From assembly GCA_964549185.1 (NCBI GenBank), contig CAZJUI010000005.1, positions 1 through 57,453 on the forward strand: a stretch of DNA of 57,453 nucleotides, in the 5' to 3' direction. The notes beneath the pieces were generated by a model. The model made no database searches. It saw only the letters and a list, made by a program, of their open reading frames with translations, and was not told the origin of the DNA. The translations under genes and the position numbers were made by a program. Source of the DNA: Candidatus Woesearchaeota archaeon (GTDB lineage: Archaea; Nanobdellota; Nanobdellia; SCGC-AAA011-G17; JAGVZF01). Positions 1 through 57,453 of the stretch are shown piece by piece; within the stretch, counting starts at the first letter, position 1; each line of letters begins with the position of its first letter.

Positions 1-40
1 TAAAAGAAATTAAGAACTTACTAGTATTTATAGTTTACTT

Positions 41-493
41 ATGTCCTTAACTAAAATCAAAAAATTAGATTATAATGCTGCTTCCAAGGAGATAGATGAT
101 ATGTTGTCTGATAATACCTTATTCAGTGATGGAAAAATTCCTAAATTAAAAAATATTAATGATGATGTATTTGATAATCTATTTGGGGCTGAACAGGTTT
201 ATGTAACAACGTATCAATATAATATTGATTTGATAGATGATAAAATACCTGTATTTCTCAAATCTATAGAACTAGTTGAAAGATTTTTACCTGAACAAAA
301 AAAAGTTTATGCTGGAAAATTTTTAGATGTTTATGCAGGAGAGATAGAAAAAGTAGCAAAGAAGGAAAGAAATGAAGAAATGGATGATGTAAAATATTTA
401 GCTTCTTTACAAATGTTAGAAAGAAAATTTGGACATAAAACTTATCTAAATGTTGATGATATCTTGTATAATAGAATGACGAAGAAAAAATAA
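41..493 (+). CDS. hypothetical protein (150 aa)
   Basis: Intact ATG-initiated ORF from the track. I recognise no motif. Confidence 0.5.
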   Translation: MSLTKIKKLDYNAASKEIDDMLSDNTLFSDGKIPKLKNINDDVFDNLFGAEQVYVTTYQYNIDLIDDKIPVFLKSIELVERFLPEQKKVYAGKFLDVYAGEIEKVAKKERNEEMDDVKYLASLQMLERKFGHKTYLNVDDILYNRMTKKK

Positions 494-499
494 AATTAT

Positions 500-727
500 C
501 TAATTCTTAAAGTTCTTTGACATTTCTTCTCTGATTTTTTTAAAATGTTTTCTTTTTTTTACCATCTCCTCAGAACTTGCTTTGAATATACCAAAGAATT
601 CTTTACCAGCACTACTTCTATTTTCTGCTAGTCTTCTAAATAAATCACTGAAACTTTCATCATTATGCTTTAAACTTTTAATTTTATTATAAGCATCTTC
701 TGTTATGGTTATTGTTTTAATAGTCAT
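500..727 (-). CDS. VapB-like antitoxin (archaeal DUF217-type), no adjacent PIN partner
   Basis: From the internal ATG at 727 it reads MTIKTITITEDAYNKIKSLKHNDESFSDLFRRL...FFGIF. This fits the remembered archaeal pattern KTITIsdeaY..L...k...ESFSdvI..L of putative VapB antitoxins. The track ORF extends to 748. Confidence 0.55.
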   Translation of the reverse strand: MTIKTITITEDAYNKIKSLKHNDESFSDLFRRLAENRSSAGKEFFGIFKASSEEMVKKRKHFKKIREEMSKNFKN

Positions 728-762
728 GCTATGTTTATGTTTAAACATATATTTAAATCTTC

Positions 763-2658
763 CTATCTTATTCTCAAAGCTTCCAAATTTCTTGGGGCGG
801 ATGTTTCAATCTTAGCCATCTTATGCATATCAGAGGCTAGTTCGAGGCATTTAGAACTTTCACCGTGCTGAGTAATTATCCTTTTTGGCTTTGGCTGTAA
901 TTTATAGATAAAATTCTGCAATTGCTGTCTATTTGAATGACCTGTAAATGAATGTATAGAGAATATTTCCATTTTAACTTCCACCATTTCTTGTTTCTCG
1001 CCGTTTTGGAAATATAATTGACGGTCGCCATTTTGTAATTTTCTTCCCAGTGAACCTTCTCCTTGATAACTATTTAAAACTAAAGAATTTCTTGGATCAT
1101 TAGCCAGATGTTTAAGATATTCTACAGATGGTCCTCCTGTTAACATTCCAGAAGTTGCCATGATGATACATGGACCTTCATAATCAATTACTTCCATCAT
1201 CTCTTTTTGTCCAGCAACTCTTTTAAAAATTTCAGATAAAAATGGATTTTGATCTTTATGGAAAATATTTTTCTTAACTTTAGCGTTGAAAAAATCAGGG
1301 TAGGCTGTATGTATTGCTGTAACGTCCCAGACCATACCTTGAATATAAACAGGAATTTTATCCATGTCACCTGTTTTAACAGCGGTATCAAGAATAATTT
1401 GAATTTCTTGTGCTCTTCCAACCCCTAGAACGGGTAGTAATACTTTTCCTCCTCTTTTAATCGTATTTTTTATTATTTCCATTAAGAATAATTCCGCTTC
1501 TCTTCTCGGAGGGTAGACATCGTTTTTTCCACCATAAGTCGATTCAATAATTAATGTTTCAAGTCTTGGAAATCTTGTAGTTGCTGCTGAAAGTAAATTA
1601 CTTGTTTCATATAACATGTCAGCTGTGTAAACTAAATTATGCAAACCATTACCAATATGCAAATGGGTTTGACAACTTCCAATTGTATGACCTGCATTAT
1701 AGAAAGTTAATCTAATGTCGGGAGTGATATCTGTAACTTCCTCAAAGCCGATTGTAATTGTATGTTTAACCATTTCTTTAATATCAGTAGAAGAATAGAT
1801 TGCTTTTTTTGCATCTTTTGCTGCAATTCCAATGTAATCAAGTTGTAATAATGCCATGATGTCTCTAGTCGGCTCACTACAATAGACAGGTCCATCATAA
1901 CCATATTTAAATAAATAAGGAAGAAATCCTGAATGATCAAGATGAGCGTGTGAAATAATAACAGCATCTAATTCTTTCAAATCAAAATCAGGGCTTTCAA
2001 GAATAGGATATGCATTTTCTTCACTTGCGACGTTGATACCGCAGTCCATCATTATTCTTGATTCAGGAGTTTGAACAAGAATGCAAGATCTTCCAACTTC
2101 TCTTGCTGCACCTAAAAAAGAAACTCTAACCCATTCATTTTTTTTACCTCTTAACCATCCATCATATATTCTATGACCAACTCTATCTAAAAATTTTTTT
2201 CTAAAATCATTATTTTCATACAAAACATGCCTGATATTTTCTATAATCTTTGATTTAATTGCTGGAGTTCTTCTTATCAATGGCACCCAAAATGTTTCCT
2301 GTCTTATTTGTTTTAGTAAATCACCTGCTTTTCCGATAGCTAATCCTGGTTTTTCAGCTTCTATTGTAACTTCTGAACGAGGAGGATCAAACAATATATT
2401 TGCTATTCCTGCTTCCGGAGGAATTATTTTTTCAATTATCTTTTGGGCTTTTTCAGGATCTATGGTAATTGATGGATCTGGACGCAATTCTATTCTTTTT
2501 TTAATATCATTGACAATATCTCTTATATATCCATTATTATTAAGAAAGAAGTCTTTACTTTTGGTATAAATAACTATATTAGCTGCTTCAAATGTTGCTT
2601 CACTAATAGCTGCATTACCCGGTAGTTTGCTTAATACTTCGTCTATTATTTTAACCAT
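763..2658 (-). CDS. fttA: aCPSF1/FttA: KH-domain plus metallo-beta-lactamase/beta-CASP ribonuclease (archaeal transcription termination factor)
   Basis: 631 aa. N-terminal KH-like region (GLAIGKAGDLLKQI), MBL motif ISHAHLDHSG, and a beta-CASP tail ending ..TQHGES... Size and architecture are typical of aCPSF1, and it lies next to a proteasome subunit gene as in many archaea. Confidence 0.93.
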   Translation of the reverse strand: MVKIIDEVLSKLPGNAAISEATFEAANIVIYTKSKDFFLNNNGYIRDIVNDIKKRIELRPDPSITIDPEKAQKIIEKIIPPEAGIANILFDPPRSEVTIEAEKPGLAIGKAGDLLKQIRQETFWVPLIRRTPAIKSKIIENIRHVLYENNDFRKKFLDRVGHRIYDGWLRGKKNEWVRVSFLGAAREVGRSCILVQTPESRIMMDCGINVASEENAYPILESPDFDLKELDAVIISHAHLDHSGFLPYLFKYGYDGPVYCSEPTRDIMALLQLDYIGIAAKDAKKAIYSSTDIKEMVKHTITIGFEEVTDITPDIRLTFYNAGHTIGSCQTHLHIGNGLHNLVYTADMLYETSNLLSAATTRFPRLETLIIESTYGGKNDVYPPRREAELFLMEIIKNTIKRGGKVLLPVLGVGRAQEIQIILDTAVKTGDMDKIPVYIQGMVWDVTAIHTAYPDFFNAKVKKNIFHKDQNPFLSEIFKRVAGQKEMMEVIDYEGPCIIMATSGMLTGGPSVEYLKHLANDPRNSLVLNSYQGEGSLGRKLQNGDRQLYFQNGEKQEMVEVKMEIFSIHSFTGHSNRQQLQNFIYKLQPKPKRIITQHGESSKCLELASDMHKMAKIETSAPRNLEALRIR

Positions 2659-2670
2659 TTTGAAAAAAAA

Positions 2671-3318
2671 TTAATTAGAAATGTTAAATTCTATTTTTTT
2701 TGATATTACTTTTATTACTCCTTTTTCTGTTATTGTTACAACATCATATCCGTTTCCTGTTGGTAAATCTCTTTGCATTGCTGAATTTAATCCTTTTAAT
2801 GCTATTTGGATTCCTTCATTGACTGAAATCCCTTTTTTATACATTGCTTCTAAGACTCCATAAGCTAAATCTGATCCTGAGCCATCTGAAACAAAATCAT
2901 CATAAGTCATTACTGAACCATCCATACCTATTTCATATAGATGAAATCCAGTAGGATCTTTTCCTGCAACCAAAAAACCTACAATGCTTTGTATCATTGA
3001 TGGTGTTCTAATATTATTGTAAACCATTCCTGCCAATAAGTTGGATGCTTCTTTTACTGTTATCTCTCTATCTGTCCTTATTTTCTTTAATCTAATCTCT
3101 GCTTTAATTAATTTTGTTAATAATTGAGCGTCACTTACTAATCCAGCTGTTGTTACAGCTATATTATCTGAGATAACCTGTATCTTTTCAGCATTTTTAT
3201 CCATTATTCTATATCCGCCAGATGCCCTTTTATCTGCAGCTAATACTATTCCATCTTTGCATACAATACCTATGGTTGTTGTTCCAGTTTTTAATCTATT
3301 CTTTATGTTTTGTTCCAT
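2671..3318 (-). CDS. psmB: proteasome subunit beta (with short propeptide)
   Basis: 215 aa. The sequence LKTG|TTTIGIVCKDGIVLAADKRAS gives the Thr1 active site after propeptide cleavage. Ntn-hydrolase pattern throughout. Confidence 0.93.
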   Translation of the reverse strand: MEQNIKNRLKTGTTTIGIVCKDGIVLAADKRASGGYRIMDKNAEKIQVISDNIAVTTAGLVSDAQLLTKLIKAEIRLKKIRTDREITVKEASNLLAGMVYNNIRTPSMIQSIVGFLVAGKDPTGFHLYEIGMDGSVMTYDDFVSDGSGSDLAYGVLEAMYKKGISVNEGIQIALKGLNSAMQRDLPTGNGYDVVTITEKGVIKVISKKIEFNISN

Positions 3319-3466
3319 TTATGCTCCCTCTTTTATAGAATTATTTTTCATTTTAGATTCTTTAGAATCAGATAATTAAGTAAAATATATTAGGTATTTA
3401 AAGCTTTTGGTTTTTGATTTTTAATGATTAGTAAATTATATAAGAGAGTAGTGTTTATAATATTAT

Positions 3467-3598
3467 ATGAAAACTATAACAATCCCTAAGGAAGAATACA
3501 ATAAATTGAAGAAATTTGAAAAGGTAGATCAAGAATTATTGCAAGATATAGCTAGAGGAATAAAAGATATATTAAAAGGTAAGGTTAAGGAAGTTTAA
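3467..3598 (+). CDS. small antitoxin-like ORF (43 aa), not in the ORF track
   Basis: My own translation gives MKTITIPKEEYNKLKKFEKVDQELLQDIARGIKDILKGKVKEV*. The MKTITIpkeeY N-terminus resembles small archaeal antitoxins. Its stop overlaps the stop of the convergent RelE-like gene by 4 nt. Confidence 0.35.
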   Translation: MKTITIPKEEYNKLKKFEKVDQELLQDIARGIKDILKGKVKEV

Positions 3599-3909
3599 AG
3601 TTTTTTGATTATTTCTTTTAACATCTCTTTATACATATCTAAATTTCTTTTAATTAAATCTATTTCACGTTGTTGTGCTTTTTTATCTGTTATTGTTACC
3701 AAAAATATAACATTCTGTTCTTCATAAACTAAGAATAATATTCTTTTTCCATCAAATTTCTTTTCTCTGAAAAAGATATATCCTAATGGTTTACCGGAAT
3801 ATGGTTCTATCTTTAGTCTTTGTTCAAAAATAGAAACAATCTCTTTTTCTGATTTATCTAACTTTTTAAATTTGGTTTCATACCATTCTGAACGAAATAC
3901 TCTGAACAT
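3595..3909 (-). CDS. RelE/ParE-superfamily toxin-like protein
   Basis: 104 aa. The pattern F..KKLDKSEKE..I....L...PYSGKPLGY.FFREKKFDGKRILFLVYEE.NVIFLV matches the remembered RelE/ParE fold pattern. It has a C-terminal helical extension. Confidence 0.5.
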   Translation of the reverse strand: MFRVFRSEWYETKFKKLDKSEKEIVSIFEQRLKIEPYSGKPLGYIFFREKKFDGKRILFLVYEEQNVIFLVTITDKKAQQREIDLIKRNLDMYKEMLKEIIKKL

Positions 3910-3953
3910 TTTATTCTTTTCTAATATATATTTTATTAAAGCTTTTTGTTTTG

Positions 3954-4724
3954 CTATTTTTTAACTAAGGTTAGATTTGGTTGACCTATAATCTTCTCGG
4001 TTCCGTCTTTTAATCTGACAAAATAATTGTTATTTTTAATAAATCCATATTCTATATTTTTTATGCCCCCTACTCTAGAAATTTCTTCTTCACTAAATAT
4101 ATCTTGTAAAAACCCTGGAGCCATTTGAACTTTCATCTTTCCGCCTTTTTTTCTAAAGTCTTCTAATTCTTTCATTTCTTTTTCATGTTTTTTAAATTCT
4201 CTTAAAACATAAGATTTCTTTGGGGCATTTTTTATATGAATATTTGAAAATAAAATGTTATGAAAATTTCTGCAATAACTTGAAACAGATTCTTTAACTA
4301 TTTCTAATGATAGCTTCTCAGCTGGATGGAAAATGGATATATAACTTGGCTTGAATCCTTGAGCATTTTTTGGTGCTTTAAATTTTACTTCATAGAAATT
4401 AGGATCATTTGGATCATCGTAATTGTAGCTGAAAAAAATATCTTTTGCATTTAGGAGTTCTTCAAGGTTTTTATTACGATGTAAGCATTCTTCTCTTAAT
4501 TGCTCTTTCCCATAATCAGAATCATGGCTCATCTCTTCCAACACTTTAATATACCCTTTTGTTATTATTGTTGTAGAATGTTCATGATATTTTTCATTTC
4601 TATCTTTAAATCTTATTGAAAGATCATCCCAATAAAATGATTCTAGATTATATTCACTCCACCAAAAACTTAAAGAATCTATTTTAATAGAAACATTGGT
4701 AGGCTTGATAATTTTATCTGGCAT
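3954..4724 (-). CDS. hypothetical protein, tightly linked downstream of cca
   Basis: The track ORF starts at TTG 4739, overlapping the cca stop. The first ATG is at 4724 (MPDKIIKP), 11 nt after the cca stop. No motif recognised. Confidence 0.55.
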   Translation of the reverse strand: MPDKIIKPTNVSIKIDSLSFWWSEYNLESFYWDDLSIRFKDRNEKYHEHSTTIITKGYIKVLEEMSHDSDYGKEQLREECLHRNKNLEELLNAKDIFFSYNYDDPNDPNFYEVKFKAPKNAQGFKPSYISIFHPAEKLSLEIVKESVSSYCRNFHNILFSNIHIKNAPKKSYVLREFKKHEKEMKELEDFRKKGGKMKVQMAPGFLQDIFSEEEISRVGGIKNIEYGFIKNNNYFVRLKDGTEKIIGQPNLTLVKK

Positions 4725-4735
4725 AATACTTAAAA

Positions 4736-5962
4736 TCAAGAAAAATTTATAAATCTTATTGATTTTACTCTTTCTTTAACATATCTATCTTTAATTAAGA
4801 CTTTAAGGTAATCACTAGCTTTAGTATACTCTCTCTTTATTATCACAAAAACTCTTTTATTGTCTTTTTGTAATTTGTATTTTTTCCATTTCTTTTTAAA
4901 ATTAATAACATTTTTTTCATCTTTTAAGAATGGACCATAATGCTTAACTTCTTTAGGTAAATTTAAGTTTTTAATATTAAACCAAGCATATGTTTCTTTA
5001 TCGAAATGCCAATCAAATTTATTTACTATAAAACCTTCCTCATCTAATCTATTTTTAATATATTCAATTGACTTCAATATTTTAGCTCCTATAATGTCTT
5101 GCTTTCCTTTTAATGGATTTATTTCTAAAATTAAATCAGCTTTTATTTGTTTAATGTAAAATTTCTTTTCAATAAAATAAGAAGATGATGGATTTTTAAT
5201 GTAAGAATTTGCTACTTTAATTAATAAATTATATTTTTCTTGTGATAAGGAAGCTGAGGCATTTCTGTCTTTTTGAACTGTATCTATCAAAATTAAAGGA
5301 GATTGCTTTTTTGCTTCGTTTAATGAAAATAAAACATCATTTTTATCTTTATAATAATGTTTAATATCAATTATTTCCTTATCTTTCCATTTGGATGCTG
5401 CTTTTAGGAAATTGTTTAATGATTTATAATAAATTATTAATAATTCTAGAACATAGCCTGAAAAACCTTTAATATAAGATTCTGCGCCGTATAGATTATT
5501 AACATGAAAGAATTGTTTTGCTAATCTTATTTCATCTTGAAGTTTTTCATTTGTGTTATTTTTAACATATAATGCATGAAGTTGACTAACATCGGTAACA
5601 TTTAATGCTTGTTTTGCATTTTTAATCTCTAAAACAGGAATAATTTCAAATGTTATTTTATTATATTTTATTTGAAAATAATCACGAGAGCCATGAAGTT
5701 TAGTAAATTTGAAACCTTTAAGTTGTTTTTGCAAGATAATTGAGATTTGATCTGATCTAGTTTTATATTTATTATAATTAAATTTCACAAAGATATCTAT
5801 ATCATAATTACCTCTAAGCCATGTATTTTTAGCAAAACTTCCTCCTGTAATTGCTTTAGCATCTTTTAGTTTATAATTTAATTTTTTAGTAAAGAAATTT
5901 ACTTCTTTGGTTAACTTTAATTGTTCTTGTTTTGTTGGCTTGATTTCTTTTAATATATCCAT
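4736..5962 (-). CDS. cca: CCA-adding enzyme (archaeal class I tRNA nucleotidyltransferase)
   Basis: 408 aa. GGSFAKNTWLRGNYDIDIFVKF is the class I nucleotidyltransferase G-S...D-x-D signature, and the overall layout is archaeal Cca. Confidence 0.88.
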   Translation of the reverse strand: MDILKEIKPTKQEQLKLTKEVNFFTKKLNYKLKDAKAITGGSFAKNTWLRGNYDIDIFVKFNYNKYKTRSDQISIILQKQLKGFKFTKLHGSRDYFQIKYNKITFEIIPVLEIKNAKQALNVTDVSQLHALYVKNNTNEKLQDEIRLAKQFFHVNNLYGAESYIKGFSGYVLELLIIYYKSLNNFLKAASKWKDKEIIDIKHYYKDKNDVLFSLNEAKKQSPLILIDTVQKDRNASASLSQEKYNLLIKVANSYIKNPSSSYFIEKKFYIKQIKADLILEINPLKGKQDIIGAKILKSIEYIKNRLDEEGFIVNKFDWHFDKETYAWFNIKNLNLPKEVKHYGPFLKDEKNVINFKKKWKKYKLQKDNKRVFVIIKREYTKASDYLKVLIKDRYVKERVKSIRFINFS

Positions 5963-6084
5963 TAAAGAAAATGTGTTTTATTAGAATAAAAAGGTTGTTA
6001 TGTATATTAATTATTGATTAGTAGTTACTTTTAGAAAGGTTTATAAACAGATATTTTTTGATAATTATTATGGTATCCGTCATA

Positions 6085-6900
6085 ATGTTTGAAAACTTTA
6101 GAGCAAGAAGGTTAGATAAGATAGTTGCTTTAAACATGGCTCTAGAAGGAAATAGAGAGGAAATAAGTAAAGAAGAATCTGAAAGTACTATTGTAAATAA
6201 TCTCGTTTCTGTTGAGACAAAGATACCAATTGGAGATGGATATGTTAATATTAAAAATGGCAATGGATTATTGATAACTACAGATGGTTTTATTTTGACA
6301 GCTTACCATATTATCAAAAAACATCTTGATGATTGGAGGAAAATTAAGGATAAAGGAGTACCAAGATGGAATTTTGGGAAATGGGCCAAAGATATAGAAA
6401 AAAAATATCATGTTTTTGATCAGAATGGTAATAGATATCCAATAGATGTTACATGGTATGCAAAGAATTCTAGTTTAGATATTGCATTAATTAAAGCTGT
6501 TATTCCAAGAAAAAAACCAAGGCCAATAAGGTTTAGAGTTCTTGAGGATGAATTACAACCAGAGCAAGTGGTTAAACTAGTTGGCTTACAAGATGGCGTA
6601 TTATCTGGAAGATATGGTAAAGTTAAATATAATAATATTAGAGGTGCAGCTTTAGGTTTCGGTAATGGAGAAAAAACTATTCATGATAGTTTTTTAACAA
6701 CTGTACCAAGTGATAATGGAATGAGTGGTGGTGTTTATATTACTGAAAATGGCGAATTAGCAGGAATACACATTTATGGTCTTAAAGATGGGAATATTTT
6801 AACAGGTGATGGTGGTGGTGTTAGAATGCGGAATGTTTTAAAATTAGTTAAAAAAGCTGCATATTCATTTAACAAAAGCTACTTATTGGATGATGGATAA
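6085..6900 (+). CDS. trypsin-like (S1/DegP-type) serine protease domain protein
   Basis: Catalytic triad context TAYHI (His), LDIALIK (Asp) and DNGMSGG (Ser). The track ORF starts at TTG 6058. ATG 6085 fits a TATA-like gtttataaa at about 6038-6046. Confidence 0.7.
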   Translation: MFENFRARRLDKIVALNMALEGNREEISKEESESTIVNNLVSVETKIPIGDGYVNIKNGNGLLITTDGFILTAYHIIKKHLDDWRKIKDKGVPRWNFGKWAKDIEKKYHVFDQNGNRYPIDVTWYAKNSSLDIALIKAVIPRKKPRPIRFRVLEDELQPEQVVKLVGLQDGVLSGRYGKVKYNNIRGAALGFGNGEKTIHDSFLTTVPSDNGMSGGVYITENGELAGIHIYGLKDGNILTGDGGGVRMRNVLKLVKKAAYSFNKSYLLDDG

Positions 6901-7512
6901 ATGCCAATCGATGATGCGTTAGAGGATATAAAGAAAAAAGAAAGATTTTTGGATAAGATAAAGAATGAAAGAGCTAGGGAATTTTATGAAGCTGAAAAAT
7001 ATTTAGATAACGGAAGGAAGATTAGAGAATTAAAAGCACGTGAAAATGAGGTTCATATTCAAAATTTTCATGATGAGATAAGTTGTGGTTATGGATTTGT
7101 AAACCTTAATGGGATTTTAAGGGATATGGATTTAAGAAGTTCAGCTAAATTTGATGAAGTTCATTCTACAGTTCCTTTTATTGATATAATAAGAACATTT
7201 GATTATGGTAGTGGAAAGGGTGAACTTGACTTACAAATTAGTCTAGGTTATTTAGAGTTTAGAACACATAGAAATGATGATGATTATGCAAATAAGATAT
7301 ATGACAATATTGCAAAACTTGAAGGATTAGCATGGAATTTTACAAGAGATATTAAAGGCAATGTATATAAAAATAGAAATGAATTTTTAGAAATGGCTAA
7401 AAATGCTAGAACGCCTGAAGAAATTGAAACTATATTGAAACTGGAAGAAGAAAAAGAAAGGATAGAAAGAGCTAAAGGTTCTCCTTTAAATCCAATTTTT
7501 ACAAACTTTTAA
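6901..7512 (+). CDS. hypothetical protein (203 aa)
   Basis: Its ATG directly abuts the protease stop (taaATG). The N-terminus MPIDDALEDIKKKE is shared with the 8066 ORF. Confidence 0.6.
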   Translation: MPIDDALEDIKKKERFLDKIKNERAREFYEAEKYLDNGRKIRELKARENEVHIQNFHDEISCGYGFVNLNGILRDMDLRSSAKFDEVHSTVPFIDIIRTFDYGSGKGELDLQISLGYLEFRTHRNDDDYANKIYDNIAKLEGLAWNFTRDIKGNVYKNRNEFLEMAKNARTPEEIETILKLEEEKERIERAKGSPLNPIFTNF

Positions 7513-7540
7513 ATATAACCATTATCTTTTAATTTCGGTG

Positions 7541-8005
7541 ATGTTTATGAAAAAATATTTGGTAGCAATTTTAGTTATAAGTTTATTAGTTATAGCTGGA
7601 TGTAAAAGTGGGACAACAGACACAGGAACCGATACTGGAACAAATGGGGATTCAGATACAGGAAGTTCAGGTGGAAGTGTTCCAGGTTCTTTAATTGGAA
7701 AATGGATGTTAGTTGATACGTATACAAATGGAGTGAAAGATGGACCTGATAGTTTTGCTGTAAAGGCAAGAGAACCTGGATATTATAGAGAGTTTACTTC
7801 AAGCGAGATATGTACTGGAGGAAGTAAAACAGCAAGAAAATGCACTCCAGTAACTGTAACAGATAGTCAGATAATAACACATGCTACAATAAATGGAAGG
7901 GCTGTTGATTTACCAGCTGGATATGAATTAAATGGAAACATGTTAAGCTATTATTTGGGAAGTGATCCAAATTTAGGTGTAAGAGAGGTTTTACAGAAAG
8001 CTTAA
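7541..8005 (+). CDS. putative secreted lipoprotein
   Basis: Signal peptide with a lipobox-like LLVIAG|C, followed by a T/D/G/S-rich linker. The start could be GTG 7538, ATG 7541 or ATG 7547. Confidence 0.6.
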   Translation: MFMKKYLVAILVISLLVIAGCKSGTTDTGTDTGTNGDSDTGSSGGSVPGSLIGKWMLVDTYTNGVKDGPDSFAVKAREPGYYREFTSSEICTGGSKTARKCTPVTVTDSQIITHATINGRAVDLPAGYELNGNMLSYYLGSDPNLGVREVLQKA

Positions 8006-8065
8006 TTTTTATTTCTTTTATTATTCAAAAGATAGATTTATAAGACTTTTTATTGTAATATTGAT

Positions 8066-8434
8066 ATGGGAACGATAGATGAAGCTTTGGAAGATTTACC
8101 AATTAATGAAAAGGAAGTTGAAAGGTTAAAAGAGAAGGGTAAGGGGTTGGAAAGATTTGTTGGAAGATATATTAAAATAGTTACTGTTGGAGTTAGTAGC
8201 AACAGTGGAGATTCAGCTGCAACTATTCCTTATGATATGTTTGGAAAATTGAAAGAAGTTAATAAACAGTATATTGTATTAGAAGATGTTCTTCATAATA
8301 GGTCGGGTGAAAAAAATGTTGTTTGGTACCCTTCTCAACCTAGGAATGTTAAGGTATCATTAGAAGATGAAACTTATGTATTCTTAGATAAGATAATTGA
8401 GTTTAGGGGTGTTAAGGAATTTGGTGATAAGTAA
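8066..8434 (+). CDS. hypothetical protein (122 aa)
   Basis: Intact ATG ORF with a TATA-like atttataag about 25-30 nt upstream. The N-terminus MGTIDEALEDL resembles that of the 6901 ORF. Confidence 0.55.
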   Translation: MGTIDEALEDLPINEKEVERLKEKGKGLERFVGRYIKIVTVGVSSNSGDSAATIPYDMFGKLKEVNKQYIVLEDVLHNRSGEKNVVWYPSQPRNVKVSLEDETYVFLDKIIEFRGVKEFGDK

Positions 8435-8468
8435 TTACTTTTATAAACCTTAATCCTATTTTATTCTT

Positions 8469-9269
8469 ATGATAATTAAATTAGGTCCTGCTGGAAGCCC
8501 TGTAAAAACTAGTTTTGATGGAATTAAATTTGTTAAAGATAAAGGATTACATATAATGGAATGTGAATTTGTTCATGGAGTTAAGATGAGCAATAACATG
8601 GCTAAAGAAGTAGGAAAAGAAGCTAAAAAACATGGGATTGAGTTAAGTATTCATGGACCTTATTATATTAATTTAGCAAGTGAAGATAAGCAAATAAGAA
8701 TTGATAGCAAAAAGAGATTGATTGATAGTTTAGAAAGAGGCAATAATCTTAAAGCAAAATATGTTTCTTTTCATCCTGCTTTTTTTGGCAAAATGGATAA
8801 GGAAGATGTTCATGAAATTGTTAAAGAATCTATAAAAGAGATGAATGAAGTAAGAATAAAAAATGGGTGGGAAGTTGAATTGGCTCCTGAAACTACAGGA
8901 AAACATAGTGCTTATGGAAGTTTTGATGAAACATTAAGATTAGTTAAAGAAACTAAGTGTAATTTATGTGTTGATGTTGGACATGTGTTTGCTAGAAGTA
9001 TGGGAAAGTTAGATTTTAAGGAAATGTTTGATAAGTTATTAGAATTAAATTTAAAAGAACATTATTTTCAATATACAGGAATAAATTATAATGAGAAAGG
9101 AGAGTTAAATCACATAACTTTAGATGAAGGTGGACCGGATTTTAGAGAATTTGCAAAGGAATTGATAAAAAGAAAAGTAAATGCTCATATTATATGTGAA
9201 AGTCCAATCACTTGGCAGGATAGTTTGAAGATGAAAGAGATATTAATTGGATTGGGATATGGGTTTTAA
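8469..9269 (+). CDS. xylose isomerase-like TIM-barrel / AP endonuclease family 2 (endonuclease IV-like) protein
   Basis: 266 aa. Pattern ...GIELSIHGPYYINLAS...YVSFHP...ELAPETTG...CVDVGH...ICESP, typical of the Nfo/AP_endonuc_2 metal-binding strands. Confidence 0.65.
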   Translation: MIIKLGPAGSPVKTSFDGIKFVKDKGLHIMECEFVHGVKMSNNMAKEVGKEAKKHGIELSIHGPYYINLASEDKQIRIDSKKRLIDSLERGNNLKAKYVSFHPAFFGKMDKEDVHEIVKESIKEMNEVRIKNGWEVELAPETTGKHSAYGSFDETLRLVKETKCNLCVDVGHVFARSMGKLDFKEMFDKLLELNLKEHYFQYTGINYNEKGELNHITLDEGGPDFREFAKELIKRKVNAHIICESPITWQDSLKMKEILIGLGYGF

Positions 9270-9273
9270 AAAA

Positions 9274-9393
9274 TCATCTTTTAGTTCTAACTTTTCTTAT
9301 TTCTTCTTCTATATTTTTTTTAGCAATTTTATGCTTTTTAAACTCATCAGAAAATTTATCTAACAATTTAATCATAGTTTCTTTTGTTTGCAT
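9274..9393 (-). CDS. possible 39-aa small ORF
   Basis: My own translation gives MQTKETMIKLLDKFSDEFKKHKIAKKNIEEEIRKVRTKR*. A TATA-like tttaaata lies about 25 nt upstream. No other support. Confidence 0.25.
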   Translation of the reverse strand: MQTKETMIKLLDKFSDEFKKHKIAKKNIEEEIRKVRTKR

Positions 9394-9427
9394 GAATTTA
9401 AATAGAATAAGTTATTTAAATAATTTA

Positions 9428-10339
9428 TTATATTTTCTTAATTTTTGTTATAAAAAATCCTTCTGTATCATTATCTTGCGGCCAAATTCTTAGACAATCT
9501 TTTACTTCTTCTCTATATTTTTGATTATCAAACTCTAAGATTGGCTTAGATCTTTTCAAATCTAGATTAATTTTCTCAATTTTAGCATTATCAAATGTAT
9601 CAAGTAAATAAGAAACAATAGCTTCATTTTCTTCTGGCTCAACTGAACATGTAGAATAAACTAAAGTTCCATTTTCTTTTAAGTTTTCAAATGCAATTTT
9701 TATTAATTGACGCTGAGTTCCAGCTAATCTTCTCACCATGTTTGCATTCCAAGAAAGTAGTGTTTTCAGACTTTTTCGAATAGCTCCTGTTCCTGAACAA
9801 GGAGCATCTAATAATATCTTATCGAAATTGAAATCTTTGAAAAATCTTCCTTGCTGCAAGGTTATTATTGCATTTAAAACACCACATCTTTGTAAGTTAA
9901 TCCCGAGAGCTTTTATTCTTTTATAATCATAATCATTAGCTATTATTAATCCATTGTTATCCATTATGGAAGCAAGATGAGTTGTTTTTGATCCTGGAGC
10001 AGCTGCCATATCTAAGACTAAATCATCTTTATTTGGATTAATAACAATGGAAGGTATCATTGAAGCTGCTTCTTGAATGTAAACATAACCAAGAGCATGT
10101 TCTATTAAATTTCCTATATCTCTCCTTTCTCCTGTGATAAAAAAACCTTCCTTACACCAAGGAACTTGAGTTAGTTTCCAATCTTTTAATCTGTCTTTAA
10201 GTTCTTTAATTGTTATTTTTAAAGTATTAACTCTTAATGAACGTCTTAAATAAGTAGTTGAATATTTTTTAAACTCATCAATATCTGTTAATTTAGAATA
10301 ACGTTCAATAAACTTATCTTTAAAGACTATGTTTTCCAT
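9428..10339 (-). CDS. NOL1/NOP2/Sun (RsmB/Trm4-type) RNA cytosine-C5 methyltransferase
   Basis: SAM motif DMAAAPGSKTT, and the catalytic motifs DAPCSGTG and YSTCS. Confidence 0.9.
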   Translation of the reverse strand: MENIVFKDKFIERYSKLTDIDEFKKYSTTYLRRSLRVNTLKITIKELKDRLKDWKLTQVPWCKEGFFITGERRDIGNLIEHALGYVYIQEAASMIPSIVINPNKDDLVLDMAAAPGSKTTHLASIMDNNGLIIANDYDYKRIKALGINLQRCGVLNAIITLQQGRFFKDFNFDKILLDAPCSGTGAIRKSLKTLLSWNANMVRRLAGTQRQLIKIAFENLKENGTLVYSTCSVEPEENEAIVSYLLDTFDNAKIEKINLDLKRSKPILEFDNQKYREEVKDCLRIWPQDNDTEGFFITKIKKI

Positions 10340-10378
10340 CGTGATAATTTTTATATATCAATGATGATTTATAAACAT

Positions 10379-11326
10379 ATGCAAGTACAATTTAAAAAGG
10401 GATTTATTGTTTATAGTGATGGAAATGAGAAGAATGTAATTGTAAGTCCACATTCAGGACCTGCTTTGGAATCAAGTACATCAAGAGATGATAATTCAGA
10501 AACTGTAGCTAGTTTGTGCTGGGGAAAGATAGGTGGGAAGTTAATAATAGGTAATATGCCTAGACATAGATTATTAGGAATAGATTTTAATAGAGATATT
10601 CCAAGCTTAGATTTAGCTTTGAAATATTATAGGCATTTTATTAATAGAGATTTAGAGAAAATAAATTATTTTAAATCTAGATATGGGTGGGTTGCAATTG
10701 ATGAGAAAGATTATTATAATAGATTAAAGATTTACCAGGATTTTTGGGCAGAAGTTGGAAAAGGAGAAAAAATTGTTTTAGTTCATAGAGCTTTTACTAA
10801 GATGAGAAATGTTCCAAGCGTAATTGATATTGTAACTTTTGGAAGAGATGGTGTAAAACAGGATAAAATAAAAGAAATAGTAGATGAAGTTAATTTAAAA
10901 TATTATAATTTTTTAAAGAAGATTGAGGATGATTACAAGCAAGCTATATTATTTGAAACAAAAAGAGAGTTGTTAAATGTTGTAGATAAGAATGGAAATA
11001 TTATAAATATTAATTCTAGCTTAAAGAAAGATTTAAGAAAAATGGAAATTTATTGTAACAAGGAGAGATTGATGAAATTAAAGAATAACTTTACTCCTCA
11101 AAATTTTTTAGATTGTGTTCAAGATTCACTAAGGAACATTCCATTTCCAAGAATAACTATACAAAAAGTTTTTGAAGGAGATTTAGCTTATGCTCCAAAA
11201 AGAAAGTTATTTCCAAGAAAAAATAAAACAATAATAGAGGTTGAGCCTTGTAGATTTATGAATTTTTGGCATCCGCAAGTTACAGCTGAGATATTATATG
11301 ATGTTTTAAGAATGTTAAATGATTAA
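10379..11326 (+). CDS. hypothetical protein
   Basis: The track ORF starts at 10361. ATG 10379 (MQVQFKKG) sits about 25 nt downstream of tttttatata, so I prefer it as a leaderless start. No confident domain. Confidence 0.55.
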   Translation: MQVQFKKGFIVYSDGNEKNVIVSPHSGPALESSTSRDDNSETVASLCWGKIGGKLIIGNMPRHRLLGIDFNRDIPSLDLALKYYRHFINRDLEKINYFKSRYGWVAIDEKDYYNRLKIYQDFWAEVGKGEKIVLVHRAFTKMRNVPSVIDIVTFGRDGVKQDKIKEIVDEVNLKYYNFLKKIEDDYKQAILFETKRELLNVVDKNGNIININSSLKKDLRKMEIYCNKERLMKLKNNFTPQNFLDCVQDSLRNIPFPRITIQKVFEGDLAYAPKRKLFPRKNKTIIEVEPCRFMNFWHPQVTAEILYDVLRMLND

Positions 11327-11520
11327 TGTTTCTTGTATTTTGAACTTAGGTGATTTATTGTATGAAAATTAAATACTCCCTCTATTATCAATAATAAACC
11401 GAATAATACAATTAAGATAAAAGCAAATACATTTAGTCTTGAAAACATTAAAGATGCAAATAAAACAACCAGGATTCCAATTAAGCTTCTAATCCATCTA
11501 TTTGATGATTTCTTTTTCAT
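11323..11520 (-). CDS. small two-TM membrane protein (65 aa)
   Basis: Basic N-terminus followed by two hydrophobic helices. Overlaps the convergent neighbour by 4 nt. Confidence 0.45.
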   Translation of the reverse strand: MKKKSSNRWIRSLIGILVVLFASLMFSRLNVFAFILIVLFGLLLIIEGVFNFHTINHLSSKYKKH

Positions 11521-11552
11521 AATATATATTTTAAAATAGTTATTTAAATAGT

Positions 11553-11699
11553 TTACTGTTTAATCTCTTTTCTTTTTGATCTTATTATTCTTAAAGCATA
11601 TCTTAAACTATAGATTGCATCTGGCTCATCAAGATGTTCATTAACTTCTTTTTCTAATTCATCTAATAATTTAAGCTTGATTTGTTTTTCTGTTGCCAT
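11553..11699 (-). CDS. possible 48-aa small ORF
   Basis: My own translation gives MATEKQIKLKLLDELEKEVNEHLDEPDAIYSLRYALRIIRSKRKEIKQ*. Its ATG is about 24 nt from a palindromic TATA element. Confidence 0.3.
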   Translation of the reverse strand: MATEKQIKLKLLDELEKEVNEHLDEPDAIYSLRYALRIIRSKRKEIKQ

Positions 11700-11717
11700 G
11701 AAATTTGGAAAAAAGCA

Positions 11718-11729
11718 ATATTTAAATAT
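11718..11729. promoter_or_regulatory. perfectly palindromic TATA element atatttaaatat between divergent start codons
   Basis: The 12-bp palindrome is centred at 11723/11724. ATG(+) at 11751 and ATG(-) at 11699 lie about 27 and 24 nt from its centre. Confidence 0.45.
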
Positions 11730-11750
11730 CTTATTAATTTAATAAAATGC

Positions 11751-12089
11751 ATGGAAGAAAAGATTCTGGATAACAATGAATTGGCAAAGTATTATTTTAA
11801 AGTAGCTATGATTGGATCAAATGATGCAGAAATATATTTAAGATATAAAAGAATAATAGCTAAATGTGAAATTGATATATTCCAATTTTATAAAAGAAAT
11901 GGAAGTTTAGAGAATTTACAAGTTGATGATATAGGGAAAAAAACGAAAAGTATACTTGAGTTAATACTTAAAAATGGGCTAGATGAGGCTGTAAAGATTA
12001 CTTCTGAATTAAAACTAAAAGATCCGCCAAGATATATGCATGTGCAAATATGGGATGGAAAAGTCCCAAAAAGACGTGCTGCCGAATAG
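11751..12089 (+). CDS. hypothetical protein (112 aa from ATG 11751)
   Basis: The track ORF begins at TTG 11682. The first ATG, at 11751 (MEEKILDNN), is correctly spaced from the TATA element. Confidence 0.5.
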   Translation: MEEKILDNNELAKYYFKVAMIGSNDAEIYLRYKRIIAKCEIDIFQFYKRNGSLENLQVDDIGKKTKSILELILKNGLDEAVKITSELKLKDPPRYMHVQIWDGKVPKRRAAE

Positions 12090-12112
12090 TTGTTTATAAA
12101 ATTATGTTAAAA

Positions 12113-12184
12113 TGCGCCAGCCGGGACTCGAACCCGGGTCCAAGCCTTGGCAAGGCTCGATCCTAACCACTAGACTACTAGCGC
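12113..12184 (-). tRNA. tRNA-Gly (GCC), no intron, CCA not encoded
   Basis: Reverse complement GCGCTAGTAGTCTAGTGGTTAGGATCGAGCCTTGCCAAGGCTTGGACCCGGGTTCGAGTCCCGGCTGGCGCA folds as a cloverleaf. Anticodon stem GAGCC/GGCTT, loop TTGCCAA, T-arm CCGGG-TTCGAGT-CCCGG. Confidence 0.9.
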
Positions 12185-12228
12185 ATAAACTTAATGAAAA
12201 ATAGACAATTTATAAGCTTTTTTAATGT

Positions 12229-12732
12229 TTAAAGAGAAGATTGATTTTTAAATTTTCCAGAATAAACTGCATTACCTTCTGTTCTTTCTAATATTAATTG
12301 ACATATTCTTAAACCTTTTTTTAAAATTAAAGGCATTGTGGAAACATTTTTTATTTCTAAAACTTGTTTATTATTAATTCCAGGTTGAATAAAAGAAGCT
12401 GTAACGTGAATGGCAAGTCCAAATCTTGCAAATCTTGTTCTTCCATGAAGCCAAGCAGCAACATTTGATGGGAGTTTTATTCTTTCTCTAGTTATTCCAA
12501 GAACAAATTGATTTGGCATTAAGGTAAATGAATTTGAAGTAATTAATTTAGAATATTTCTTGAAATCAGATGCTTCTTTTAAAATATGAACACCATTTGT
12601 TTTTAAAATTCTAAATTTATTATCTAATGTTAGATCAATAGAAGCTGCTCCGATATAAGATTTATTAAATGGAGTTATTTTAATATTGCCTTTTTTAATT
12701 TCATTTAAAATCTCTTTTTTTGTAAGTATCAT
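12229..12732 (-). CDS. dcd: dCTP deaminase (dUTPase-superfamily)
   Basis: 167 aa. The sequence ILTKKEIL...I.P........GAASIDLTLDNKF... is the typical Dcd N-terminus, and the C-terminal part is a dUTPase-like beta barrel. Confidence 0.85.
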   Translation of the reverse strand: MILTKKEILNEIKKGNIKITPFNKSYIGAASIDLTLDNKFRILKTNGVHILKEASDFKKYSKLITSNSFTLMPNQFVLGITRERIKLPSNVAAWLHGRTRFARFGLAIHVTASFIQPGINNKQVLEIKNVSTMPLILKKGLRICQLILERTEGNAVYSGKFKNQSSL

Positions 12733-12765
12733 TAAAGAATCAATATTCTATTTAGTTTATAAATA

Positions 12766-13137
12766 TTATGTTATATTTTTAGGATTAATAAGTTTTTTAA
12801 GAATTTCAAATGATAATAAAGCACATTTTATTCTTGCAGGAGATAGTTTAATTCCTACTAATTTTAAAACATAATCTGAATTAATAGATTTAAGTTCTTC
12901 AAAAGATTTACCGATCATTTCATCTATTAATAAATCAGCTGTTGCTTGAGATATTGCGCAACCATTACCCGAATATTTAACGTCTTTTATCTTGCCATTA
13001 TCTAGTTTAACTTCAAATATTAAATGATCTCCACATAAGGGATTTAAATCATAAGCTCTTTTATCTGCATTCAATATTCTACCAAAATGATTTGGGTTTT
13101 CATAATGATCAAGTATTTCTTCTGAATAATCGTTCAT
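12766..13137 (-). CDS. sufU: SufU/IscU-type Fe-S scaffold (NifU N-terminal family)
   Basis: HYENPNHFG...NPLCGDHL...GNGCAISQATADLL gives the three conserved Cys of the SufU/IscU scaffold. Overlaps the sufS stop by 4 nt. Confidence 0.85.
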   Translation of the reverse strand: MNDYSEEILDHYENPNHFGRILNADKRAYDLNPLCGDHLIFEVKLDNGKIKDVKYSGNGCAISQATADLLIDEMIGKSFEELKSINSDYVLKLVGIKLSPARIKCALLSFEILKKLINPKNIT

Positions 13138-14348
13138 TTTCTTCTAAATACTTTTTTAACCTCCAATAATCCATCAATTAATGAATTAACATCTTCTTTT
13201 TTATTGTATAAATAAAATGAAGCTCTTGCAACAGCTGGAACTTTTAAGAATTTCATTAAAGGTTGAGCACAATTATGACCTGCTCTTATTGCTATTCCTT
13301 TTGTATCCAGAATAGCTGCTATATCATGTGGATGAATCTTTTCCATTGAAAATGAAATTACACCAATTCTTTTTTTAACATCAAATGAACCATGAATTTT
13401 TAAATCTTTAATTTCCTGTAATCTTTTTAAAGCATATTGTGTTAATGCTTTTTCATGTAATTGAATATTATCCATTCCGATATTATTAAGATAATCTATT
13501 GCTGCTCCTAAACCTATTGCATCTGCTATTGGGGGAGTTCCTGCTTCAAATTTGTAAGGAGCATTTTTATATGTTGTTTCAAATAAATTAACTTCTTTTA
13601 TCATATTTCCTCCACCCAAGAAGGGTTCAAGTTTTTCTTGCAATTCTTCTTTTGCAAATAACACTCCAATTCCAGTCGGACCTAGCATTTTATGTCCTGA
13701 AAAAGCTAAGAAATCTGTATAAGAAGAATCTATTTTAAAATGAGGGGCTGATTGAGCAGCATCTACTAAAAATAAAGATTTATTATCATGAACTATTTTG
13801 CTAATATTTTTAATATCATTTATTGTTCCAGTTACATTGGAGCAATGAGTTAGAGCAACTAGTTTTGTATTTTTTGTTAATAATGATTGGAAATGTTTCA
13901 TATCTAATGTTGTATCTTTGTTAAGATTAATATATTTTAATTTAATACCTTTAAATTTATATAAAAATTGCCAAGGAATGATATTAGCATGATGTTCAGC
14001 TATTGATAAAATAATTTCATCTCCTTTTTTTAATCCTTGTTTCATTAAAGAATAAGCAATTGTGTTAATAGATTCAGTAGTTGATCTTGTAAATATCAGT
14101 TCTTGTGATTTAGAATTAATAAATTTAGAAACTTTTTCTCTTGAATTTTCATATAGTTCAGTTGATTCATTTCCTAATGTATGAATACTTCGATGGATAT
14201 TAGCATTATTTTTTTTATAAAAATCAGAAATTGCATTAATCACTTTAATTGGTTTTTGAGATGTTGCTGCATTATCTAGATAAATCAATCTCTTGCCATT
14301 AATTTTCCTAGTGAGAATAGGAAAGTCCTTTTCAATTTGTTTTTTCAT
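13134..14348 (-). CDS. sufS: cysteine desulfurase SufS (class V aminotransferase)
   Basis: PLP-Lys motif FSGHKMLGPTGIGVL and catalytic Cys loop RAGHNCAQP. 404 aa. Confidence 0.93.
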   Translation of the reverse strand: MKKQIEKDFPILTRKINGKRLIYLDNAATSQKPIKVINAISDFYKKNNANIHRSIHTLGNESTELYENSREKVSKFINSKSQELIFTRSTTESINTIAYSLMKQGLKKGDEIILSIAEHHANIIPWQFLYKFKGIKLKYINLNKDTTLDMKHFQSLLTKNTKLVALTHCSNVTGTINDIKNISKIVHDNKSLFLVDAAQSAPHFKIDSSYTDFLAFSGHKMLGPTGIGVLFAKEELQEKLEPFLGGGNMIKEVNLFETTYKNAPYKFEAGTPPIADAIGLGAAIDYLNNIGMDNIQLHEKALTQYALKRLQEIKDLKIHGSFDVKKRIGVISFSMEKIHPHDIAAILDTKGIAIRAGHNCAQPLMKFLKVPAVARASFYLYNKKEDVNSLIDGLLEVKKVFRRK

Positions 14349-15441
14349 AGACTAGTTTTTGCTTTATTAAAGTTAAAAATGTTTCTTTTAGCTCTTCAGA
14401 GAGTAATTCTAGAACTGGATTGAAAAATCCTGTAATAATAGCATGTTTTGCTTCTTCTTTTGACAAGCCACGGGACATTAGATAGAATAATTGATCTTCA
14501 TCTATTTGACCAACTGAAGCTGAGTGGCCTGCTTGAACATCATTTGCTTCTATTTCTAAGCCTGGAATAGCATCTGCTTTTGCTCCCGGATTTAAGATTA
14601 AAGCATGATCTGATAAGAAAGATTTTGTTTTTTGTCCCTCTTTTGATATTCTTATCATTCCATTAGATAAACATCTTGAACTATCTTTTAATGCCCCTTT
14701 TATCAAGACTTCGGAAGTTGTAAAAGGTTTATTATGAATAACATTTGTATTAAGTTCAAAGTTTTGACTAGACGAACCAAAAAATAATTCAATGTTTTTA
14801 AGTTGAGAATTTTCTCCATTAAGATAGAAATCTGTAAATGTTTTATTATAATTACTACCCAAACAAATAAATGAATGATGTAAATTTGCATTTTTATCTA
14901 AAACAAAAGATTTTGCTGAAACATTTTCCATATTATTTCCAAATTTTTGTAATTCTATGAAATTAAGATTTGAATTTTCTTTCTGAAAAACTTCTAAAGA
15001 TGAGTTTCTTTTTGCTAATGAATCTGAATCAAGATTATGGATTATTGTTAATGAGCTGTTTTCTTCTAAAACAATTATATTTTTCTCTACAATGTTATCT
15101 GCCTTTGTGCTTAATATCAATGGAATTTCTAATTTAACATTTTTTGGCACTTTGATAAATAATCCTGAATTAAAAAATGCATTATTAATTAAGAGATCTC
15201 TTTCTGTATGGGGGAAAATTGCTTTGTCTTGAAAATATTTTTGAAAGAATTCTTGATTTTTATATATAGCTTCATTAATATCTAGAATTTCCAAAGTACC
15301 ATTATCTTCATACAATATTTTAGATGTTGAGATTAAAGGATTTATTTCTGTTTCTGGAATTATTGTTTTAGCTAGATTAAAGCTTGCTTCACGAAAATCT
15401 TTAAGCCAATTTGGTTCATTGTCCAAAAATACTGTTTTCAT
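14332..15441 (-). CDS. sufD: Fe-S cluster assembly protein SufD
   Basis: SufB/D beta-helix C-terminal signature ...[29 protein letters not shown], paralogous to the SufB C-terminus. Position in the suf operon supports the call. Confidence 0.85.
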   Translation of the reverse strand: MKTVFLDNEPNWLKDFREASFNLAKTIIPETEINPLISTSKILYEDNGTLEILDINEAIYKNQEFFQKYFQDKAIFPHTERDLLINNAFFNSGLFIKVPKNVKLEIPLILSTKADNIVEKNIIVLEENSSLTIIHNLDSDSLAKRNSSLEVFQKENSNLNFIELQKFGNNMENVSAKSFVLDKNANLHHSFICLGSNYNKTFTDFYLNGENSQLKNIELFFGSSSQNFELNTNVIHNKPFTTSEVLIKGALKDSSRCLSNGMIRISKEGQKTKSFLSDHALILNPGAKADAIPGLEIEANDVQAGHSASVGQIDEDQLFYLMSRGLSKEEAKHAIITGFFNPVLELLSEELKETFLTLIKQKLVYEKTN

Positions 15442-18400
15442 TAGCCAACACTTCCTTCCATCTCCATTTTTATTAGCTTATTAAGTTCGATTGCATATTC
15501 CATTGGAAGTTCTTTTGTAAATTCTGCCATGAAACCTAGAACTATCATTGACATTGCTTCTGATTCTGATAATCCGCGAGACATTAGATAAAATAATTGA
15601 TCTTCTCCTATTTTTCCAACATAAGCTTCATGAGATATTGTAACATCTTCTTCATCAATATTCATTGTTGGATAGGTATCTGATCTTGATTCTTCATTTA
15701 ACATTAAAGCATCGCATTTTACAGATGATGTTGAATTGTGGGCTCCTTTTGCTATTCTTACTAAGCCACGATAAGAAGAATGTCCATTTCCATTGCTAAT
15801 AGATTTTGAGATTATTCTTGAGGTTGTGTTTGGAGCAAGATGAATTGCTTTTCCACCTGCATCTTGATGTTGATTATTTGAAGCAAATGCTACTGATAAA
15901 ATATCTGCTTTTGCATTTTTACCTTTTAGATAAACAGAAGGATATTTCATTGTTAATTTACTATTATGGACAATTACATTATTCGCAATAAAATTATGCG
16001 ATCCTTCTATTTCTAAATCATATGTTGGTTTCTCCCCGATAGGAATAATCTTTGTTATTTTTTGTAATGCAAGATGTTTTGGTAAAGATATTCTCCTTGT
16101 TTTACTTAACCAGTATTTTGAACGTTGGTAAGCATCTTTTGGAATTTTATTTTTATTTTCTCTGGAAAAAAATTCCCATAGCTTTGAAAGTCCACTAATC
16201 AACATGATATAACTTGTATACTCTTTTTCAGGATAGTCGTACTTACTATTAGAGGATATCTTTTTTATTATAATTTCTTTTTTTATTCTATTCACTTCGA
16301 TTCCACAAGTTATTGCTAAATTCTTTAAATCCTCCAATAGTTCTTTATTGCAAGTTTTTAATCTTGCTCCATTTTTTCTAATAGTCCCATCAGCTTCGAT
16401 GTATCCTGTTAGAAACGCTTTCTTTTGACTTACGGGAAGATTGAATACCCATTCAGGCACTCTTTTTGTGTGTGCATTTCCTTCTAATCCATTCATTTTT
16501 AAGAATTCGGCAACAATAAGGCTATTGTATGATATAACTATCTTATCTTTTCTTTCTGTATAATTTTTTAAAGCAAATATTTTATCCATAACCTTTACAA
16601 GTTTTTCTCTTGCAGAATCAGATGATGGAATGGAAAATATAATTTTTCCAAATCGATTATTCCCAGTTTTTTTATTTTTGGCTATATCAATATTTCCATC
16701 GCCAATTATTAATCCCATTAGCCATAAAACATCATCATTTGTTTTCTCAGGTAGTTTTACTTTGTTGTATTTATAAGAAGTATTCATCTCATAAACTGCA
16801 CCATATTGATTCCTACCTATAATCTTTCTTTCTGTTGTTGGTTTTTTTAATTCATAGTCTGTTCCTAAATTTGGCATTTCTCTAGGAACTACTAGATAAG
16901 ATTCCTCAGATAAATACTCCAAAGGTAACCATGTGAATATATAGCGTCCAAGTTTTTTTGGTCTTTCTTTATCATAATGAATTGTTAAAAATGGATGGGT
17001 TTTTGTTGCAATTATCTCTCTTTTTCCATTTTCCAAAATAATTTTATAAGCAGGTTTTATTCCTGAAAACTTTGTGGCGACAACTTTTTTTGCTTCTAAT
17101 TCTTTTGTCTTTTCATTGAAAGTAATCACTTTCTGTCCTTCTTTAATAGCTTGAATTTCTTTAAATCCGGGATTTGTAGAAATTTTTGTTCCTTCGGCAA
17201 GGCATCCTAAGTTGCCATCTATCCATTCAACAGTTGCATTTTCATAAGCGTAAGCTCTTTTTGTAACCAAATTATAAACATTGTTTGACCAATTTTGTAT
17301 TGTTGTGTATCTAACTTTTGCATCTTTCAATGCAATAACTTCGACGACAGCTGCATGCAAAGAATCTGTAGAATAAACTGGGGCTGTACAATTGTGGACT
17401 AAAATATTATGGCTAACATATGATTCATCTTCTTCTACGCTGAAATTATAAACATCTAGGTTTTTTACTTTCTCTTTTTTGATGCTTTTAATTGGAACAA
17501 ATGCATAATCTCCGATAATTTTACCATAGGAAACAAGCTCGAGTTGTGTAACCATATTTCCATCTTTTGATTCTGCTAAAGATATATTATTATCAACTAT
17601 ATTTCCAAATGATTCAAGATAAGATCCTCCAACATAGATAACATATAAATCTGTTCTTGGTTTTTGTCTTTTCCAAACATTAATTGATGCTATAATATTT
17701 AATCTTAGTAAAATTTCTTTCATTCCCTCTGCTAATTCATTAGAAACAGTACAAATTCTAAATGCTCGTTTATTCCCCCAGGAATATTTCTTTGATGTTA
17801 CGTTTCCATCTCCCCTAAACCATCCTTTAATTAATTCTGATTGTTTTTCTAGAGATTCAAAAAGCATCCATTTTGGGAGATGTTTATTATGCGCACCAGC
17901 ACCAAACTGTTGCTTAAATATTCTTGCTGCAGTTGTTGAACATAATATTACGCTTATTCCATTTTTGTATTCTGCTTGTTCTATTGCTTCTTTTCCAAAT
18001 ATTTTTAGTAAAAGTTTTTTTACATCATCTATGTATTCTCTTTCTTTTTTATTAAATGTAAATGTTAAATAATGTTCATCAATAATTGAACCTTCAGAAA
18101 GATAATAACCAGCTAATCTGAAAAGGTCTTTATCTGTTCTTAATGGAACTTCTACCTTCTCTTTTTTACCAAACTTAATTGTGAATAATCTTTCATCCTT
18201 ACTAATCACTGTTCTGTCTATAGGAATGACAACATAATCTCCTTTAGAAAGTTTACTTGCTGGCATCCATTCTATCTTCCAATCTTGGTTTTTGTATTCT
18301 ATTTTTTCTTTTTTTGAAGTTAGAATTGGATGTTCGGAAGTTATTTTTATTTTATGCCTTGAATCTGTATAATATTCAATTGTGTAAAGATCTCCATCAT

Positions 18401-19244
18401 ATTTGCGAACTTGGGTGTTGTAAACTTTTTTGTAATCTAATTTATGTGTTAAAACAAGATCATTAACTTTAACAGCTTCTATTTTTTTAGTTCCATCTAA
18501 AGTTTTTATTGTGGTTCCTTTCACAAAACAACCTTCAATGTAATGAACGTCTGCACCTTCATCTGCTATAATTAATGTTCTTTCAAATTGTCCAACATTT
18601 TTAGCATTTATTCTGAAATAAGCTTGTAGTGGGACTGAAACTTTAACTCCCTTCGGAACATAAACAAATGATCCTCCGGACCATGTTGCTGTATTTAATG
18701 CTGCAAATTTATTATCTCCTGCTGGAATTACTGTTCCAAAATATTTTTTAACAATATCTGGATGTTCTTTCAATGCAGTATCCATATCTGTAAAGATAAC
18801 TCCTTGTGCTGCTAAATCTTCTCTTAGATTATGGTAAATAGATTCAGATTCAAATTGAGCTCCTAAACCACCTAGAAATTTCTTTTCAGCTTCTGGAACT
18901 CCTAATTTATCAAATGTTTTTTTAATATATTCAGGAACATCATCCCATGAATCTGTTTTAATATCAGAAGGTCTAAAATAATAGGTTATGTTATCAAAAT
19001 CGATATTGCCTAAATTACCTCCCCAAATTGGCATAGGTCTTGATTCAAATATTTTTAAAGCTTTTAATCTATTATCTAACATCCATTGAGGTTCATTTTT
19101 AATTTTTGATATTTCTTCAACTATCTCTTTAGATAAACCTTTTTTAGATTTATGAACGAAAGTTTCAGGAACGCTAAATCCATATTTCTCTAGATAATCT
19201 GTGTTAATTGCATTTATTGCACTAACATCTTTTTTGATTTCCAT
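15441..19244 (-). CDS. sufB: Fe-S cluster assembly protein SufB precursor containing two inteins (extein 473 aa)
   Basis: 1267-aa ORF. Removing residues 239-618 and 681-1094 leaves a normal-length SufB with joined motifs HYIEG-CTAPVYS and [14 protein letters not shown], and C-terminal ...[23 protein letters not shown]. Confidence 0.95.
15963..17204 (-). mobile_element. SufB intein 2 (414 aa, LAGLIDADG homing endonuclease domain)
   Basis: Starts at Cys ([11 protein letters not shown]) and ends ..NNVIVHN, followed by +1 Ser (SKLT). LAGLIDADG motifs [10 protein letters not shown] and [11 protein letters not shown]. 1242 nt, in frame. Confidence 0.9.
17391..18530 (-). mobile_element. SufB intein 1 (380 aa, LAGLIDADG homing endonuclease domain)
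   Basis: Starts at Cys ([13 protein letters not shown]) and ends ..NILVHN, followed by +1 Cys (CTAP). LAGLIDADG motifs [10 protein letters not shown] and [11 protein letters not shown]. Boundaries were mapped codon by codon and are in frame (1140 nt). Confidence 0.9.
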
Positions 19245-19985
19245 TTAAGCAACCTCGTAACCGTTTTGTTCTATTTCTAAAGCTAGAGAATAATCTCCTG
19301 ATCTAAGAATTTCTCCATTTGTGATAATGTGGACTTTGTCTGGCTTAACATATTCTAAAATTCTTGGATAATGAGTAATTAATAAAATTCCAGTTCCTTT
19401 TTCTTTTAGTTTTTTTATATTTTCAGAAACTATCTTTAATGAATCAACATCCAATCCAGAATCTGTTTCATCTAGAATTGCTATTTTAGGTTCTAAAACA
19501 GACATTTGCAGTATTTCAGCTCTTTTCTTTTCTCCACCTGAAAATCCTTGATTTAAAGAACGGGTTGTAAATGATTTATCCATCTTTAAATTATCCATAT
19601 TTTCAGTTAATTTCTTTTGAAATTCTTGAACTGTGATTGCTTTTTCTTTATTTTCTTTTAGTTTAGCATTTAATGAATTACGTAAAAAAGAAGCTAACAT
19701 AACTCCTGGAACTTCTTGAGGATGTTGAAAAGATAAAAATAAACCTTTTCTTGCTCTTTGATCTACTGTAAGATTAAGTATATCTTCATTGTTTAATAAA
19801 ATTTCACCTTTATTTATCTTGTATTTAGGATGACCAAGAATAGCAAATGATAATGAACTTTTACCTGTTCCATTTGGACCCATTAAAGCATGAACTTCTC
19901 CTGAATTAATTGTTAAATTTAGATTTCTAATTATTTGCTTGTCTTCTATACTTACATCTAAATCTTTTATTTGTAGAGTGTTCAT
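19245..19985 (-). CDS. sufC: Fe-S cluster assembly ATPase SufC
   Basis: Walker A GPNGTGKSS, ABC signature FSGGEKKR and Walker B ILDETDSGLD. 246 aa. Confidence 0.95.
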   Translation of the reverse strand: MNTLQIKDLDVSIEDKQIIRNLNLTINSGEVHALMGPNGTGKSSLSFAILGHPKYKINKGEILLNNEDILNLTVDQRARKGLFLSFQHPQEVPGVMLASFLRNSLNAKLKENKEKAITVQEFQKKLTENMDNLKMDKSFTTRSLNQGFSGGEKKRAEILQMSVLEPKIAILDETDSGLDVDSLKIVSENIKKLKEKGTGILLITHYPRILEYVKPDKVHIITNGEILRSGDYSLALEIEQNGYEVA

Positions 19986-19988
19986 TTT

Positions 19989-20357
19989 CTAAAATGAGTG
20001 CGAATAACAAAGTTCGCAAGCTTCTGGAATTGTGTCATCGTGTTTACGATGGATTTTACATATAAATTGTGTTTTTTCTATTAGATTAATCAAATAATTA
20101 AATTCTTGAATAAAGTTGTTATGTTGGGCAAATCTATCAACTGCTAACTTAATTTCTTTTTGAATATTACTATCAAAATCTAAATCTTTAGCACGTTTTA
20201 ACTTTAAATATTGTGAAACAGCTGATTCTGTTAGTTTTAGTTTTTCAGCTATTTGTTTTTGGGAAAAACCTTTTTCTTTTAGGATAGAAGCAAATTCTCT
20301 TCTTAGAGCTGGGATAATATACCATACTTCTATCTCTTGGGGCATATCAAATTTCAT
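19989..20357 (-). CDS. HTH transcriptional regulator with C-terminal Cys/His cluster, first gene of the suf operon
   Basis: XRE-like HTH (FSQKQIAEKLKLTESAVSQYLK) plus C-terminal C-x13-C-x2-C with flanking His residues (FICKIHRKHDDTIPEACELCYSH). ATG 20357 lies 24 nt from TATA 20381-20388. The track ORF extends to TTG 20369. Confidence 0.7.
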   Translation of the reverse strand: MKFDMPQEIEVWYIIPALRREFASILKEKGFSQKQIAEKLKLTESAVSQYLKLKRAKDLDFDSNIQKEIKLAVDRFAQHNNFIQEFNYLINLIEKTQFICKIHRKHDDTIPEACELCYSHSF

Positions 20358-20380
20358 GATAATTAACAATCGTTAACTTT

Positions 20381-20388
20381 TATATAAA
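20381..20388 (-). promoter_or_regulatory. TATA box (TTTATATA) of the suf operon
   Basis: AT-rich octamer 24 nt upstream of ATG 20357. The same spacing recurs at many genes in this window. Confidence 0.45.
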
Positions 20389-20393
20389 GCTTT

Positions 20394-22835
20394 CTATTTC
20401 TTCTTCTTGTTTTTCCTATTTATAAATATGTAAAAGATAAATAATAAAGCAATTACTGAAACTATGTTAAATAATGAAAAAAATGGAATTCTTATCTGAG
20501 TTGGAAGCAAACATTGGACATTTTCAGTTTTTGGGAAACCAGGAAGAGATTGTCCATTAGATGCATCAAATCTTTCTGATATTTTATCTCTTATGCCAAG
20601 ATTATCTTGTGTATTTCCGTCTTCGATACAGGCTGTATATCTTGTTATTGCTACTATGTTATTCTGTGATGAAAACTGGCCACAGGAACATTCTCCTGCC
20701 CATCCTTGTGGAATACATTTATAACTTGGCTCTAATACCTGACAGATTGCATCACCTGTTGCCTGGCTTCCTGGATCACAATCTTCTCCCGAATCTAAAA
20801 CTCCGTTACCACAGTAAGCAACTTGTTGTTGACTAGAAACTTGAATTATCTGAGATCTTTTTGGCACTATTGGTGGTGGGTTTGTTATTACTTCAGCCTT
20901 GAATATATAATCATTAGACCTTGAAGGATCATATTCTGTAACCCAGGATGTTGTTATTGGGTTTGATAAAATTGAAAAATCTCCTAAATCTTTCACAAGA
21001 TTCTGATTGGCACTATCATAAACCTTTAAGTTTACTGTCTCTCCTATTGAGCATGTTGATTCATCATATGTAACCTTTAATGTAACTTGTTGATTGTTAT
21101 TAAGTATTGCTGGACTTGCAGGAGGATATGGATATTCATTTCCATCATCATACCAAGATGCTCTTGTCACTGTACAAATTGCAGCATTCCATGAGACTGT
21201 TTCCTGGTCTGATTGTGAAATTGCATCTGTACAGGTTGCTGTTAAGGTATATATTCCAGATTCTAATAGATGATCTGGATTTATATCATATGTATAATAG
21301 TGATTTACTAAATCGCTTGAGGTAAATGGAAGATTATTAACTAAAGTTGGATTTGTTGGAGAAGATAATAAGAAATTAACTGAGGTTACATCACTATCTA
21401 CACATTTTGCTCTCACAGCAGCTAAACTGTTTGGCTGCTTCATATTATTACAGGCAACCCAGTTTGTTCCATCAATAGAGCACTCTAAAGCTAATATTGT
21501 TGGGATTGGATTAGGTTGAGGAGATGGAGGAGCACAATTTCCAGTATATAATGTTGTGTCTGGAAATAAATTCATTAACCATGGGCAGAAACTAACAACT
21601 GCTGTTTCTCCATTACCATTCATTGGATTGTCTATTGTATCTTTAATTCCATTATAATCTGTTAAACCCCAGTGATTTTTTTCCAGATTGATATTGTAAT
21701 TTGGATAATTATCTGGATCTAGAGCAAGTGTATATTGAATCAAAAAGTTTAGTTTGTTGTTTCCACTAAGACCATATAGATTATTTAGATTATTATATTC
21801 AATTATATCTAAATTTCCGTCATTTATTCCACGATCTATAAAATATTTTATTCCAGTAGAATATCCTGGATCGCTTGTGATTGTATTTTGTTGTATTCTT
21901 GCGTTTCTCCTATTTGTTATGAAAATTCCAGGTCTTCCATTATGTATTGTGTTTTTAGTTATTGTTATATCATTCGCATCTGAGGAATAAATTCCTGCAC
22001 CGCATGTTGTTGTTAATGCGCAGGATGAAGATGATGCCGGGCTTGTATAGGCAATATCGTTATTATCTATCAATATGTCATAAATTGATGTAGTTGTTAA
22101 ATAAATTGCATTATCTCCTGATTGCATGTTAATTGTGTTATCTTTAATATCAATTCTTTGAGCATTTGTTTGAAGGCTTATTGCAGATTTAGAAGATGTT
22201 ATTGTGTTTCTTAGTATCTGATGATCTGAGCCATATATTTCCAATCCAATTGCTCCTGCAGTGTTTGGCACTTCTATAGGATTATTATCTGAGATTGTAT
22301 TAAATGATGATTGGGTTGACATTGTAATCCCGATTCGGTTATCTTTTATTTGGTTATCAGAAATTGTATTTGAATCTGATTGAGAAAGATAAATTCCAAG
22401 GTCGTTATTTTCTATAACATTGTTTGTTATCGTATTATATGAAGGATAATCATAAAAAAATCTTATGCCGGCAGCATTTAGTCCTAAAAAACCATTTATA
22501 TTACAATTTTTTATAGTTGTTTTACTTTTTATATTAACCCCTGCAGCAAGATATCCATTGCCATTTATATTAAATCCTTTACAATCTAGAGTTTTATATG
22601 AATTTGGATATGTAATTGGGTCTAAATTATCTATATTAATACAAACTGCTCCGGTTGGTCCTCCAGGAGCATATGTTATATCTTTTGAAAGTTCTACAGT
22701 ATTATAAGTTCCTGAATTAATTTTTGTTGAGCAATCTGAACAAGAATCACAAGTTGTTGAAGCAGCACTAACATAATTAATATTAAATAAAATACCAATT
22801 AATAGAACTACTAATATCAAGCCTCTTTTATGCAT
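20394..22835 (-). CDS. large secreted surface protein with right-handed parallel beta-helix (PbH1/NosD-like) repeats and C-terminal TM anchor
   Basis: 813 aa. N-terminal signal peptide (LILVVLLIGILFNINYVSA). Repeated ~22-aa units (NTI.DN.I..N..GI.L..S), Cys-rich stalk, and a C-terminal hydrophobic helix plus RKNKKKK. Confidence 0.8.
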   Translation of the reverse strand: MHKRGLILVVLLIGILFNINYVSAASTTCDSCSDCSTKINSGTYNTVELSKDITYAPGGPTGAVCINIDNLDPITYPNSYKTLDCKGFNINGNGYLAAGVNIKSKTTIKNCNINGFLGLNAAGIRFFYDYPSYNTITNNVIENNDLGIYLSQSDSNTISDNQIKDNRIGITMSTQSSFNTISDNNPIEVPNTAGAIGLEIYGSDHQILRNTITSSKSAISLQTNAQRIDIKDNTINMQSGDNAIYLTTTSIYDILIDNNDIAYTSPASSSSCALTTTCGAGIYSSDANDITITKNTIHNGRPGIFITNRRNARIQQNTITSDPGYSTGIKYFIDRGINDGNLDIIEYNNLNNLYGLSGNNKLNFLIQYTLALDPDNYPNYNINLEKNHWGLTDYNGIKDTIDNPMNGNGETAVVSFCPWLMNLFPDTTLYTGNCAPPSPQPNPIPTILALECSIDGTNWVACNNMKQPNSLAAVRAKCVDSDVTSVNFLLSSPTNPTLVNNLPFTSSDLVNHYYTYDINPDHLLESGIYTLTATCTDAISQSDQETVSWNAAICTVTRASWYDDGNEYPYPPASPAILNNNQQVTLKVTYDESTCSIGETVNLKVYDSANQNLVKDLGDFSILSNPITTSWVTEYDPSRSNDYIFKAEVITNPPPIVPKRSQIIQVSSQQQVAYCGNGVLDSGEDCDPGSQATGDAICQVLEPSYKCIPQGWAGECSCGQFSSQNNIVAITRYTACIEDGNTQDNLGIRDKISERFDASNGQSLPGFPKTENVQCLLPTQIRIPFFSLFNIVSVIALLFIFYIFINRKNKKKK

Positions 22836-22868
22836 AGATTTAAAAAACTTTTACTATTTAAATATTTT

Positions 22869-23345
22869 ATGGTTAATTACTATTCTAAGATAGCGGAGGG
22901 GTATGATGAATTATATAAAAAAGAACAATTAAATAAACTAAAGCTGATATTAAAAAATGTTAATATTAAAGGGAAAGTTTTAGATATTGGATGTGGAACA
23001 GCCTTTTATTCTAAACATTTTAAAGATTATACTGGAATTGATAATAGCAATGGGATGTTAAAGAAAGCTAATTCCAATGTTTTTTATGGAAATGCTGAAA
23101 AGTTAAAATTTAAAGACAAAAGTTTTGACGTTGTTATTTGTTTAACTGCAATACATAATTTTAAAGATTATGAAAAAGCGTTAAGGGAAATGAAAAGAGT
23201 GAGTAAAAAATTAATAATAATAAGTTTGTTGAAAAAAGCTAAAGGGTTTAATGAAATAAAGAATAAAATAGAAAGTATGTTTAGTAATATCAAAAAATTA
23301 GATGAAGAAAAAGATTTAATATTTATTATTAATCAAACATCTTGA
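22869..23345 (+). CDS. class I SAM-dependent methyltransferase (Methyltransf_11-like)
   Basis: Motif I VLDIGCGTAFYS, with an N-terminus YYSKIAEGYDELY typical of the family. The track ORF starts at 22830, overlapping the divergent gene, so I prefer ATG 22869. Confidence 0.75.
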   Translation: MVNYYSKIAEGYDELYKKEQLNKLKLILKNVNIKGKVLDIGCGTAFYSKHFKDYTGIDNSNGMLKKANSNVFYGNAEKLKFKDKSFDVVICLTAIHNFKDYEKALREMKRVSKKLIIISLLKKAKGFNEIKNKIESMFSNIKKLDEEKDLIFIINQTS

Positions 23346-25245
23346 ATGGATTATTTGAATGTTCTGCTTCTACTGCTTCTTTATTTGAATTTTTTTGTAA
23401 TGGTTGATCAAAAGATTGTCTGGATTTTGGAGCTCTATATTCGAACTTTGTAGGGTCTGAGAAATCTCTTTGAATTCTATCCCTGAAATCTTGCACATCT
23501 CTTTCAGTCGGGGTTCCATAACTAGGTTTTTTATACGTTGGAGATGATTTAACTGTTTCTTTGAATTTTTGGCCCTCTTGAAAATCTCTTTGTCTTTCCC
23601 TTTGAACTCTTGAAACTCTTCTCATTCTTACTATAAATATAGTAAATACCATTAATAAGATTAATAATGATAAATAGGCTATTGGAGTTTTAGATGTTGT
23701 TGAGCCTGGATTTAACACAACTGCTCCAGTTGCTTCTTTTAAAGCATCTGTAAATTTAGTTCCAAAAGATCTTGTGTCTTGTAAATTAACTTTTTCAAAT
23801 TTCTTATTTTGGTTTATTATTGTGATATCATATGTGCCTGGGTAAACATCTTTGTTTAATCCTAAGATTATAGATTGTCCAGGATCAAGATTGGTTCTTC
23901 TTTCTATTATTTTTGAGTCGGCTCCTGAATATTCTATCTGTATTGGATCAGTATATCTTATATTTCCAATATTCTTTATTTCAAGTAATGCTCCTTTTAG
24001 ATTAAATGATAGTTGTTTTATTAATGGAACAGAGAATATTTTTGTTGTTTCTATATCATTTATTGAAGCTAAAATTGTCCATTGTCCAGGAATAGGATAT
24101 TGATCTAGATCATATGTAAATGTTTCTATTGAAAGTTGCTGCTTCTCATAAACCTTTTTATTATTTGGGTTAATAACTATAATTTTAATCTCTTTTGACA
24201 TAACATCGTTTGCTTGATCTGCTAACGATATTATAGCTTCCACTTTATCGGATGGATTATACATTTTTTTTGATGTTTCCACTTTGAGAATTGTCGAGCT
24301 TGGAATTATGAAAAAAGACGATTGTTTAGTTCCAATATTTCCGGCTGTATCTTTGGCTTCCAAGAATAATGTGTGAGATTTTGACTTTAAGGTCTTTGAT
24401 AATAATAAGTTATATTCAAATCTTCCATCTTTGAATTCTGCATTGTAAGCATAATTATCTATTGTTAAAGTTATTTTTCCATCAAGTTTTTTATCATTAT
24501 TAACTGATCTTAAAATATTTCCTCTTATTACCATGCTTTCTCCTGGGTTATATTGGTCTTTATCTAAGGAGTATGAAATCTCTAGTTTATTGGAAACTTT
24601 TAATGAAGCTAGTTTAAAGTAATGTTTATTACCAAACTCATCTGTTAATTCTAGTTCTATAGAATAATCTCCTGCTGGTATTGAAGTTATTTCAGAAGAA
24701 TATGTGAATTGTGAATTTAATAAAGTAACTTGTGATGATAAGATTGTTTCTGAAGCTTTTTTTATGAATAATGTTCCAAACCCATTTATTTTTGTTCCAT
24801 CAAGTTTTTTAATATCTCCATTTATTGTTAGTTTATCACCCAATTGAAGTTCAGTTGGATTAACATTAAATGTTCCTTTTAGATCTTTAGCTATATCAAA
24901 TCTTGATGTTTTTAATGAATCTTGATTATAATTTGTTAAGATAATGCAAGAACCAGATGTTTGTAATGGAATTGGTAATTGTTCTTGGAAGGGATATGTT
25001 TCATCTTGTTCTAGGTTAAGGAATCGGTTAATTAATTGTGTTTCTTTGCCATCACAGTTTAAAACAACCTTAAAGTTACCTGATTGAGTTAAATCTGATT
25101 TAATAAAACCTTTTAGAGTTATTTTATCACCTACATTATAACTAATCTTCTCTAAAGGATCAATATATATTTCAGCCAAACTTATTGGAATTATAGTTAA
25201 AAATAATAGAATTACTAATATGTTAACGTACACACCTCTTTTCAT
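23329..25245 (-). CDS. secreted single-pass membrane protein with repeated Ig-like/beta-sandwich modules and a charged cytoplasmic tail
   Basis: 638 aa. Signal peptide, repeats such as GD.IT..G and GNI.., a TM helix (IAYLSLLILLMVFTIFIV) and a ~110-aa basic/acidic tail. Confidence 0.7.
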   Translation of the reverse strand: MKRGVYVNILVILLFLTIIPISLAEIYIDPLEKISYNVGDKITLKGFIKSDLTQSGNFKVVLNCDGKETQLINRFLNLEQDETYPFQEQLPIPLQTSGSCIILTNYNQDSLKTSRFDIAKDLKGTFNVNPTELQLGDKLTINGDIKKLDGTKINGFGTLFIKKASETILSSQVTLLNSQFTYSSEITSIPAGDYSIELELTDEFGNKHYFKLASLKVSNKLEISYSLDKDQYNPGESMVIRGNILRSVNNDKKLDGKITLTIDNYAYNAEFKDGRFEYNLLLSKTLKSKSHTLFLEAKDTAGNIGTKQSSFFIIPSSTILKVETSKKMYNPSDKVEAIISLADQANDVMSKEIKIIVINPNNKKVYEKQQLSIETFTYDLDQYPIPGQWTILASINDIETTKIFSVPLIKQLSFNLKGALLEIKNIGNIRYTDPIQIEYSGADSKIIERRTNLDPGQSIILGLNKDVYPGTYDITIINQNKKFEKVNLQDTRSFGTKFTDALKEATGAVVLNPGSTTSKTPIAYLSLLILLMVFTIFIVRMRRVSRVQRERQRDFQEGQKFKETVKSSPTYKKPSYGTPTERDVQDFRDRIQRDFSDPTKFEYRAPKSRQSFDQPLQKNSNKEAVEAEHSNNPFKMFD

Positions 25246-25366
25246 AGGCTTAAATAATAATAACTGATTTAAATAGTTTATTGTTGAGTAGAGGATAGAT
25301 TTATGTTATTTTTATTAAGTGGTGACAAACGTAAAGTTTATAAAGGTGTATTAATTATAATTTGTT

Positions 25367-25852
25367 ATGGTAGATGAAATTGAATTTAGGAAGTGGTATA
25401 GCCAAAATGATCTTACATACATGATTATAGCTAGATCTATAGGAACCGATATTTTAGTAAGAGGAGATATTCATCCTTTACATGAATTTGTATTCCAACT
25501 TCATAATGCTTATTACCCTAATGATAAAAGATTAACAAATGATAAAATATTAGAATATTTTGATACTTTAAAAGAAGTTTTAACAACGGGTAATACAAAA
25601 ACAGGTAATGTAATCTGTTTTGGGGATGATAGAATAAGGGAAGTTTGTAGGATGGATAAAGCGAATTACGAATTTGAAGGGCCATATGATGGAAGTAATA
25701 AACATATTGAATTAAGACATAATGAGCAGTATGGAGGAGAATATCCTTCTAATCCCATTTTAAGCTCAAGAGCAGGAATTATAGATAAAGTGTTGCAGGC
25801 ATTTTCAAGTATGAGGCCAAAAGAACAGCAAGTATCTTGGAATTTAGGTTAA
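25367..25852 (+). CDS. hypothetical protein (161 aa)
   Basis: ATG ORF with a TATA-like tttataaag about 25 nt upstream. No motif recognised. Confidence 0.5.
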   Translation: MVDEIEFRKWYSQNDLTYMIIARSIGTDILVRGDIHPLHEFVFQLHNAYYPNDKRLTNDKILEYFDTLKEVLTTGNTKTGNVICFGDDRIREVCRMDKANYEFEGPYDGSNKHIELRHNEQYGGEYPSNPILSSRAGIIDKVLQAFSSMRPKEQQVSWNLG

Positions 25853-27963
25853 TCTTTAGCTTGATAATAAACCTTTTCTGTTAAAGAATATCTGTAAATC
25901 TCATCTTTTTGTAGTGCGCCTGTTCTAGATAAATAACCTTTCTTATGAAGTTCATTTACTACACCTTGTACGTTTTTTGTTAATGTTTTAAATTTAGGTT
26001 TTCTTCCTACTTTTTCTATATCATTTTTAACTATATCTGCTATTTGTTTTACAGTCAAAAATTCTTTAGATGATGTATTAAGAGCAACAACAACAGCCAT
26101 TGTTTCTAAGTCTCTTGAATATTTTTGCTGTGTTTCTCTAAGAATCCTTTTAAAATCGATATTTAAACCTATTTCTCTATAAACTGGTAATAATTCATAT
26201 ATGCTTTCGAGTTTTTGATCAAAGTCTTTGCTTAAAGTTTTAGGTTTTTTTACCTGTTTTGCTATATTTTCTAGCAATGGAATTTTTTTATTATTTAATG
26301 AATAGGTATAATGGTTAACTGTTCCTTCTCTGTTAATAAATCTGTTTTTTGAAAGATTTTTTAATGTATGATAAACACTTAATTCTGAACTTTTAACCCA
26401 TGTATTTGTTTGTTGTAAATCATCTTTAGCAGAATTTATTATTTCAGAAGCAGATAATCCAGGTTTTTTTGTTTCTGAAAGGGCTTTAATTACAGCCATG
26501 TTATATTTTGATATGGGCCCACTAACTTTAAGCGTATCAAATAATTTTTCTAGGTCTATTTTTTTTGCTAAATTTCTATAACCTGGTTGAACTTTTTCTG
26601 GTAATCTTGAATAGAATTGTTCAAGTTTTTCTGTAAAGTTTGATGTTTCTTTTGTTTTTCTTGATCTTGTTAATATTTTTTCTGCTATTGGGGTTTCTTC
26701 TACTAAAGATTCTAAAATTCCGGGTGCTGATATCTCATCTGTAGTTGAAAATGAATCTATATCTATCCTTAATCCGAATCTGTTAAATAAGTAATTAACT
26801 TGTGAATCGTGCAATCTTGATTTGATGTCTTCTTGTATATGTCCTGGAGTTTTATGTGTTTTTTCTGTACTTAAATCTAAAACAAACGATACATAACCAT
26901 CTTTTTCTATTTGAGTAGAATTATTTTGTAATTTTGTTGAAGATGATTGTAATGATTCAATAGCATGTCTTATTAATCCCCTTTCCAAATCAGTATATTG
27001 TTCTTCTTTCTTTACTTTTACTGGAATGTTTAATATAAGTTTGTAATCTCCTTTTTCATCTATAGCATTTGTTAATACATAGTGTAATCTTTCCACTGAA
27101 TCGTCAACATGAATTAGTTCTTTTATTGTAGCTCCTAAATCCAATTCTTGTAATTGTTCTATTAATTTTTTACCTTCCTTTAACATCTCTGTTTGTTCTT
27201 TACTCATTGTTGATCTAAGTCTTTCATTTTCATAAATAGGCATTAGACTGGAAACTATTATTTTTGCTTCGTCTGCATTCTTCTTTATTCTGTCATATTT
27301 TTCAGGGGTTGATTTTTCATGCAATCTTAATAATTTTTCAACTCTCGAATGTCTTTCTGCAATTGATGGAATTTCTGTTAAAAGGTCTTCTACTTCCTTG
27401 TAAATTCTACCATATTTATCTGATAATAAAGCTAATCTTTTGTTTTCTGATTCAATAATTCTTTTAGAAAATCCCTCTATTGAAGGGTTTTGTAATAGTT
27501 CTTCTAATTCTAAATTTCTAAATGTTAATCTTTCTATTTCTTCATCTTTTTCATTGCTAACATAAACTTGGGGTTCTTGAATTTCGGTTTCTGGCATAGG
27601 TAATTCTAATGTTACATCTGCTGGTTGTCTTGCATCAAAATGATTAGCTCCTATTCTAGAATGAGGTTGCTCTGTTGTTTGACTTGGTTTTGGTGGTGTT
27701 AAATAATAAAATTCAGGAGTAAAATTGGATTGTCTAAAGTGGCCTTGTAAAAAATCTACTGGCACCGGTTCTGAGAATCTTACTTCATTTTCTGCTGGAA
27801 AAGGTGTAACTTTAACCTTCATCTTATGCACTCTTTGAAGAACCCGTCTTAAATCTTGAGCTTCTGAAAATACTGCTCCAGGATCTATCTTTTTAAAAAT
27901 CTTACCTTTTCTTATTTTAAATCCGGTTACAAGGTTTTTTTCTTCAGGTTTTTCAGTTGGCAT
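25849..27963 (-). CDS. large hypothetical protein with coiled-coil centre and two tandem C-terminal winged-helix-like modules
   Basis: 704 aa. Internal duplication: NFTEKLEQFYSRLP...LSASEIINSA...YHTLKNLSKNRFINREG..HYTYSL versus DFDQKLESIYELLP...LTVKQIADIV...VVNELHKKGYLSRTG...YRYSL. Confidence 0.65.
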   Translation of the reverse strand: MPTEKPEEKNLVTGFKIRKGKIFKKIDPGAVFSEAQDLRRVLQRVHKMKVKVTPFPAENEVRFSEPVPVDFLQGHFRQSNFTPEFYYLTPPKPSQTTEQPHSRIGANHFDARQPADVTLELPMPETEIQEPQVYVSNEKDEEIERLTFRNLELEELLQNPSIEGFSKRIIESENKRLALLSDKYGRIYKEVEDLLTEIPSIAERHSRVEKLLRLHEKSTPEKYDRIKKNADEAKIIVSSLMPIYENERLRSTMSKEQTEMLKEGKKLIEQLQELDLGATIKELIHVDDSVERLHYVLTNAIDEKGDYKLILNIPVKVKKEEQYTDLERGLIRHAIESLQSSSTKLQNNSTQIEKDGYVSFVLDLSTEKTHKTPGHIQEDIKSRLHDSQVNYLFNRFGLRIDIDSFSTTDEISAPGILESLVEETPIAEKILTRSRKTKETSNFTEKLEQFYSRLPEKVQPGYRNLAKKIDLEKLFDTLKVSGPISKYNMAVIKALSETKKPGLSASEIINSAKDDLQQTNTWVKSSELSVYHTLKNLSKNRFINREGTVNHYTYSLNNKKIPLLENIAKQVKKPKTLSKDFDQKLESIYELLPVYREIGLNIDFKRILRETQQKYSRDLETMAVVVALNTSSKEFLTVKQIADIVKNDIEKVGRKPKFKTLTKNVQGVVNELHKKGYLSRTGALQKDEIYRYSLTEKVYYQAKD

Positions 27964-28069
27964 AGCAAAATTATGATATTTTATGGTTTAAAAACCTTTC
28001 GATTTGTAATTATTTTAGAGTAGTTAATGAAACAAAAGATTTAAATATAAGTAAAAAGTAAAATATATT

Positions 28070-28903
28070 ATGAAATACGAAAACCCAATTGAAGCTATTG
28101 AAGCGTTGAGCGAATCTTATCCCTTACCACAATCTGAACTAAAGGCAATTGTTGATGCGATTAGGCCAGTAGTTGAGGATGCTGCTCAGCGTGTTGAAAG
28201 ATTAAAAACATCAATAACTTCAAATTTATCTCAACGAGAGAGTGCTAGAGTTGAAGGTTTTTTATTTTATTATCAAAAAATGCTAGAGCATGATGTTTCA
28301 CCGATAAGTGTCACAATGTCTTCTCATCAGGGGGGATACTATAGTCCTGATTTTAGAATAGGTGAAAGAAGCTGGGCCTGGCAAGGTGTAGCTGATGTAG
28401 GAATTCCTTATTATAGTGGGAATAACTTTTGGAATTTTTTTTGGAAAGATAATGGAAAGATTATTCGTGAAGAAGAAGATTTAGATAGAATTTTGGAGGA
28501 ACATCGTGAAGTTATACTGGAAAGATTTAGAACAGGTCAATTATTATTAGGAGATAGTTCTTTCGCAGAAAATCCTTTTGAAAATTATTTATGGATGAAA
28601 AAATCTGAAGGTAAAACTCTAACAAAAGAGGAAATTGAAAAAGCAAGAATAGATTATGATGGAAAAAATATATTGAGATATGTTGATTGGCAAGGAAAAG
28701 AAATAAGAGTTGGAAGAACGCTTTTTGAAGCTTGGGAAGAATTTAAAGATGAAAATCCAGAATTAATTTTAGGTCTTGTAGAAATTTGTAATCTTGATCG
28801 TGATATAATAAGCGAAAGAAGAGATGAATTTGACTTGTTATTATCGAAAGCATTTACGTTAATGAGAGTAAAAGGTTTTCCAACATATCCTGGACATTTA
28901 TAG
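28070..28903 (+). CDS. hypothetical protein (277 aa), locally G+C-richer
   Basis: Intact ATG ORF with TATA-like tttaaatat upstream. Trp-rich (WAWQG, FWNFFWKD). No motif recognised. Confidence 0.6.
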   Translation: MKYENPIEAIEALSESYPLPQSELKAIVDAIRPVVEDAAQRVERLKTSITSNLSQRESARVEGFLFYYQKMLEHDVSPISVTMSSHQGGYYSPDFRIGERSWAWQGVADVGIPYYSGNNFWNFFWKDNGKIIREEEDLDRILEEHREVILERFRTGQLLLGDSSFAENPFENYLWMKKSEGKTLTKEEIEKARIDYDGKNILRYVDWQGKEIRVGRTLFEAWEEFKDENPELILGLVEICNLDRDIISERRDEFDLLLSKAFTLMRVKGFPTYPGHL

Positions 28904-28908
28904 CAATA

Positions 28909-28916
28909 TTTATAAA
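28909..28916 (+). promoter_or_regulatory. TATA box (TTTATAAA) of thrS
   Basis: Octamer ending 23 nt upstream of ATG 28939, with no Shine-Dalgarno sequence between them. This implies a leaderless mRNA. Confidence 0.45.
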
Positions 28917-28938
28917 TTCTTAAGAAAGATAAAGTTTA

Positions 28939-30786
28939 ATGAAAATATTAACAATTCACTCTGATCATCTAAAAGTTGAAGCAAAAAAGAAGGCAATAAA
29001 GAATGCTGAAGAAATTATTAAAGGAGAGTTAGAAGTTGAAAATTGTTTAGTGGTATTAACAGCTGTTGAAAAGAGAGATGAAAGTGATTTAAATAGAGCA
29101 GCTCAATTACTAGTTAAAGAGATTGAAGATGTTGCTAAGCAAGTTAATGAAAAAACAATTGTTCTTTATCCTTATGCTCATTTGAGCAATGAGCTAGCTT
29201 TGCCAGATAGAGCATTGATTGTCTTAAAGAAAGCTGAAGAGTTATTAAAAATAAAAAAATATAATGTTTTTAGAGCATGGTTTGGATGGTATAAGGCATT
29301 TGAATTAAAGGCTAAAGGACATCCATTAGCAGAGTTAAGCAGAGAATTTTATCCTGATCAAAAAGAAGAAGAAAATGTTGCAGTACAAGAAGAAAAGAAA
29401 TTAAAAAGTAAATGGTATATTCTAGAACCAAGTGGAAAGTTAAATGATTTAGGTAAATTTGATTTTAAAGATAATAAAAATTTAAAGATATTTTCTAAAT
29501 ATGAGGAGAGTAAAGTAAGAGAGGTGAAAGATATTCCTGCTCATGTTAAATTAATGAAGAAATTAGAGCTAGTTGATTATGAAGAAGCAAGCGATCCTGG
29601 AAACTTTAGATATTATCCAAAGGGAAGGTTGATTAAAAGTTTGATTGAAACTTATGTTACAGAAAGAACGATAAAATATGGGGCTTTTGAAGTTGAAAGC
29701 CCGATAATGTATAATTTTAATCATCCAGCTTTAGCAAAATATGTACAAAGATTTCCAGCAAGACAATATATAATTGAAAGTGATAAAAATAGATATTTCT
29801 TGAGATTTTCAGCTTGTTTTGGGCAGTTTTTAATTGCTCATGATAGTACAATAAGCTATAAAAATTTACCTTATAGAATTTATGAGTTAACAAGATATAG
29901 TTTTAGGAGAGAACAAAGAGGAGAGTTAACTGGATTGAGAAGATTAAGAGCATTTACAATGCCGGATGTTCATTGTATGTGTCAAGATATGAAACAAGCT
30001 TTAGAAGAATATAAAGTAAGATTTAATTTATGCAAGGAAGTTTTAACATCTATTGGATTTAGCTTAGATGATTTTGAGCTAGCTTTTAGAGTGACTAAAG
30101 ACTTTTATGATAAAAATAAAGAATTAATTAATAATTTAGTAAAAGATATTGGAAAACCTGTATTATTAGAGATGTGGGATGAAAGGAAATTTTACTTTGT
30201 ATTAAAATATGAATTTAATTTTGTTGATGGAAATGAGAAGGCAAGTGCATTATCAACTGATCAGATAGATGTTGAAAATGGAGAGAGATTTGATATTAAT
30301 TTTATTAACAAAGAAGGGAAAAAAGAACATCCATTAATATTGCATTGTAGTCCTTCTGGAGCTGTTGAAAGAGTTATTTATGCTTTGCTTGAGAAAGCAG
30401 CTAAAGAGAAAGTACAAAAATTACCTTTATGGCTTACTCCTACTCAAATAAGAATAATTCCAGTAAGTAAGGATAAACATTTAAAATTTGCTGAGAAATT
30501 AGCTGATGAATTTGAAAATATTAGGGTTGATATTGATGATAATGATGATACAATAAATAAAAGAATAAGAAATGCAGAGGAAGAATGGTGTAGCTATATA
30601 TTAGTTGTTGGAGATAAAGAAATGGATGGGAAGAAGTTAATGGTAAGAAGAAGAGAGGATGGAAAGCAATTGGAGATGAGTAAAGAAGAGTTAGTTAAGG
30701 AAATTAAAAGTAAAACAAAAAATATGCCATTTAAAGTTTTAAGTTTACCAAGGTTATTGAGTAAGAGAGCTATATTTTCAAAATGA
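28939..30786 (+). CDS. thrS: threonyl-tRNA synthetase, archaeal type with N-terminal D-aminoacyl-tRNA-deacylase-like editing domain
   Basis: 615 aa. N-terminus MKILTIHSDHLKVEAKKKA (archaeal tRNA-Thr editing domain). Class II core (FRYYPKG, RLRAFTMPDVH, LHCSPSGAVERVIYALLE) and a C-terminal anticodon-binding domain. Confidence 0.93.
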   Translation: MKILTIHSDHLKVEAKKKAIKNAEEIIKGELEVENCLVVLTAVEKRDESDLNRAAQLLVKEIEDVAKQVNEKTIVLYPYAHLSNELALPDRALIVLKKAEELLKIKKYNVFRAWFGWYKAFELKAKGHPLAELSREFYPDQKEEENVAVQEEKKLKSKWYILEPSGKLNDLGKFDFKDNKNLKIFSKYEESKVREVKDIPAHVKLMKKLELVDYEEASDPGNFRYYPKGRLIKSLIETYVTERTIKYGAFEVESPIMYNFNHPALAKYVQRFPARQYIIESDKNRYFLRFSACFGQFLIAHDSTISYKNLPYRIYELTRYSFRREQRGELTGLRRLRAFTMPDVHCMCQDMKQALEEYKVRFNLCKEVLTSIGFSLDDFELAFRVTKDFYDKNKELINNLVKDIGKPVLLEMWDERKFYFVLKYEFNFVDGNEKASALSTDQIDVENGERFDINFINKEGKKEHPLILHCSPSGAVERVIYALLEKAAKEKVQKLPLWLTPTQIRIIPVSKDKHLKFAEKLADEFENIRVDIDDNDDTINKRIRNAEEEWCSYILVVGDKEMDGKKLMVRRREDGKQLEMSKEELVKEIKSKTKNMPFKVLSLPRLLSKRAIFSK

Positions 30787-31274
30787 TAGAGAACTTAAAA
30801 AGAGACTTTGAAACATTACAAGAAAATAAGAAGTTTAAAGAATGGAAAGAGAAAAATAAAGAAAGTTATCTATGTTCTGCTTTTTTAATGAATGAAGATA
30901 GTTGGCAGATTGATTATTTTAATCCAAAAACTTGGGAGATAACTGGGTTTATGATTATTAAGGAAGATGTTAAGATTAATAAAGCTGATAAAGTTTTTCA
31001 GAAAGAGAAAGAGAAATTAAAAGAGTTAGTTATTGAGAATGTTAAAGTAAGTTATGAAAAAGTAAATGAGAAGATGAAAGATTTGTTGAAAGAGAAATAT
31101 CCTTATGAAAATCCAGATAAGAAAATATTTGTTTTGCAAGTTATTGATGAAACTGTTTGGAATATTACATTTATTAATTCTAGTTTTAATATATTAAATG
31201 TAAAGATAAGCGCTGAGAATGGGAAAGTTTTAAGTGAGAATTTAAGTCCTGTGTTTAGTTTTAAAGAAAAATAG
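30783..31274 (+). CDS. hypothetical protein (163 aa), start overlaps thrS stop (ATGA)
   Basis: Intact ORF that is translationally coupled to thrS. It has a weak PepSY-like flavour only. Confidence 0.55.
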   Translation: MIENLKRDFETLQENKKFKEWKEKNKESYLCSAFLMNEDSWQIDYFNPKTWEITGFMIIKEDVKINKADKVFQKEKEKLKELVIENVKVSYEKVNEKMKDLLKEKYPYENPDKKIFVLQVIDETVWNITFINSSFNILNVKISAENGKVLSENLSPVFSFKEK

Positions 31275-31276
31275 TT

Positions 31277-31735
31277 TTATTTAATATCTTTAATTAAAAT
31301 ATCTATTTGATTAATAAAGGGATTAATTGTATTAATAAAGAGTTCTTGTGCTCTTTTATTACCTATTTCATCCAGATTCATGTTATAATGATTTAATCTT
31401 TGAGACTGCACTTTTGATAATGATTCTGCTAGACTTTTATAACCTAGTTCAGACAAAAAGATTTCAGAACACTTATGATCTTTTACTTCGAAGCCATGTT
31501 TTGCTATCAATGCATTTGCCCTGTGCTCCATTGCATAAAATCCAATGATAAAAATTATAGAAGGAGTTTTAGTTACTAGAATCTCCTCAGCTCCCTTCAT
31601 AAAATAATCTGAATTACTCAGCATTAATTTAACTTTATTATTTTTCTCTGTTTCTGTTTTTATTTTTACAGCACCTGGTTGTTTAATGACTTGTTTTTCC
31701 TTTAGACATTCAACTTCAAATTTATTCAATTTCAT
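31277..31735 (-). CDS. HEPN-domain protein (partner of upstream MNT gene)
   Basis: FYAMEHRANALIAKHGFEVKDHKCSEIFLSEL matches the remembered HEPN helix pattern (aEkaLKAll...g....tHdl..L). It lies 22 nt downstream of a nucleotidyltransferase gene. I could not find a clean Rx4-6H motif. Confidence 0.5.
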   Translation of the reverse strand: MKLNKFEVECLKEKQVIKQPGAVKIKTETEKNNKVKLMLSNSDYFMKGAEEILVTKTPSIIFIIGFYAMEHRANALIAKHGFEVKDHKCSEIFLSELGYKSLAESLSKVQSQRLNHYNMNLDEIGNKRAQELFINTINPFINQIDILIKDIK

Positions 31736-31757
31736 CAACTCATAATTAGTTTTTATT

Positions 31758-32393
31758 CTATATAATCTTCCTTGTGTTTTCTATAAAATAATTGTATAAA
31801 TCTATGCCATCTTTATTAACTTCCATAATAAATGATGTTTTTATTTTTTGATCATTATTGTATTCATCTATTGTCATTATATTCAGATTAATTTTATTTT
31901 TAATTTTTTTTTGTATCTCATTTGCAATTTTATGCAATTTATTTGTATTTCCATTATTTGATATTAATATAAGAATATCTATATCGCTGTATAAACTTGC
32001 TGTTCCTCTAGCTGTGCTTCCAAATAAGATTGCTCCCTTTAGTTCTATTTTTCCAGATAAATAAATTTTTTTAACAAGCAAGTGCAATAAATTCCATGTG
32101 CTAAGCAGTATTTTGTTTTTTCTTTCTTGAATTTTTTCTACATCAAATAATTTTATAAACAAAAAAGAATATTCATTGTATACATTAATTCGATAATGTT
32201 TTAGTTTACCTTTTGCCCTAATTCCGATTATTATTTTATTATTTTCGAGTTTTTTAACTTCCCTATGCAATATTCCTCTAGATATTTTGGTTTCTTTTTC
32301 TAAATCTTCAAGACTTAGAGAGCTATTTATCTCTATTAAAGTCCTTAATATCTTCACTTTGCTTTCAGATCCTACTATATCTTCTACAAACAT
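31758..32393 (-). CDS. winged-helix DNA-binding domain fused to minimal nucleotidyltransferase (MNT)
   Basis: N-terminal wHTH (SKVKILRTLIEINSSLSLEDLEKETKISRGILHREVKKLENNKII) and C-terminal MNT signature ILFGSTARGTASLYSDIDILILI. The first ATG is 32393. The track start at 32453 is a TTG inside a repeat. Confidence 0.75.
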   Translation of the reverse strand: MFVEDIVGSESKVKILRTLIEINSSLSLEDLEKETKISRGILHREVKKLENNKIIIGIRAKGKLKHYRINVYNEYSFLFIKLFDVEKIQERKNKILLSTWNLLHLLVKKIYLSGKIELKGAILFGSTARGTASLYSDIDILILISNNGNTNKLHKIANEIQKKIKNKINLNIMTIDEYNNDQKIKTSFIMEVNKDGIDLYNYFIENTRKII

Positions 32394-32396
32394 TTT

Positions 32397-32520
32397 ATTC
32401 AATAAAGTGAATTTTAATGATATTTCATAGTATATAAAGTTTATTATATTCAATAAAGTGAATATATTATGTATATTCTCTCTTAATTAATCGTTAAATA
32501 TTCAATAAAGTGAATATATT
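32397..32520. repeat. three direct copies of palindromic motif ATTCA-N6-TGAAT (attcaataaagtgaat), candidate operator array
   Basis: Copies lie at 32397-32412, 32448-32468 and 32500-32520. The last two are identical over 21 nt (attcaataaagtgaatatatt). Starts are 51 and 52 nt apart, and copy 1 lies 4 nt upstream of the wHTH-MNT ATG. Confidence 0.8.
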
Positions 32521-32580
32521 GTGGATTGGTATAGTTTAATATTAAAGAGATTTAAATAGTTCATAAATTTATTATTTAAT

Positions 32581-33264
32581 ATGAAACTAAACAATAAAAT
32601 AATTGTAATAACAGGAGCTGGAAAAGGCTTAGGTAAAGAATTAGCTATAATGTTTGCAAAAGAAGGAGCAAAAGTTGTAGTAAGTTCTAGAACAAAGAAA
32701 GATCTTGATGGAGTTGAAAAAGAAACAAATGCTTATCCAATTATTGCTGATGTAAGAGATGAAAAACAAGTAAAAAAACTAGCAGAATTAACAATTAAAA
32801 AATTTAAGAAAATTGATATTTGGATAAATAATGCAGGAGTAAGAATACCCCATAATAATATTGAAGAAACTGATTGGAAAAGAGCTCATGATATGATTGA
32901 AATAAATTTATTTGGAACTATTTATGGATCTAAAGAAGCTATTATTCAAATGAAGAAACAAAAATCAGGAATAATAATCAATATTTTATCAACAAGTGCA
33001 TTAGAAGGTAGGTCTAATTTGTCAGCGTATGCTGCGAGCAAGTTTGCTGTTGTTGGATTTACACAATCATTAAGAGCAGAAGCAAAACCATATAAGATTC
33101 AAGTTATTTCAGTTTATCCTGGAGGTATGAAAACTGAATTCTTTAGAGAACAAATTCCAAGTGATTATGAACAATATCAAGATCCTAAAATTGTTGCTGA
33201 AGGAATAATCAATAATTTAAAAAAAGATAAAATTGAAGAAGAATTAATATTAAGAAGAAAGTAA
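32581..33264 (+). CDS. short-chain dehydrogenase/reductase (SDR)
   Basis: Cofactor motif ITGAGKGLGKE, NNAG, and catalytic S...YAASK. Confidence 0.9.
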   Translation: MKLNNKIIVITGAGKGLGKELAIMFAKEGAKVVVSSRTKKDLDGVEKETNAYPIIADVRDEKQVKKLAELTIKKFKKIDIWINNAGVRIPHNNIEETDWKRAHDMIEINLFGTIYGSKEAIIQMKKQKSGIIINILSTSALEGRSNLSAYAASKFAVVGFTQSLRAEAKPYKIQVISVYPGGMKTEFFREQIPSDYEQYQDPKIVAEGIINNLKKDKIEEELILRRK

Positions 33265-33372
33265 AAATCTTATTGATTCTTATAACCTTATCTTATTGGT
33301 TTGTATATATCACCATTTTTAAATGATTATAAATAGAAGGTTTTAAATACAGGTTGAAAATATCGAGAAAAC

Positions 33373-34380
33373 ATGCCAACTAGAAGAGATTTTTTAAGAT
33401 ATTGTGGAATATCTATTGGGGTTTCTTTATTGGATTCTTTATTGCCTATAAATTTACATGATGATAATAATTTAGATACCTTAGATTTAATTTATATGGG
33501 AGATTTACATGATTTATATAATGCGCAAGCATTAGCTTTATTGGGTAGTAATCCAGAAGATGCTAAAATATTGGGGGGATTAGTTACCACCTTAGAAGAT
33601 GAAACAAGAATAGTCAATACCTTATCTGCATCTAAGAATGATATTTTAGAAATTTCTATAGCAAAATCTAAAGAATTTCGTAAGAAAAAAGCTACAAGAG
33701 ATGAGCATAAAGAGTTAATAGAGCATACTTCATATAAGTCAAGACAAATTAATGATATGTTAAGAAATGAAACTAAATTTTTTATTTATAGAATTAGGGA
33801 GGGAATTTTTATTGCCTATAAATATGATAGACAACAGATATCTGAATCAGAAGTTAAAACATTGGAAGCATATAAAGATCCATTATCCTCTTTTAATAGG
33901 ACAAAATCTATTGATGATAAATTAAAAAGAAGTGTTACATATACTATACAAAATTCTTCCCCTGATATTGGAGATATTTATTCTGCAGCAAATGATGAGA
34001 CTCATTTTAAAGTTTTAATGGGATTAGCTACAATAGAATCTTTGGGCAATCCTTATTTAGTAGGATTGGCTGGAGAAGTTGGAAGATTTCAAATAAAACC
34101 AGAAATTGCAAGAAGAATAATGGCCCAGGATGAAAGATTTGAATTTAGTTCAGAAGATGAAATGCTAGCAAGATTAGTTATTGATACAAGAATGAGTGCT
34201 ATTATGGCAAGCATAATACTAAATGATGTTCCATTAGATTATCCTGAAAAAGTATATGGGTATAATGTAGGTGTAAAAATGGCAAGAAGGGGAAAGGTTG
34301 AAGATTTAAGAGAACATTGGTATGTTAAGAAATTTGAAAATGCGTTTGGAATTTTAGATAGAAAAGAATATCTTTCATAA
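33373..34380 (+). CDS. Tat-signal protein with C-terminal lytic transglycosylase (GH23/SLT)-like domain
   Basis: The N-terminus MPTRRDFLRYCGISIGVSLL has the twin-arginine motif RRxFL. C-terminal TIESLGNPYLVGLAGEVGRFQIKPEIA matches the SLT core E-S-x-x-N-P....AG..G..Q..P. Confidence 0.65.
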   Translation: MPTRRDFLRYCGISIGVSLLDSLLPINLHDDNNLDTLDLIYMGDLHDLYNAQALALLGSNPEDAKILGGLVTTLEDETRIVNTLSASKNDILEISIAKSKEFRKKKATRDEHKELIEHTSYKSRQINDMLRNETKFFIYRIREGIFIAYKYDRQQISESEVKTLEAYKDPLSSFNRTKSIDDKLKRSVTYTIQNSSPDIGDIYSAANDETHFKVLMGLATIESLGNPYLVGLAGEVGRFQIKPEIARRIMAQDERFEFSSEDEMLARLVIDTRMSAIMASIILNDVPLDYPEKVYGYNVGVKMARRGKVEDLREHWYVKKFENAFGILDRKEYLS

Positions 34381-34394
34381 AATTAAAAATGAAG

Positions 34395-34469
34395 TGCTCC
34401 TGCCGGGATTTGAACCCGGGTTACAGGATCGAAAGTCCCGTGTCCTGGACCGAACTAGACTACAGGAGC
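34395..34469 (-). tRNA. tRNA-Glu (UUC)
   Basis: Reverse complement GCTCCTGTAGTCTAGTTCGGTCCAGGACACGGGACTTTCGATCCTGTAACCCGGGTTCAAATCCCGGCAGGAGCA. Anticodon loop CTTTCGA, and acceptor and T arms are fully paired. Confidence 0.9.
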
Positions 34470-34568
34470 ATAAGGAAATTTAGAATTTATATGTTTTAAA
34501 AAGGTTTCTATAATGATTTTTATGTTGCAAATGATAAATTATAAATATAAGAAACTCTTAAAATTATC

Positions 34569-34976
34569 ATGGTAAAAATAAAGCTCTTGGGTGTTGAAAG
34601 ATCAGAGAAACACCATTTTTATCTTTTCTTTAAAACTCAGGAATTTTTCCCATTCATGAGAAATTTACTAAAAGATTTGGGATTTGATATTTCAACTTAT
34701 GAATCATTTGGAAGACCTACAGATAAGAAATATGGTGAACCTATTCAAGATCAAGAAGAAGAAATTAAAAAATATACAGATGAAAAATTCAAATTTCAGA
34801 ATGATGAATATTTCATTGAAGTTATTTTTGGAAAGAATAAAGTTTTTTTAATGATTCATACGGAGAGTGATAGGCAAAGTAAATTAATCGATATTTTAAA
34901 TAAATATTGTAAATTCCAAAAGGTTCCTTATAAAAAGAAACCTAGTAAACTTATAAGCCACATTTCTTCTAAATAA
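34569..34976 (+). CDS. hypothetical protein (135 aa)
   Basis: ATG ORF lying between two tRNA genes. No motif recognised. Confidence 0.5.
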   Translation: MVKIKLLGVERSEKHHFYLFFKTQEFFPFMRNLLKDLGFDISTYESFGRPTDKKYGEPIQDQEEEIKKYTDEKFKFQNDEYFIEVIFGKNKVFLMIHTESDRQSKLIDILNKYCKFQKVPYKKKPSKLISHISSK

Positions 34977-34979
34977 ATA

Positions 34980-35087
34980 TGGGCCCAAGGAGATTTGAAC
35001 TCCCGACCCCCAGCTCACTTAGGGTCCCAGATGTTGCCTGGAATGTCATATAAGACTGGTGCTCTAACCAGGCTGAGCTATGGGCCC
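34980..35087 (-). tRNA. tRNA-Ile (UAU) with a 33-nt canonical-position BHB intron
   Basis: Reverse complement GGGCCCATAGCTCAGCCTGGTTAGAGCACCAGT-CTTATA[intron]A-GCTGGGGGTCGGGAGTTCAAATCTCCTTGGGCCCA. The mature anticodon loop is CUUAUAA, so the anticodon is UAU. The GGGCCC acceptor is typical of archaeal tRNA-Ile. Confidence 0.85.
35016..35048 (-). other. tRNA-Ile intron (33 nt, between positions 37/38)
   Basis: The central 4-bp helix CUUA (nt 32-35) pairs with UAAG near the intron 3' end and is flanked by 3-nt bulges UAU and UGA. Cutting after the second bulge nucleotide on each strand gives exactly the 37/38 junction. Confidence 0.8.
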
Positions 35088-35188
35088 ATTAAACAATAAA
35101 AGCTTTTAGAATTATATTTAAAGGTTTTGGATGGTTTTTGGTTAAGTAATAACACTAATCTTTTAAATTTATCTTACTTATAATTAGT

Positions 35189-35629
35189 ATGAATGGAAAG
35201 TATTATGTTGATACATGTATTTGGTTAAATTTTTTTCAAAAAGAAGGTGATGAAAGCAGGGGAATTCCATATTGGAAGTTAGCAGAGGATTTTCTAGATA
35301 AAGTAATTTTTTCTGAAAGCGATATTATAATTTATTCGGATGTTATTCTAAGGGAATTACAAATAATATTAAGTGAAAAAGAATATAAAAATGCCAAGAA
35401 TTTTTTAGAAAATGAATTAAAATTTCAATTTATTAAAATTTTGATAGAAGATAGAAATGAAGCCAGAAAATTAGAATCTAAATATGGATTTAGTATAGGT
35501 TTTTATGATCTTGTGCACATTTCTATATCAAAAAGATTAAATTTTATTTTTGTAACTAGAGATAATCAATTGATAGAAATAGCCAAAGAGAATAATATAA
35601 ATGTAAAAAAACCTGAAGAACTATTATAA
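35189..35629 (+). CDS. PIN-domain (VapC-like) nuclease
   Basis: YYVDTCIWLNFF supplies the N-terminal acidic residue. YDLVHISISKR and FVTRDNQL fit the conserved PIN acidic positions. Confidence 0.7.
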   Translation: MNGKYYVDTCIWLNFFQKEGDESRGIPYWKLAEDFLDKVIFSESDIIIYSDVILRELQIILSEKEYKNAKNFLENELKFQFIKILIEDRNEARKLESKYGFSIGFYDLVHISISKRLNFIFVTRDNQLIEIAKENNINVKKPEELL

Positions 35630-35634
35630 CTTAT

Positions 35635-35865
35635 TTAATCTTTTTTATGAAAATCTTCCTTAGCTAGTATCTTTCTAGCTTTTCTTACTGCTTCAACAGA
35701 ATTTCCTATCTTTTTTATAGAACCTACTTGTTTATGCAATACAAATCTTCTGATAGCATCCCGTATAACATCAGACTTACTAGAATAATTTCCTTTATCA
35801 ACTATTTCATCAATTTCAGATTCTAGTCCTTTAGGTATTCTTACTTGAATTAAAGACATTGTCAT
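35635..35865 (-). CDS. ribbon-helix-helix (CopG/Arc-type) DNA-binding protein
   Basis: IQVRIPKGLESEIDEIV...YSSKSDVIRDAIRRFV has the beta-strand, helix, helix layout of RHH antitoxins and regulators. Confidence 0.65.
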   Translation of the reverse strand: MTMSLIQVRIPKGLESEIDEIVDKGNYSSKSDVIRDAIRRFVLHKQVGSIKKIGNSVEAVRKARKILAKEDFHKKD

Positions 35866-35958
35866 TGTATTACAAATGTAATGCTATTAGATATATAAGG
35901 TTTTCTATTGTGCTGTAGTTTCAATAAACTTATATATTATCGGTATTTATTCATAAAA

Positions 35959-36285
35959 ATGAAATCATCATTCTTAAAAATATACGGAGATTCTCCTATA
36001 CTTAGAGTTTTAGATTTTTTAATAACATTTGAAGATTTTGATTATTCTATGAAGGATATAGCAAAGAATTCTAAAATTGGATACACAACATTAAAATTAA
36101 TATGGAATGATTTAGTAAATAGAAATGTAGTTGTTCAAACAAGAGTGGTTGGAAAAGCTAAAATGTTTAAGTTAAATAAAGACAATCAAGAGATTAAGGA
36201 ATTTATTAAATTATATTGGATGGTTATAGATAGAGAGACTGATAGATTGTTAAAATCTAAAAAATTGGTTAGAGTTAGAAATTAA
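35959..36285 (+). CDS. winged-helix transcriptional regulator-like protein
   Basis: From ATG 35959: MKSSFLKIYGDSPILRVLDFLI...YSMKDIAKNSKIGYTTLKLIWNDLVNRNVVVQTRVVGKAKMFKLN, which is wHTH-like. The track ORF starts at TTG 35908. Confidence 0.6.
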   Translation: MKSSFLKIYGDSPILRVLDFLITFEDFDYSMKDIAKNSKIGYTTLKLIWNDLVNRNVVVQTRVVGKAKMFKLNKDNQEIKEFIKLYWMVIDRETDRLLKSKKLVRVRN

Positions 36286-36286
36286 A

Positions 36287-36360
36287 TGGGCGAGCCAGGA
36301 TTTGAACCTGGATCCATCGGTCTGGAGCCGACGACACTAACCGGCTTATGCTACACGCCC
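36287..36360 (-). tRNA. tRNA-Trp (CCA), no intron
   Basis: Reverse complement GGGCGTGTAGCATAAGCCGGTTAGTGTCGTCGGCTCCAGACCGATGGATCCAGGTTCAAATCCTGGCTCGCCCA. Anticodon loop CTCCAGA. There is one U-U mismatch in the acceptor stem (6:67). Confidence 0.85.
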
Positions 36361-36397
36361 TTAGATTATAGCTTAGAATGTTATTTTATAAAGCTTA

Positions 36398-37093
36398 TTA
36401 TTTATAATGTAAAAGAATTTCTTCTATCTCATCATCTGTTATAGAACAGCCATGAAGCTTGACTGCCCATAGTGCTCCATCTAATAAATCTTTTTTTAGC
36501 TCAGGATGAAAGCCTTTATTTGTGATATATTTATCAAGAATCTTTAGTTCATAAGCTGCTATTATTAGTTCAGATGAGCGTAGAATGTTTATTTTACTTA
36601 TTCTTGAATTAAATTCTTTTAATTTTTTAGTATCTACTTTTATATCTTTTCCAAGCTTTTTCTTTAATAATTTGGATAGTTTATAAGGATCTTCTACCAA
36701 CAACCTTATTGTTCTTTCATCTACAATTAAAGCATTTGAATTTAAGATAATAGCTAAGGCTAGACATTCAACTTCTGCTAAATCTAGAATTTTAATATAA
36801 TCATTTTTTGATTTAAAAATGTTATTTGCTATAGCTAATAATTTCAATGATTCTTGTCTTAATTCAGTTGATTGATATAAAGATAATGTATTTTCTTCTA
36901 AAATTTCTTTTATTGTTAATGCTTCTAGCTTAAATCTTTTTGATGCTAAAGGTTTAGTGATAACTTCCTGCTTTACAGAATCTGTGATGTAAAACTCACC
37001 TTGAAATTTTTTCTTTAATGGCTCAAGTATCCAAAGCAAGTTATTTACTGCTAAACTTATTATTGAACTTGAATCCATTGCTAAACTTTTCAT
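36398..37093 (-). CDS. hypothetical protein, possibly PIN-like
   Basis: The N-terminal MDSSSIISL... and ..VDERT.. weakly resemble PIN acidic positions. It is the last gene of a three-gene set with 4-nt overlaps. Confidence 0.45.
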   Translation of the reverse strand: MKSLAMDSSSIISLAVNNLLWILEPLKKKFQGEFYITDSVKQEVITKPLASKRFKLEALTIKEILEENTLSLYQSTELRQESLKLLAIANNIFKSKNDYIKILDLAEVECLALAIILNSNALIVDERTIRLLVEDPYKLSKLLKKKLGKDIKVDTKKLKEFNSRISKINILRSSELIIAAYELKILDKYITNKGFHPELKKDLLDGALWAVKLHGCSITDDEIEEILLHYK

Positions 37094-37536
37094 TTTGTTT
37101 GATTAAATAAATTTTGACATTTATTATTAATGCATCTAGTTTGTCCATTTCCTGCAATACCTGTACAAAAATCAGGACAAGTTGCATTTTTATTTACAAA
37201 TTTGTCATAATAATCTTTATTACCAACAAAGCACTCTCCTGTTTTAGTAATAATACCACCACAAATACAATCTGAGTCTTGTTGGCAAGTTAGTTTGTTT
37301 TGCAATGGTAAATTTATGTTTGAATAATTTAGTATTAAATAAATAATAGATCCAATTATGGCTAAAACCAATATAATCTTTAGTGAATTTTTTAATAATG
37401 AAAATATAAATAAAAGAATTATGATTGCGATTGCTATTCCAATAAAAGAGATTATTGCTAATCCTGTTAAAGAAAATATTATAATGGAAGCTATTAAAAT
37501 GATTATAATTGTTATTATATTCTTTATTAATTTCAT
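37090..37536 (-). CDS. membrane protein with extracellular Cys-rich C-terminal domain
   Basis: Three hydrophobic helices, followed by CQQDSDCICGG...C..C...C..C, about 10 Cys in total. Confidence 0.55.
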   Translation of the reverse strand: MKLIKNIITIIIILIASIIIFSLTGLAIISFIGIAIAIIILLFIFSLLKNSLKIILVLAIIGSIIYLILNYSNINLPLQNKLTCQQDSDCICGGIITKTGECFVGNKDYYDKFVNKNATCPDFCTGIAGNGQTRCINNKCQNLFNQTK

Positions 37537-38093
37537 TTTATGTTAAAAACTTTTTTTGTGATTTCAATTCTCTTTTGAATTGGAATCGTTTTATTTATTG
37601 AAATGTCTGCTATGGTTGTATTTCCTATGTAATTTAACAAATCCCATCTTGAGATTCCAAGTAGTTCGGAAATTCTGCCGATTGAGATTCCATATTCATA
37701 AAATTTGGAACCTTTTTTAACAGCTGATGAGGATAACATTTCTTCAACATAAAGATTGAGTCTTTTATCAAATGACTTAATTGTAGTTAGAATTCTTCTT
37801 GTTTGCAAATCTATAGATCTATCATTTTTCTCTAATAAAGATATTGTGTTTTTTAATTCCAATTTAATCTTTTTGTAAAACTCGTTAAAATTATATTCTG
37901 ACTGATGTTTTTCAAGTATTTTTGATAAAGAATAGCTAATAATCGATAAAAAAATTGAAAAGTTATCTTGATGAAGAGAAGCGTGATTAATTGCTTCAGT
38001 GCTTAGATCTCTAAGCTTTTGTGAATCTTTTAAAGAGAAGAAAGAGTATACTTTCTTTGTCAATGTAATCAATTCATTATCAACCTCTTGCAT
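37533..38093 (-). CDS. hypothetical protein with C-terminal HTH-like segment
   Basis: From ATG 38093 (MQEVDNEL). The C-terminal ISIGRISELLGISRWDLLNYIG looks like an HTH. Confidence 0.5.
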   Translation of the reverse strand: MQEVDNELITLTKKVYSFFSLKDSQKLRDLSTEAINHASLHQDNFSIFLSIISYSLSKILEKHQSEYNFNEFYKKIKLELKNTISLLEKNDRSIDLQTRRILTTIKSFDKRLNLYVEEMLSSSAVKKGSKFYEYGISIGRISELLGISRWDLLNYIGNTTIADISINKTIPIQKRIEITKKVFNIK

Positions 38094-38131
38094 AATTATA
38101 AATAACAACCAAGTTAAATAAATGTTTCGGT

Positions 38132-38476
38132 TTATCTTTGTTTAGCAACTTTATAAAGTTTTATGCTCTTCTCTATTAACATCACAAATGAAGCTAAGAT
38201 TAAGATAGATATTATAATATTTATAAGATAACCTGGATTACCCGGACTTTTAAAAACAGAATTTTTTTGCATTGCAATAAATACATTTTCGGTGTTTATT
38301 TTTAATAATGGAATTTGATAAAATAATAAACCTATAAAAAATAGAAGCAAAATTGTTAGTACCAAGACAGAATTTTTTGTCTTTAGTATAGAAAGATTTA
38401 TAGACAATTTAGGGAATTTTATAGTAGTTTTTTTGTATAATTTCTTTTTTTTATGTATGATCCTCTTTTTTACCAT
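38132..38476 (-). CDS. small membrane protein (114 aa)
   Basis: Highly basic N-terminus followed by two TM helices. Confidence 0.45.
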   Translation of the reverse strand: MVKKRIIHKKKKLYKKTTIKFPKLSINLSILKTKNSVLVLTILLLFFIGLLFYQIPLLKINTENVFIAMQKNSVFKSPGNPGYLINIIISILILASFVMLIEKSIKLYKVAKQR

Positions 38477-38507
38477 TAAATATTAGAATTATTTATTATA
38501 TATAAAC

Positions 38508-38930
38508 TTAATTATTTTCTTCTTGCTTTTTATCATCTAATATATTTCCAACTTCTTTGTCTTTTGCATTAAATGTAGATAATAAATCAATAACGTATTT
38601 TCCATCTTCTAATTTGTAAACCAATGGCTTTCCCTTAAATAAATTAACAATATCAAGTTCATATTCTCCTGGTTTAAGGATTCTTATTGATTCTAGATCA
38701 AGAAAAACAGGATGATCATATTCTATTTCTTCTCCCAAAATATCTAGAACATCTTTTTCTATTTGTTCTCTATCTTCAGGAGAAAGAGAAACTGTAAGTT
38801 CTTTTGCTCTTTCAACATCTGCTTTTTTTAAATAAAAGAAAAACTTACCACCACAATTGGAACAACCTTTCAATAATTCTTGAGAAGCATCTTCATAAAA
38901 TGTATTGCATTTAACACATTGGTGGGGCAT
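38508..38930 (-). CDS. Zn-ribbon protein (archaeal COG3364/DUF2072-like, from memory)
   Basis: MPHQCVKCNTFY...GCSNCGGKFFFY has CxxC...CxxC. It is abutted by the upstream genes. Confidence 0.65.
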   Translation of the reverse strand: MPHQCVKCNTFYEDASQELLKGCSNCGGKFFFYLKKADVERAKELTVSLSPEDREQIEKDVLDILGEEIEYDHPVFLDLESIRILKPGEYELDIVNLFKGKPLVYKLEDGKYVIDLLSTFNAKDKEVGNILDDKKQEENN

Positions 38931-39311
38931 TTATTTTTTCCTTTTTTTGGAATCTCGAGTTAGTAACTCTATCTTATTGGGATCACGTTTAATCTCTTTT
39001 ACAATTGAAGCTGGACCTATGATTGTTATTCCTTCTCTATAACCTAAGAATTGTAGGAATTGTTTTTTTAATAATTCATAAGGCTGAATATTCTTTTTTT
39101 CAGTATAAATTGTTCCTATTTCTATGCCTTTAAACTTTCTATCTATCATCTCCATTGTTCTTTCAATTAATGCTGTTTCTTCAGATGGTTTAAGCCTTCC
39201 TTCAACTAATAATATTCTGTCTGATTTAACTAGATTAAGTAATTTTCTTATTTTATCTTCTGATTGCAGATTTTGAAGTTCTGTATGCGGAATGTATTGC
39301 AAAGTTAACAT
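38931..39311 (-). CDS. small conserved archaeal protein (COG3365/DUF2073-like, from memory)
   Basis: 126 aa, lying between the GTPase and the Zn-ribbon gene with 0- to 1-nt junctions. Confidence 0.55.
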   Translation of the reverse strand: MLTLQYIPHTELQNLQSEDKIRKLLNLVKSDRILLVEGRLKPSEETALIERTMEMIDRKFKGIEIGTIYTEKKNIQPYELLKKQFLQFLGYREGITIIGPASIVKEIKRDPNKIELLTRDSKKRKK

Positions 39312-39940
39312 TATTTCACCACCTTAAATAAGGATTTGTAAAAGTCTTCGATGTTGTCTCCACGTTCAGCTGATATTCCTAGAACTTTATATTGTGGAAA
39401 GGCTGATTGGATTTTATTAACATCTGATTTTCTTAGATCTATTTTATTGGCTGCGATTAAAACTGGAATATTTCTTGCTGCTAAATTTCCGAGAATTGTT
39501 ATGTTGACTTGAGAATATGGATTTTTTGTTGAATCTAGAACTATAACAACAGCATCCATGTTATCTAGCCATCTAATTGCTTCAATAACTCCTTTTGTTG
39601 CTTCTTTTGCTCTTTGCTTTGCATCTTTTGCATTCATCTTAAATTTCATGAAATCTTCATAGTCTATTTTTGTAGCTATTCCAGGAGTGTCTATTAAGTT
39701 GAATGTTAATTTTTTACTTCCTGATTTTATTGTTACTTTTTCTTTTTGGATAATTTCTCTAGTTTCATGGGGTATTCTAGAAACAGCAGACATTTCTTCG
39801 CCAAGCCAGTCTTTTGTTATCTTATTGGAAAGAGTCGATTTGCCGGAATTCGGAGGACCATATAATCCTAGCTTGATATGTTTCTTTTTATTAAAAATAC
39901 TAAAGAACGAACTTATAACCTCTTTTATTTTCTTTATCAT
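39311..39940 (-). CDS. small GTP-binding protein
   Basis: G1 GPPNSGKST, G3 DTPG and G4 NKID. 209 aa. Confidence 0.85.
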   Translation of the reverse strand: MIKKIKEVISSFFSIFNKKKHIKLGLYGPPNSGKSTLSNKITKDWLGEEMSAVSRIPHETREIIQKEKVTIKSGSKKLTFNLIDTPGIATKIDYEDFMKFKMNAKDAKQRAKEATKGVIEAIRWLDNMDAVVIVLDSTKNPYSQVNITILGNLAARNIPVLIAANKIDLRKSDVNKIQSAFPQYKVLGISAERGDNIEDFYKSLFKVVK

Positions 39941-40036
39941 TGAAATTTCAGCTTATTTCGATATTTTTAAAGATTTCGTAAGTAGAGAAGATAGTCTTAA
40001 ACAAAGTTATTTAAGGAAGTTGTAAATCCAATAATT

Positions 40037-41902
40037 ATGGAACAATATTTCTTTCCTTATAAGGAATTTAGAAGAAGTCAAGAAGCTTTTATTACTGAAG
40101 TATATAATTGTGTAAAAGAGGGAAAAAGTTTGATTGTTCATGCTCCAACTGGAAGTGGAAAGAGTGTTAGTACATTAGCTCCTGCCTTGAAACATGCTAT
40201 TGACAAAGATATTAATATATTATTCTTAACTTCTAGACATACCCAGCATAAAATTGTTATTGACACTTTAAGAGAGATTAAGGAAAAGTATAAATTAAAT
40301 TTCTTGGTTTCTGATTTAATAGGAAAGAAATATATGTGCAGTCAGGAGGGTGTGGAGCTAGCAAATGGTGTAGAATTTACAGATTGGTGTAGTTTTATGG
40401 TTAAGAATAATGAATGTAATTTCTATATTAATAGCAAAAGTGATGAAAAATTTGTAGAAAGAGAATTATTATTAAAACAATTAGAACAAAAAAATCCTTT
40501 AGATGTTGCCAGTTTTTGTAATGAAAGCAAGATAAATGGGTTTTGTGGGTTTGAGCTAAGCGTTGATATAGGAAGAAAATCTAAAGTGCTAATAGCTGAT
40601 TATTTTCATGTACTAAGCCAAAGTATAAGAGAGATAATATTAGAAAAAATGGATAAGAAGATTAGAAATTCAATAATAATATTTGATGAAGCTCATAATC
40701 TGCCCGATAGATGCAGAGACTTGATGAGCAATAATCTAACTAGCAATATGATTGAGATGGCTTTCAAGGAAGCTAAAGAAGAAGATGAATTAGCAACCAA
40801 GATATTAGAATTAGGATATAGATTGGAAGAGTTGGGAAAGGAAAAAATAAATATAGATCAATATGAAGCTTTGGTTAAAAAAGAGGAATTTTTTGACAAG
40901 GTAAATGAAATACAAGATTATTGGAAGTTAATAGCTGAATTTGATCATTTTGCTGATAAGATAAGAGAAGAAGAAAAAAGAAGCTTTGTTGGAAGTTTAG
41001 CTAAATTCCTTGAATCCTGGAGTGGAGAGGATGATGGATTTGTGAGAATAATAAAGAAAGGACATTTTAAATCAGGAAAAAATTATATTGCTTTAAGCTA
41101 TAGATGTTTAGATCCAAGTATTGTTTTAAAACCAATATTAAATGAGGCTTTTTCCTGCATATTCATGTCAGGAACTTTGACTCCAGTTGATATGTATGCT
41201 GATATATTTGGAATCAAAGAGATAATAAAAAGAGAATATAAAGATCCTTTTCCAAGAGATAATAGATTGAATTTGATTGTTTCTGGAGTTACTACTAAGT
41301 TTACTAAAAGAGACAATAAGATGTATGAAGATATAGCAAAGAAATGCAATAGCATGTTAGATAAAATTCCTGGAAATGTAATTGTATTTTTTCCAAGCTA
41401 TATTTTTAGAGATGATGTTGATTTTTATTTAAGGAATATTACAAGCAAGAAAATATTTTATGAAATTAATGGAGCTAATAAAGGTGAAAGAGAAGGAATA
41501 TTAGATGATTTCAAGAAAGCAAAAGATAAGGGGGCTGTTTTATTAGCAATAAGCAATGGAAGTTATGGTGAAGGAATAGATTTACCTGGAGATTTATTAA
41601 ATGGAGTGATCGTAGTTGGATTACCATTAGCAAAGCCGGATTTGGAAACTAAGGAATTAATTAATTATTATGATAAGAAATATGGGAAGGGCTGGGATTA
41701 TGGATATGTTATGCCTGCTTTTATTAAAAGTTTACAGAATGCTGGAAGATGCATTAGAAGCGAGACAGATAAGGGGGTTATTGTGTTTTTAGAAGAGAGA
41801 TATTTGTGGGAAAGATATTTTAAAATATTTCCGAAAGACTTGAATTTAAAAGTAACTTTAACTCCTGAAATTGAGATTGAAAAGTTTTTTGGAAAGGTTT
41901 AA
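40037..41902 (+). CDS. xpd: XPD/Rad3 (DinG-family) Fe-S DNA helicase
   Basis: Walker A HAPTGSGKS, DEAH box IIFDEAHNL, a four-Cys insertion between motifs I and II (C..C..C...C), and C-terminal GRCIRSETDKGV. Confidence 0.88.
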   Translation: MEQYFFPYKEFRRSQEAFITEVYNCVKEGKSLIVHAPTGSGKSVSTLAPALKHAIDKDINILFLTSRHTQHKIVIDTLREIKEKYKLNFLVSDLIGKKYMCSQEGVELANGVEFTDWCSFMVKNNECNFYINSKSDEKFVERELLLKQLEQKNPLDVASFCNESKINGFCGFELSVDIGRKSKVLIADYFHVLSQSIREIILEKMDKKIRNSIIIFDEAHNLPDRCRDLMSNNLTSNMIEMAFKEAKEEDELATKILELGYRLEELGKEKINIDQYEALVKKEEFFDKVNEIQDYWKLIAEFDHFADKIREEEKRSFVGSLAKFLESWSGEDDGFVRIIKKGHFKSGKNYIALSYRCLDPSIVLKPILNEAFSCIFMSGTLTPVDMYADIFGIKEIIKREYKDPFPRDNRLNLIVSGVTTKFTKRDNKMYEDIAKKCNSMLDKIPGNVIVFFPSYIFRDDVDFYLRNITSKKIFYEINGANKGEREGILDDFKKAKDKGAVLLAISNGSYGEGIDLPGDLLNGVIVVGLPLAKPDLETKELINYYDKKYGKGWDYGYVMPAFIKSLQNAGRCIRSETDKGVIVFLEERYLWERYFKIFPKDLNLKVTLTPEIEIEKFFGKV

Positions 41903-41927
41903 ATAAGAATATTATCATATAAATAGT

Positions 41928-42131
41928 ATGAAGGTTAAAATTAAGAAATTTGGAGATTACTTGGGATTTTTGATACCTAATGATGAAATCTATAGATTAA
42001 ATCTTTCTGAGGGCGATGAAGTGGAGATTGATTTAGTAAAGAAAGAAAGAATTTCTGGATTTGGCATACTTAAGGGTAAGAAATTAAAACAATTTAAAAG
42101 AGATCATAAAGATTTTCATAGAGAGTTTTAA
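41928..42131 (+). CDS. AbrB/SpoVT/MazE-like small DNA-binding protein
   Basis: MKVKIKKFGDYLGFLIPNDEIYRLNLSEGDEVEIDL fits the swapped-hairpin pattern (k.g.s..v.iPk.....l.l..Gd.v.i). Confidence 0.55.
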   Translation: MKVKIKKFGDYLGFLIPNDEIYRLNLSEGDEVEIDLVKKERISGFGILKGKKLKQFKRDHKDFHREF

Positions 42132-42134
42132 AAA

Positions 42135-42344
42135 ATGAAAACTAAGAAAAAAGATCCTTTTGAAGAAATAATTGAAATATTGCAAGATTATGATAAAGGA
42201 TTTCCAGCGAGAACACATCATGATTTTGAAATTTGTATGTGTAGTGATGATAAACATCATGGAAAAGAGATTACTATAAAAGAGATTGAATTTAAAGGTA
42301 ATAAAGTTGTTAAAAAAAGATTAAGGAAGATAAAAAAGAATTAA
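42135..42344 (+). CDS. hypothetical small protein (69 aa)
   Basis: ATG 3 nt after the previous stop. No motif recognised. Confidence 0.4.
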   Translation: MKTKKKDPFEEIIEILQDYDKGFPARTHHDFEICMCSDDKHHGKEITIKEIEFKGNKVVKKRLRKIKKN

Positions 42345-42757
42345 ATATCAATAACAATTCTAGCTTTCCATTTATTTTTAATCTTTTTGATTTCAAATTG
42401 ATGTAAAGTTATAGCTTTAACATCATTTCTTAATTCTTGAGTATCATAATTAATTTTATCACAATAAAGAGTTGCTTCTAGCTTAAAATCTTTTATCTTT
42501 ACTTTAGCTTTTTGAAAAACAAGCTGTTTTGTATCTTTTATGTAAACAATTTCAGAAAGGAAGTTGTAAAGTAAATCGTCTATTTTATTTGCTTTTAGTT
42601 TAATTGTTTTCTTAATCTTCCCTTTTAAATCTTTTAAGTTAACCATGCAGTCAAATAATGCAAGTGCTGAATTTTCAAATAACTCATTTAGATTATTACC
42701 ATAAGCATCAAATGCTATATCTGCTATGGCTACATCTTCTAAAAATCTGTATTTCAT
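42341..42757 (-). CDS. archease (RtcB activator)
   Basis: 138 aa. MKYRFLEDVAIADIAFDAYGNNLNELFENSALAL...AITLHQFEIKK...ARIVIDI is the archease N-terminal D/ADI signature with a matching C-terminal strand. Confidence 0.85.
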   Translation of the reverse strand: MKYRFLEDVAIADIAFDAYGNNLNELFENSALALFDCMVNLKDLKGKIKKTIKLKANKIDDLLYNFLSEIVYIKDTKQLVFQKAKVKIKDFKLEATLYCDKINYDTQELRNDVKAITLHQFEIKKIKNKWKARIVIDI

Positions 42758-42790
42758 AAAAAAAGAAAAAGAATTAAAGTATAAAAATCT

Positions 42791-42946
42791 TTACTTACCA
42801 AAAGCTTCCCATAAACCTACAACAGCTACCAATATACCAATTAACCATACTCCCCATGTCATTGTAGCATGTAGTGTTGTGAATCCCCAAATTATTGCTA
42901 AGATACCTAAAATAACTTGTATCCACCCAGCTGTTTTATTTGCCAT
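42791..42946 (-). CDS. small two-TM membrane protein (51 aa), not in the ORF track
   Basis: My own translation gives MANKTAGWIQVILGILAIIWGFTTLHATMTWGVWLIGILVAVVGLWEAFGK*. It is preceded by AAAGGAGGGATTTAAAAAATG, a clear Shine-Dalgarno sequence. The plus-strand track ORF 42726-42953 is its antisense shadow. Confidence 0.55.
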   Translation of the reverse strand: MANKTAGWIQVILGILAIIWGFTTLHATMTWGVWLIGILVAVVGLWEAFGK

Positions 42947-43044
42947 TTTTTAAATCCCTCCTTTTGGATTATGTTAAATTTCATAAGAAAAGCGACTATT
43001 TAAAGTTTATACTGTTTTGAGAAAGTGGTGAAAATATATGTGAT

Positions 43045-43575
43045 TTAAAGATTTTTTAAAATAAATTCAACTCTGGCATTTATTGGAATTACTGGAATTA
43101 TGAGCGGATTATATCCTAATTTTTGGTAATCTGAAATTAACGTATCATGAATTTTTCTTCTTTTTGATTCGTCCTCAACTCTTCTATGATCTCTTGCATA
43201 ATTAGGTAATAAATCTAAGATAAATATTCCTTTATATCTCCTTACTAAAGATTCTTCTTCAGCCTTTATTATAGACTCTCCATTAATTCTAAAATAAGTT
43301 ATACTGTCTGGCATCCCCCTATCCCAAAATATTAATTGACGTGGATCTGCTTTTCTTTCGGCTATTATTTTCATTTCTAAAACAATATTTTGGAAAGCAA
43401 TTTCATCAGCTCTAATCTCTTCTAAAGTTTTGCCTTCACTAAATCCTTGGTTTATCAAAACACTAGCAGCTTCAGGCCTTATAGAAAATCCTTTTAGTGC
43501 TAAAGCTTCAATTACTGGTGTTTTTCCACAATTCGGGCCACCTGTTATTACATACCAATCTGTTTCTTTTGGCAT
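43045..43575 (-). CDS. P-loop NTPase (AAA_28/NadR-kinase-like predicted ATPase)
   Basis: Walker A ITGGPNCGKT. 176 aa, a small kinase-like size. It lies between archease and rtcB. Confidence 0.7.
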   Translation of the reverse strand: MPKETDWYVITGGPNCGKTPVIEALALKGFSIRPEAASVLINQGFSEGKTLEEIRADEIAFQNIVLEMKIIAERKADPRQLIFWDRGMPDSITYFRINGESIIKAEEESLVRRYKGIFILDLLPNYARDHRRVEDESKRRKIHDTLISDYQKLGYNPLIIPVIPINARVEFILKNL

Positions 43576-43627
43576 AGAATATATAGAGTATAAATAAATT
43601 TATAAAATTAACTTTATGCTATAATAA

Positions 43628-45149
43628 TTAATTTTTTATATTTCCAATCGGAATTAATTTTGCAACGGGTTTTGAAATGCCTGCTTTATGAATTGCATCA
43701 ATCACATCATTAATCTCTTTGTAGGCTATTCCAGCTTCTTCTGCTAATCCTGCCATTGATCCTGTTTTAACATATATTCCACGTTTTTCCATATCTTGCT
43801 GCAATTTATCTCCCCTAATTTCGTGTTTAGCTTTTGTTCTTGACATTGTTCTTCCACTGCCGTGACACGTCGAGCTGAAGGTTTCTTCATCTGCTTTTGT
43901 TGTTCCAGATAATAAATAACTTCCAGTTTCCATGCTTCCTCCAATAATAACAGGAGAGCCAATATCTCTATAAATTTTAGAAACTTCAGGATTATTTGGA
44001 CCTTGACATAAGGTGGCTCCTTTTCTATGGACAATTAATTTTTTCTTTTTTCCATCAATTTTAAATTCTTGTAGTCTAGCTAGATTATGAGCAACATCGT
44101 AAATACAATGCATTTCCATGTCTTCTGCTTTTTTCTTGAAAATTTGTTCAAAAGATTCTCGAATTCTATGTAAAATAACTTGTCTATTCGAGAAAGCCAT
44201 GTTAGCTGCACATGCCATTGCTTTATAATAATCTTGACCTTCTTTACTTTGGAATGGGGCACATGCTAATTCTCTATCATTTACTTTTATATTATATTTT
44301 TCCATTGCTGTATTAAATGTTTGTAGATAATTCGTAGCTACCTCATGCCCAAATCCGCGACTGCCACAATGAAACATGATAACAATCTGATCAGCAAATA
44401 TTCCAAATTTCTTTGCTGTTTTTTCATCTACTATATTTTCAGGCTTAACATGTTGTATTTCAAGATAATGATTTCCTGAACCAAGAGTTCCGAGTTGATT
44501 AATTCCACGATATCTTGCTTTTTGTGAAATTTTAGATGAATCTGCCCATTCTATTTTACCATTGCTTTCTATTCTTTCTAGGTCCTCTTTCCAACCATAA
44601 CCATTATCTATACACCATTTTACTCCTTCTTCCATAAGTTCATCAAATTGTTGATTATTAAGCTTAACAAAGCCTTTACTTCCGACTCCAGATGGAACTA
44701 TTTTATACAAAGAATCTACTAATTCTCTTATCCTAGGTTGAACTTCTTTTATGGTTAAGTTAGTTGTAACAAGCCTCATGCCACAATTGATCATTCGTCG
44801 CAGTTTTTGATTCTTGCGAAATCGAATCCAATGCCGCCGGGGCTTATTACTCCAGTTTCAGCATCCATTGCAGCCACACCGCCTATCGGAAATCCATAAC
44901 CCTTCCATTGTAACAAGATATTTGTTCTTAGTTACATCAATGGCCGTCAGGCATGCATAGAGCATACCTTTGGATTCCAGGTAGGCAAGCTACATTGGTT
45001 ACTTGATCAAACACTCCAGGATCCATTGCATCCAATAATTTTTTAGTTGCAATAATCCTTGCTGGTACTAACATTCCTTCTTTAAAGCTAGTTGGAATTT
45101 CCCAAACTGCTTCTTCGATTTGTTTTATGTCTTTAGGTGCATTTGTCAT
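43628..45149 (-). CDS. rtcB: RNA 3'-phosphate/tRNA-splicing ligase RtcB, interrupted by two BHB mini-introns (3 exons)
   Basis: Exons 45149-44938, 44902-44821 and 44791-43628 (212+82+1164 = 1458 nt, 485 aa plus stop). The joined product reads ..[48 protein letters not shown].., colinear with RtcB as I remember it from Pyrococcus horikoshii ([37 protein letters not shown]). Downstream motifs [20 protein letters not shown] and STCHGSGR are present. Confidence 0.9.
44792..44820 (-). other. rtcB intron 2 (29 nt, BHB-type)
   Basis: RNA: (CAUUGGA)-UUCG-[AUU]-UCGCA-(12-nt loop AGAAUCAAAAAC)-UGCGA-CGAA-[UGA]-(UCAAUUG). This gives a 4-bp central helix, two 3-nt bulges, a 5-bp inner hairpin and an imperfect outer helix (5 of 7 pairs). 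Cutting after bulge nucleotide 2 joins GAU|AUC, which encodes Asp-Ile. Confidence 0.85.
44903..44937 (-). other. rtcB intron 1 (35 nt, BHB/hBH-type)
   Basis: RNA: CCAU-[UGA]-UGUAAC-(16-nt loop UAAGAACAAAUAUCUU)-GUUACA-AUGG-[AAG]. This gives a 4-bp central helix flanked by two 3-nt bulges and an intron-internal 6-bp hairpin. Cutting after bulge nucleotide 2 on both strands joins CAU UG|G GGU, which encodes His-Trp-Gly. Confidence 0.8.
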
Positions 45150-45171
45150 AATTTAGAGAGATTTAGTTATC

Positions 45172-45179
45172 TTTTTAAA
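45172..45179 (-). promoter_or_regulatory. TATA box (TTTAAAAA) of rtcB
   Basis: Octamer 23 nt upstream of ATG 45149. It overlaps the stop codon of the LAGLIDADG gene. Confidence 0.4.
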
Positions 45180-45819
45180 TTTTTGCTATTTGATAAGAAT
45201 TTAGAGCTTCTTTAAGTTTAATTTTTTTATTTGGATGTAAAAATCCTATGTTATTATTAAATCTTTTAAGGTCATCTAATCCACAGATATTTAATCTATA
45301 AATTATCCTATCTTTTCTAATCCTTATCTTTAATTTAGATTCTATTTTAAATCTAGATAATGCTTTTTGCACTTGTTTTAGCCCCTTAAGATTTACACAT
45401 TCTACCCTTATAGACCTACTTTTAGCTGGTTGCAGTTCTACCCAAGATTCACAATCAAAAAATGCTCTTAACCATAATCTTAGATTTTCTTTTGAGATTT
45501 GAGGCATATTCCATTCATAGGAATAATAAGAATATTTTTTGGTTAATACATAAAAAATCTCCTTTGAACCTATGTAACATCTTTCTTTTATTACAAGTAT
45601 TGGTGTTTTTTTGAAGTATTTTTTAAATCTTCTTTGGAAATCCTTTAATAGTATTAAATTTGTATTTCTAAAACCAATTTTGTAATATTTATGTTTTTGG
45701 TATACTGGATTTCTTATCACATAACCATCAGCACAAAGATAAGCATGCACTGCAGATAAGTCACTATTAAATTTCATTTTAAGGCATAAAATTCGATTAT
45801 TTATAAACCCTGTGCGCAT
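45175..45819 (-). CDS. free-standing double-motif LAGLIDADG homing endonuclease-like protein
   Basis: 214 aa with two LAGLIDADG-type motifs, VHAYLCADGYV and LWLRAFFDCESWV, about 100 aa apart. There are no intein splicing blocks and no flanking extein. The start may be the internal MKFNS. Confidence 0.75.
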   Translation of the reverse strand: MRTGFINNRILCLKMKFNSDLSAVHAYLCADGYVIRNPVYQKHKYYKIGFRNTNLILLKDFQRRFKKYFKKTPILVIKERCYIGSKEIFYVLTKKYSYYSYEWNMPQISKENLRLWLRAFFDCESWVELQPAKSRSIRVECVNLKGLKQVQKALSRFKIESKLKIRIRKDRIIYRLNICGLDDLKRFNNNIGFLHPNKKIKLKEALNSYQIAKI

Positions 45820-45867
45820 ATATTCATGAAATGAGAAGTGTTCAGATATATTTTATAAGGTTTGCGT

Positions 45868-46278
45868 TTAAGTTTTTCTCCAGAGATAAAGTTTAAATAA
45901 TTTAGGCGGATTTCCTGCATAGTTATCTGCTATAACTAATGATTTAGTATAAACTGCTTCCTTTGTGGGGGGTATATCTGAAGCTGGAATGCATGGGGAA
46001 TTTATTTGACATATAATAAAATGAACGCCCATATTTTGCTGAATGTTAGAGTTTATGAAATCTTGCAATGTGTTGTCGTTGTTATTAAAGATTTTTTGCC
46101 TTAATGTTTCATCACTCTGTATTCCATCTATTATCCTGGTTTGTGCGGCTGTTATCTCTCTAGGGATTGTTGCTTGTTCCTGAGCTTTTCTTGGAATGAT
46201 TAAAGTGATAAAAATAAATATTAGGATGATTGCTATTACTGCTTCTAATATTTTTACAAAACCTTTTTTATTTACCAT
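45868..46278 (-). CDS. prepilin-like protein (class III signal peptide)
   Basis: MVNKKG|FVKILEAVIAIILIFIFITLII: a short basic leader ending in Gly, then a hydrophobic helix. Confidence 0.55.
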   Translation of the reverse strand: MVNKKGFVKILEAVIAIILIFIFITLIIPRKAQEQATIPREITAAQTRIIDGIQSDETLRQKIFNNNDNTLQDFINSNIQQNMGVHFIICQINSPCIPASDIPPTKEAVYTKSLVIADNYAGNPPKLFKLYLWRKT

Positions 46279-46994
46279 GTTTTTAATGTCACTAAAACAG
46301 GAGTTTTAGTTCCTTCATCTTGGATTACATTATCATTATAGTTAATTACAAAAACTTTTACATCTGAGGTAGGCGTATTTCCCGGAAAGTTAAGCAATAT
46401 AGATTGATCTTCTATCTTTTTTATCTCTATATTAAATTCCTTTGAGAGTGGGAAATGCCACGCTGATTTTACTGCTTGATAATCTTTAGCACCAAGTTTT
46501 GTAATGTTACTTAGAGATACTCCAAATAAATTTTGTTTTACTCCAAACCTGTAATCTGTTAATATATCTGTTTGGGAAATTGAAACGGGTTGTAAACTAA
46601 GCTCTGGATTATATATTAATTTGTATTCCTTTTCAATGTTTGCTGAAAAGGTGTCTTGAAATTCCAATGCAGGTGGATTAACTGAATTGTCTATTTCTAT
46701 ATTTATATTATTATTTCCTTCCTTCATCAACACCCTCCCATTTTGCCAGCTAAATGGTAACTTTTGAATAAGATATATTTTTTGGCCATCTGAGTCTGGT
46801 TTTACAAATAAATTAACTATCTCTATAGAATAATATGTTTCTTTTATGAAATTCGTTTTTACAATATCAAGCATATAGCTTGGAGAAGATGGATCTCTAA
46901 TTCCTGGCTTAAAAACTACAAATATAAATATAATATAAACTATAAAAATGCCTATTGCAATTACCCAATCAATATAATTAATGCCTTTTTTCAT
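46272..46994 (-). CDS. prepilin-like / pilus accessory protein
   Basis: MKKG|INYIDWVIAIGIFIVYIIFIFVVF. 4-nt overlap with the upstream platform gene. Confidence 0.5.
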   Translation of the reverse strand: MKKGINYIDWVIAIGIFIVYIIFIFVVFKPGIRDPSSPSYMLDIVKTNFIKETYYSIEIVNLFVKPDSDGQKIYLIQKLPFSWQNGRVLMKEGNNNINIEIDNSVNPPALEFQDTFSANIEKEYKLIYNPELSLQPVSISQTDILTDYRFGVKQNLFGVSLSNITKLGAKDYQAVKSAWHFPLSKEFNIEIKKIEDQSILLNFPGNTPTSDVKVFVINYNDNVIQDEGTKTPVLVTLKTW

Positions 46995-47848
46995 CCTACA
47001 ACTGTTGTTATTAACAAATAACTTATTATCATCAATATTAATGAGTGTTTTAATCCCTGCTTTAGTTCACCTTCTGAAAATTTACCTATCATTAATCCTG
47101 CAAAAAAACCTTGAATCAGAACCAAACCGAGAAATATTGTTTTAAAGTTAACTGTCTGTGCTGTGCTTACTGGAGCATTACCTTCAAAATATCCTTCAAA
47201 ACCCGCTGTTATTCCGGTTGATACAGATACACTAACATCTGCTAATTGGGGCAATAAATAAATTTGTAGAATTATCATGATAAATATAAACACAAAAAAA
47301 ACAAAATAACCTTGAATCATTTGTGTATATGTGTTTGATCTTCTCTCTTCCTTCATTTTTTTAACTTGTAAAATAGAATCTGTTACTGCTTGCAATACTT
47401 CATCTATATTACCACCAGAACGTTCAGCTTCTATAACTATAGATATAGAACGAGAGATTATTTTATTATTTGTATCTTTAGCAAATGTTGTTAATGCATC
47501 TCGTATTGAAATTCCCCACTCTATCTGGTGTGCAAGTTTTCTTACATATGGTGAAAGTGATCCAAAATCTGCTTTTGACACATGAATTATTGATTTAGGA
47601 ATAGGAATTCCGGATTTTACTGTTTCAACCAATGATCGAACAAATTCTAAAAATTTTGCCTCTATTTCTTTCTGTCTTTTATTCTCCATTATAATATCTA
47701 ACCAAAAAGGAAGAATTACTATAAACAAACCTATTGCGAATATTGGCTTAAAGAATCTAGAAGTTTTTCCAAGTAAAAAAATGATATCAGCTATTATAAC
47801 GAGCAATCCTACAATGATTCCTGCTACGTGTTTTGATTTAAATTCCAT
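46991..47848 (-). CDS. type IV pilus platform protein, single T2SSF domain (TadB/FlaJ-half-like)
   Basis: 285 aa. TM helices flank a cytoplasmic T2SSF-like segment (EAKFLEFVRSLVETVKSGIPIPKSI...IEWGISIRDALTTFA...IEAERSGGNIDEVL). Confidence 0.72.
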   Translation of the reverse strand: MEFKSKHVAGIIVGLLVIIADIIFLLGKTSRFFKPIFAIGLFIVILPFWLDIIMENKRQKEIEAKFLEFVRSLVETVKSGIPIPKSIIHVSKADFGSLSPYVRKLAHQIEWGISIRDALTTFAKDTNNKIISRSISIVIEAERSGGNIDEVLQAVTDSILQVKKMKEERRSNTYTQMIQGYFVFFVFIFIMIILQIYLLPQLADVSVSVSTGITAGFEGYFEGNAPVSTAQTVNFKTIFLGLVLIQGFFAGLMIGKFSEGELKQGLKHSLILMIISYLLITTVVG

Positions 47849-47849
47849 T

Positions 47850-49172
47850 TTACATTTCTGGTTGAGTTAGGTTAAGGAATATTATAAAACCAACGTTAAT
47901 CAAAGGGATAGCAATATATGTTCCGAATGTTGCTATAACTGAAATTTTTATACCTCCTATATCTGGTGAAATTTTATCTAAAATAGCTAATGTTACTAAA
48001 AATAATAATGGAGCTGCAATTAAAATCCCTGTATAAACATCTGAATATGTTGATAATGTATCGGTGTATTTCTTTTGATCTAAACGATAAGTTGCTAATG
48101 TATCTGCTGCTTTATCCTGTAAATATTTCTTAAGATCCCCACCTGTTTCTATTGTGGCTACAATTCCATTTAATAATTCTTTAAGCTCATAAGAAGGTGT
48201 TTGTGCAGCTACAGATCTTAGCGCAGTTGATAAGCTATAACCAAACAGGTTGATATAATTTGTAATTTTTCTTAATTCACTTTCTAGATATTTATATTCT
48301 CCTGAATCTAATAATAAATTAAATATTTTAACTGGCTGAATTCCAGAGCCTGAAATTGCTGCCATATGTACGACAGCAAATACTAAATCTGTTTTTATTT
48401 TTTTACTTCTAGATTTTATTATTGAAAATGGATAGTAATAAAATATGATTAAAGTGAGAAATGTTGCTAGTAAACCAATTAATAAAGCTGTAAATATGTT
48501 TAGAGTAAATAAGAAATAGATTAGTGTTGCTATTGGGAATGCAACTATCGAACTAAATATTGTCATGCTGATATATGTGCTTGATAAGACTTTGATATCT
48601 GCCAGTCTTAAAGATTGAAATAGTTGTTTTAATGAACTAGAATATTTTCTCATTAAAGCAACCGTGATTGGTTTTGCAACTGCATTTGATATTTTTCCAT
48701 AAGAATTTGATTTATACACTGTGTATTCTATTTCTGATGAGACTATTTTTTTGGATTTTGGTTTTTGTTGAGATTTGACAAATTTTTTTACATCTGCTGC
48801 ATTAATATTTAACCTTTCTAAATCCATTACTTTTTTTAATGGTCTTTTTGATGGATTGATAGCAACCGTCTCTATAGAACGATAAGATGGAGGAGAGAGT
48901 AATGTTAATATTGTTGAATTTTGTTTGTTAATTTCACTTAATAATTCATGAATATATCCATCATAAACATTTATCAGTTCACTTTGGCCTTTACCTTTTA
49001 ATAAAATATTAAGTCTTCTTTGTTGTTCACTTGCATTTATCTTATCTTTACTAAAATCTTCATTAATTTTTTCTATTTCATGAATTAATTTATCACGTAG
49101 ATTTTTATATGAGATTAATTCTTTTGATATTTCAAATAATCTTATTGAATCTTCTTTAAGACTGATTGGCAT
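47850..49172 (-). CDS. type IV pilus platform protein, single T2SSF domain (TadC/FlaJ-half-like) with long N-terminal cytoplasmic extension
   Basis: 440 aa. T2SSF-like segment (DLVFAVVHMAAISGSGIQPVKIF...LFGYSLSTALRSVA...IETGGDLKKYL) between TM helices. Confidence 0.72.
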   Translation of the reverse strand: MPISLKEDSIRLFEISKELISYKNLRDKLIHEIEKINEDFSKDKINASEQQRRLNILLKGKGQSELINVYDGYIHELLSEINKQNSTILTLLSPPSYRSIETVAINPSKRPLKKVMDLERLNINAADVKKFVKSQQKPKSKKIVSSEIEYTVYKSNSYGKISNAVAKPITVALMRKYSSSLKQLFQSLRLADIKVLSSTYISMTIFSSIVAFPIATLIYFLFTLNIFTALLIGLLATFLTLIIFYYYPFSIIKSRSKKIKTDLVFAVVHMAAISGSGIQPVKIFNLLLDSGEYKYLESELRKITNYINLFGYSLSTALRSVAAQTPSYELKELLNGIVATIETGGDLKKYLQDKAADTLATYRLDQKKYTDTLSTYSDVYTGILIAAPLLFLVTLAILDKISPDIGGIKISVIATFGTYIAIPLINVGFIIFLNLTQPEM

Positions 49173-49413
49173 TTCTTAATTCTTCCTGAGTTAGTTTTTC
49201 TATATTGGCTAGAATATTTATAACATAATTTTTTAATTGACTAATTTGAGATTCTATAGAACTAAGCTCATCTTTCTTTTTTTTAAGAATTATTTTATCT
49301 TTTTCACGCGCAACATCTTCTGTTAATAATCTTCTTTTCTCTAATAAAATGTCATATTTTCCAGCGATTTCATTAAGGCTTTCTGCATTATGATAGATTG
49401 CTTCTATTGTCAT
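49156..49413 (-). CDS. small coiled-coil protein (85 aa)
   Basis: Heptad-rich sequence. Overlaps both neighbouring genes within the pilus operon. Confidence 0.45.
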   Translation of the reverse strand: MTIEAIYHNAESLNEIAGKYDILLEKRRLLTEDVAREKDKIILKKKKDELSSIESQISQLKNYVINILANIEKLTQEELRNANQS

Positions 49414-52400
49414 ATTAATCCGAATTTAGCTAGAACAGCTTTTGGATCTTTATAGTATTCATTGATAACTTCTTTAACTTCTTTAAAATCAAATATTCCT
49501 TTTTTATACATAGCAATAAGCAAATTTGTTCTTTTATTGAATTCATCCATTATTTTTGTTATACTTAATCCATGATGTAATAATAATTTTTGAAATGCGT
49601 AGCTGTTTGATTTGAAGTAAAAAGTATCTTTTTGTGGATCCCAAATAAATGGTGTGTTAATATTTGCTGACCCCTTTTCTGTAACATTTATTATTTCTGA
49701 AACTTCTCGTATTCTTCTTACAGGTTTAGCCTGAAGTTTTGTTTGCGTCATTACACAGACTACATCTAAGATTTCTACAAGTGATGAAGAAAGATTAATT
49801 GGTGGAGTTTCTAATCTTTTTATCATAGTATCGACGGAGTTTGCATGCATTGTGCCAAGACTTGGATGACCAGAATTATGAAGTAAAATTCCTCCAAATC
49901 CTCCAATAAAATTCCTTGTTCTTGGTATAGCAATATCATACACTGGTTCTTTTTTATCCAGTTTTATTATTTCTATAGACCTTATGGTATCTATATATAA
50001 ATCTCCTAATAATCTGGGATTAATTGATTTTCCTACAAATTTATTATTTTTATTTTTAATTGAATTTGTATATCTCAAGAATTCATTTTTGTCTAAAGCA
50101 TTATAAAATAGTATTTCGTAATCTGTTATTTTTCTTCCCACTCGATTTCTAGATCTAATTGTAGCGACTATTCCGAATGTTAACAATAATTTTGATATAT
50201 CATCTGCGAATTTTTTTGATATTGTAAAATAACCAAAGTAATTTTCTGTAAAGCTCCCATCGCCATCATATAATGCAGATAAAAATTGTCCTATCTTTTC
50301 TTTTGATAATCCAAATATAAAATCAGGAATTTTTTTATCATGTTTTGCTCCGCAATAAATTCTTAAAAATTCATGAATCACTTTATGGTTGAATGATAAT
50401 TCTGTCGCTGTTCCAAACCCTTTTGTTATTCTTCCACGTTGGTTTTTTCCTGTAATCTTAAAAATACAATATCTCATATCTTGCAAAATACTTTTATCTT
50501 TGTTATATAAAGCAATTTTTTTACTTTTACTTCTCCCAAGACTTCCCCCAGATAGATAATATCCTAATAATCTTAAAAACTCATTTGTTAAGTAAAGTTT
50601 AGAAGGTAAACTTTCGCTATTTTTATCAAATTTTAATATTAAATTTTCTGAATCATAATTAATTTCAGCATCTTTCATTAATTTTATGAATTTTTCGACT
50701 TTTAAAGAAGATGGTTTTGCTCTTTTAAAATTAGAATAATAATCTGTTATAGATTCAATGCCACAAATTGCAGATGCTGGATAATATCCTAATTTAGTAA
50801 CTGCCTCCTTTACCAATTTAGGAGAATAAATTCTTGCATGGGGCAATAACTCTAATAAATTTATATACTCTAAATCTGCATAACCGCAAGGAATTTTAGA
50901 CGGAATTAGTATTTTCTCTCCAATTCTTAAACTTTCCATTGGGGCACTTATAACTTTATTTTCATACTTAAATACTGAATGATCTGGTGTTAATGTTATT
51001 TCTCTACCTGTTCTTGTTGTTATCTTATATAATATTTTTCTTGTTGGATGTTTTAATACTGCAGTTATTGGTAAAATTTCTACTTTCTTTGTATTAAGGT
51101 TATAAGTTGGAGCATAACAATCTTTAATATCATTTAAATCTTTAATCTTTATTTTTAATGATTTTCTATCTTTAATAATAAATATTTCTTCATCTCCTTG
51201 GATAGATCCCATGCCCTGAAATAAAACATACGCTTCTGCTCCTCTTACTTCTCCAACAATAACATAGTCTGGATTTTGTCTGAAACTTTCTTTTAATAAA
51301 TCAAATAAAGAAACTTCTCCATATTTCTGTCCAACTAGATTAGATAAACCAACTCCAGCTCTTGCAACCGATGGAAGCCAGTTTTCATGTTGAAGATTTA
51401 ATTCTCTAGTGTCTTCTATTGAAACTATTCTTGCCTGTGGTGGAATGAAAAATGTTAGGGCATTAAGAAATGTTGTTTTTCCTGAGCCTGTTCCCCCGAC
51501 TATCATAATGTTCATTTCATATTCAAGTAAAATCCAAAGATAAGCCAAGATTTGTGGAGAGCAAGTTCCAAGTTGCATTAATTTTGTAGGTGTCCAAGGT
51601 TTTTTTGTGAACTTCCTTATAGTAAAACTTGGTCCCCTAGAAGATATATCCTCGGTAAAGGTAGCATTTGCTCTACTATTATGACAAAATAAACCGCCAA
51701 ATCCTGCTATAAAATTTTCATTTTTTGGAACAGACACATCATAAACATAATTACCTGTTGGTTTAACTTTATTAATATTATTAACCCTTAAAAATATAAA
51801 ATCTGAATCTATTAATTTTTTTACAAAATCTAGTTCATAGATAACTTCTTGTCCTTCTTTAGTTAATAGATTCGTGCCTTTTATATTTTTTATTATTCTA
51901 CGCTTTGTCCATTCTAGTATGAATTTTCTAGATTTGACATTTTCGAGGTTATTAAAGTTTTTAAATCTGATTTCATTTAATATTTTTTTCAATCTTTCCC
52001 TTCTTAGTCTATTATTCTTTAATTTATGGTGTGTTTTATTTAGTGGATTAAATAATATTATAGGTACCATTGTATGGAAATCACTTAATTTTCTTCTATA
52101 ATAATTAGTATATATTTCATGACTTTCAATTTTTCTATTATCGAATTTTGCTATTCTGTCTCTTTCATAAAATGGGACAATCCTGTTTTTGAATAATGAA
52201 AGATATGAAATATCGGTTGCTAATTTTTTGCTTGCTGTGCTCCCAAAATCACTATTGTGCCAGGCCTTAATAAATTCTTCTTGAAGCTCTTTATTAACAT
52301 TAAAAACTATTTCAGGGACTTCTTTGGTTTTAGCACCTTTGCTTACCTTTAAAACATCTCTAAAAACTAAATAAATTAACAAACTAGTAATCCTTAATTT

Positions 52401-53873
52401 ATTTGCATTTTTTTCTTCAGGTTCTATATATATCTTATTGGAAAAGCATTTGATAAAATTATCATTAACTTCATTATGATATTCATGTTCATTTTTGTTA
52501 AAGCAGAAAGAAACTGAATATTGATGTTTCCTGTTAGATAACCAACCTTCCCCGATATAATATCCTAATAATCTCATTAGTTCTTTATTAGCTTTTAGAA
52601 ATGTTGGAATTTGTACACTAGATGTTGTAGCTATTTTACACTTTCTTAATTCTTCTTCAGTTAAAATATTATATAATCTTATTGGTAATATTCTCTTTCT
52701 TTTATGTTCATTATATGTTGGAATTACATTCTTATAATTATCTTTATAATATTTTTTTATCTCTTTATTTTTATCTTTAAAAATACGTAAAGGAATTTTA
52801 GTTAGTATAATCTTTTTATAATATTCACTTTCACTTAATTCTTTTGCTAAATTAAACTCATCAATAATATCATTTTCAGGTAATGTTAATGGAGCAATTA
52901 CATAATCTCCTATTTTTAAATTTGTTACTAACTCTGGTTTTATATTATCTTTTCTTAAAACAAATATGCTATGAACTCCAGTTAATCTTACATTTCTTGA
53001 AGCTTCTAACTGTAATTCATATAAATCTTCATTTGCTTTGTGTCTATAAACATAATCTATCTTTTTCCAATTTATTTTCATACTTTTATCAAAGGCTGGA
53101 ACTTCAATATTGCTAACATTTATTGGTTTATTGCTCTCATTATTCTTATAATATTTATCAATAAATTCTCCCATCTTTGAAATTTTTACTTTATTATTTT
53201 CTTTGTAAATGAATGGCTCATTGCAATCTACGCTTCCATCAGGCAAAGCTCCATCCAATAATGGGGTAGCATAAGAAATGTATTGACCACATTTTTGAGC
53301 AAGCTTTTCTACAAATGAAGTTAAAACTTGAACATCGTCATATTGAATGTTTGTTCTTAAATTTCTATATTTTCTATGAACAATGTAAATTGGAAAGTTT
53401 GTTCCATTACATTCTATATCTTCTATAAAATAATCATTAAGAAAAGGCTCTATTTTTCCGAAACCTGCAAAATCACGATAGATGAAATACATTATTTTAA
53501 GATATGACTCTTTTATTAATTGTATTCTTAATTCTTCTAATAAAACTTGAACATTTTTTTCAAGATACTTAATAACAGATTCTGGGTCTTTAACTGAAAT
53601 GAAACTTATGTTTATTAATTCTTTAATTCCATCTTCCAATAATCTTAAAATTCTAGCTTCTTCGGCTGTTAATCCTGGTTCTTCAACAAAATAAACTAGT
53701 TCTTTGTTATCAAAATCCCAAAAGATATGGGCATATGCGTAAGGAGGTATTAATGGATATTTTAGATTAACATTTTCATCTGGAACTTCTGGAAAAACAG
53801 GAATTTTTGGTTTTAGATCTATCTTGAAAATAGGCTCTTCTTTTAATTCGACATGTGCCTCTTTTTTTAACAT
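49410..53873 (-). CDS. type IV pilus/secretion ATPase (GspE/FlaI/TadA/VirB11 superfamily) precursor with two inteins (extein 524 aa)
   Basis: 1487-aa ORF. After removing residues 214-732 and 890-1333 the exteins read ..[32 protein letters not shown].., Walker A [10 protein letters not shown], Walker B/Asp box [33 protein letters not shown]. Confidence 0.93.
   Translation of the reverse strand: [1487 protein letters not shown]
49875..51206 (-). mobile_element. pilus-ATPase intein 2 (444 aa, Ser1, LAGLIDADG domain)
   Basis: Starts [12 protein letters not shown] and ends ..[13 protein letters not shown], followed by +1 Ser. LAGLIDADG motifs [10 protein letters not shown] and [11 protein letters not shown]. 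1332 nt, in frame. Restores FQGMG-SGH, which corresponds to the family motif FQAMxTGH. Confidence 0.85.
51678..53234 (-). mobile_element. pilus-ATPase intein 1 (519 aa, Ser1, LAGLIDADG domain)
   Basis: Starts [11 protein letters not shown] and ends ..[13 protein letters not shown], followed by +1 Ser. LAGLIDADG motifs [10 protein letters not shown] and [11 protein letters not shown]. 1557 nt, in frame. The Ser1 assignment restores the canonical PDGSR motif. Confidence 0.8.
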
Positions 53874-53912
53874 ATAAAAAAAATGCTTAGCTTTACTTAT
53901 ATATTTTTCGTT

Positions 53913-54437
53913 TTATATGATTGAAATTTGAATTGTCACTTTACCTGGATTAGAAGAAATTTCTCCTTGATTAAGAATAATTAATTTATTTGTTCCTGAA
54001 AAAGTATTAATTGGACTTGTTAAATCTAGAACAAGGTTTAAACTGTTATAATTTAATCCAAATGTAATCTTATAATCTTCGGAAGGGGTTTTGGTAGAAT
54101 ATATGCTTAAAGTTCCTTCTTGAATTAACGTATCTAAATCTGAAAGTTGTACTGAACTTTCTATTGTCCAGTTTATTTCGTTTTCATTTTCAAAAATATT
54201 AAAATCTCCTTTTTTTATCTCCAAAATTAATGGTCGTTGAGATCCTGGACCTTCATTATAAACTTCTCTTATATTTTTATCAATTGTAAACATTGATTCT
54301 TTTGTATCTATGGCTAGATTTTTGTCTCTTATCCGATTTATAACAGGCAGACCTGCTGATAAAATTATTGTTAGAATGATAACACCAAGCCCCATATACA
54401 GAACTGCAGATATCCAAATATCACCTTTTTTTACCAT
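53913..54437 (-). CDS. prepilin-like protein
   Basis: MVKKG|DIWISAVLYMGLGVIILTIILSAGL: class III-like signal and hydrophobic helix. Confidence 0.6.
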   Translation of the reverse strand: MVKKGDIWISAVLYMGLGVIILTIILSAGLPVINRIRDKNLAIDTKESMFTIDKNIREVYNEGPGSQRPLILEIKKGDFNIFENENEINWTIESSVQLSDLDTLIQEGTLSIYSTKTPSEDYKITFGLNYNSLNLVLDLTSPINTFSGTNKLIILNQGEISSNPGKVTIQISII

Positions 54438-54491
54438 ATTAATAAGATTAAATTAATAGTTTATAAAGTTTATTAAAAAAGAAAAAGAAGT

Positions 54492-55064
54492 TTAAGCAAC
54501 ATCTGCTTCTGTAAATTGATATTTGTATTCTGTTCCGCAGACCTGTGTGTTACATTGCTTTCCATCGCTTGTTATAAAGTTGATAACAGGTAATAATCCA
54601 ATACCACTATATTTTCCCTGACAATTTGCATTTAATGGATCTGGATCGTAATCGTTTAGTGCACCAACATTTGTAAAAGTTGCTGTAATTATAGTACTCC
54701 CAAATCCTTGTAATGGATCTGTTGATAGATCAACATCATCATCATTTGCGACAATTGTTTCACCAGAACATTTAGTTAATCTCACCTTAAAATGATCAAT
54801 GGATTGATCTAGTTCGCTTAGGACAGACATTGTAACAGTATCTGTAGCTGTATTTAATACTACTATTCCTGATGCAGGGCTTAAAGATACTTTTACAGAT
54901 TGAGCACATCTTATAGAACCTTCTGAAACACAGCCTGTATCTGATGTTGTTTTTGTAAATAATTGACCGCCCCATCTAAAGACTAAGGCAGCAAGAACTA
55001 TTGTAAATCCAATTAGCAAGACAGAAGCTATTAATGGACTAATTCCTCTTTTTTTTGTTGCCAA
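54492..55064 (-). CDS. archaeal type IV pilin (candidate major pilin), TTG start with strong Shine-Dalgarno
   Basis: (M)ATKKRG|ISPLIASVLLIGFTIVLAALVF is the archaeal pilin N-terminal domain signature (G-[IVL]-SP-[LV]-IA-[ST]-VLLI). GGAGGTG lies 6 nt upstream of TTG 55064. Confidence 0.85.
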   Translation of the reverse strand: MATKKRGISPLIASVLLIGFTIVLAALVFRWGGQLFTKTTSDTGCVSEGSIRCAQSVKVSLSPASGIVVLNTATDTVTMSVLSELDQSIDHFKVRLTKCSGETIVANDDDVDLSTDPLQGFGSTIITATFTNVGALNDYDPDPLNANCQGKYSGIGLLPVINFITSDGKQCNTQVCGTEYKYQFTEADVA

Positions 55065-55070
55065 TTAAAG

Positions 55071-55077
55071 CACCTCC
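55071..55077 (-). promoter_or_regulatory. Shine-Dalgarno GGAGGTG for the candidate major pilin
   Basis: The minus strand reads AAAGGAGGTGCTTTAATTGGCAACA. A TATA-like TTATATAT lies about 40-50 nt further upstream, so this gene has a real 5' UTR, unlike most genes here. Confidence 0.6.
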
Positions 55078-55126
55078 TTTTGATGATAAAGGAAAACAAA
55101 TTTCAATATATAAGCATTTGTCTAAA

Positions 55127-55546
55127 TTATGGAATAGTTATTTTTTTATAAAGTTTGGTACAGACAATTTCACATATATCTACAGGAGTTTTTTTGTGTT
55201 CGATAAAAGGAGCTATTTCTGAAGAAGGATTATTTATCGTTATAGTATAGCTTGTATATGGCTCAAGAGGGGGTGTTAATTCAATTCTGTTAACTGGTTT
55301 TTCATTAAAACCTTTAATTGCAAAACTTCCTGTGTTTTTAACTTCTACTTTATTACCATTTAAAGGACCGAGTTCAAATTTAATGTTATTTTCGCATATT
55401 AAATTTGCTTCTTGATTGCAAGATATATCCTTCTTCTCAAACACAAAAAATGAACGCTGTGTCCAGGCAAATATTAAAACTGCCATGATAATTGTAAAAC
55501 CGATTAATAAAACAGATGCTATTAAAGGACTTATACCTTTTTTCAT
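55127..55546 (-). CDS. archaeal type IV pilin
   Basis: From ATG 55546: MKKG|ISPLIASVLLIGFTIIMAVLIFAW. ATGA overlap with the upstream pilin stop. The track ORF extends to 55579. Confidence 0.8.
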   Translation of the reverse strand: MKKGISPLIASVLLIGFTIIMAVLIFAWTQRSFFVFEKKDISCNQEANLICENNIKFELGPLNGNKVEVKNTGSFAIKGFNEKPVNRIELTPPLEPYTSYTITINNPSSEIAPFIEHKKTPVDICEIVCTKLYKKITIP

Positions 55547-56031
55547 TGTATCTTTACATCTATTGCTTTTTGGTCGCATGTAACTAGAGATTTATTTCTA
55601 ACTATCATGGGGGTGATGGTAGCTAAAGTTGGGTCTCCTACTTTGTTATGATCATATGAAACTGAAAATTGTCTTGATGATGTTCTATCTAAAGATTGTC
55701 CTGCTGTTAATGACTCTGTTGTTTCGCCTTTTACTCTTATTCTAAAATCATCTATCTTAGTAGTGCCTTTATTTTCTACTGTTATTGATAATCCATAATC
55801 GGGAGATGCTTGAGATGGGGAGAGTTTATCAATTTTCTTTACTTGAAAGTTCACCTCTTGAGAACATGCTAGTTTTCCTTCTGTAAGAGCTTTTTCTTTT
55901 TCAGCCTGATTTTTTACAAAATTTCCATACCAAAACCAGATTAATATTGCAATAGCGATGGCAAAACCTATAAGAAGAACGGTAGCTATTAAAGGAGATA
56001 ATCCTTTTTCATTCACCCTCTTTTTTCTCAT
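55543..56031 (-). CDS. archaeal type IV pilin
   Basis: MRKKRVNEKG|LSPLIATVLLIGFAIAIAILIWFW. Confidence 0.85.
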   Translation of the reverse strand: MRKKRVNEKGLSPLIATVLLIGFAIAIAILIWFWYGNFVKNQAEKEKALTEGKLACSQEVNFQVKKIDKLSPSQASPDYGLSITVENKGTTKIDDFRIRVKGETTESLTAGQSLDRTSSRQFSVSYDHNKVGDPTLATITPMIVRNKSLVTCDQKAIDVKIQ

Positions 56032-56071
56032 ATTCTAGAAAAAACTATTTGTAGTATATAAAATTTACTGT

Positions 56072-56677
56072 TTATACGCATTCAGGATCTATGTTCCCAA
56101 GTGTAGGGGAATATTGTGGTAGGTTGCTTGTTATAACAATCTTTTTTGATTGGCAAGCTATATATCCAGACTCTGTTTTTATCCAAGGAATTATAGAAAT
56201 TGAGTTTAATGAGAATTGTGATAAATCTGAAAGTTCATTGCCTGGACCGATAAATGTAGGACATTGTTCTAAAATCCCAAAACTATCATCTTCAAATGGT
56301 TGTATGGAATTTACTATTATATATCTCGCATCTTGAGGTTTAATTATTAGATAATTATTTGATTCATCATATCTTATAACACACGATTGCAATTGGCTGT
56401 ATGCTTCTCTCCCAATTGTTAAATTCCATATTGTAAATGGACCTTTGTTTAGCACACTTATTCTTATGTTTTTTTCATTATTTGAATTGTCTATGCAGAT
56501 CGTATCATTAATTGTTATTTGGACGTCTCCACAATATGTTGACTCTTCTTGGCCTTTTCCAGGATCTACATTTTTTGATAAGTTAATTGCCCATATCATA
56601 ATAAACGTACCTAGGGCTATAGTAAATCCTATAATTAAAATCCAGGAAATTAATGATTCAATGCCTCTTTTTTTCAT
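56072..56677 (-). CDS. prepilin-like protein
   Basis: MKKRG|IESLISWILIIGFTIALGTFIMIW is a divergent version of the pilin N-terminus. Confidence 0.65.
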   Translation of the reverse strand: MKKRGIESLISWILIIGFTIALGTFIMIWAINLSKNVDPGKGQEESTYCGDVQITINDTICIDNSNNEKNIRISVLNKGPFTIWNLTIGREAYSQLQSCVIRYDESNNYLIIKPQDARYIIVNSIQPFEDDSFGILEQCPTFIGPGNELSDLSQFSLNSISIIPWIKTESGYIACQSKKIVITSNLPQYSPTLGNIDPECV

Positions 56678-57357
56678 TTTTGGAATATGTAGGGTGGAAA
56701 TTCTTGTGTGCCTCCACTATTATAAACTTCTGTAGTTGATTGTGTTGATGATTCTATATAAAGTTTTAGGTCTGGAGATGATGGGTTTGTCTTAAATCTA
56801 TGAAATACTGAACCAATTTTTATTAAAATTAAATCTGTTCCTGAAAGATCTGCTTCAGAATAATCACCATAGTTTTTAATTGATATTGGCACATCTGTGG
56901 TGAATCTTTTGCCTGCAACTTTTAAGGTTGCGGAGTTTATTGTTTCTGTGTTAGCTCCGAAGAGATTTATTGGCTGACATTCTTGTGGTGGGTTTGGTTG
57001 ATCACATCCTGGTTTTATAACTTCTACAGGAGATGAATCAACATAACTTTTTACAAATGCTGTACTTTCATCTGAGTAAATGTAAAATAGTTGTACCTGT
57101 GGATTTGTTAATCTTGAAAATGTTAGATAATCTGAGGTAAATGTATTTAATCTTTCTATTCTTTGTTGTTTGTCTTCATCCTTCTTTATGGAATAATCTA
57201 CAACCCTTATGGCTTCTTGTTGGTAATTTTTTGATAGATATTGAAAATCACCAAAGATTGTAGCTTCCTCTACTCGATTAAATCTTTGAGTAATGGTAAA
57301 TAAAGCTAAAGAAAAGATAATTGCAATTATTAGGAAAAACTGACCTCTTTTGTCCAT
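56674..57357 (-). CDS. prepilin-like protein, first gene of the pilus operon
   Basis: MDKRGQ|FFLIIAIIFSLALFTIT. 4-nt overlap with the next gene. Confidence 0.55.
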   Translation of the reverse strand: MDKRGQFFLIIAIIFSLALFTITQRFNRVEEATIFGDFQYLSKNYQQEAIRVVDYSIKKDEDKQQRIERLNTFTSDYLTFSRLTNPQVQLFYIYSDESTAFVKSYVDSSPVEVIKPGCDQPNPPQECQPINLFGANTETINSATLKVAGKRFTTDVPISIKNYGDYSEADLSGTDLILIKIGSVFHRFKTNPSSPDLKLYIESSTQSTTEVYNSGGTQEFPPYIFQK

Positions 57358-57377
57358 AAATATGTTGATTATTGGTA

Positions 57378-57385
57378 TTATAAAA
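57378..57385 (-). promoter_or_regulatory. TATA-like box (TTTTATAA) of the pilus operon
   Basis: AT-rich octamer 21 nt upstream of ATG 57357. Confidence 0.35.
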
Positions 57386-57453
57386 AGTTATTGGAAATGG
57401 GCTCTGGTGCAACCCTCTGATAAGCAACAAAAAATAATTTAGCTTTCTGTCTA

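What the first reader, a model, noticed from the sequence alone, without database searches (positions are those of the whole stretch)
42341..45149. Possible self-referential circuit: RtcB must ligate its own mRNA, with archease and a P-loop NTPase as neighbours
If the two rtcB insertions are BHB introns, their exons end in 2',3'-cyclic phosphate and 5'-OH after EndA cleavage. The only known archaeal enzyme that joins such ends is RtcB itself, stimulated by archease.

In that case the ligase mRNA needs pre-existing ligase protein twice per transcript. This gives positive feedback and epigenetic-like inheritance of splicing capacity, and it links tRNA maturation capacity to RtcB synthesis.

The archease gene (42341-42757) lies about 900 bp downstream on the same strand. 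It is separated from rtcB by a small membrane ORF and an uncharacterised 176-aa P-loop NTPase (43045-43575), which could be a further cofactor or an RNA-end-modifying kinase.
Basis: inference. Interest (0 to 1): 0.7.

Follow-up and report, generated by a model that had tools for sequence, protein, structure and literature searches.

The report
Mini-introns inside an archaeal RNA-ligase gene
The gene for the RNA-joining enzyme RtcB of this tiny archaeon is broken by two very short tRNA-type introns, so the enzyme most likely has to repair its own messenger RNA; the introns look like by-products of selfish DNA-cutting elements rather than a designed control circuit.

Summary
rtcB (45149..43628, minus strand) is in three pieces, split by a 35-nt and a 29-nt insertion. 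Archease, a 51-aa membrane ORF and a 176-aa AAA_28 P-loop protein lie downstream.

Removing the two insertions gives a complete 485-aa RtcB with all catalytic residues. The closest relative (92% identical, same gene order) has exact 35- and 29-nt gaps at these sites.

Both insertions fold as bulge-helix-bulge (BHB) motifs whose predicted cleavage sites restore the reading frame. I found the same for further mini-introns in 17 other DPANN loci, at five positions in total. A tRNA-Ile gene in the window has a canonical BHB intron, so this organism needs the splicing pathway anyway.

Dependence of rtcB mRNA on RtcB is therefore a sound inference, but splicing was not observed and the rest of the genome is unseen.

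The NTPase link is not supported: it neighbours rtcB only in the closest relative and looks like a nucleoside or nucleotide kinase. The archease link is the familiar one.

Its family sits beside rtcB in 21 of 22 loci. In every such locus the PDGHWGYG coding site is split by an intron or has mutated. This suggests selfish-element dynamics, not an evolved feedback circuit.

The parts
44938..45149 (-). rtcB exon 1 (ATG at 45149; ends ...CAT TG, i.e. H70 plus the first two bases of the W71 codon)
   Evidence: ORF list; splice reconstruction; alignment with intron-less orthologues
44903..44937 (-). rtcB intron 1, 35 nt, relaxed BHB. Central helix CCAU/AUGG, 5' bulge UG|A, 6-bp inner helix UGUAAC/GUUACA. 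The 3' site AA|G lies in a 2x4 internal loop, not a clean 3-nt bulge. It splits the W71 codon TG|G and carries an in-frame TGA.
   Evidence: Exact 35-nt gap in L001/L003/L005; fold; BHB score in the top 0.04% of junction pairs
44821..44902 (-). rtcB exon 2, 82 nt (last base of the W71 codon to D97: [27 protein letters not shown])
44792..44820 (-). rtcB intron 2, 29 nt, BHB. Central helix UUCG/CGAA, bulges AU|U and UG|A, 5-bp inner helix UCGCA/UGCGA. The outer helix is 2 bp in the strict register but long in the 211-nt fold. It lies between the D97 and I98 codons, two codons (6 nt) upstream of the catalytic Cys codon.
   Evidence: Exact 29-nt gap in orthologues; folds; BHB score in the top 0.02%
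43628..44791 (-). rtcB exon 3 (INCGMRL... to the stop codon); holds the catalytic Cys, the metal-binding His residues and the guanylylated His
   Evidence: Pfam RtcB E=1.6e-142; alignment with PH1602; dN/dS 0.086 versus L001
45175..45819 (-). Free-standing LAGLIDADG homing-endonuclease gene directly upstream of rtcB. The likely true start is the ATG at 45777 (MKFNSDL...), giving 200 aa. It is inserted between the promoter region and the rtcB start codon, and is absent from the 92% relative.
   Evidence: Pfam LAGLIDADG_3 E=7.8e-19; insertion shown by alignment with L001; family next to rtcB in 21 of 22 loci; catalytic D and E invariant
43045..43575 (-). AAA_28 P-loop kinase-like protein, 176 aa. 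A neighbour of rtcB, but no evidence links it functionally.
   Evidence: Pfam; AlphaFold model pLDDT 94 with thymidylate/deoxynucleoside kinase and NadR hits; neighbourhood not conserved
42791..42946 (-). 51-aa two-helix membrane protein, conserved but of unknown role
   Evidence: 100% identical in L001 with 8 synonymous changes
42341..42757 (-). Archease, the known activator of RtcB
   Evidence: Pfam PF01951 E=1.8e-37; within 4 kb of rtcB in 51 of 80 loci
34980..35087 (-). tRNA-Ile(UAU) gene with a canonical 33-nt BHB intron (35016-35048) at position 37/38. It shows that this organism uses the EndA/RtcB pathway, and it is an in-genome positive control for the BHB rule.
   Evidence: Rfam tRNA 56.5 bits with a 34-nt insertion; BHB geometry central 4/4, outer helix 5 bp; missed by ARAGORN

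Best explanation
**What it is.** rtcB of this low-GC DPANN (Woesearchaeota-like) archaeon carries two ORF-less BHB mini-introns of 35 and 29 nt. They sit inside the coding sequence of two active-site motifs, PDGH-W-GYG and GFD-INCG.

**How it most likely works** (all steps inferred):
1. The pre-mRNA folds into two BHB-like motifs.
2. The tRNA-splicing endonuclease EndA cuts after the second base of each bulge. On the minus strand the cuts fall at 44938|44937, 44903|44902, 44821|44820 and 44792|44791.
3. This leaves 2',3'-cyclic phosphate and 5'-OH ends.
4. Pre-existing RtcB, activated by archease, joins exon 1 to exon 2 to exon 3.
5. The joined mRNA encodes the full 485-aa enzyme.

RtcB synthesis therefore depends on RtcB. 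This is a real positive loop, but probably an incidental one.

**Why the introns are there.**
- They are evolutionarily recent: the 92%-identical, syntenic relative lacks them.
- They sit at sites that inteins also invade in related RtcB genes.
- They are accompanied by a dedicated free-standing LAGLIDADG endonuclease gene just upstream.
- The most likely reason is that they split, and so protect, the DNA target of that endonuclease or of the intein-borne ones, and spread together with it. This is the archaeal BHB counterpart of 'collaborative homing'.

**The neighbours.** Archease is the normal RtcB partner. The AAA_28 protein and the 51-aa membrane protein are neighbours with no demonstrated link.
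For: **Shown**
- The insertions are exact 35- and 29-nt gaps relative to three uninterrupted orthologues.
- The spliced product is a complete RtcB. Residues matching P. horikoshii D95, C98, H203, H234, H329 and H404 are all conserved.
- dN/dS against L001 is 0.076 at dS 0.73, and is low in all three exons.
- BHB geometry was scored for the 16 insertions of 13 loci. In each, the one frame-restoring junction that recreates the consensus residue has that geometry, ranking in the top 0.01-1.6% of junction pairs. Six further introns in L101, L103/L110, L105, L112 and L113 were placed at sites 1a or 1c by eye; a 4/4 central helix was checked by hand in three of them (L103, L105, L113).
- The cleavage rule was validated on tRNA introns from L093 and from the window itself.
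- Five different insertion positions exist, including split codons TG|G, T|AC and A|TC. Each time the intron strand complements a different exon 4-mer.
- No second rtcB lies in the window.
- LAGLIDADG gene: it is inserted relative to L001. Its family sits next to rtcB in 21 of 22 loci, and its catalytic D and E are invariant.
- Of 18 distinct endonuclease-bearing loci, 12 have a site-1 intron and 6 have a mutated motif. None keeps PDGHWGYG intact, although 90 of the 120 closest RtcB proteins carry the exact 14-residue motif CMPDGHWGYGFPIG.
- L024 keeps an orphan copy of exon 1 whose homology stops at the intron site.
- Inteins sit at GYGF|C and DIN|C in L028, L043 and L104.

**Established knowledge**
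- BHB-spliced archaeal mRNAs are known for cbf5 and HVO_1309 (PMC10485636).
- Collaborative homing is described in PMC6083498.
Against: - There is no RNA evidence. A search of JGI metagenome contigs for the spliced junction found nothing.
- EndA is not in the window: a crude motif scan and Pfam scans of several small ORFs were negative. The rest of the genome is unseen, so a second, intact rtcB or another ligase cannot be excluded.
- Intron 1 lacks a proper outer helix, so its 3' site lies in a 2x4 loop. It would need an EndA with relaxed specificity.
- In the 211-nt fold the central helix of intron 1 is not in the minimum-energy structure.
- The endonuclease-intron link is correlative and not corrected for phylogeny. 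The rtcB-based locus scan was biased, because one of its search patterns was CMPDGHWG.
- The endonuclease's cleavage site is unknown. It could be its own intergenic insertion site.
Confidence: 0.72

Rival explanations
1. An evolved autoregulatory circuit. The introns would be kept because making RtcB synthesis depend on RtcB and archease activity gives useful positive feedback, or couples ligase supply to tRNA-splicing load. The NTPase would be a further cofactor.
For: The dependence follows logically once the introns are accepted. Archease is nearby. Introns in rtcB recur in many lineages.
Against: - The introns are absent from the 92% relative, which has the same gene order.
- Their positions and sequences differ between lineages: five sites, which looks like repeated invasion rather than one conserved regulatory element.
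- They coincide with intein sites and with a dedicated homing-endonuclease gene.
- The NTPase neighbourhood is not conserved, and its fold is that of a nucleoside or nucleotide kinase.
- Positive feedback on an essential, always-present enzyme offers no obvious control benefit (inference).
Confidence: 0.1
2. A dead gene. The two insertions inactivated this rtcB copy, and a functional ligase is encoded elsewhere in the genome.
For: Both insertions shift the frame and carry stop codons. Only 57 kb of the genome is visible.
Against: - dN/dS is 0.076 in all exons and all catalytic residues are intact.
- Both insertions have BHB geometry that restores the frame exactly.
- Equivalent stop-carrying insertions occur in 17 other loci from independent assemblies, always at BHB-compatible positions.
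- The gene keeps its place in the conserved locus beside archease.
Confidence: 0.07
3. Translational bypassing. Ribosomes would hop over the 35- and 29-nt gaps, as in phage T4 gene 60 or the yeast mitochondrial 'byps', so no RNA cutting or ligation is needed.
For: The gaps are short and have a hairpin. In intron 1 a stop codon (TGA) directly follows the last sense codon.
Against: - There are no matching take-off and landing codons.
- Hopping cannot rebuild codons that the insertions split: TG|G here, and T|AC and A|TC in relatives.
- In-frame landing after insertion 1 would add a Lys that no homologue has.
- After insertion 2 no landing site gives D-I-N-C.
Confidence: 0.03
4. A sequencing or assembly artefact, or a split protein made of three separate polypeptides.
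For: The source is a metagenome-type assembly. The last three bases of intron 2 form an ATG in frame with exon 3.
Against: - Independent assemblies from many studies show the same kind of insertion.
- The middle piece has no ribosome-binding site and starts with TTG.
- The breaks fall inside active-site motifs, which argues against a split protein.
Confidence: 0.02

Closest known systems
BHB intron in cbf5 pre-mRNA of Crenarchaeota (also HVO_1309 in Haloferax volcanii)
   Same: A protein-coding archaeal gene is interrupted by a short intron with a relaxed BHB motif. EndA removes it and the exons are ligated (PMC10485636, PMC2738675).
   Different: - Here the host gene is the ligase itself.
- There are two introns per gene.
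- The introns are smaller (12-35 nt across the loci studied).
- They occur at five positions in many DPANN lineages.
- They are linked to a dedicated free-standing LAGLIDADG gene.
- Splicing has not been shown experimentally.
Unconventional XBP1/HAC1 mRNA splicing
   Same: A small intron in an mRNA is removed by a protein endonuclease, leaving 2',3'-cyclic phosphate and 5'-OH ends. In animals the exons are joined by RtcB with archease.
   Different: In that system the endonuclease is IRE1, the substrate is a transcription-factor mRNA, and splicing is a regulated stress switch. Here the substrate is the ligase's own mRNA, the endonuclease would be EndA, and nothing indicates regulation.
Collaborative homing (cyanophage S-PM2 F-CphI next to intron-containing psbA; T4 mobE/I-TevIII)
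   Same: A free-standing homing-endonuclease gene lies next to a gene whose ORF-less intron interrupts the conserved target. The intron protects the host allele and both can spread together (PMC6083498, PMC2790892).
   Different: - Those are phage systems with self-splicing group I introns and Endo VII/HNH enzymes.
- Here the host is a cellular archaeon, the introns are protein-spliced BHB introns, and the enzyme is a LAGLIDADG protein.
- Cleavage specificity is untested.
RtcB inteins
   Same: Selfish LAGLIDADG-bearing elements inserted in the same two active-site motifs of RtcB. RtcB is a frequent intein host (PMC4760082). Inteins sit at GYGF|C (L028) and DIN|C (L043, L104) in relatives.
   Different: Inteins are removed from the protein. 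The mini-introns carry no ORF, hold stop codons or shift the frame, and must be removed from the RNA.
rtcB-archease gene pair
   Same: Archease lies on the same strand within about 1 kb of rtcB, as in 51 of 80 loci examined.
   Different: Nothing unusual, apart from two unrelated genes inserted between them in this lineage.

Membership tests
Archaeal BHB (bulge-helix-bulge) intron | Two 3-nt bulges on opposite strands separated by a 4-bp helix | tested here: met
   Intron 2 meets it: UUCG/CGAA with bulges AUU and UGA. Intron 1 meets it in relaxed form: CCAU/AUGG is 4/4 and the 5' bulge is UGA, but the 3' site lies in a 2x4 internal loop.
Archaeal BHB (bulge-helix-bulge) intron | Flanking helices h (outer) and h' (inner) | tested here: inconclusive
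   The inner helices are 6 and 5 bp. The outer helix is 0 bp (intron 1) and 2 bp (intron 2) in the strict register, but it is long for intron 2 in the 211-nt fold (z = -3.0). This corresponds to the relaxed HBh' class.
Archaeal BHB (bulge-helix-bulge) intron | Cleavage after the second bulge base at both sites gives a functional product | tested here: met
   The predicted cuts remove exactly the 35 and 29 nt missing from orthologues and restore HWGYG and GFDINCG. The rule was validated on tRNA introns.
Archaeal BHB (bulge-helix-bulge) intron | Cut by EndA and ligated by RtcB; a spliced RNA exists | not testable with these tools
   No RNA data. The spliced junction is absent from metagenome contigs. 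EndA was not found in the window.
Archaeal BHB (bulge-helix-bulge) intron | The host organism uses BHB splicing | tested here: met
   tRNA-Ile(UAU) at 34980-35087 has a canonical 33-nt BHB intron at position 37/38.
RtcB 3'-phosphate/5'-OH RNA ligase | Full-length RtcB fold with metal-binding Asp/Cys/His residues and the guanylylated His | tested here: met
   After splicing the protein is 485 aa, matches PH1602 at E=3e-173 over residues 8-484, and has DINC, GNH, H..GSRG, AHN and CHG all conserved. Pfam E=1.6e-142.
Archease | Full-length PF01951 domain | tested here: met
   E=1.8e-37, residues 3-138 against profile positions 1-136 of 136. The NCBIfam PRK00407 score is 119 bits, just under its cut-off of 126.
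LAGLIDADG homing endonuclease (free-standing, monomeric two-motif type) | Two LAGLIDADG motifs, each with a catalytic acidic residue | tested here: met
   YLCADGY and FFDCES. The D and E are invariant in the 17 aligned full-length sequences; L109, a C-terminal fragment, covers motif 2 only. Pfam LAGLIDADG_3 E=7.8e-19. It matches the intein endonuclease regions of RFC, IF2 and DnaB models.
LAGLIDADG homing endonuclease (free-standing, monomeric two-motif type) | Site-specific DNA cleavage and homing | not testable with these tools
   Only indirect evidence: patchy presence (absent in L001), an orphan exon 1 in L024 ending at the intron site, and the target motif never intact when the gene is present.
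Collaborative homing | A free-standing endonuclease gene adjacent to a gene with an ORF-less intron | tested here: met
   The window plus 11 other distinct loci.
Collaborative homing | The endonuclease cuts the intron-less allele at the intron insertion site, and the intron blocks cutting | not testable with these tools
   Needs an enzyme assay.
RNA-end-modifying kinase (proposed role of the AAA_28 protein) | Conserved association with rtcB/archease, or a polynucleotide-kinase-like fold | tested here: not met
   0 of 80 other rtcB loci have it. Its homologues neighbour beta-CASP RNases or Dus, never rtcB. The best fold matches are thymidylate and deoxynucleoside kinases and NadR, TM 0.6-0.7.

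The most novel reading that the evidence does not exclude
A widespread DPANN family of free-standing LAGLIDADG endonucleases (at least 397 proteins) is dedicated to rtcB and targets the DNA that encodes the PDGHWGYG active-site motif.

Tiny ORF-less BHB introns would act as shields. They split the target of this enzyme at site 1, and of the RtcB intein endonucleases at site 2, and they are carried along by gene conversion.

This would be the first case of collaborative homing in Archaea and with protein-spliced introns. It would also give a concrete mechanism for how BHB introns enter protein-coding genes. As a side effect, it leaves the cell's only 3'-phosphate RNA ligase dependent on itself for expression.
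Probability: 0.45. Interest if true: 0.85.

Novelty: new variant of a known kind. Interest (0 to 1): 0.7.

Why it matters
A 2023 review counts only two archaeal mRNAs spliced by the tRNA endonuclease, cbf5 and HVO_1309 (PMC10485636). My full-text searches found no report of introns in rtcB.

- **Scale.** Recurrent mini-introns occur in rtcB in 18 DPANN loci, at five positions. BHB splicing of mRNAs may therefore be far more common in uncultivated archaea than is known.
- **Annotation.** Gene callers will mis-annotate such genes as fragments or pseudogenes.
- **The self-reference.** The ligase gene needing its own product is a neat case of self-reference in the RNA-repair machinery.
- **Origin of BHB introns.** The tight link with a dedicated homing endonuclease makes a long-standing question directly testable: how do BHB introns, which have no known mobility of their own, get into new sites? 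A simple cleavage assay would answer it.

Tried and rejected
- **Window-wide BHB scan.** I searched for BHB motifs that would fuse adjacent ORFs. There were 244 hits, almost all at ordinary gene junctions in AT-rich DNA, and the true rtcB introns failed the ORF-length filter. I dropped it, so I cannot say whether other genes in the window have mini-introns.
- **EndA search.** A regex for an EndA-like motif in all six frames and Pfam scans of several small unknown ORFs found no EndA. This is uninformative for a 57-kb window.
- **Spliced junction.** An exact search in JGI metagenome contigs gave 0 hits.
- **Extra intron copies.** Neither intron has another copy in the window at up to 3 mismatches.
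- **Viral carriers.** No LAGLIDADG homologue was found in viral contigs.
- **AAA_28 function.** There was no PDB sequence hit and no NCBIfam hit, and only 12 homologues in the large protein search. Context and fold did not link it to RtcB.
- **Promoters and terminators.** The bacterial-type scan is not informative for an archaeon. By eye, AT-rich TATA-like boxes precede each gene, so the four genes need not form one operon.
- **Exon-wise dS.** Differences were too small to show a gene-conversion tract.
- **Rejected readings.** Ribosomal bypassing, pseudogene, split protein and assembly error; see the rival explanations.


Full report
**1. What is in the sequence**

On the minus strand, 45149-42341 holds four genes in this order:
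- rtcB, in three ORF pieces (44937-45149, 44791-44916 and 43628-44794);
- a 176-aa AAA_28 P-loop protein (43045-43575);
- a 51-aa two-helix membrane ORF (42791-42946);
- archease (42341-42757).

The three rtcB pieces match consecutive parts of the Pfam RtcB model. The first break follows ...CMPDGH. The second falls inside GGIGFD|INCG.

The window has about 28% G+C and carries archaeal pilus genes. The closest database relatives are Woesearchaeota and Nanoarchaeota (DPANN) metagenome-assembled genomes.

**2. The interruptions are precise insertions**

- The closest relative (L001, JGI 3300002502) has an RtcB 92% identical. It shares the gene order pilus genes, rtcB, AAA_28, 51-aa ORF, archease, but its rtcB is uninterrupted.
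- A DNA alignment with L001 and two 83-84% relatives shows exact gaps of 35 nt (window 44903-44937) and 29 nt (44792-44820).
- Deleting these gives a 485-aa protein that aligns from residue 8 to 484 with P. horikoshii RtcB (E=3e-173). The metal-binding Asp and Cys of DINC, the His ligands and the guanylylated His of CHG are all conserved.
- dN/dS against L001 is 0.076 at dS 0.73, and is low in each exon, so the gene has been under strong purifying selection.
- No other rtcB-like sequence is in the window.

**3. They have BHB geometry and the geometry predicts the junctions**

A canonical BHB has a 4-bp helix flanked on opposite strands by two 3-nt bulges, each cut after its second base. I verified this rule on two kinds of control:
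- tRNA introns from related DPANN loci (L093 tRNA-Lys and tRNA-His);
- a tRNA-Ile(UAU) gene in the window itself (34980-35087, with a 33-nt intron at 37/38, central helix CUUA/UAAG and bulges UA|U and UG|A). Rfam detected this gene and ARAGORN missed it.

The two rtcB introns compare as follows:

| Feature | Intron 1 | Intron 2 |
|---|---|---|
| Central helix | CCAU/AUGG | UUCG/CGAA |
| 5' bulge | UG\|A | AU\|U |
| 3' site | AA\|G in a 2x4 internal loop | bulge UG\|A |
| Inner helix | 6 bp | 5 bp |
| Class | relaxed (HBh'-like) | canonical |

In both, the rule removes exactly the inserted bases. Among all junction pairs within the region, the true ones rank in the top 0.04% and 0.02% for BHB score.

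In a 211-nt fold, intron 2 sits at the tip of a long exon-exon helix (z = -3.0). Intron 1 keeps its inner hairpin but not its central helix in the minimum-energy structure.

**4. The same thing recurs in other genomes**

A scan of one genome per species with the spliced RtcB, plus the scans and look-ups with the LAGLIDADG protein, gave 17 further distinct loci with short insertions that carry stops or shift the frame in the same 80-nt stretch of rtcB (L101's is in frame and stop-free). They fall at five positions:

| Site | Position | Loci |
|---|---|---|
| 1a | CAT\|TGG | L024, L025, L056, L086, L087, L101, L112 |
| 1b | TG\|G | window |
| 1c | T\|AC or T\|AT in the Tyr73 codon | L022, L023, L027, L034, L040, L088, L103/L110, L105, L113 |
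| 2a | A\|TC in the Ile95 codon, 12-13 nt | L034, L040 |
| 2b | GAT\|AT | window, L041 |

- One further locus (the P0200 locus) has rtcB called in two pieces (77 and 408 aa), but no DNA was available to place the intron.
- In every scored case, the single frame-restoring junction that recreates the consensus residue is the one with BHB geometry. It has 3-4 of 4 central pairs directly followed by a 4-10 bp inner helix.
- The exon strand of the central helix differs from site to site, and the intron strand complements it each time.
- Related site-1c introns show G-U to G-C changes in the inner helix.
- Split codons rule out ribosomal hopping.
- Recurrence in independent assemblies rules out artefact and makes a pseudogene unlikely.

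**5.

Accepting the introns, established biochemistry applies. EndA products have 2',3'-cyclic phosphate and 5'-OH ends, and RtcB with archease is the archaeal ligase for such ends. So each rtcB mRNA would need two RtcB-catalysed ligations.

EndA is not in the window and the rest of the genome is not available.

The loop is conceptually similar to spliceosomal protein genes that contain spliceosomal introns. Cells inherit the protein, so there is no paradox. I see no evidence that the loop is used for regulation.

RtcB is in any case needed here for tRNA-Ile(UAU). The rtcB mRNA itself has 16 AUA codons.

**6. The neighbours**

- **Archease.** It lies within 4 kb of rtcB in 51 of 80 loci, including bacterial ones. 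This is the well-known pairing.
- **AAA_28 protein.** It neighbours rtcB only in the window and in L001/L002 (0 of 80 other loci). It has few homologues (12 in the large protein search). Those with context sit next to beta-CASP ribonucleases (twice) or a Dus tRNA-dihydrouridine synthase, never next to rtcB or archease. This is a faint RNA-metabolism theme from three contexts only.
  - Its AlphaFold model (pLDDT 94) best matches thymidylate and deoxynucleoside kinases and the NadR ribosylnicotinamide kinase domain (TM 0.6-0.7). No polynucleotide kinase is in the top 50.
  - It evolves faster than its neighbours (dN/dS 0.28).
  - The proposed cofactor role is not supported.
- **51-aa membrane protein.** It is strongly conserved (0 non-synonymous against 8 synonymous changes), but only in this lineage.

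**7.

Directly upstream of rtcB lies a LAGLIDADG_3 ORF (45175-45819; the likely start is at 45777). It is inserted between the promoter region and the rtcB start codon. L001 has only a 39-nt spacer there.

- **Family size and position.** The family is large: 397 proteins at E<=1e-3. In 22 loci recovered by three independent routes it lies beside rtcB in 21. In 20 of these it is directly upstream on the same strand, and in L108 it is divergently oriented. The remaining contig, L109, is too short to tell.
- **Likely activity.** Both catalytic acidic residues are invariant in all sequences that cover them. The domain resembles intein endonuclease domains.
- **State of the target motif.** Of 18 distinct endonuclease-bearing loci, 12 have a site-1 intron. 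The other 6 have a mutated motif: SDIHVGYG, ADMHVGYG, SDGHAGYG, PDMHVGYG, ADVHIGYG and PDLHTGYG. None has an intact PDGHWGYG coding sequence, although 90 of the 120 closest RtcB proteins carry the exact motif CMPDGHWGYGFPIG.
- **Statistics.** Within the rtcB-based scan, both endonuclease-bearing loci have site-1 introns, against 6 of 78 others (Fisher p=0.009). Over all loci p=8e-6.
  - These tests ignore phylogeny.
  - The rtcB-based scan used CMPDGHWG as one search pattern. That inflates motif conservation among endonuclease-free loci and under-counts site 1a and 1b introns.
- **A repair footprint.** L024 keeps an orphan copy of rtcB exon 1 about 2.5 kb upstream. Its homology to the main copy stops at CATTGGGG, which is the intron site. 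After it come two unrelated ORFs, the endonuclease gene and a complete intron-bearing rtcB. This looks like the footprint of a double-strand break repaired with a donor cassette.
- **Inteins at the same motifs.** Inteins occupy GYGF|C (L028) and DIN|C (L043, L104). The DIN|C site is 6 nt from site 2b, and the L028 site is about 7 nt from site 1c.
- **Other homing elements nearby.** The window also carries two inteins in SufB and two in a type IV secretion ATPase, whose L001 orthologue has none.

**8. Best reading**

The two insertions are genuine BHB mini-introns, so RtcB most likely ligates its own mRNA.

The introns are best explained as partners of, or shields against, homing endonucleases that target the most conserved rtcB sequences. 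This is an archaeal, protein-spliced analogue of collaborative homing (PMC6083498, PMC2790892). They are less well explained as an evolved feedback device.

The endonuclease target, the splicing itself and the absence of a back-up ligase all remain to be shown.

**9. Novelty**

BHB-spliced mRNAs are known for cbf5 and HVO_1309 (PMC10485636, PMC2738675). Searches of the paper library found no report of introns in rtcB, or of an rtcB-linked LAGLIDADG family.

I class this as a new variant of a known kind. Interest is 0.7: high for the intron and endonuclease biology, lower for the 'circuit' framing.

Noticed in passing
window 34980-35087 (-), intron 35016-35048: tRNA-Ile(UAU) gene with a canonical 33-nt BHB intron at position 37/38. 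Rfam found it and ARAGORN missed it. In a 28% G+C genome, AUA decoding would depend on splicing of this tRNA.
   Followed up: yes
window 15441-19244 (-) and 49410-53873 (-): SufB (1267 aa) and a type II/IV secretion ATPase (1487 aa) each carry two inteins with LAGLIDADG domains. The ATPase orthologue in the 92% relative L001 is 524 aa with no intein. This genome is unusually loaded with homing elements.
   Followed up: partly
L024 1257-1490 versus 3980-4210: An orphan duplicate of rtcB exon 1 ends exactly at the intron site (…CATTGGGG) and is fused to the start of a lipoprotein-like ORF. About 2.5 kb downstream lie the LAGLIDADG gene and a complete intron-bearing rtcB. It looks like a scar of break repair.
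   Followed up: partly
L028 about 2545-4000; L043 167-1809; L104 from 2066: Full inteins with LAGLIDADG domains in RtcB at GYGF|C and DIN|C, which are the same two motifs the mini-introns occupy.
   Followed up: partly
window 42791-42946 (-): A 51-aa two-helix membrane ORF between the AAA_28 gene and archease. It is 100% identical in protein to L001 despite 8 synonymous differences, so it is a real gene under strong constraint, of unknown function.
   Followed up: partly
L096 5001-7024; L098 2062-4088; L099 395-2017: Homologues of the AAA_28 protein sit next to beta-CASP/RMMBL ribonucleases (twice) and a Dus tRNA-dihydrouridine synthase. This is a faint RNA-metabolism theme unrelated to rtcB.
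   Followed up: no
window 44792-44794 (-): The last three bases of intron 2 are ATG, in frame with exon 3. This is why ORF finders report a 388-aa 'RtcB' starting MINCG. No ribosome-binding site precedes it.
   Followed up: no
window 44765-44850 (-): Exon sequences on both sides of intron 2 can form a long helix (GUAAUAAGCCCCGGCGGCAUUGG with UCAAUUGUGGCAUGAGGCUUGUUAC) in the 211-nt fold (z = -3.0). It could serve as an extended outer helix. I did not check whether intron-less relatives have it.
   Followed up: no
L024 3153-4031; L027 815-1675; most database homologues: Most members of the LAGLIDADG family are about 275-292 aa, with a C-terminal extension of about 75 aa that overlaps the rtcB start. 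The window's copy (200-214 aa) and some others of about 198 aa lack it.
   Followed up: no
window 763-2658 (-), 4736-5962 (-), 9428-10339 (-): Other RNA-processing genes lie in the window: an aCPSF1/FttA-type beta-CASP ribonuclease, the CCA-adding enzyme and an RsmB/F-type RNA methyltransferase.
   Followed up: no

Follow-up and report, generated by a model that had tools for sequence, protein, structure and literature searches.

Putative BHB introns in rtcB of a Woesearchaeota archaeon and other DPANN genomes, and an associated upstream LAGLIDADG gene

The gene of the RNA ligase RtcB is spread over three reading frames in the stretch of DNA analyzed here (57,453 nt of a Candidatus Woesearchaeota contig, hereinafter the window), and the question is what the two interruptions are and how they might have arisen. 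The gene occupies positions 45149..43628 of the minus strand; open reading frames of 70 aa (44937–45149) and 388 aa (43628–44794) cover its ends, and the 27 residues between them are found in the third frame. Removal of 35 nt (44903–44937) and 29 nt (44792–44820) yields an ORF of 1458 nt encoding 485 aa and composed of three candidate exons, all on the minus strand. Exon 1 (44938..45149, codons 1–70 and UG of the Trp71 codon) follows from the ORF list and its translation, and is colinear both with P. horikoshii RtcB (1uc2, PH1602) and with the intron-less allele L001 described below; exon 2 (44821..44902, 82 nt, from G of Trp71 to Asp98) is recognized by the third-frame peptide matching 1uc2; and exon 3 (43628..44791, from Ile99 to the stop codon) corresponds to the 388-aa ORF, with Pfam RtcB in the Logan annotation.

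The resulting protein aligns with 1uc2 at E = 3e-173 over residues 8–484 with no indel at either junction, the frame is otherwise unbroken across the 485 codons, and the full-length homology and the conserved metal-binding and guanylylation motifs place the protein among RtcB proteins, homologues carrying Pfam domain PF01139. A preliminary description of this DNA had proposed the same arrangement, with two ORFs and 27 residues in the third frame, and the ORF list, the translation and the colinear alignment with 1uc2 bear it out. Removal of the inserts produces CAU-UGG-GGU (the HWGYG motif) at the first junction, where the Trp71 codon is assembled from UG and G, and GAU-AUC (GFD-INCG) at the second one; the predicted spliced junction sequences are GGCCAUUG|GGGUUAUGG and GGAUUCGAU|AUCAAUUGUGG. 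The GFDINCG stretch aligns with D95 and C98 of 1uc2, as numbered in the preliminary description, and these two residues we take to be metal ligands. A gene of archease, the RtcB activation cofactor, is located on the same minus strand at 42341..42757 (Pfam Archease, E = 2e-37), and is syntenic in loci L001, L004, and L111.

The extent of the inserts is given by the MAFFT alignment of the window with the syntenic intron-less locus L001 (85% nucleotide identity), where the window-only insertions are exactly 35 nt (44937..44903) and 29 nt (44820..44792), the lengths that had been predicted. Across the insertion points L001 reads CAT TGG GGC (HWG) and GAC GTG AAT TGT (DVNC), its protein containing GHWGYG and GFDVNCG. 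The spliced window RtcB has the same length as the L001 product, the two alleles being 92% identical, and purifying selection acts on the spliced frame, with dN/dS of 0.077 overall, 0.05 in the exon 2 region, and 0.09 in exon 3. Synonymous divergence is higher in codons 71–170 (dS 1.89 vs. 0.54 downstream), and nucleotide identity falls to 0.75–0.77 around the introns; further identity dips exist, e.g., at 43505–43056.

In both inserts we observe two 3-nt bulges on opposite strands around a 4-bp helix, as had been claimed, followed by an inner hairpin. Intron 1 (44903..44937, minus strand; CCAU UG|A ugua ac...guuaca AUGG AA|G) has a CCAU/AUGG helix, bulges UGA and AAG, and a 6-bp inner helix h′, and intron 2 (44792..44820, minus strand; (GA)UUCG AU|U ucgca...ugcga CGAA UG|A (UC)), a UUCG/CGAA helix, bulges AUU and UGA, and a 5-bp inner helix h′. 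Both BHB elements, inner hairpins included, are present in the RNAfold MFE structure, and cuts at the symmetric bulge positions give a colinear product with exactly 35 and 29 nt removed. The outer helix h of the strict hBHBh′ motif is missing in intron 1 and comprises only 2 bp in intron 2, so that the description of intron 1 has to be corrected to the relaxed HBh′ form; relaxed motifs are processed only by EndA types of broad specificity (PMC5829648). Single-sequence fold energies are not exceptional compared to shuffles (z = –1.74 for intron 1, –0.23 for intron 2, and –1.79 for the tRNA-Ile intron of the window) and hence were not used as evidence, significance being derived from geometry and comparative data.

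The cleavage rule is provided by the tRNA-Ile(UAU) gene of the window (34980..35087, minus strand; Rfam tRNA match, 56.5 bits), which has a canonical BHB intron of about 33–34 nt inserted at position 37/38 and cut after the second bulge nucleotide; transferred to rtcB, as had been suggested, this rule restores both HWGYG and GFD-INCG, motifs typical of the lineage. The tRNA-Ile intron implies that an EndA-type enzyme exists in the genome; endA was not found within the 57-kb window by Pfam scans covering most ORFs of at least 90 aa apart from overlapping antisense ones. At the gathering threshold, Rfam identifies only four tRNAs in the window and no group I or II ribozyme core, the inserts being 29 and 35 nt long, and an intein identity of the inserts was rejected because they are too short and their lengths are not multiples of three. 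When the entire window was scanned for further protein genes split by BHB introns, AU-only helices at gene boundaries and no convincing second case were obtained; the scan required an open frame of at least 200 nt on each side, so that closely spaced introns escape it, and for this reason it missed rtcB itself.

The rtcB introns are widespread rather than unique to the window, which had escaped the preliminary description. In 79 GTDB species representatives, nearly all labelled as DPANN, an insert of 21–38 nt is found between MPDGH and YGxPIGG, that is, at the HWGYG site (site 1); these species, at least 79, carry the labels of Woesearchaeota, Aenigmarchaeota, Micrarchaeota, and Nanoarchaeota. 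At the GFD|INCG site (site 2), 41 pattern matches were obtained (26 metagenome contigs, GTDB loci, and the window), about 35 of them in real rtcB genes. Homologous inserts at the two sites are thus seen in more than 100 independent genomes or contigs from several phyla, with rtcB otherwise full-length, and, given the intron-less L001, relatives hold alleles of both kinds, a comparison proposed earlier. Intron sizes overall range from 17 to 38 nt, and at least four insertion positions, within approximately 10 nt, are used at each site.

The pair of cuts restoring colinearity also obeys the canonical rule (at least three of the four H helix pairs, an inner helix of at least 4 bp, and cuts after the second bulge nucleotide) in 75 of 80 site-1 loci and in 28 of the 41 site-2 pattern matches, the share of all possible cut pairs obeying this rule being 0.54%. 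The blind top BHB score selected the colinear pair in only 23 of the 80 loci, as registers shifted by 1 nt score alike, and was replaced by the geometry-fit test on the colinear pair.

Base pairing is retained among homologues by compensatory changes. In 121 distinct introns, positions H2–H4 and h′1–h′4 are paired in 94–98% of cases, with 4–6 pair types per position, compared to 15–75% in slid controls. In the intron 1 class (13 sequences) 99.1% of cells are paired and five pairs have changed on both sides, none of 500 shuffles being as good. In the intron 2 class (15 sequences) the paired fraction is 95.8%, and no shuffle out of 500 matches either this value or the covariation score; six pairs show double changes, a number reached by one shuffle of 500. 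In the site-1 class that is most frequent elsewhere, a G.A mismatch replaces the first H pair, and this, together with the missing outer helix of intron 1, implies that a broad-specificity EndA is needed. The AAGAAyCAAA-like stretch that the two loops were said to share is not above chance, only AAGAA being common to both introns. Between site-1 and site-2 introns the best exact match is 11 nt and the best run with one mismatch is 15 nt, both within the range of shuffled introns, and hence the loop matches do not support homology or transposition between the sites.

In our opinion, both inserts are very probably true BHB introns of the archaeal type that interrupt the rtcB pre-mRNA. Sequencing or assembly artefacts, for which one might cite the metagenome-type assembly and the GC content of 28%, are of negligible probability, as a Logan assembly contig (SRR12113430), possibly sharing reads with the window, repeats both inserts and the upstream LAGLIDADG gene considered below at 99.97% identity (one mismatch in 3958 nt), and 79 GTDB genomes and about 35 contigs, the products of many projects and assemblers, have homologous inserts.

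Another explanation is that rtcB is a decaying pseudogene with disabling indels, the work being done by another ligase or a second rtcB. The annotated ORFs are indeed fragments in three frames, and the part of the genome open to inspection for a second copy is 57 kb, the sole protein scan across the whole window being a tblastn with the LAGLIDADG protein; but the dN/dS values, low in the exon 2 region as well, the lack of other frame breaks, the interruption of both sites in so many genomes where rtcB is otherwise full-length, and the BHB pairing kept by compensatory changes, unlike random indels, make decay very improbable.

The inserts might instead stay in the mRNA, with ribosomal bypass as in T4 gene 60 and mitochondrial byps, frameshifting, or translation as extra loops. 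They are short and hairpin-forming, and in intron 1 a UGA stop stands right after the CAU take-off point, superficially resembling gene 60. However, bypassing requires matching take-off and landing codons, and a direct repeat of at least 3 nt is seen at only 5 of 120 junctions, none of them in the window; moreover, the Trp71 codon of the window is split by the junction, and what is conserved is the geometry of two bulges with an exon–intron H helix, which is unnecessary for bypassing. Read-through is impossible, as all 80 site-1 inserts break the ORF, 38 by shifting the frame and the in-frame ones (42 of 42) by in-frame stops. Retention in the mRNA is hardly credible. For the rtcB inserts we thus reject pseudogene decay, faulty assembly, translation of the insert, and bypass by the ribosome.

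If the inserts are BHB introns, the rtcB transcript would fold locally, with exonic CCAU and UUCG pairing with AUGG and CGAA near the 3′ end of each intron; this would present two 3-nt bulges, and EndA would cut after the second nucleotide of each. The 2′,3′-cyclic-phosphate and 5′-OH ends would then be sealed by RtcB with archease, giving the intact 485-aa ligase. From the sequence data we infer splicing of rtcB, EndA cleavage, RtcB ligation, and a feedback loop: as the ligase mRNA would be sealed by RtcB, ligase synthesis would depend on the ligase already present in the cell, and RtcB probably has to splice its own message.

In the openly accessible literature on rtcB, DPANN, LAGLIDADG proteins, and mRNA BHB introns we found nothing on such introns. 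The EndA-spliced archaeal mRNAs described there are those of cbf5 (coding region, Crenarchaeota) and HVO_1309 (5′ UTR) only (PMC7714728, PMC10485636), which fits the earlier statement that coding BHB introns of archaea are essentially limited to cbf5, these papers adding only the 5′-UTR case. For the crenarchaeal intron in cbf5, encoding the pseudouridine synthase aCBF5, splicing was shown experimentally (PMC2738675; Watanabe 2002; Yoshinari 2006; Yokobori 2009). Like the rtcB introns, it is short, lies inside an archaeal coding region, has a relaxed BHB at its borders, and is gained and lost sporadically; it is removed by the tRNA-splicing endonuclease. In contrast to cbf5, rtcB has two introns of 17–38 nt, 82 nt apart, with at least four positions per site, belongs to the DPANN superphylum, encodes the ligase of the same pathway, and is associated with a free-standing LAGLIDADG gene, its splicing being predicted from sequence.

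Archaeal tRNA BHB introns (Marck & Grosjean 2003; PMC4090602) share with the rtcB introns the hBHBh′/HBh′ geometry, cut positions, and similar sizes; the latter differ in their mRNA host, in the exon part of H being constrained by the codons of conserved residues, and in having no tRNA body to aid recognition. The 46-nt intron in the 5′ UTR of HVO_1309 of Haloferax volcanii is cleaved by EndA in vitro and, when excised, is found as circular RNA (PMC7714728). It is likewise an mRNA substrate of EndA, as predicted for rtcB, but is located in a 5′ UTR and not in a coding frame, is conserved in haloarchaea only, and has no linked endonuclease gene. In HAC1/XBP1 splicing, twin stem-loops are cut by Ire1 and the exons are joined by tRNA ligase (RTCB in metazoa); the process is stress-regulated, and the spliced gene is a transcription factor. 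The similarity is that a short non-spliceosomal coding intron shifts the frame and cyclic-phosphate and OH ends of exons are joined by tRNA ligase, whereas rtcB would use EndA on a BHB element and the spliced gene would be the ligase itself.

The second feature absent from the preliminary description is a free-standing LAGLIDADG homing-endonuclease gene immediately upstream of rtcB (45175..45819, minus strand; 214-aa ORF; Pfam LAGLIDADG_3, E = 8e-19). It is carried by a 681-nt window-specific insertion (45167..45847, minus strand), placed by the alignment to L001 between a TATA-like box and the rtcB ATG; the gene is missing from L001, and hence its presence is polymorphic between RtcB alleles that are 92% identical. 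The alignment of the family suggests that the true start is Met15, at 45777, and the window copy is of the short C-terminal form, without an extension of about 60 aa. The motifs are YLCADGYV and LRAFFDCESWV; D31 and D122 do not vary among 40 homologues, most of which have Glu at E124, and a few, Asp. The AlphaFold model (pLDDT 93) has PI-PfuI, the Tli VMA intein endonuclease, and I-DmoI as the best PDB folds (TM to I-DmoI 0.6–0.7), and also resembles the bI3 LAGLIDADG maturase and WhiA; the protein thus possesses the two motifs and the acidic residues, and is predicted to have a monomeric double-domain fold. The gene as cargo of a third, large BHB intron was considered and rejected: the borders of the 681-nt insertion show no BHB geometry, and hence it is not itself an intron.

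In 31 intron-bearing loci, homologues of this gene, from a family of at least 545 sequence clusters, are found directly upstream of rtcB and on its strand. Five of five family members looked up blind lie upstream of a split rtcB, and none is observed next to rtcB in eight loci without the site-1 intron. Among 68 intron-bearing loci with enough upstream DNA, 42 have no endonuclease gene, and thus it is not required for splicing. The gene neighbors upstream of the LAGLIDADG gene differ in every locus, leaving rtcB as its only constant partner. In a single case, L023, a truncated intron-less 5′ copy of rtcB is located upstream of the endonuclease gene and the intron-bearing rtcB, and homology of the truncated copy stops exactly at CATTGGGG in site 1.

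An endonuclease family adjacent to rtcB and co-occurring only with its intron-bearing form suggests an archaeal analogue of collaborative homing, and there is moderate support for the rtcB introns and the upstream gene forming a selfish cassette. The LAGLIDADG protein would most likely cut rtcB DNA that has no intron, within the stretch encoding HWGYG; an allele carrying the intron would be protected by it, and intron and endonuclease gene would undergo co-conversion, as known from collaborative homing in phages. The raised dS in codons 71–170, the low identity around the introns, and the L023 breakpoint speak for the cassette; the identity dips elsewhere, the intron-bearing loci that have no endonuclease gene, the short form of the window copy, and the resemblance to maturases and WhiA speak against it.

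Collaborative homing was described for the free-standing F-CphI, encoded beside psbA, an intron-containing gene of cyanophage S-PM2 (Zeng et al. 2009, as cited in PMC6083498), a further case being mobE/I-TevIII in T4 (PMC2790892). Similarly, in rtcB a free-standing endonuclease gene stands beside a conserved gene with an ORF-less intron in the presumed target, occurs only with intron-bearing alleles, and is present or absent jointly with the introns between close alleles. The differences are a protein-spliced BHB intron instead of group I, an endonuclease of the LAGLIDADG type with presumed cleavage specificity, and the location on an archaeal chromosome. The LAGLIDADG endonucleases I-DmoI and I-PorI are encoded inside archaeal rRNA BHB introns. 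They have the same monomeric two-motif LAGLIDADG fold and link to BHB introns, whereas the rtcB-associated gene is outside the intron and upstream of the host gene, the rtcB introns being too small to encode anything.

It is possible, if doubtful, that the introns are real but the LAGLIDADG protein is no homing endonuclease directed at rtcB; it could belong to an unrelated selfish gene with a mere preference for this intergenic site, or could have been domesticated as a maturase-like or regulatory factor in the expression or splicing of rtcB. Such a role would be in line with the fold matching the bI3 maturase and WhiA, with the gene abutting or overlapping the rtcB start, so that the two may be co-transcribed, and with identity across phyla of 53–64%, similar to that of RtcB itself, which fits long-term vertical association. 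On the other hand, at both catalytic acidic positions the homologues show no change or a conservative one, the gene is polymorphic between closely similar alleles, rtcB is its sole constant partner among varying neighbors, it is missing from over half of the loci with introns, and the L023 breakpoint falls at site 1, all of which speaks against this reading.

Site 2 is also visited by another selfish element. RtcB inteins are known from P. horikoshii PH1602 (PMC4760082; NCBIfam NF038162), and we find inteins at N|C of INCG in eight fetched DPANN loci; in L038 the intein is at N100|C101 of RtcB, and intron 2 lies 6 nt upstream of that point. Unlike the introns, inteins are excised from the protein after translation, and are about 1.3–1.45 kb long; the window rtcB has none. 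In the GTDB set, none of the 7 loci where an intein-sized insert is present has a site-2 intron vs. 12 of the 69 other loci, a sample too small for mutual exclusion to be significant. The 651-aa RtcB P0021, suspected to contain an intein or a read-through intron, has an internal duplication.

A broader possibility, which we put forward tentatively and would not yet favor, is that DPANN rtcB hosts archaeal collaborative homing that also generates introns, making ligase expression self-dependent. The LAGLIDADG endonuclease would cut intron-less rtcB at the HWGYG codons, and the endonuclease of the RtcB intein, likewise, at INCG; as synonymous changes offer no escape to these codons, an allele would survive and spread only with a tiny BHB intron in the target. 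Such pressure would explain the independent insertion positions, at least four, clustered within approximately 10 nt at each site.

Judged by the searched papers, rtcB would be the second archaeal gene, after cbf5, with protein-spliced coding introns, and these are widespread and occur two per gene. Gene callers report some of the intron-bearing genes as 70-aa and 388-aa fragments, and others as one ORF through stop codons, so that in many DPANN genomes rtcB will be recorded as absent or damaged. As the ligase that has to seal the cut is itself the product of the interrupted gene, a self-referential and testable dependency would be created, and the tight tie to a dedicated LAGLIDADG family offers a route to how BHB introns move and are gained. 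If the intron-generating variant of homing is true, mRNA BHB introns would owe both their origin and their mobility to the immunity that they confer against homing endonucleases, and the cell's only RNA ligase would depend on its own activity, forming a heritable, self-sustaining splicing loop.

In the window, rtcB spans 45149 to 43628 on the minus strand and is represented by three ORF pieces in three frames: a 70-aa piece ending in ...ALCMPDGH before a stop codon, a 41-aa ORF holding the middle 27 conserved residues, and a 388-aa piece beginning with MINCGMRL. Removal of 35 nt (44903–44937; intron 1, at site 1 within the HWGYG codons) and 29 nt (44792–44820; intron 2, at site 2, GFD|INCG) yields a 1458-nt ORF encoding 485 aa, residues 8–484 of which align with the P. 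horikoshii RtcB structure 1uc2 (E 3e-173), indel-free at both junctions. HWGYG, the form found in the closest relatives, is placed opposite HQGYG, and GFDINCG opposite GYDINCG, which contains D95 and C98 of 1uc2. The G+C content of the window is 28%, and the organism is a DPANN archaeon, as its closest RtcB homologues come from MAGs labelled Woesearchaeota and Nanoarchaeota.

The top homologue (P0001, 92% amino acid identity) is an intact 485-aa RtcB on a JGI contig (L001) syntenic with the window, sharing the upstream 136-aa gene and the downstream genes for AAA_28, archease and an XPD-type helicase. In the MAFFT alignment the two are 85% identical in nucleotides, and exactly three insertions are specific to the window, of 681 nt (45847..45167), 35 nt (44937..44903) and 29 nt (44820..44792). 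L001 reads GGT CAT TGG GGC TAC at the 35-nt site and GGA TTT GAC GTG AAT TGT at the 29-nt site; thus, the preliminary description was right both in treating rtcB as frame-split by two short inserts and in foreseeing the junction residues of an intron-less allele, among them the Trp whose codon is joined from UG and G. The possibility that the inserts are an assembly artefact is argued against by a Logan contig (SRR12113430) with this arrangement, which aligns gap-free with a single mismatch over 3958 nt, although it and the window assembly may share their reads.

[quoted passage not shown] The predicted cuts fall after the second nucleotide of each bulge, as in the tRNA-Ile(UAU) intron of the window (34980–35087). 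The geometry and cleavage rule proposed earlier agree with the layout, the MFE folds and the exact restoration of the frame. Both motifs are of the relaxed HBh' type, because intron 1 lacks a regular outer helix and that of intron 2 comprises just two pairs. Neither intron folds with a better energy than shuffled sequences do (z –1.74 for intron 1 and –0.23 for intron 2; –1.79 for the bona fide tRNA-Ile intron), and tRNAs are the sole Rfam matches over the window.

Related inserts were sought with two degenerate patterns anchored on the conserved flanking codons and requiring a gap of 20–50 nt; both retrieve the window inserts and have no matches in 100 shuffles. The site-1 pattern is found in 79 species-representative genomes (GTDB) labelled Woese-, Aenigmat-, Micr- and Nanoarchaeota/Nanoarchaeia, some as "uncultured archaeon" or "Methanosarcinales", and the site-2 pattern, in 26 metagenome contigs, five of which are chance matches without rtcB. 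For each locus we asked whether the cut pair restoring colinearity (MPDxHxGYGxPIG) also has the canonical geometry, and observe this in 75 of 80 site-1 loci, compared to 0.54% of all possible cut pairs. Site-1 introns occupy positions CAY|NNN (58 loci), CAYUG|G (10 loci, including the window), GGNU|AY (11 loci) and +6 (one locus), and in L097 (~2060–2080) a 17-nt BHB intron follows the Tyr codon of HFGYG (GGCU AU|A gcugaaaggc GGCC AA|G). The site-2 positions are GAY|AUH (22 loci, including the window), AU|H (about 10 loci), +4 (three loci) and –2 (L086 and L117), the L117 intron (~4640–4670, 31 nt) interrupting the Asp codon in GFD (GAUU UG|U ... AAUC AC|A).

Site-1 inserts are 21–38 nt long, and their translation as part of the protein is excluded, since 38 are not multiples of three and shift the frame, while all 42 that are multiples of three contain in-frame stops. 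Bypass of the inserts by the ribosome is likewise excluded: direct repeats of at least 3 nt are present at only five of 120 junctions, which leaves them without matching take-off and landing codons; target-site duplications are absent as well. Decay of rtcB into a pseudogene is excluded by the dN/dS of the spliced frame relative to L001 (0.077, and 0.05 around exon 2) and by the full-length, otherwise uninterrupted rtcB of other loci.

The BHB structure is supported by covariation, as in site-1 and site-2 loci the exon half of helix H changes together with the intron half (GGUC/GACA, GGCC/GGCA, CCAU/AUGG or GUGG, UCAU/GUGA, UUCG/CGAA, UUUG/CAAA, UGAC/GUCA, CGAC/GUCG, ACAU/GUGU). Among 121 distinct introns, positions H2–H4 and, in the inner helix, h'1–h'4 are paired in 94–98%, with 4–6 pair types each, compared to 15–75% in slid controls; the largest intron class has a G.A mismatch at H1, and pairing in the outer helix is weak. 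In the two classes containing the window introns, 99.1% of cells are paired with five pairs changed on both sides (CAYUG|G, 13 sequences), and 95.8% with six such pairs (GAY|AUH, 15 sequences), compared to 25–62% paired in slid controls. The pairing and covariation values were reached by none of 500 shuffles in either class, the count of double-changed pairs itself being reached by one of 500 in the site-2 class.

The 681-nt insertion, placed between a TATA-like box and the rtcB ATG and having no BHB found at its borders, contains a 214-aa LAGLIDADG ORF (45175–45819, minus strand; Pfam LAGLIDADG_3, E 8e-19). Its true start is probably Met15 at 45777, judging from the first 14 codons, which lack counterparts in 35 of 39 other aligned homologues. 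In 31 intron-bearing loci, rtcB is directly preceded on its own strand by a homologue with 43–61% identity, usually an ORF of 270–290 aa that abuts or overlaps the rtcB start. Most family members have a C-terminal extension of ~60 aa that is missing from the window ORF, and the short form is also seen in L026, L043 and L057 and on long contigs (P0138, P0211, P0224). The rtcB-linked family comprises at least 545 clusters, and five of five members picked regardless of context lie immediately upstream of a split rtcB, with differing upstream genes. Of 68 site-1-intron loci whose upstream sequence extends for 950 nt or more, 26 have the gene; it is absent from all four intact rtcB loci (L001, L003, L121, L122) and from all four other loci without a site-1 intron. 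Both acidic residues of the LAGLIDADG motifs are conserved, the sequence is similar to intein endonuclease domains, and the best fold matches to its AlphaFold model (pLDDT 93) are PI-PfuI, the Tli VMA intein endonuclease and I-DmoI. In L118, a 453-aa LAGLIDADG_3 ORF (5226–6587, minus strand) overlaps the 3' region of an intron-bearing rtcB in antisense, and could be a wrong-strand call of an intein region or a second endonuclease gene.

Circumstantial observations hint at endonuclease action at site 1. L023 (DATDZA010000049.1, 1620–1853 and 3516–5845) carries a truncated intron-less copy of the rtcB 5' end, 82% identical in nucleotides to the full gene, with homology ending exactly at CATTGGGG (site 1); it is followed first by two unrelated ORFs and then by the LAGLIDADG gene and the complete intron-bearing rtcB, and resembles a scar left by breakage at site 1. 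Synonymous divergence (dS) of the window from L001 is 1.89 for codons 71–170, compared to 0.84 for exon 1 and 0.54 for codons 171–485, a 3.5-fold rise around and just downstream of the introns, and nucleotide identity is 0.75–0.77 at 44994–44631 compared to 0.87–0.95 around. This would fit a co-conversion tract, although other dips exist, with identity of 0.69–0.74 over the AAA_28 gene (43056–43505). Several insertion positions within ~10 nt would be expected from selection to disrupt one recognition site. Among established models, collaborative homing of F-CphI with the psbA intron (PMC6083498) comes closest.

The insertion point of RtcB inteins, N100|C101, is 2–8 nt downstream of site 2, and 1.3–1.45-kb inserts are present there in eight fetched loci: in L038 (1902–3440), which also has a site-1 mini-intron, the borders of a ~1.4-kb intein were read (...GFDIN|CVHPDT...VSHN|CGMR), and L008, L036, L045, L049, L052, L055 and L082 were placed by insert size and position. 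A site-2 intron beside an intein-sized insert was observed in none of seven tabulated loci. L095, L100 and L102 have a second in-frame insertion of ~1.38 kb near RtcB residue 238, presumably another intein site.

Elsewhere in the window, a 1267-aa SufB ORF (15441–19244, minus strand), between SufD (14332–15441) and SufC (19245–19985), holds two intein segments with LAGLIDADG_3/Hom_end endonuclease domains, and a 1487-aa T2SSE/FlaI-type secretion ATPase ORF (49410–53873, minus strand) shows two matches to Intein_splicing besides a LAGLIDADG_3 domain, making about four inteins on top of the rtcB elements. The genes for origin-associated proteins OapC and OapB are neighbors (38508–39311, minus strand), and a replication origin may be close to them. 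Three RNA-processing and translation loci (763–2658 and 4736–5962, minus strand; 28939–30786, plus strand) encode an FttA/aCPSF1-type beta-CASP nuclease, a CCA-adding enzyme and an archaeal ThrRS with an editing domain.

In the open-access reviews and primary papers searched, the only EndA-spliced archaeal mRNAs listed are cbf5 (Crenarchaeota, coding region) and HVO_1309 (Haloferax, 5' UTR), and nothing was found there on rtcB introns or an rtcB-linked LAGLIDADG gene. Broad specificity has been proposed for DPANN EndAs with the L3 loop (PMC5829648). Both the original observation and its interpretation stand, with a stronger and broader case than initially stated: sequence comparison identifies the rtcB inserts as mRNA introns of the BHB type, whose splicing is predicted, as are the specificity of EndA and the target of the endonuclease. 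They are unusual in that the host gene encodes the ligase of the same pathway, that multiple tiny introns are located at active-site codons, and that they have a putative dedicated free-standing homing-endonuclease partner.
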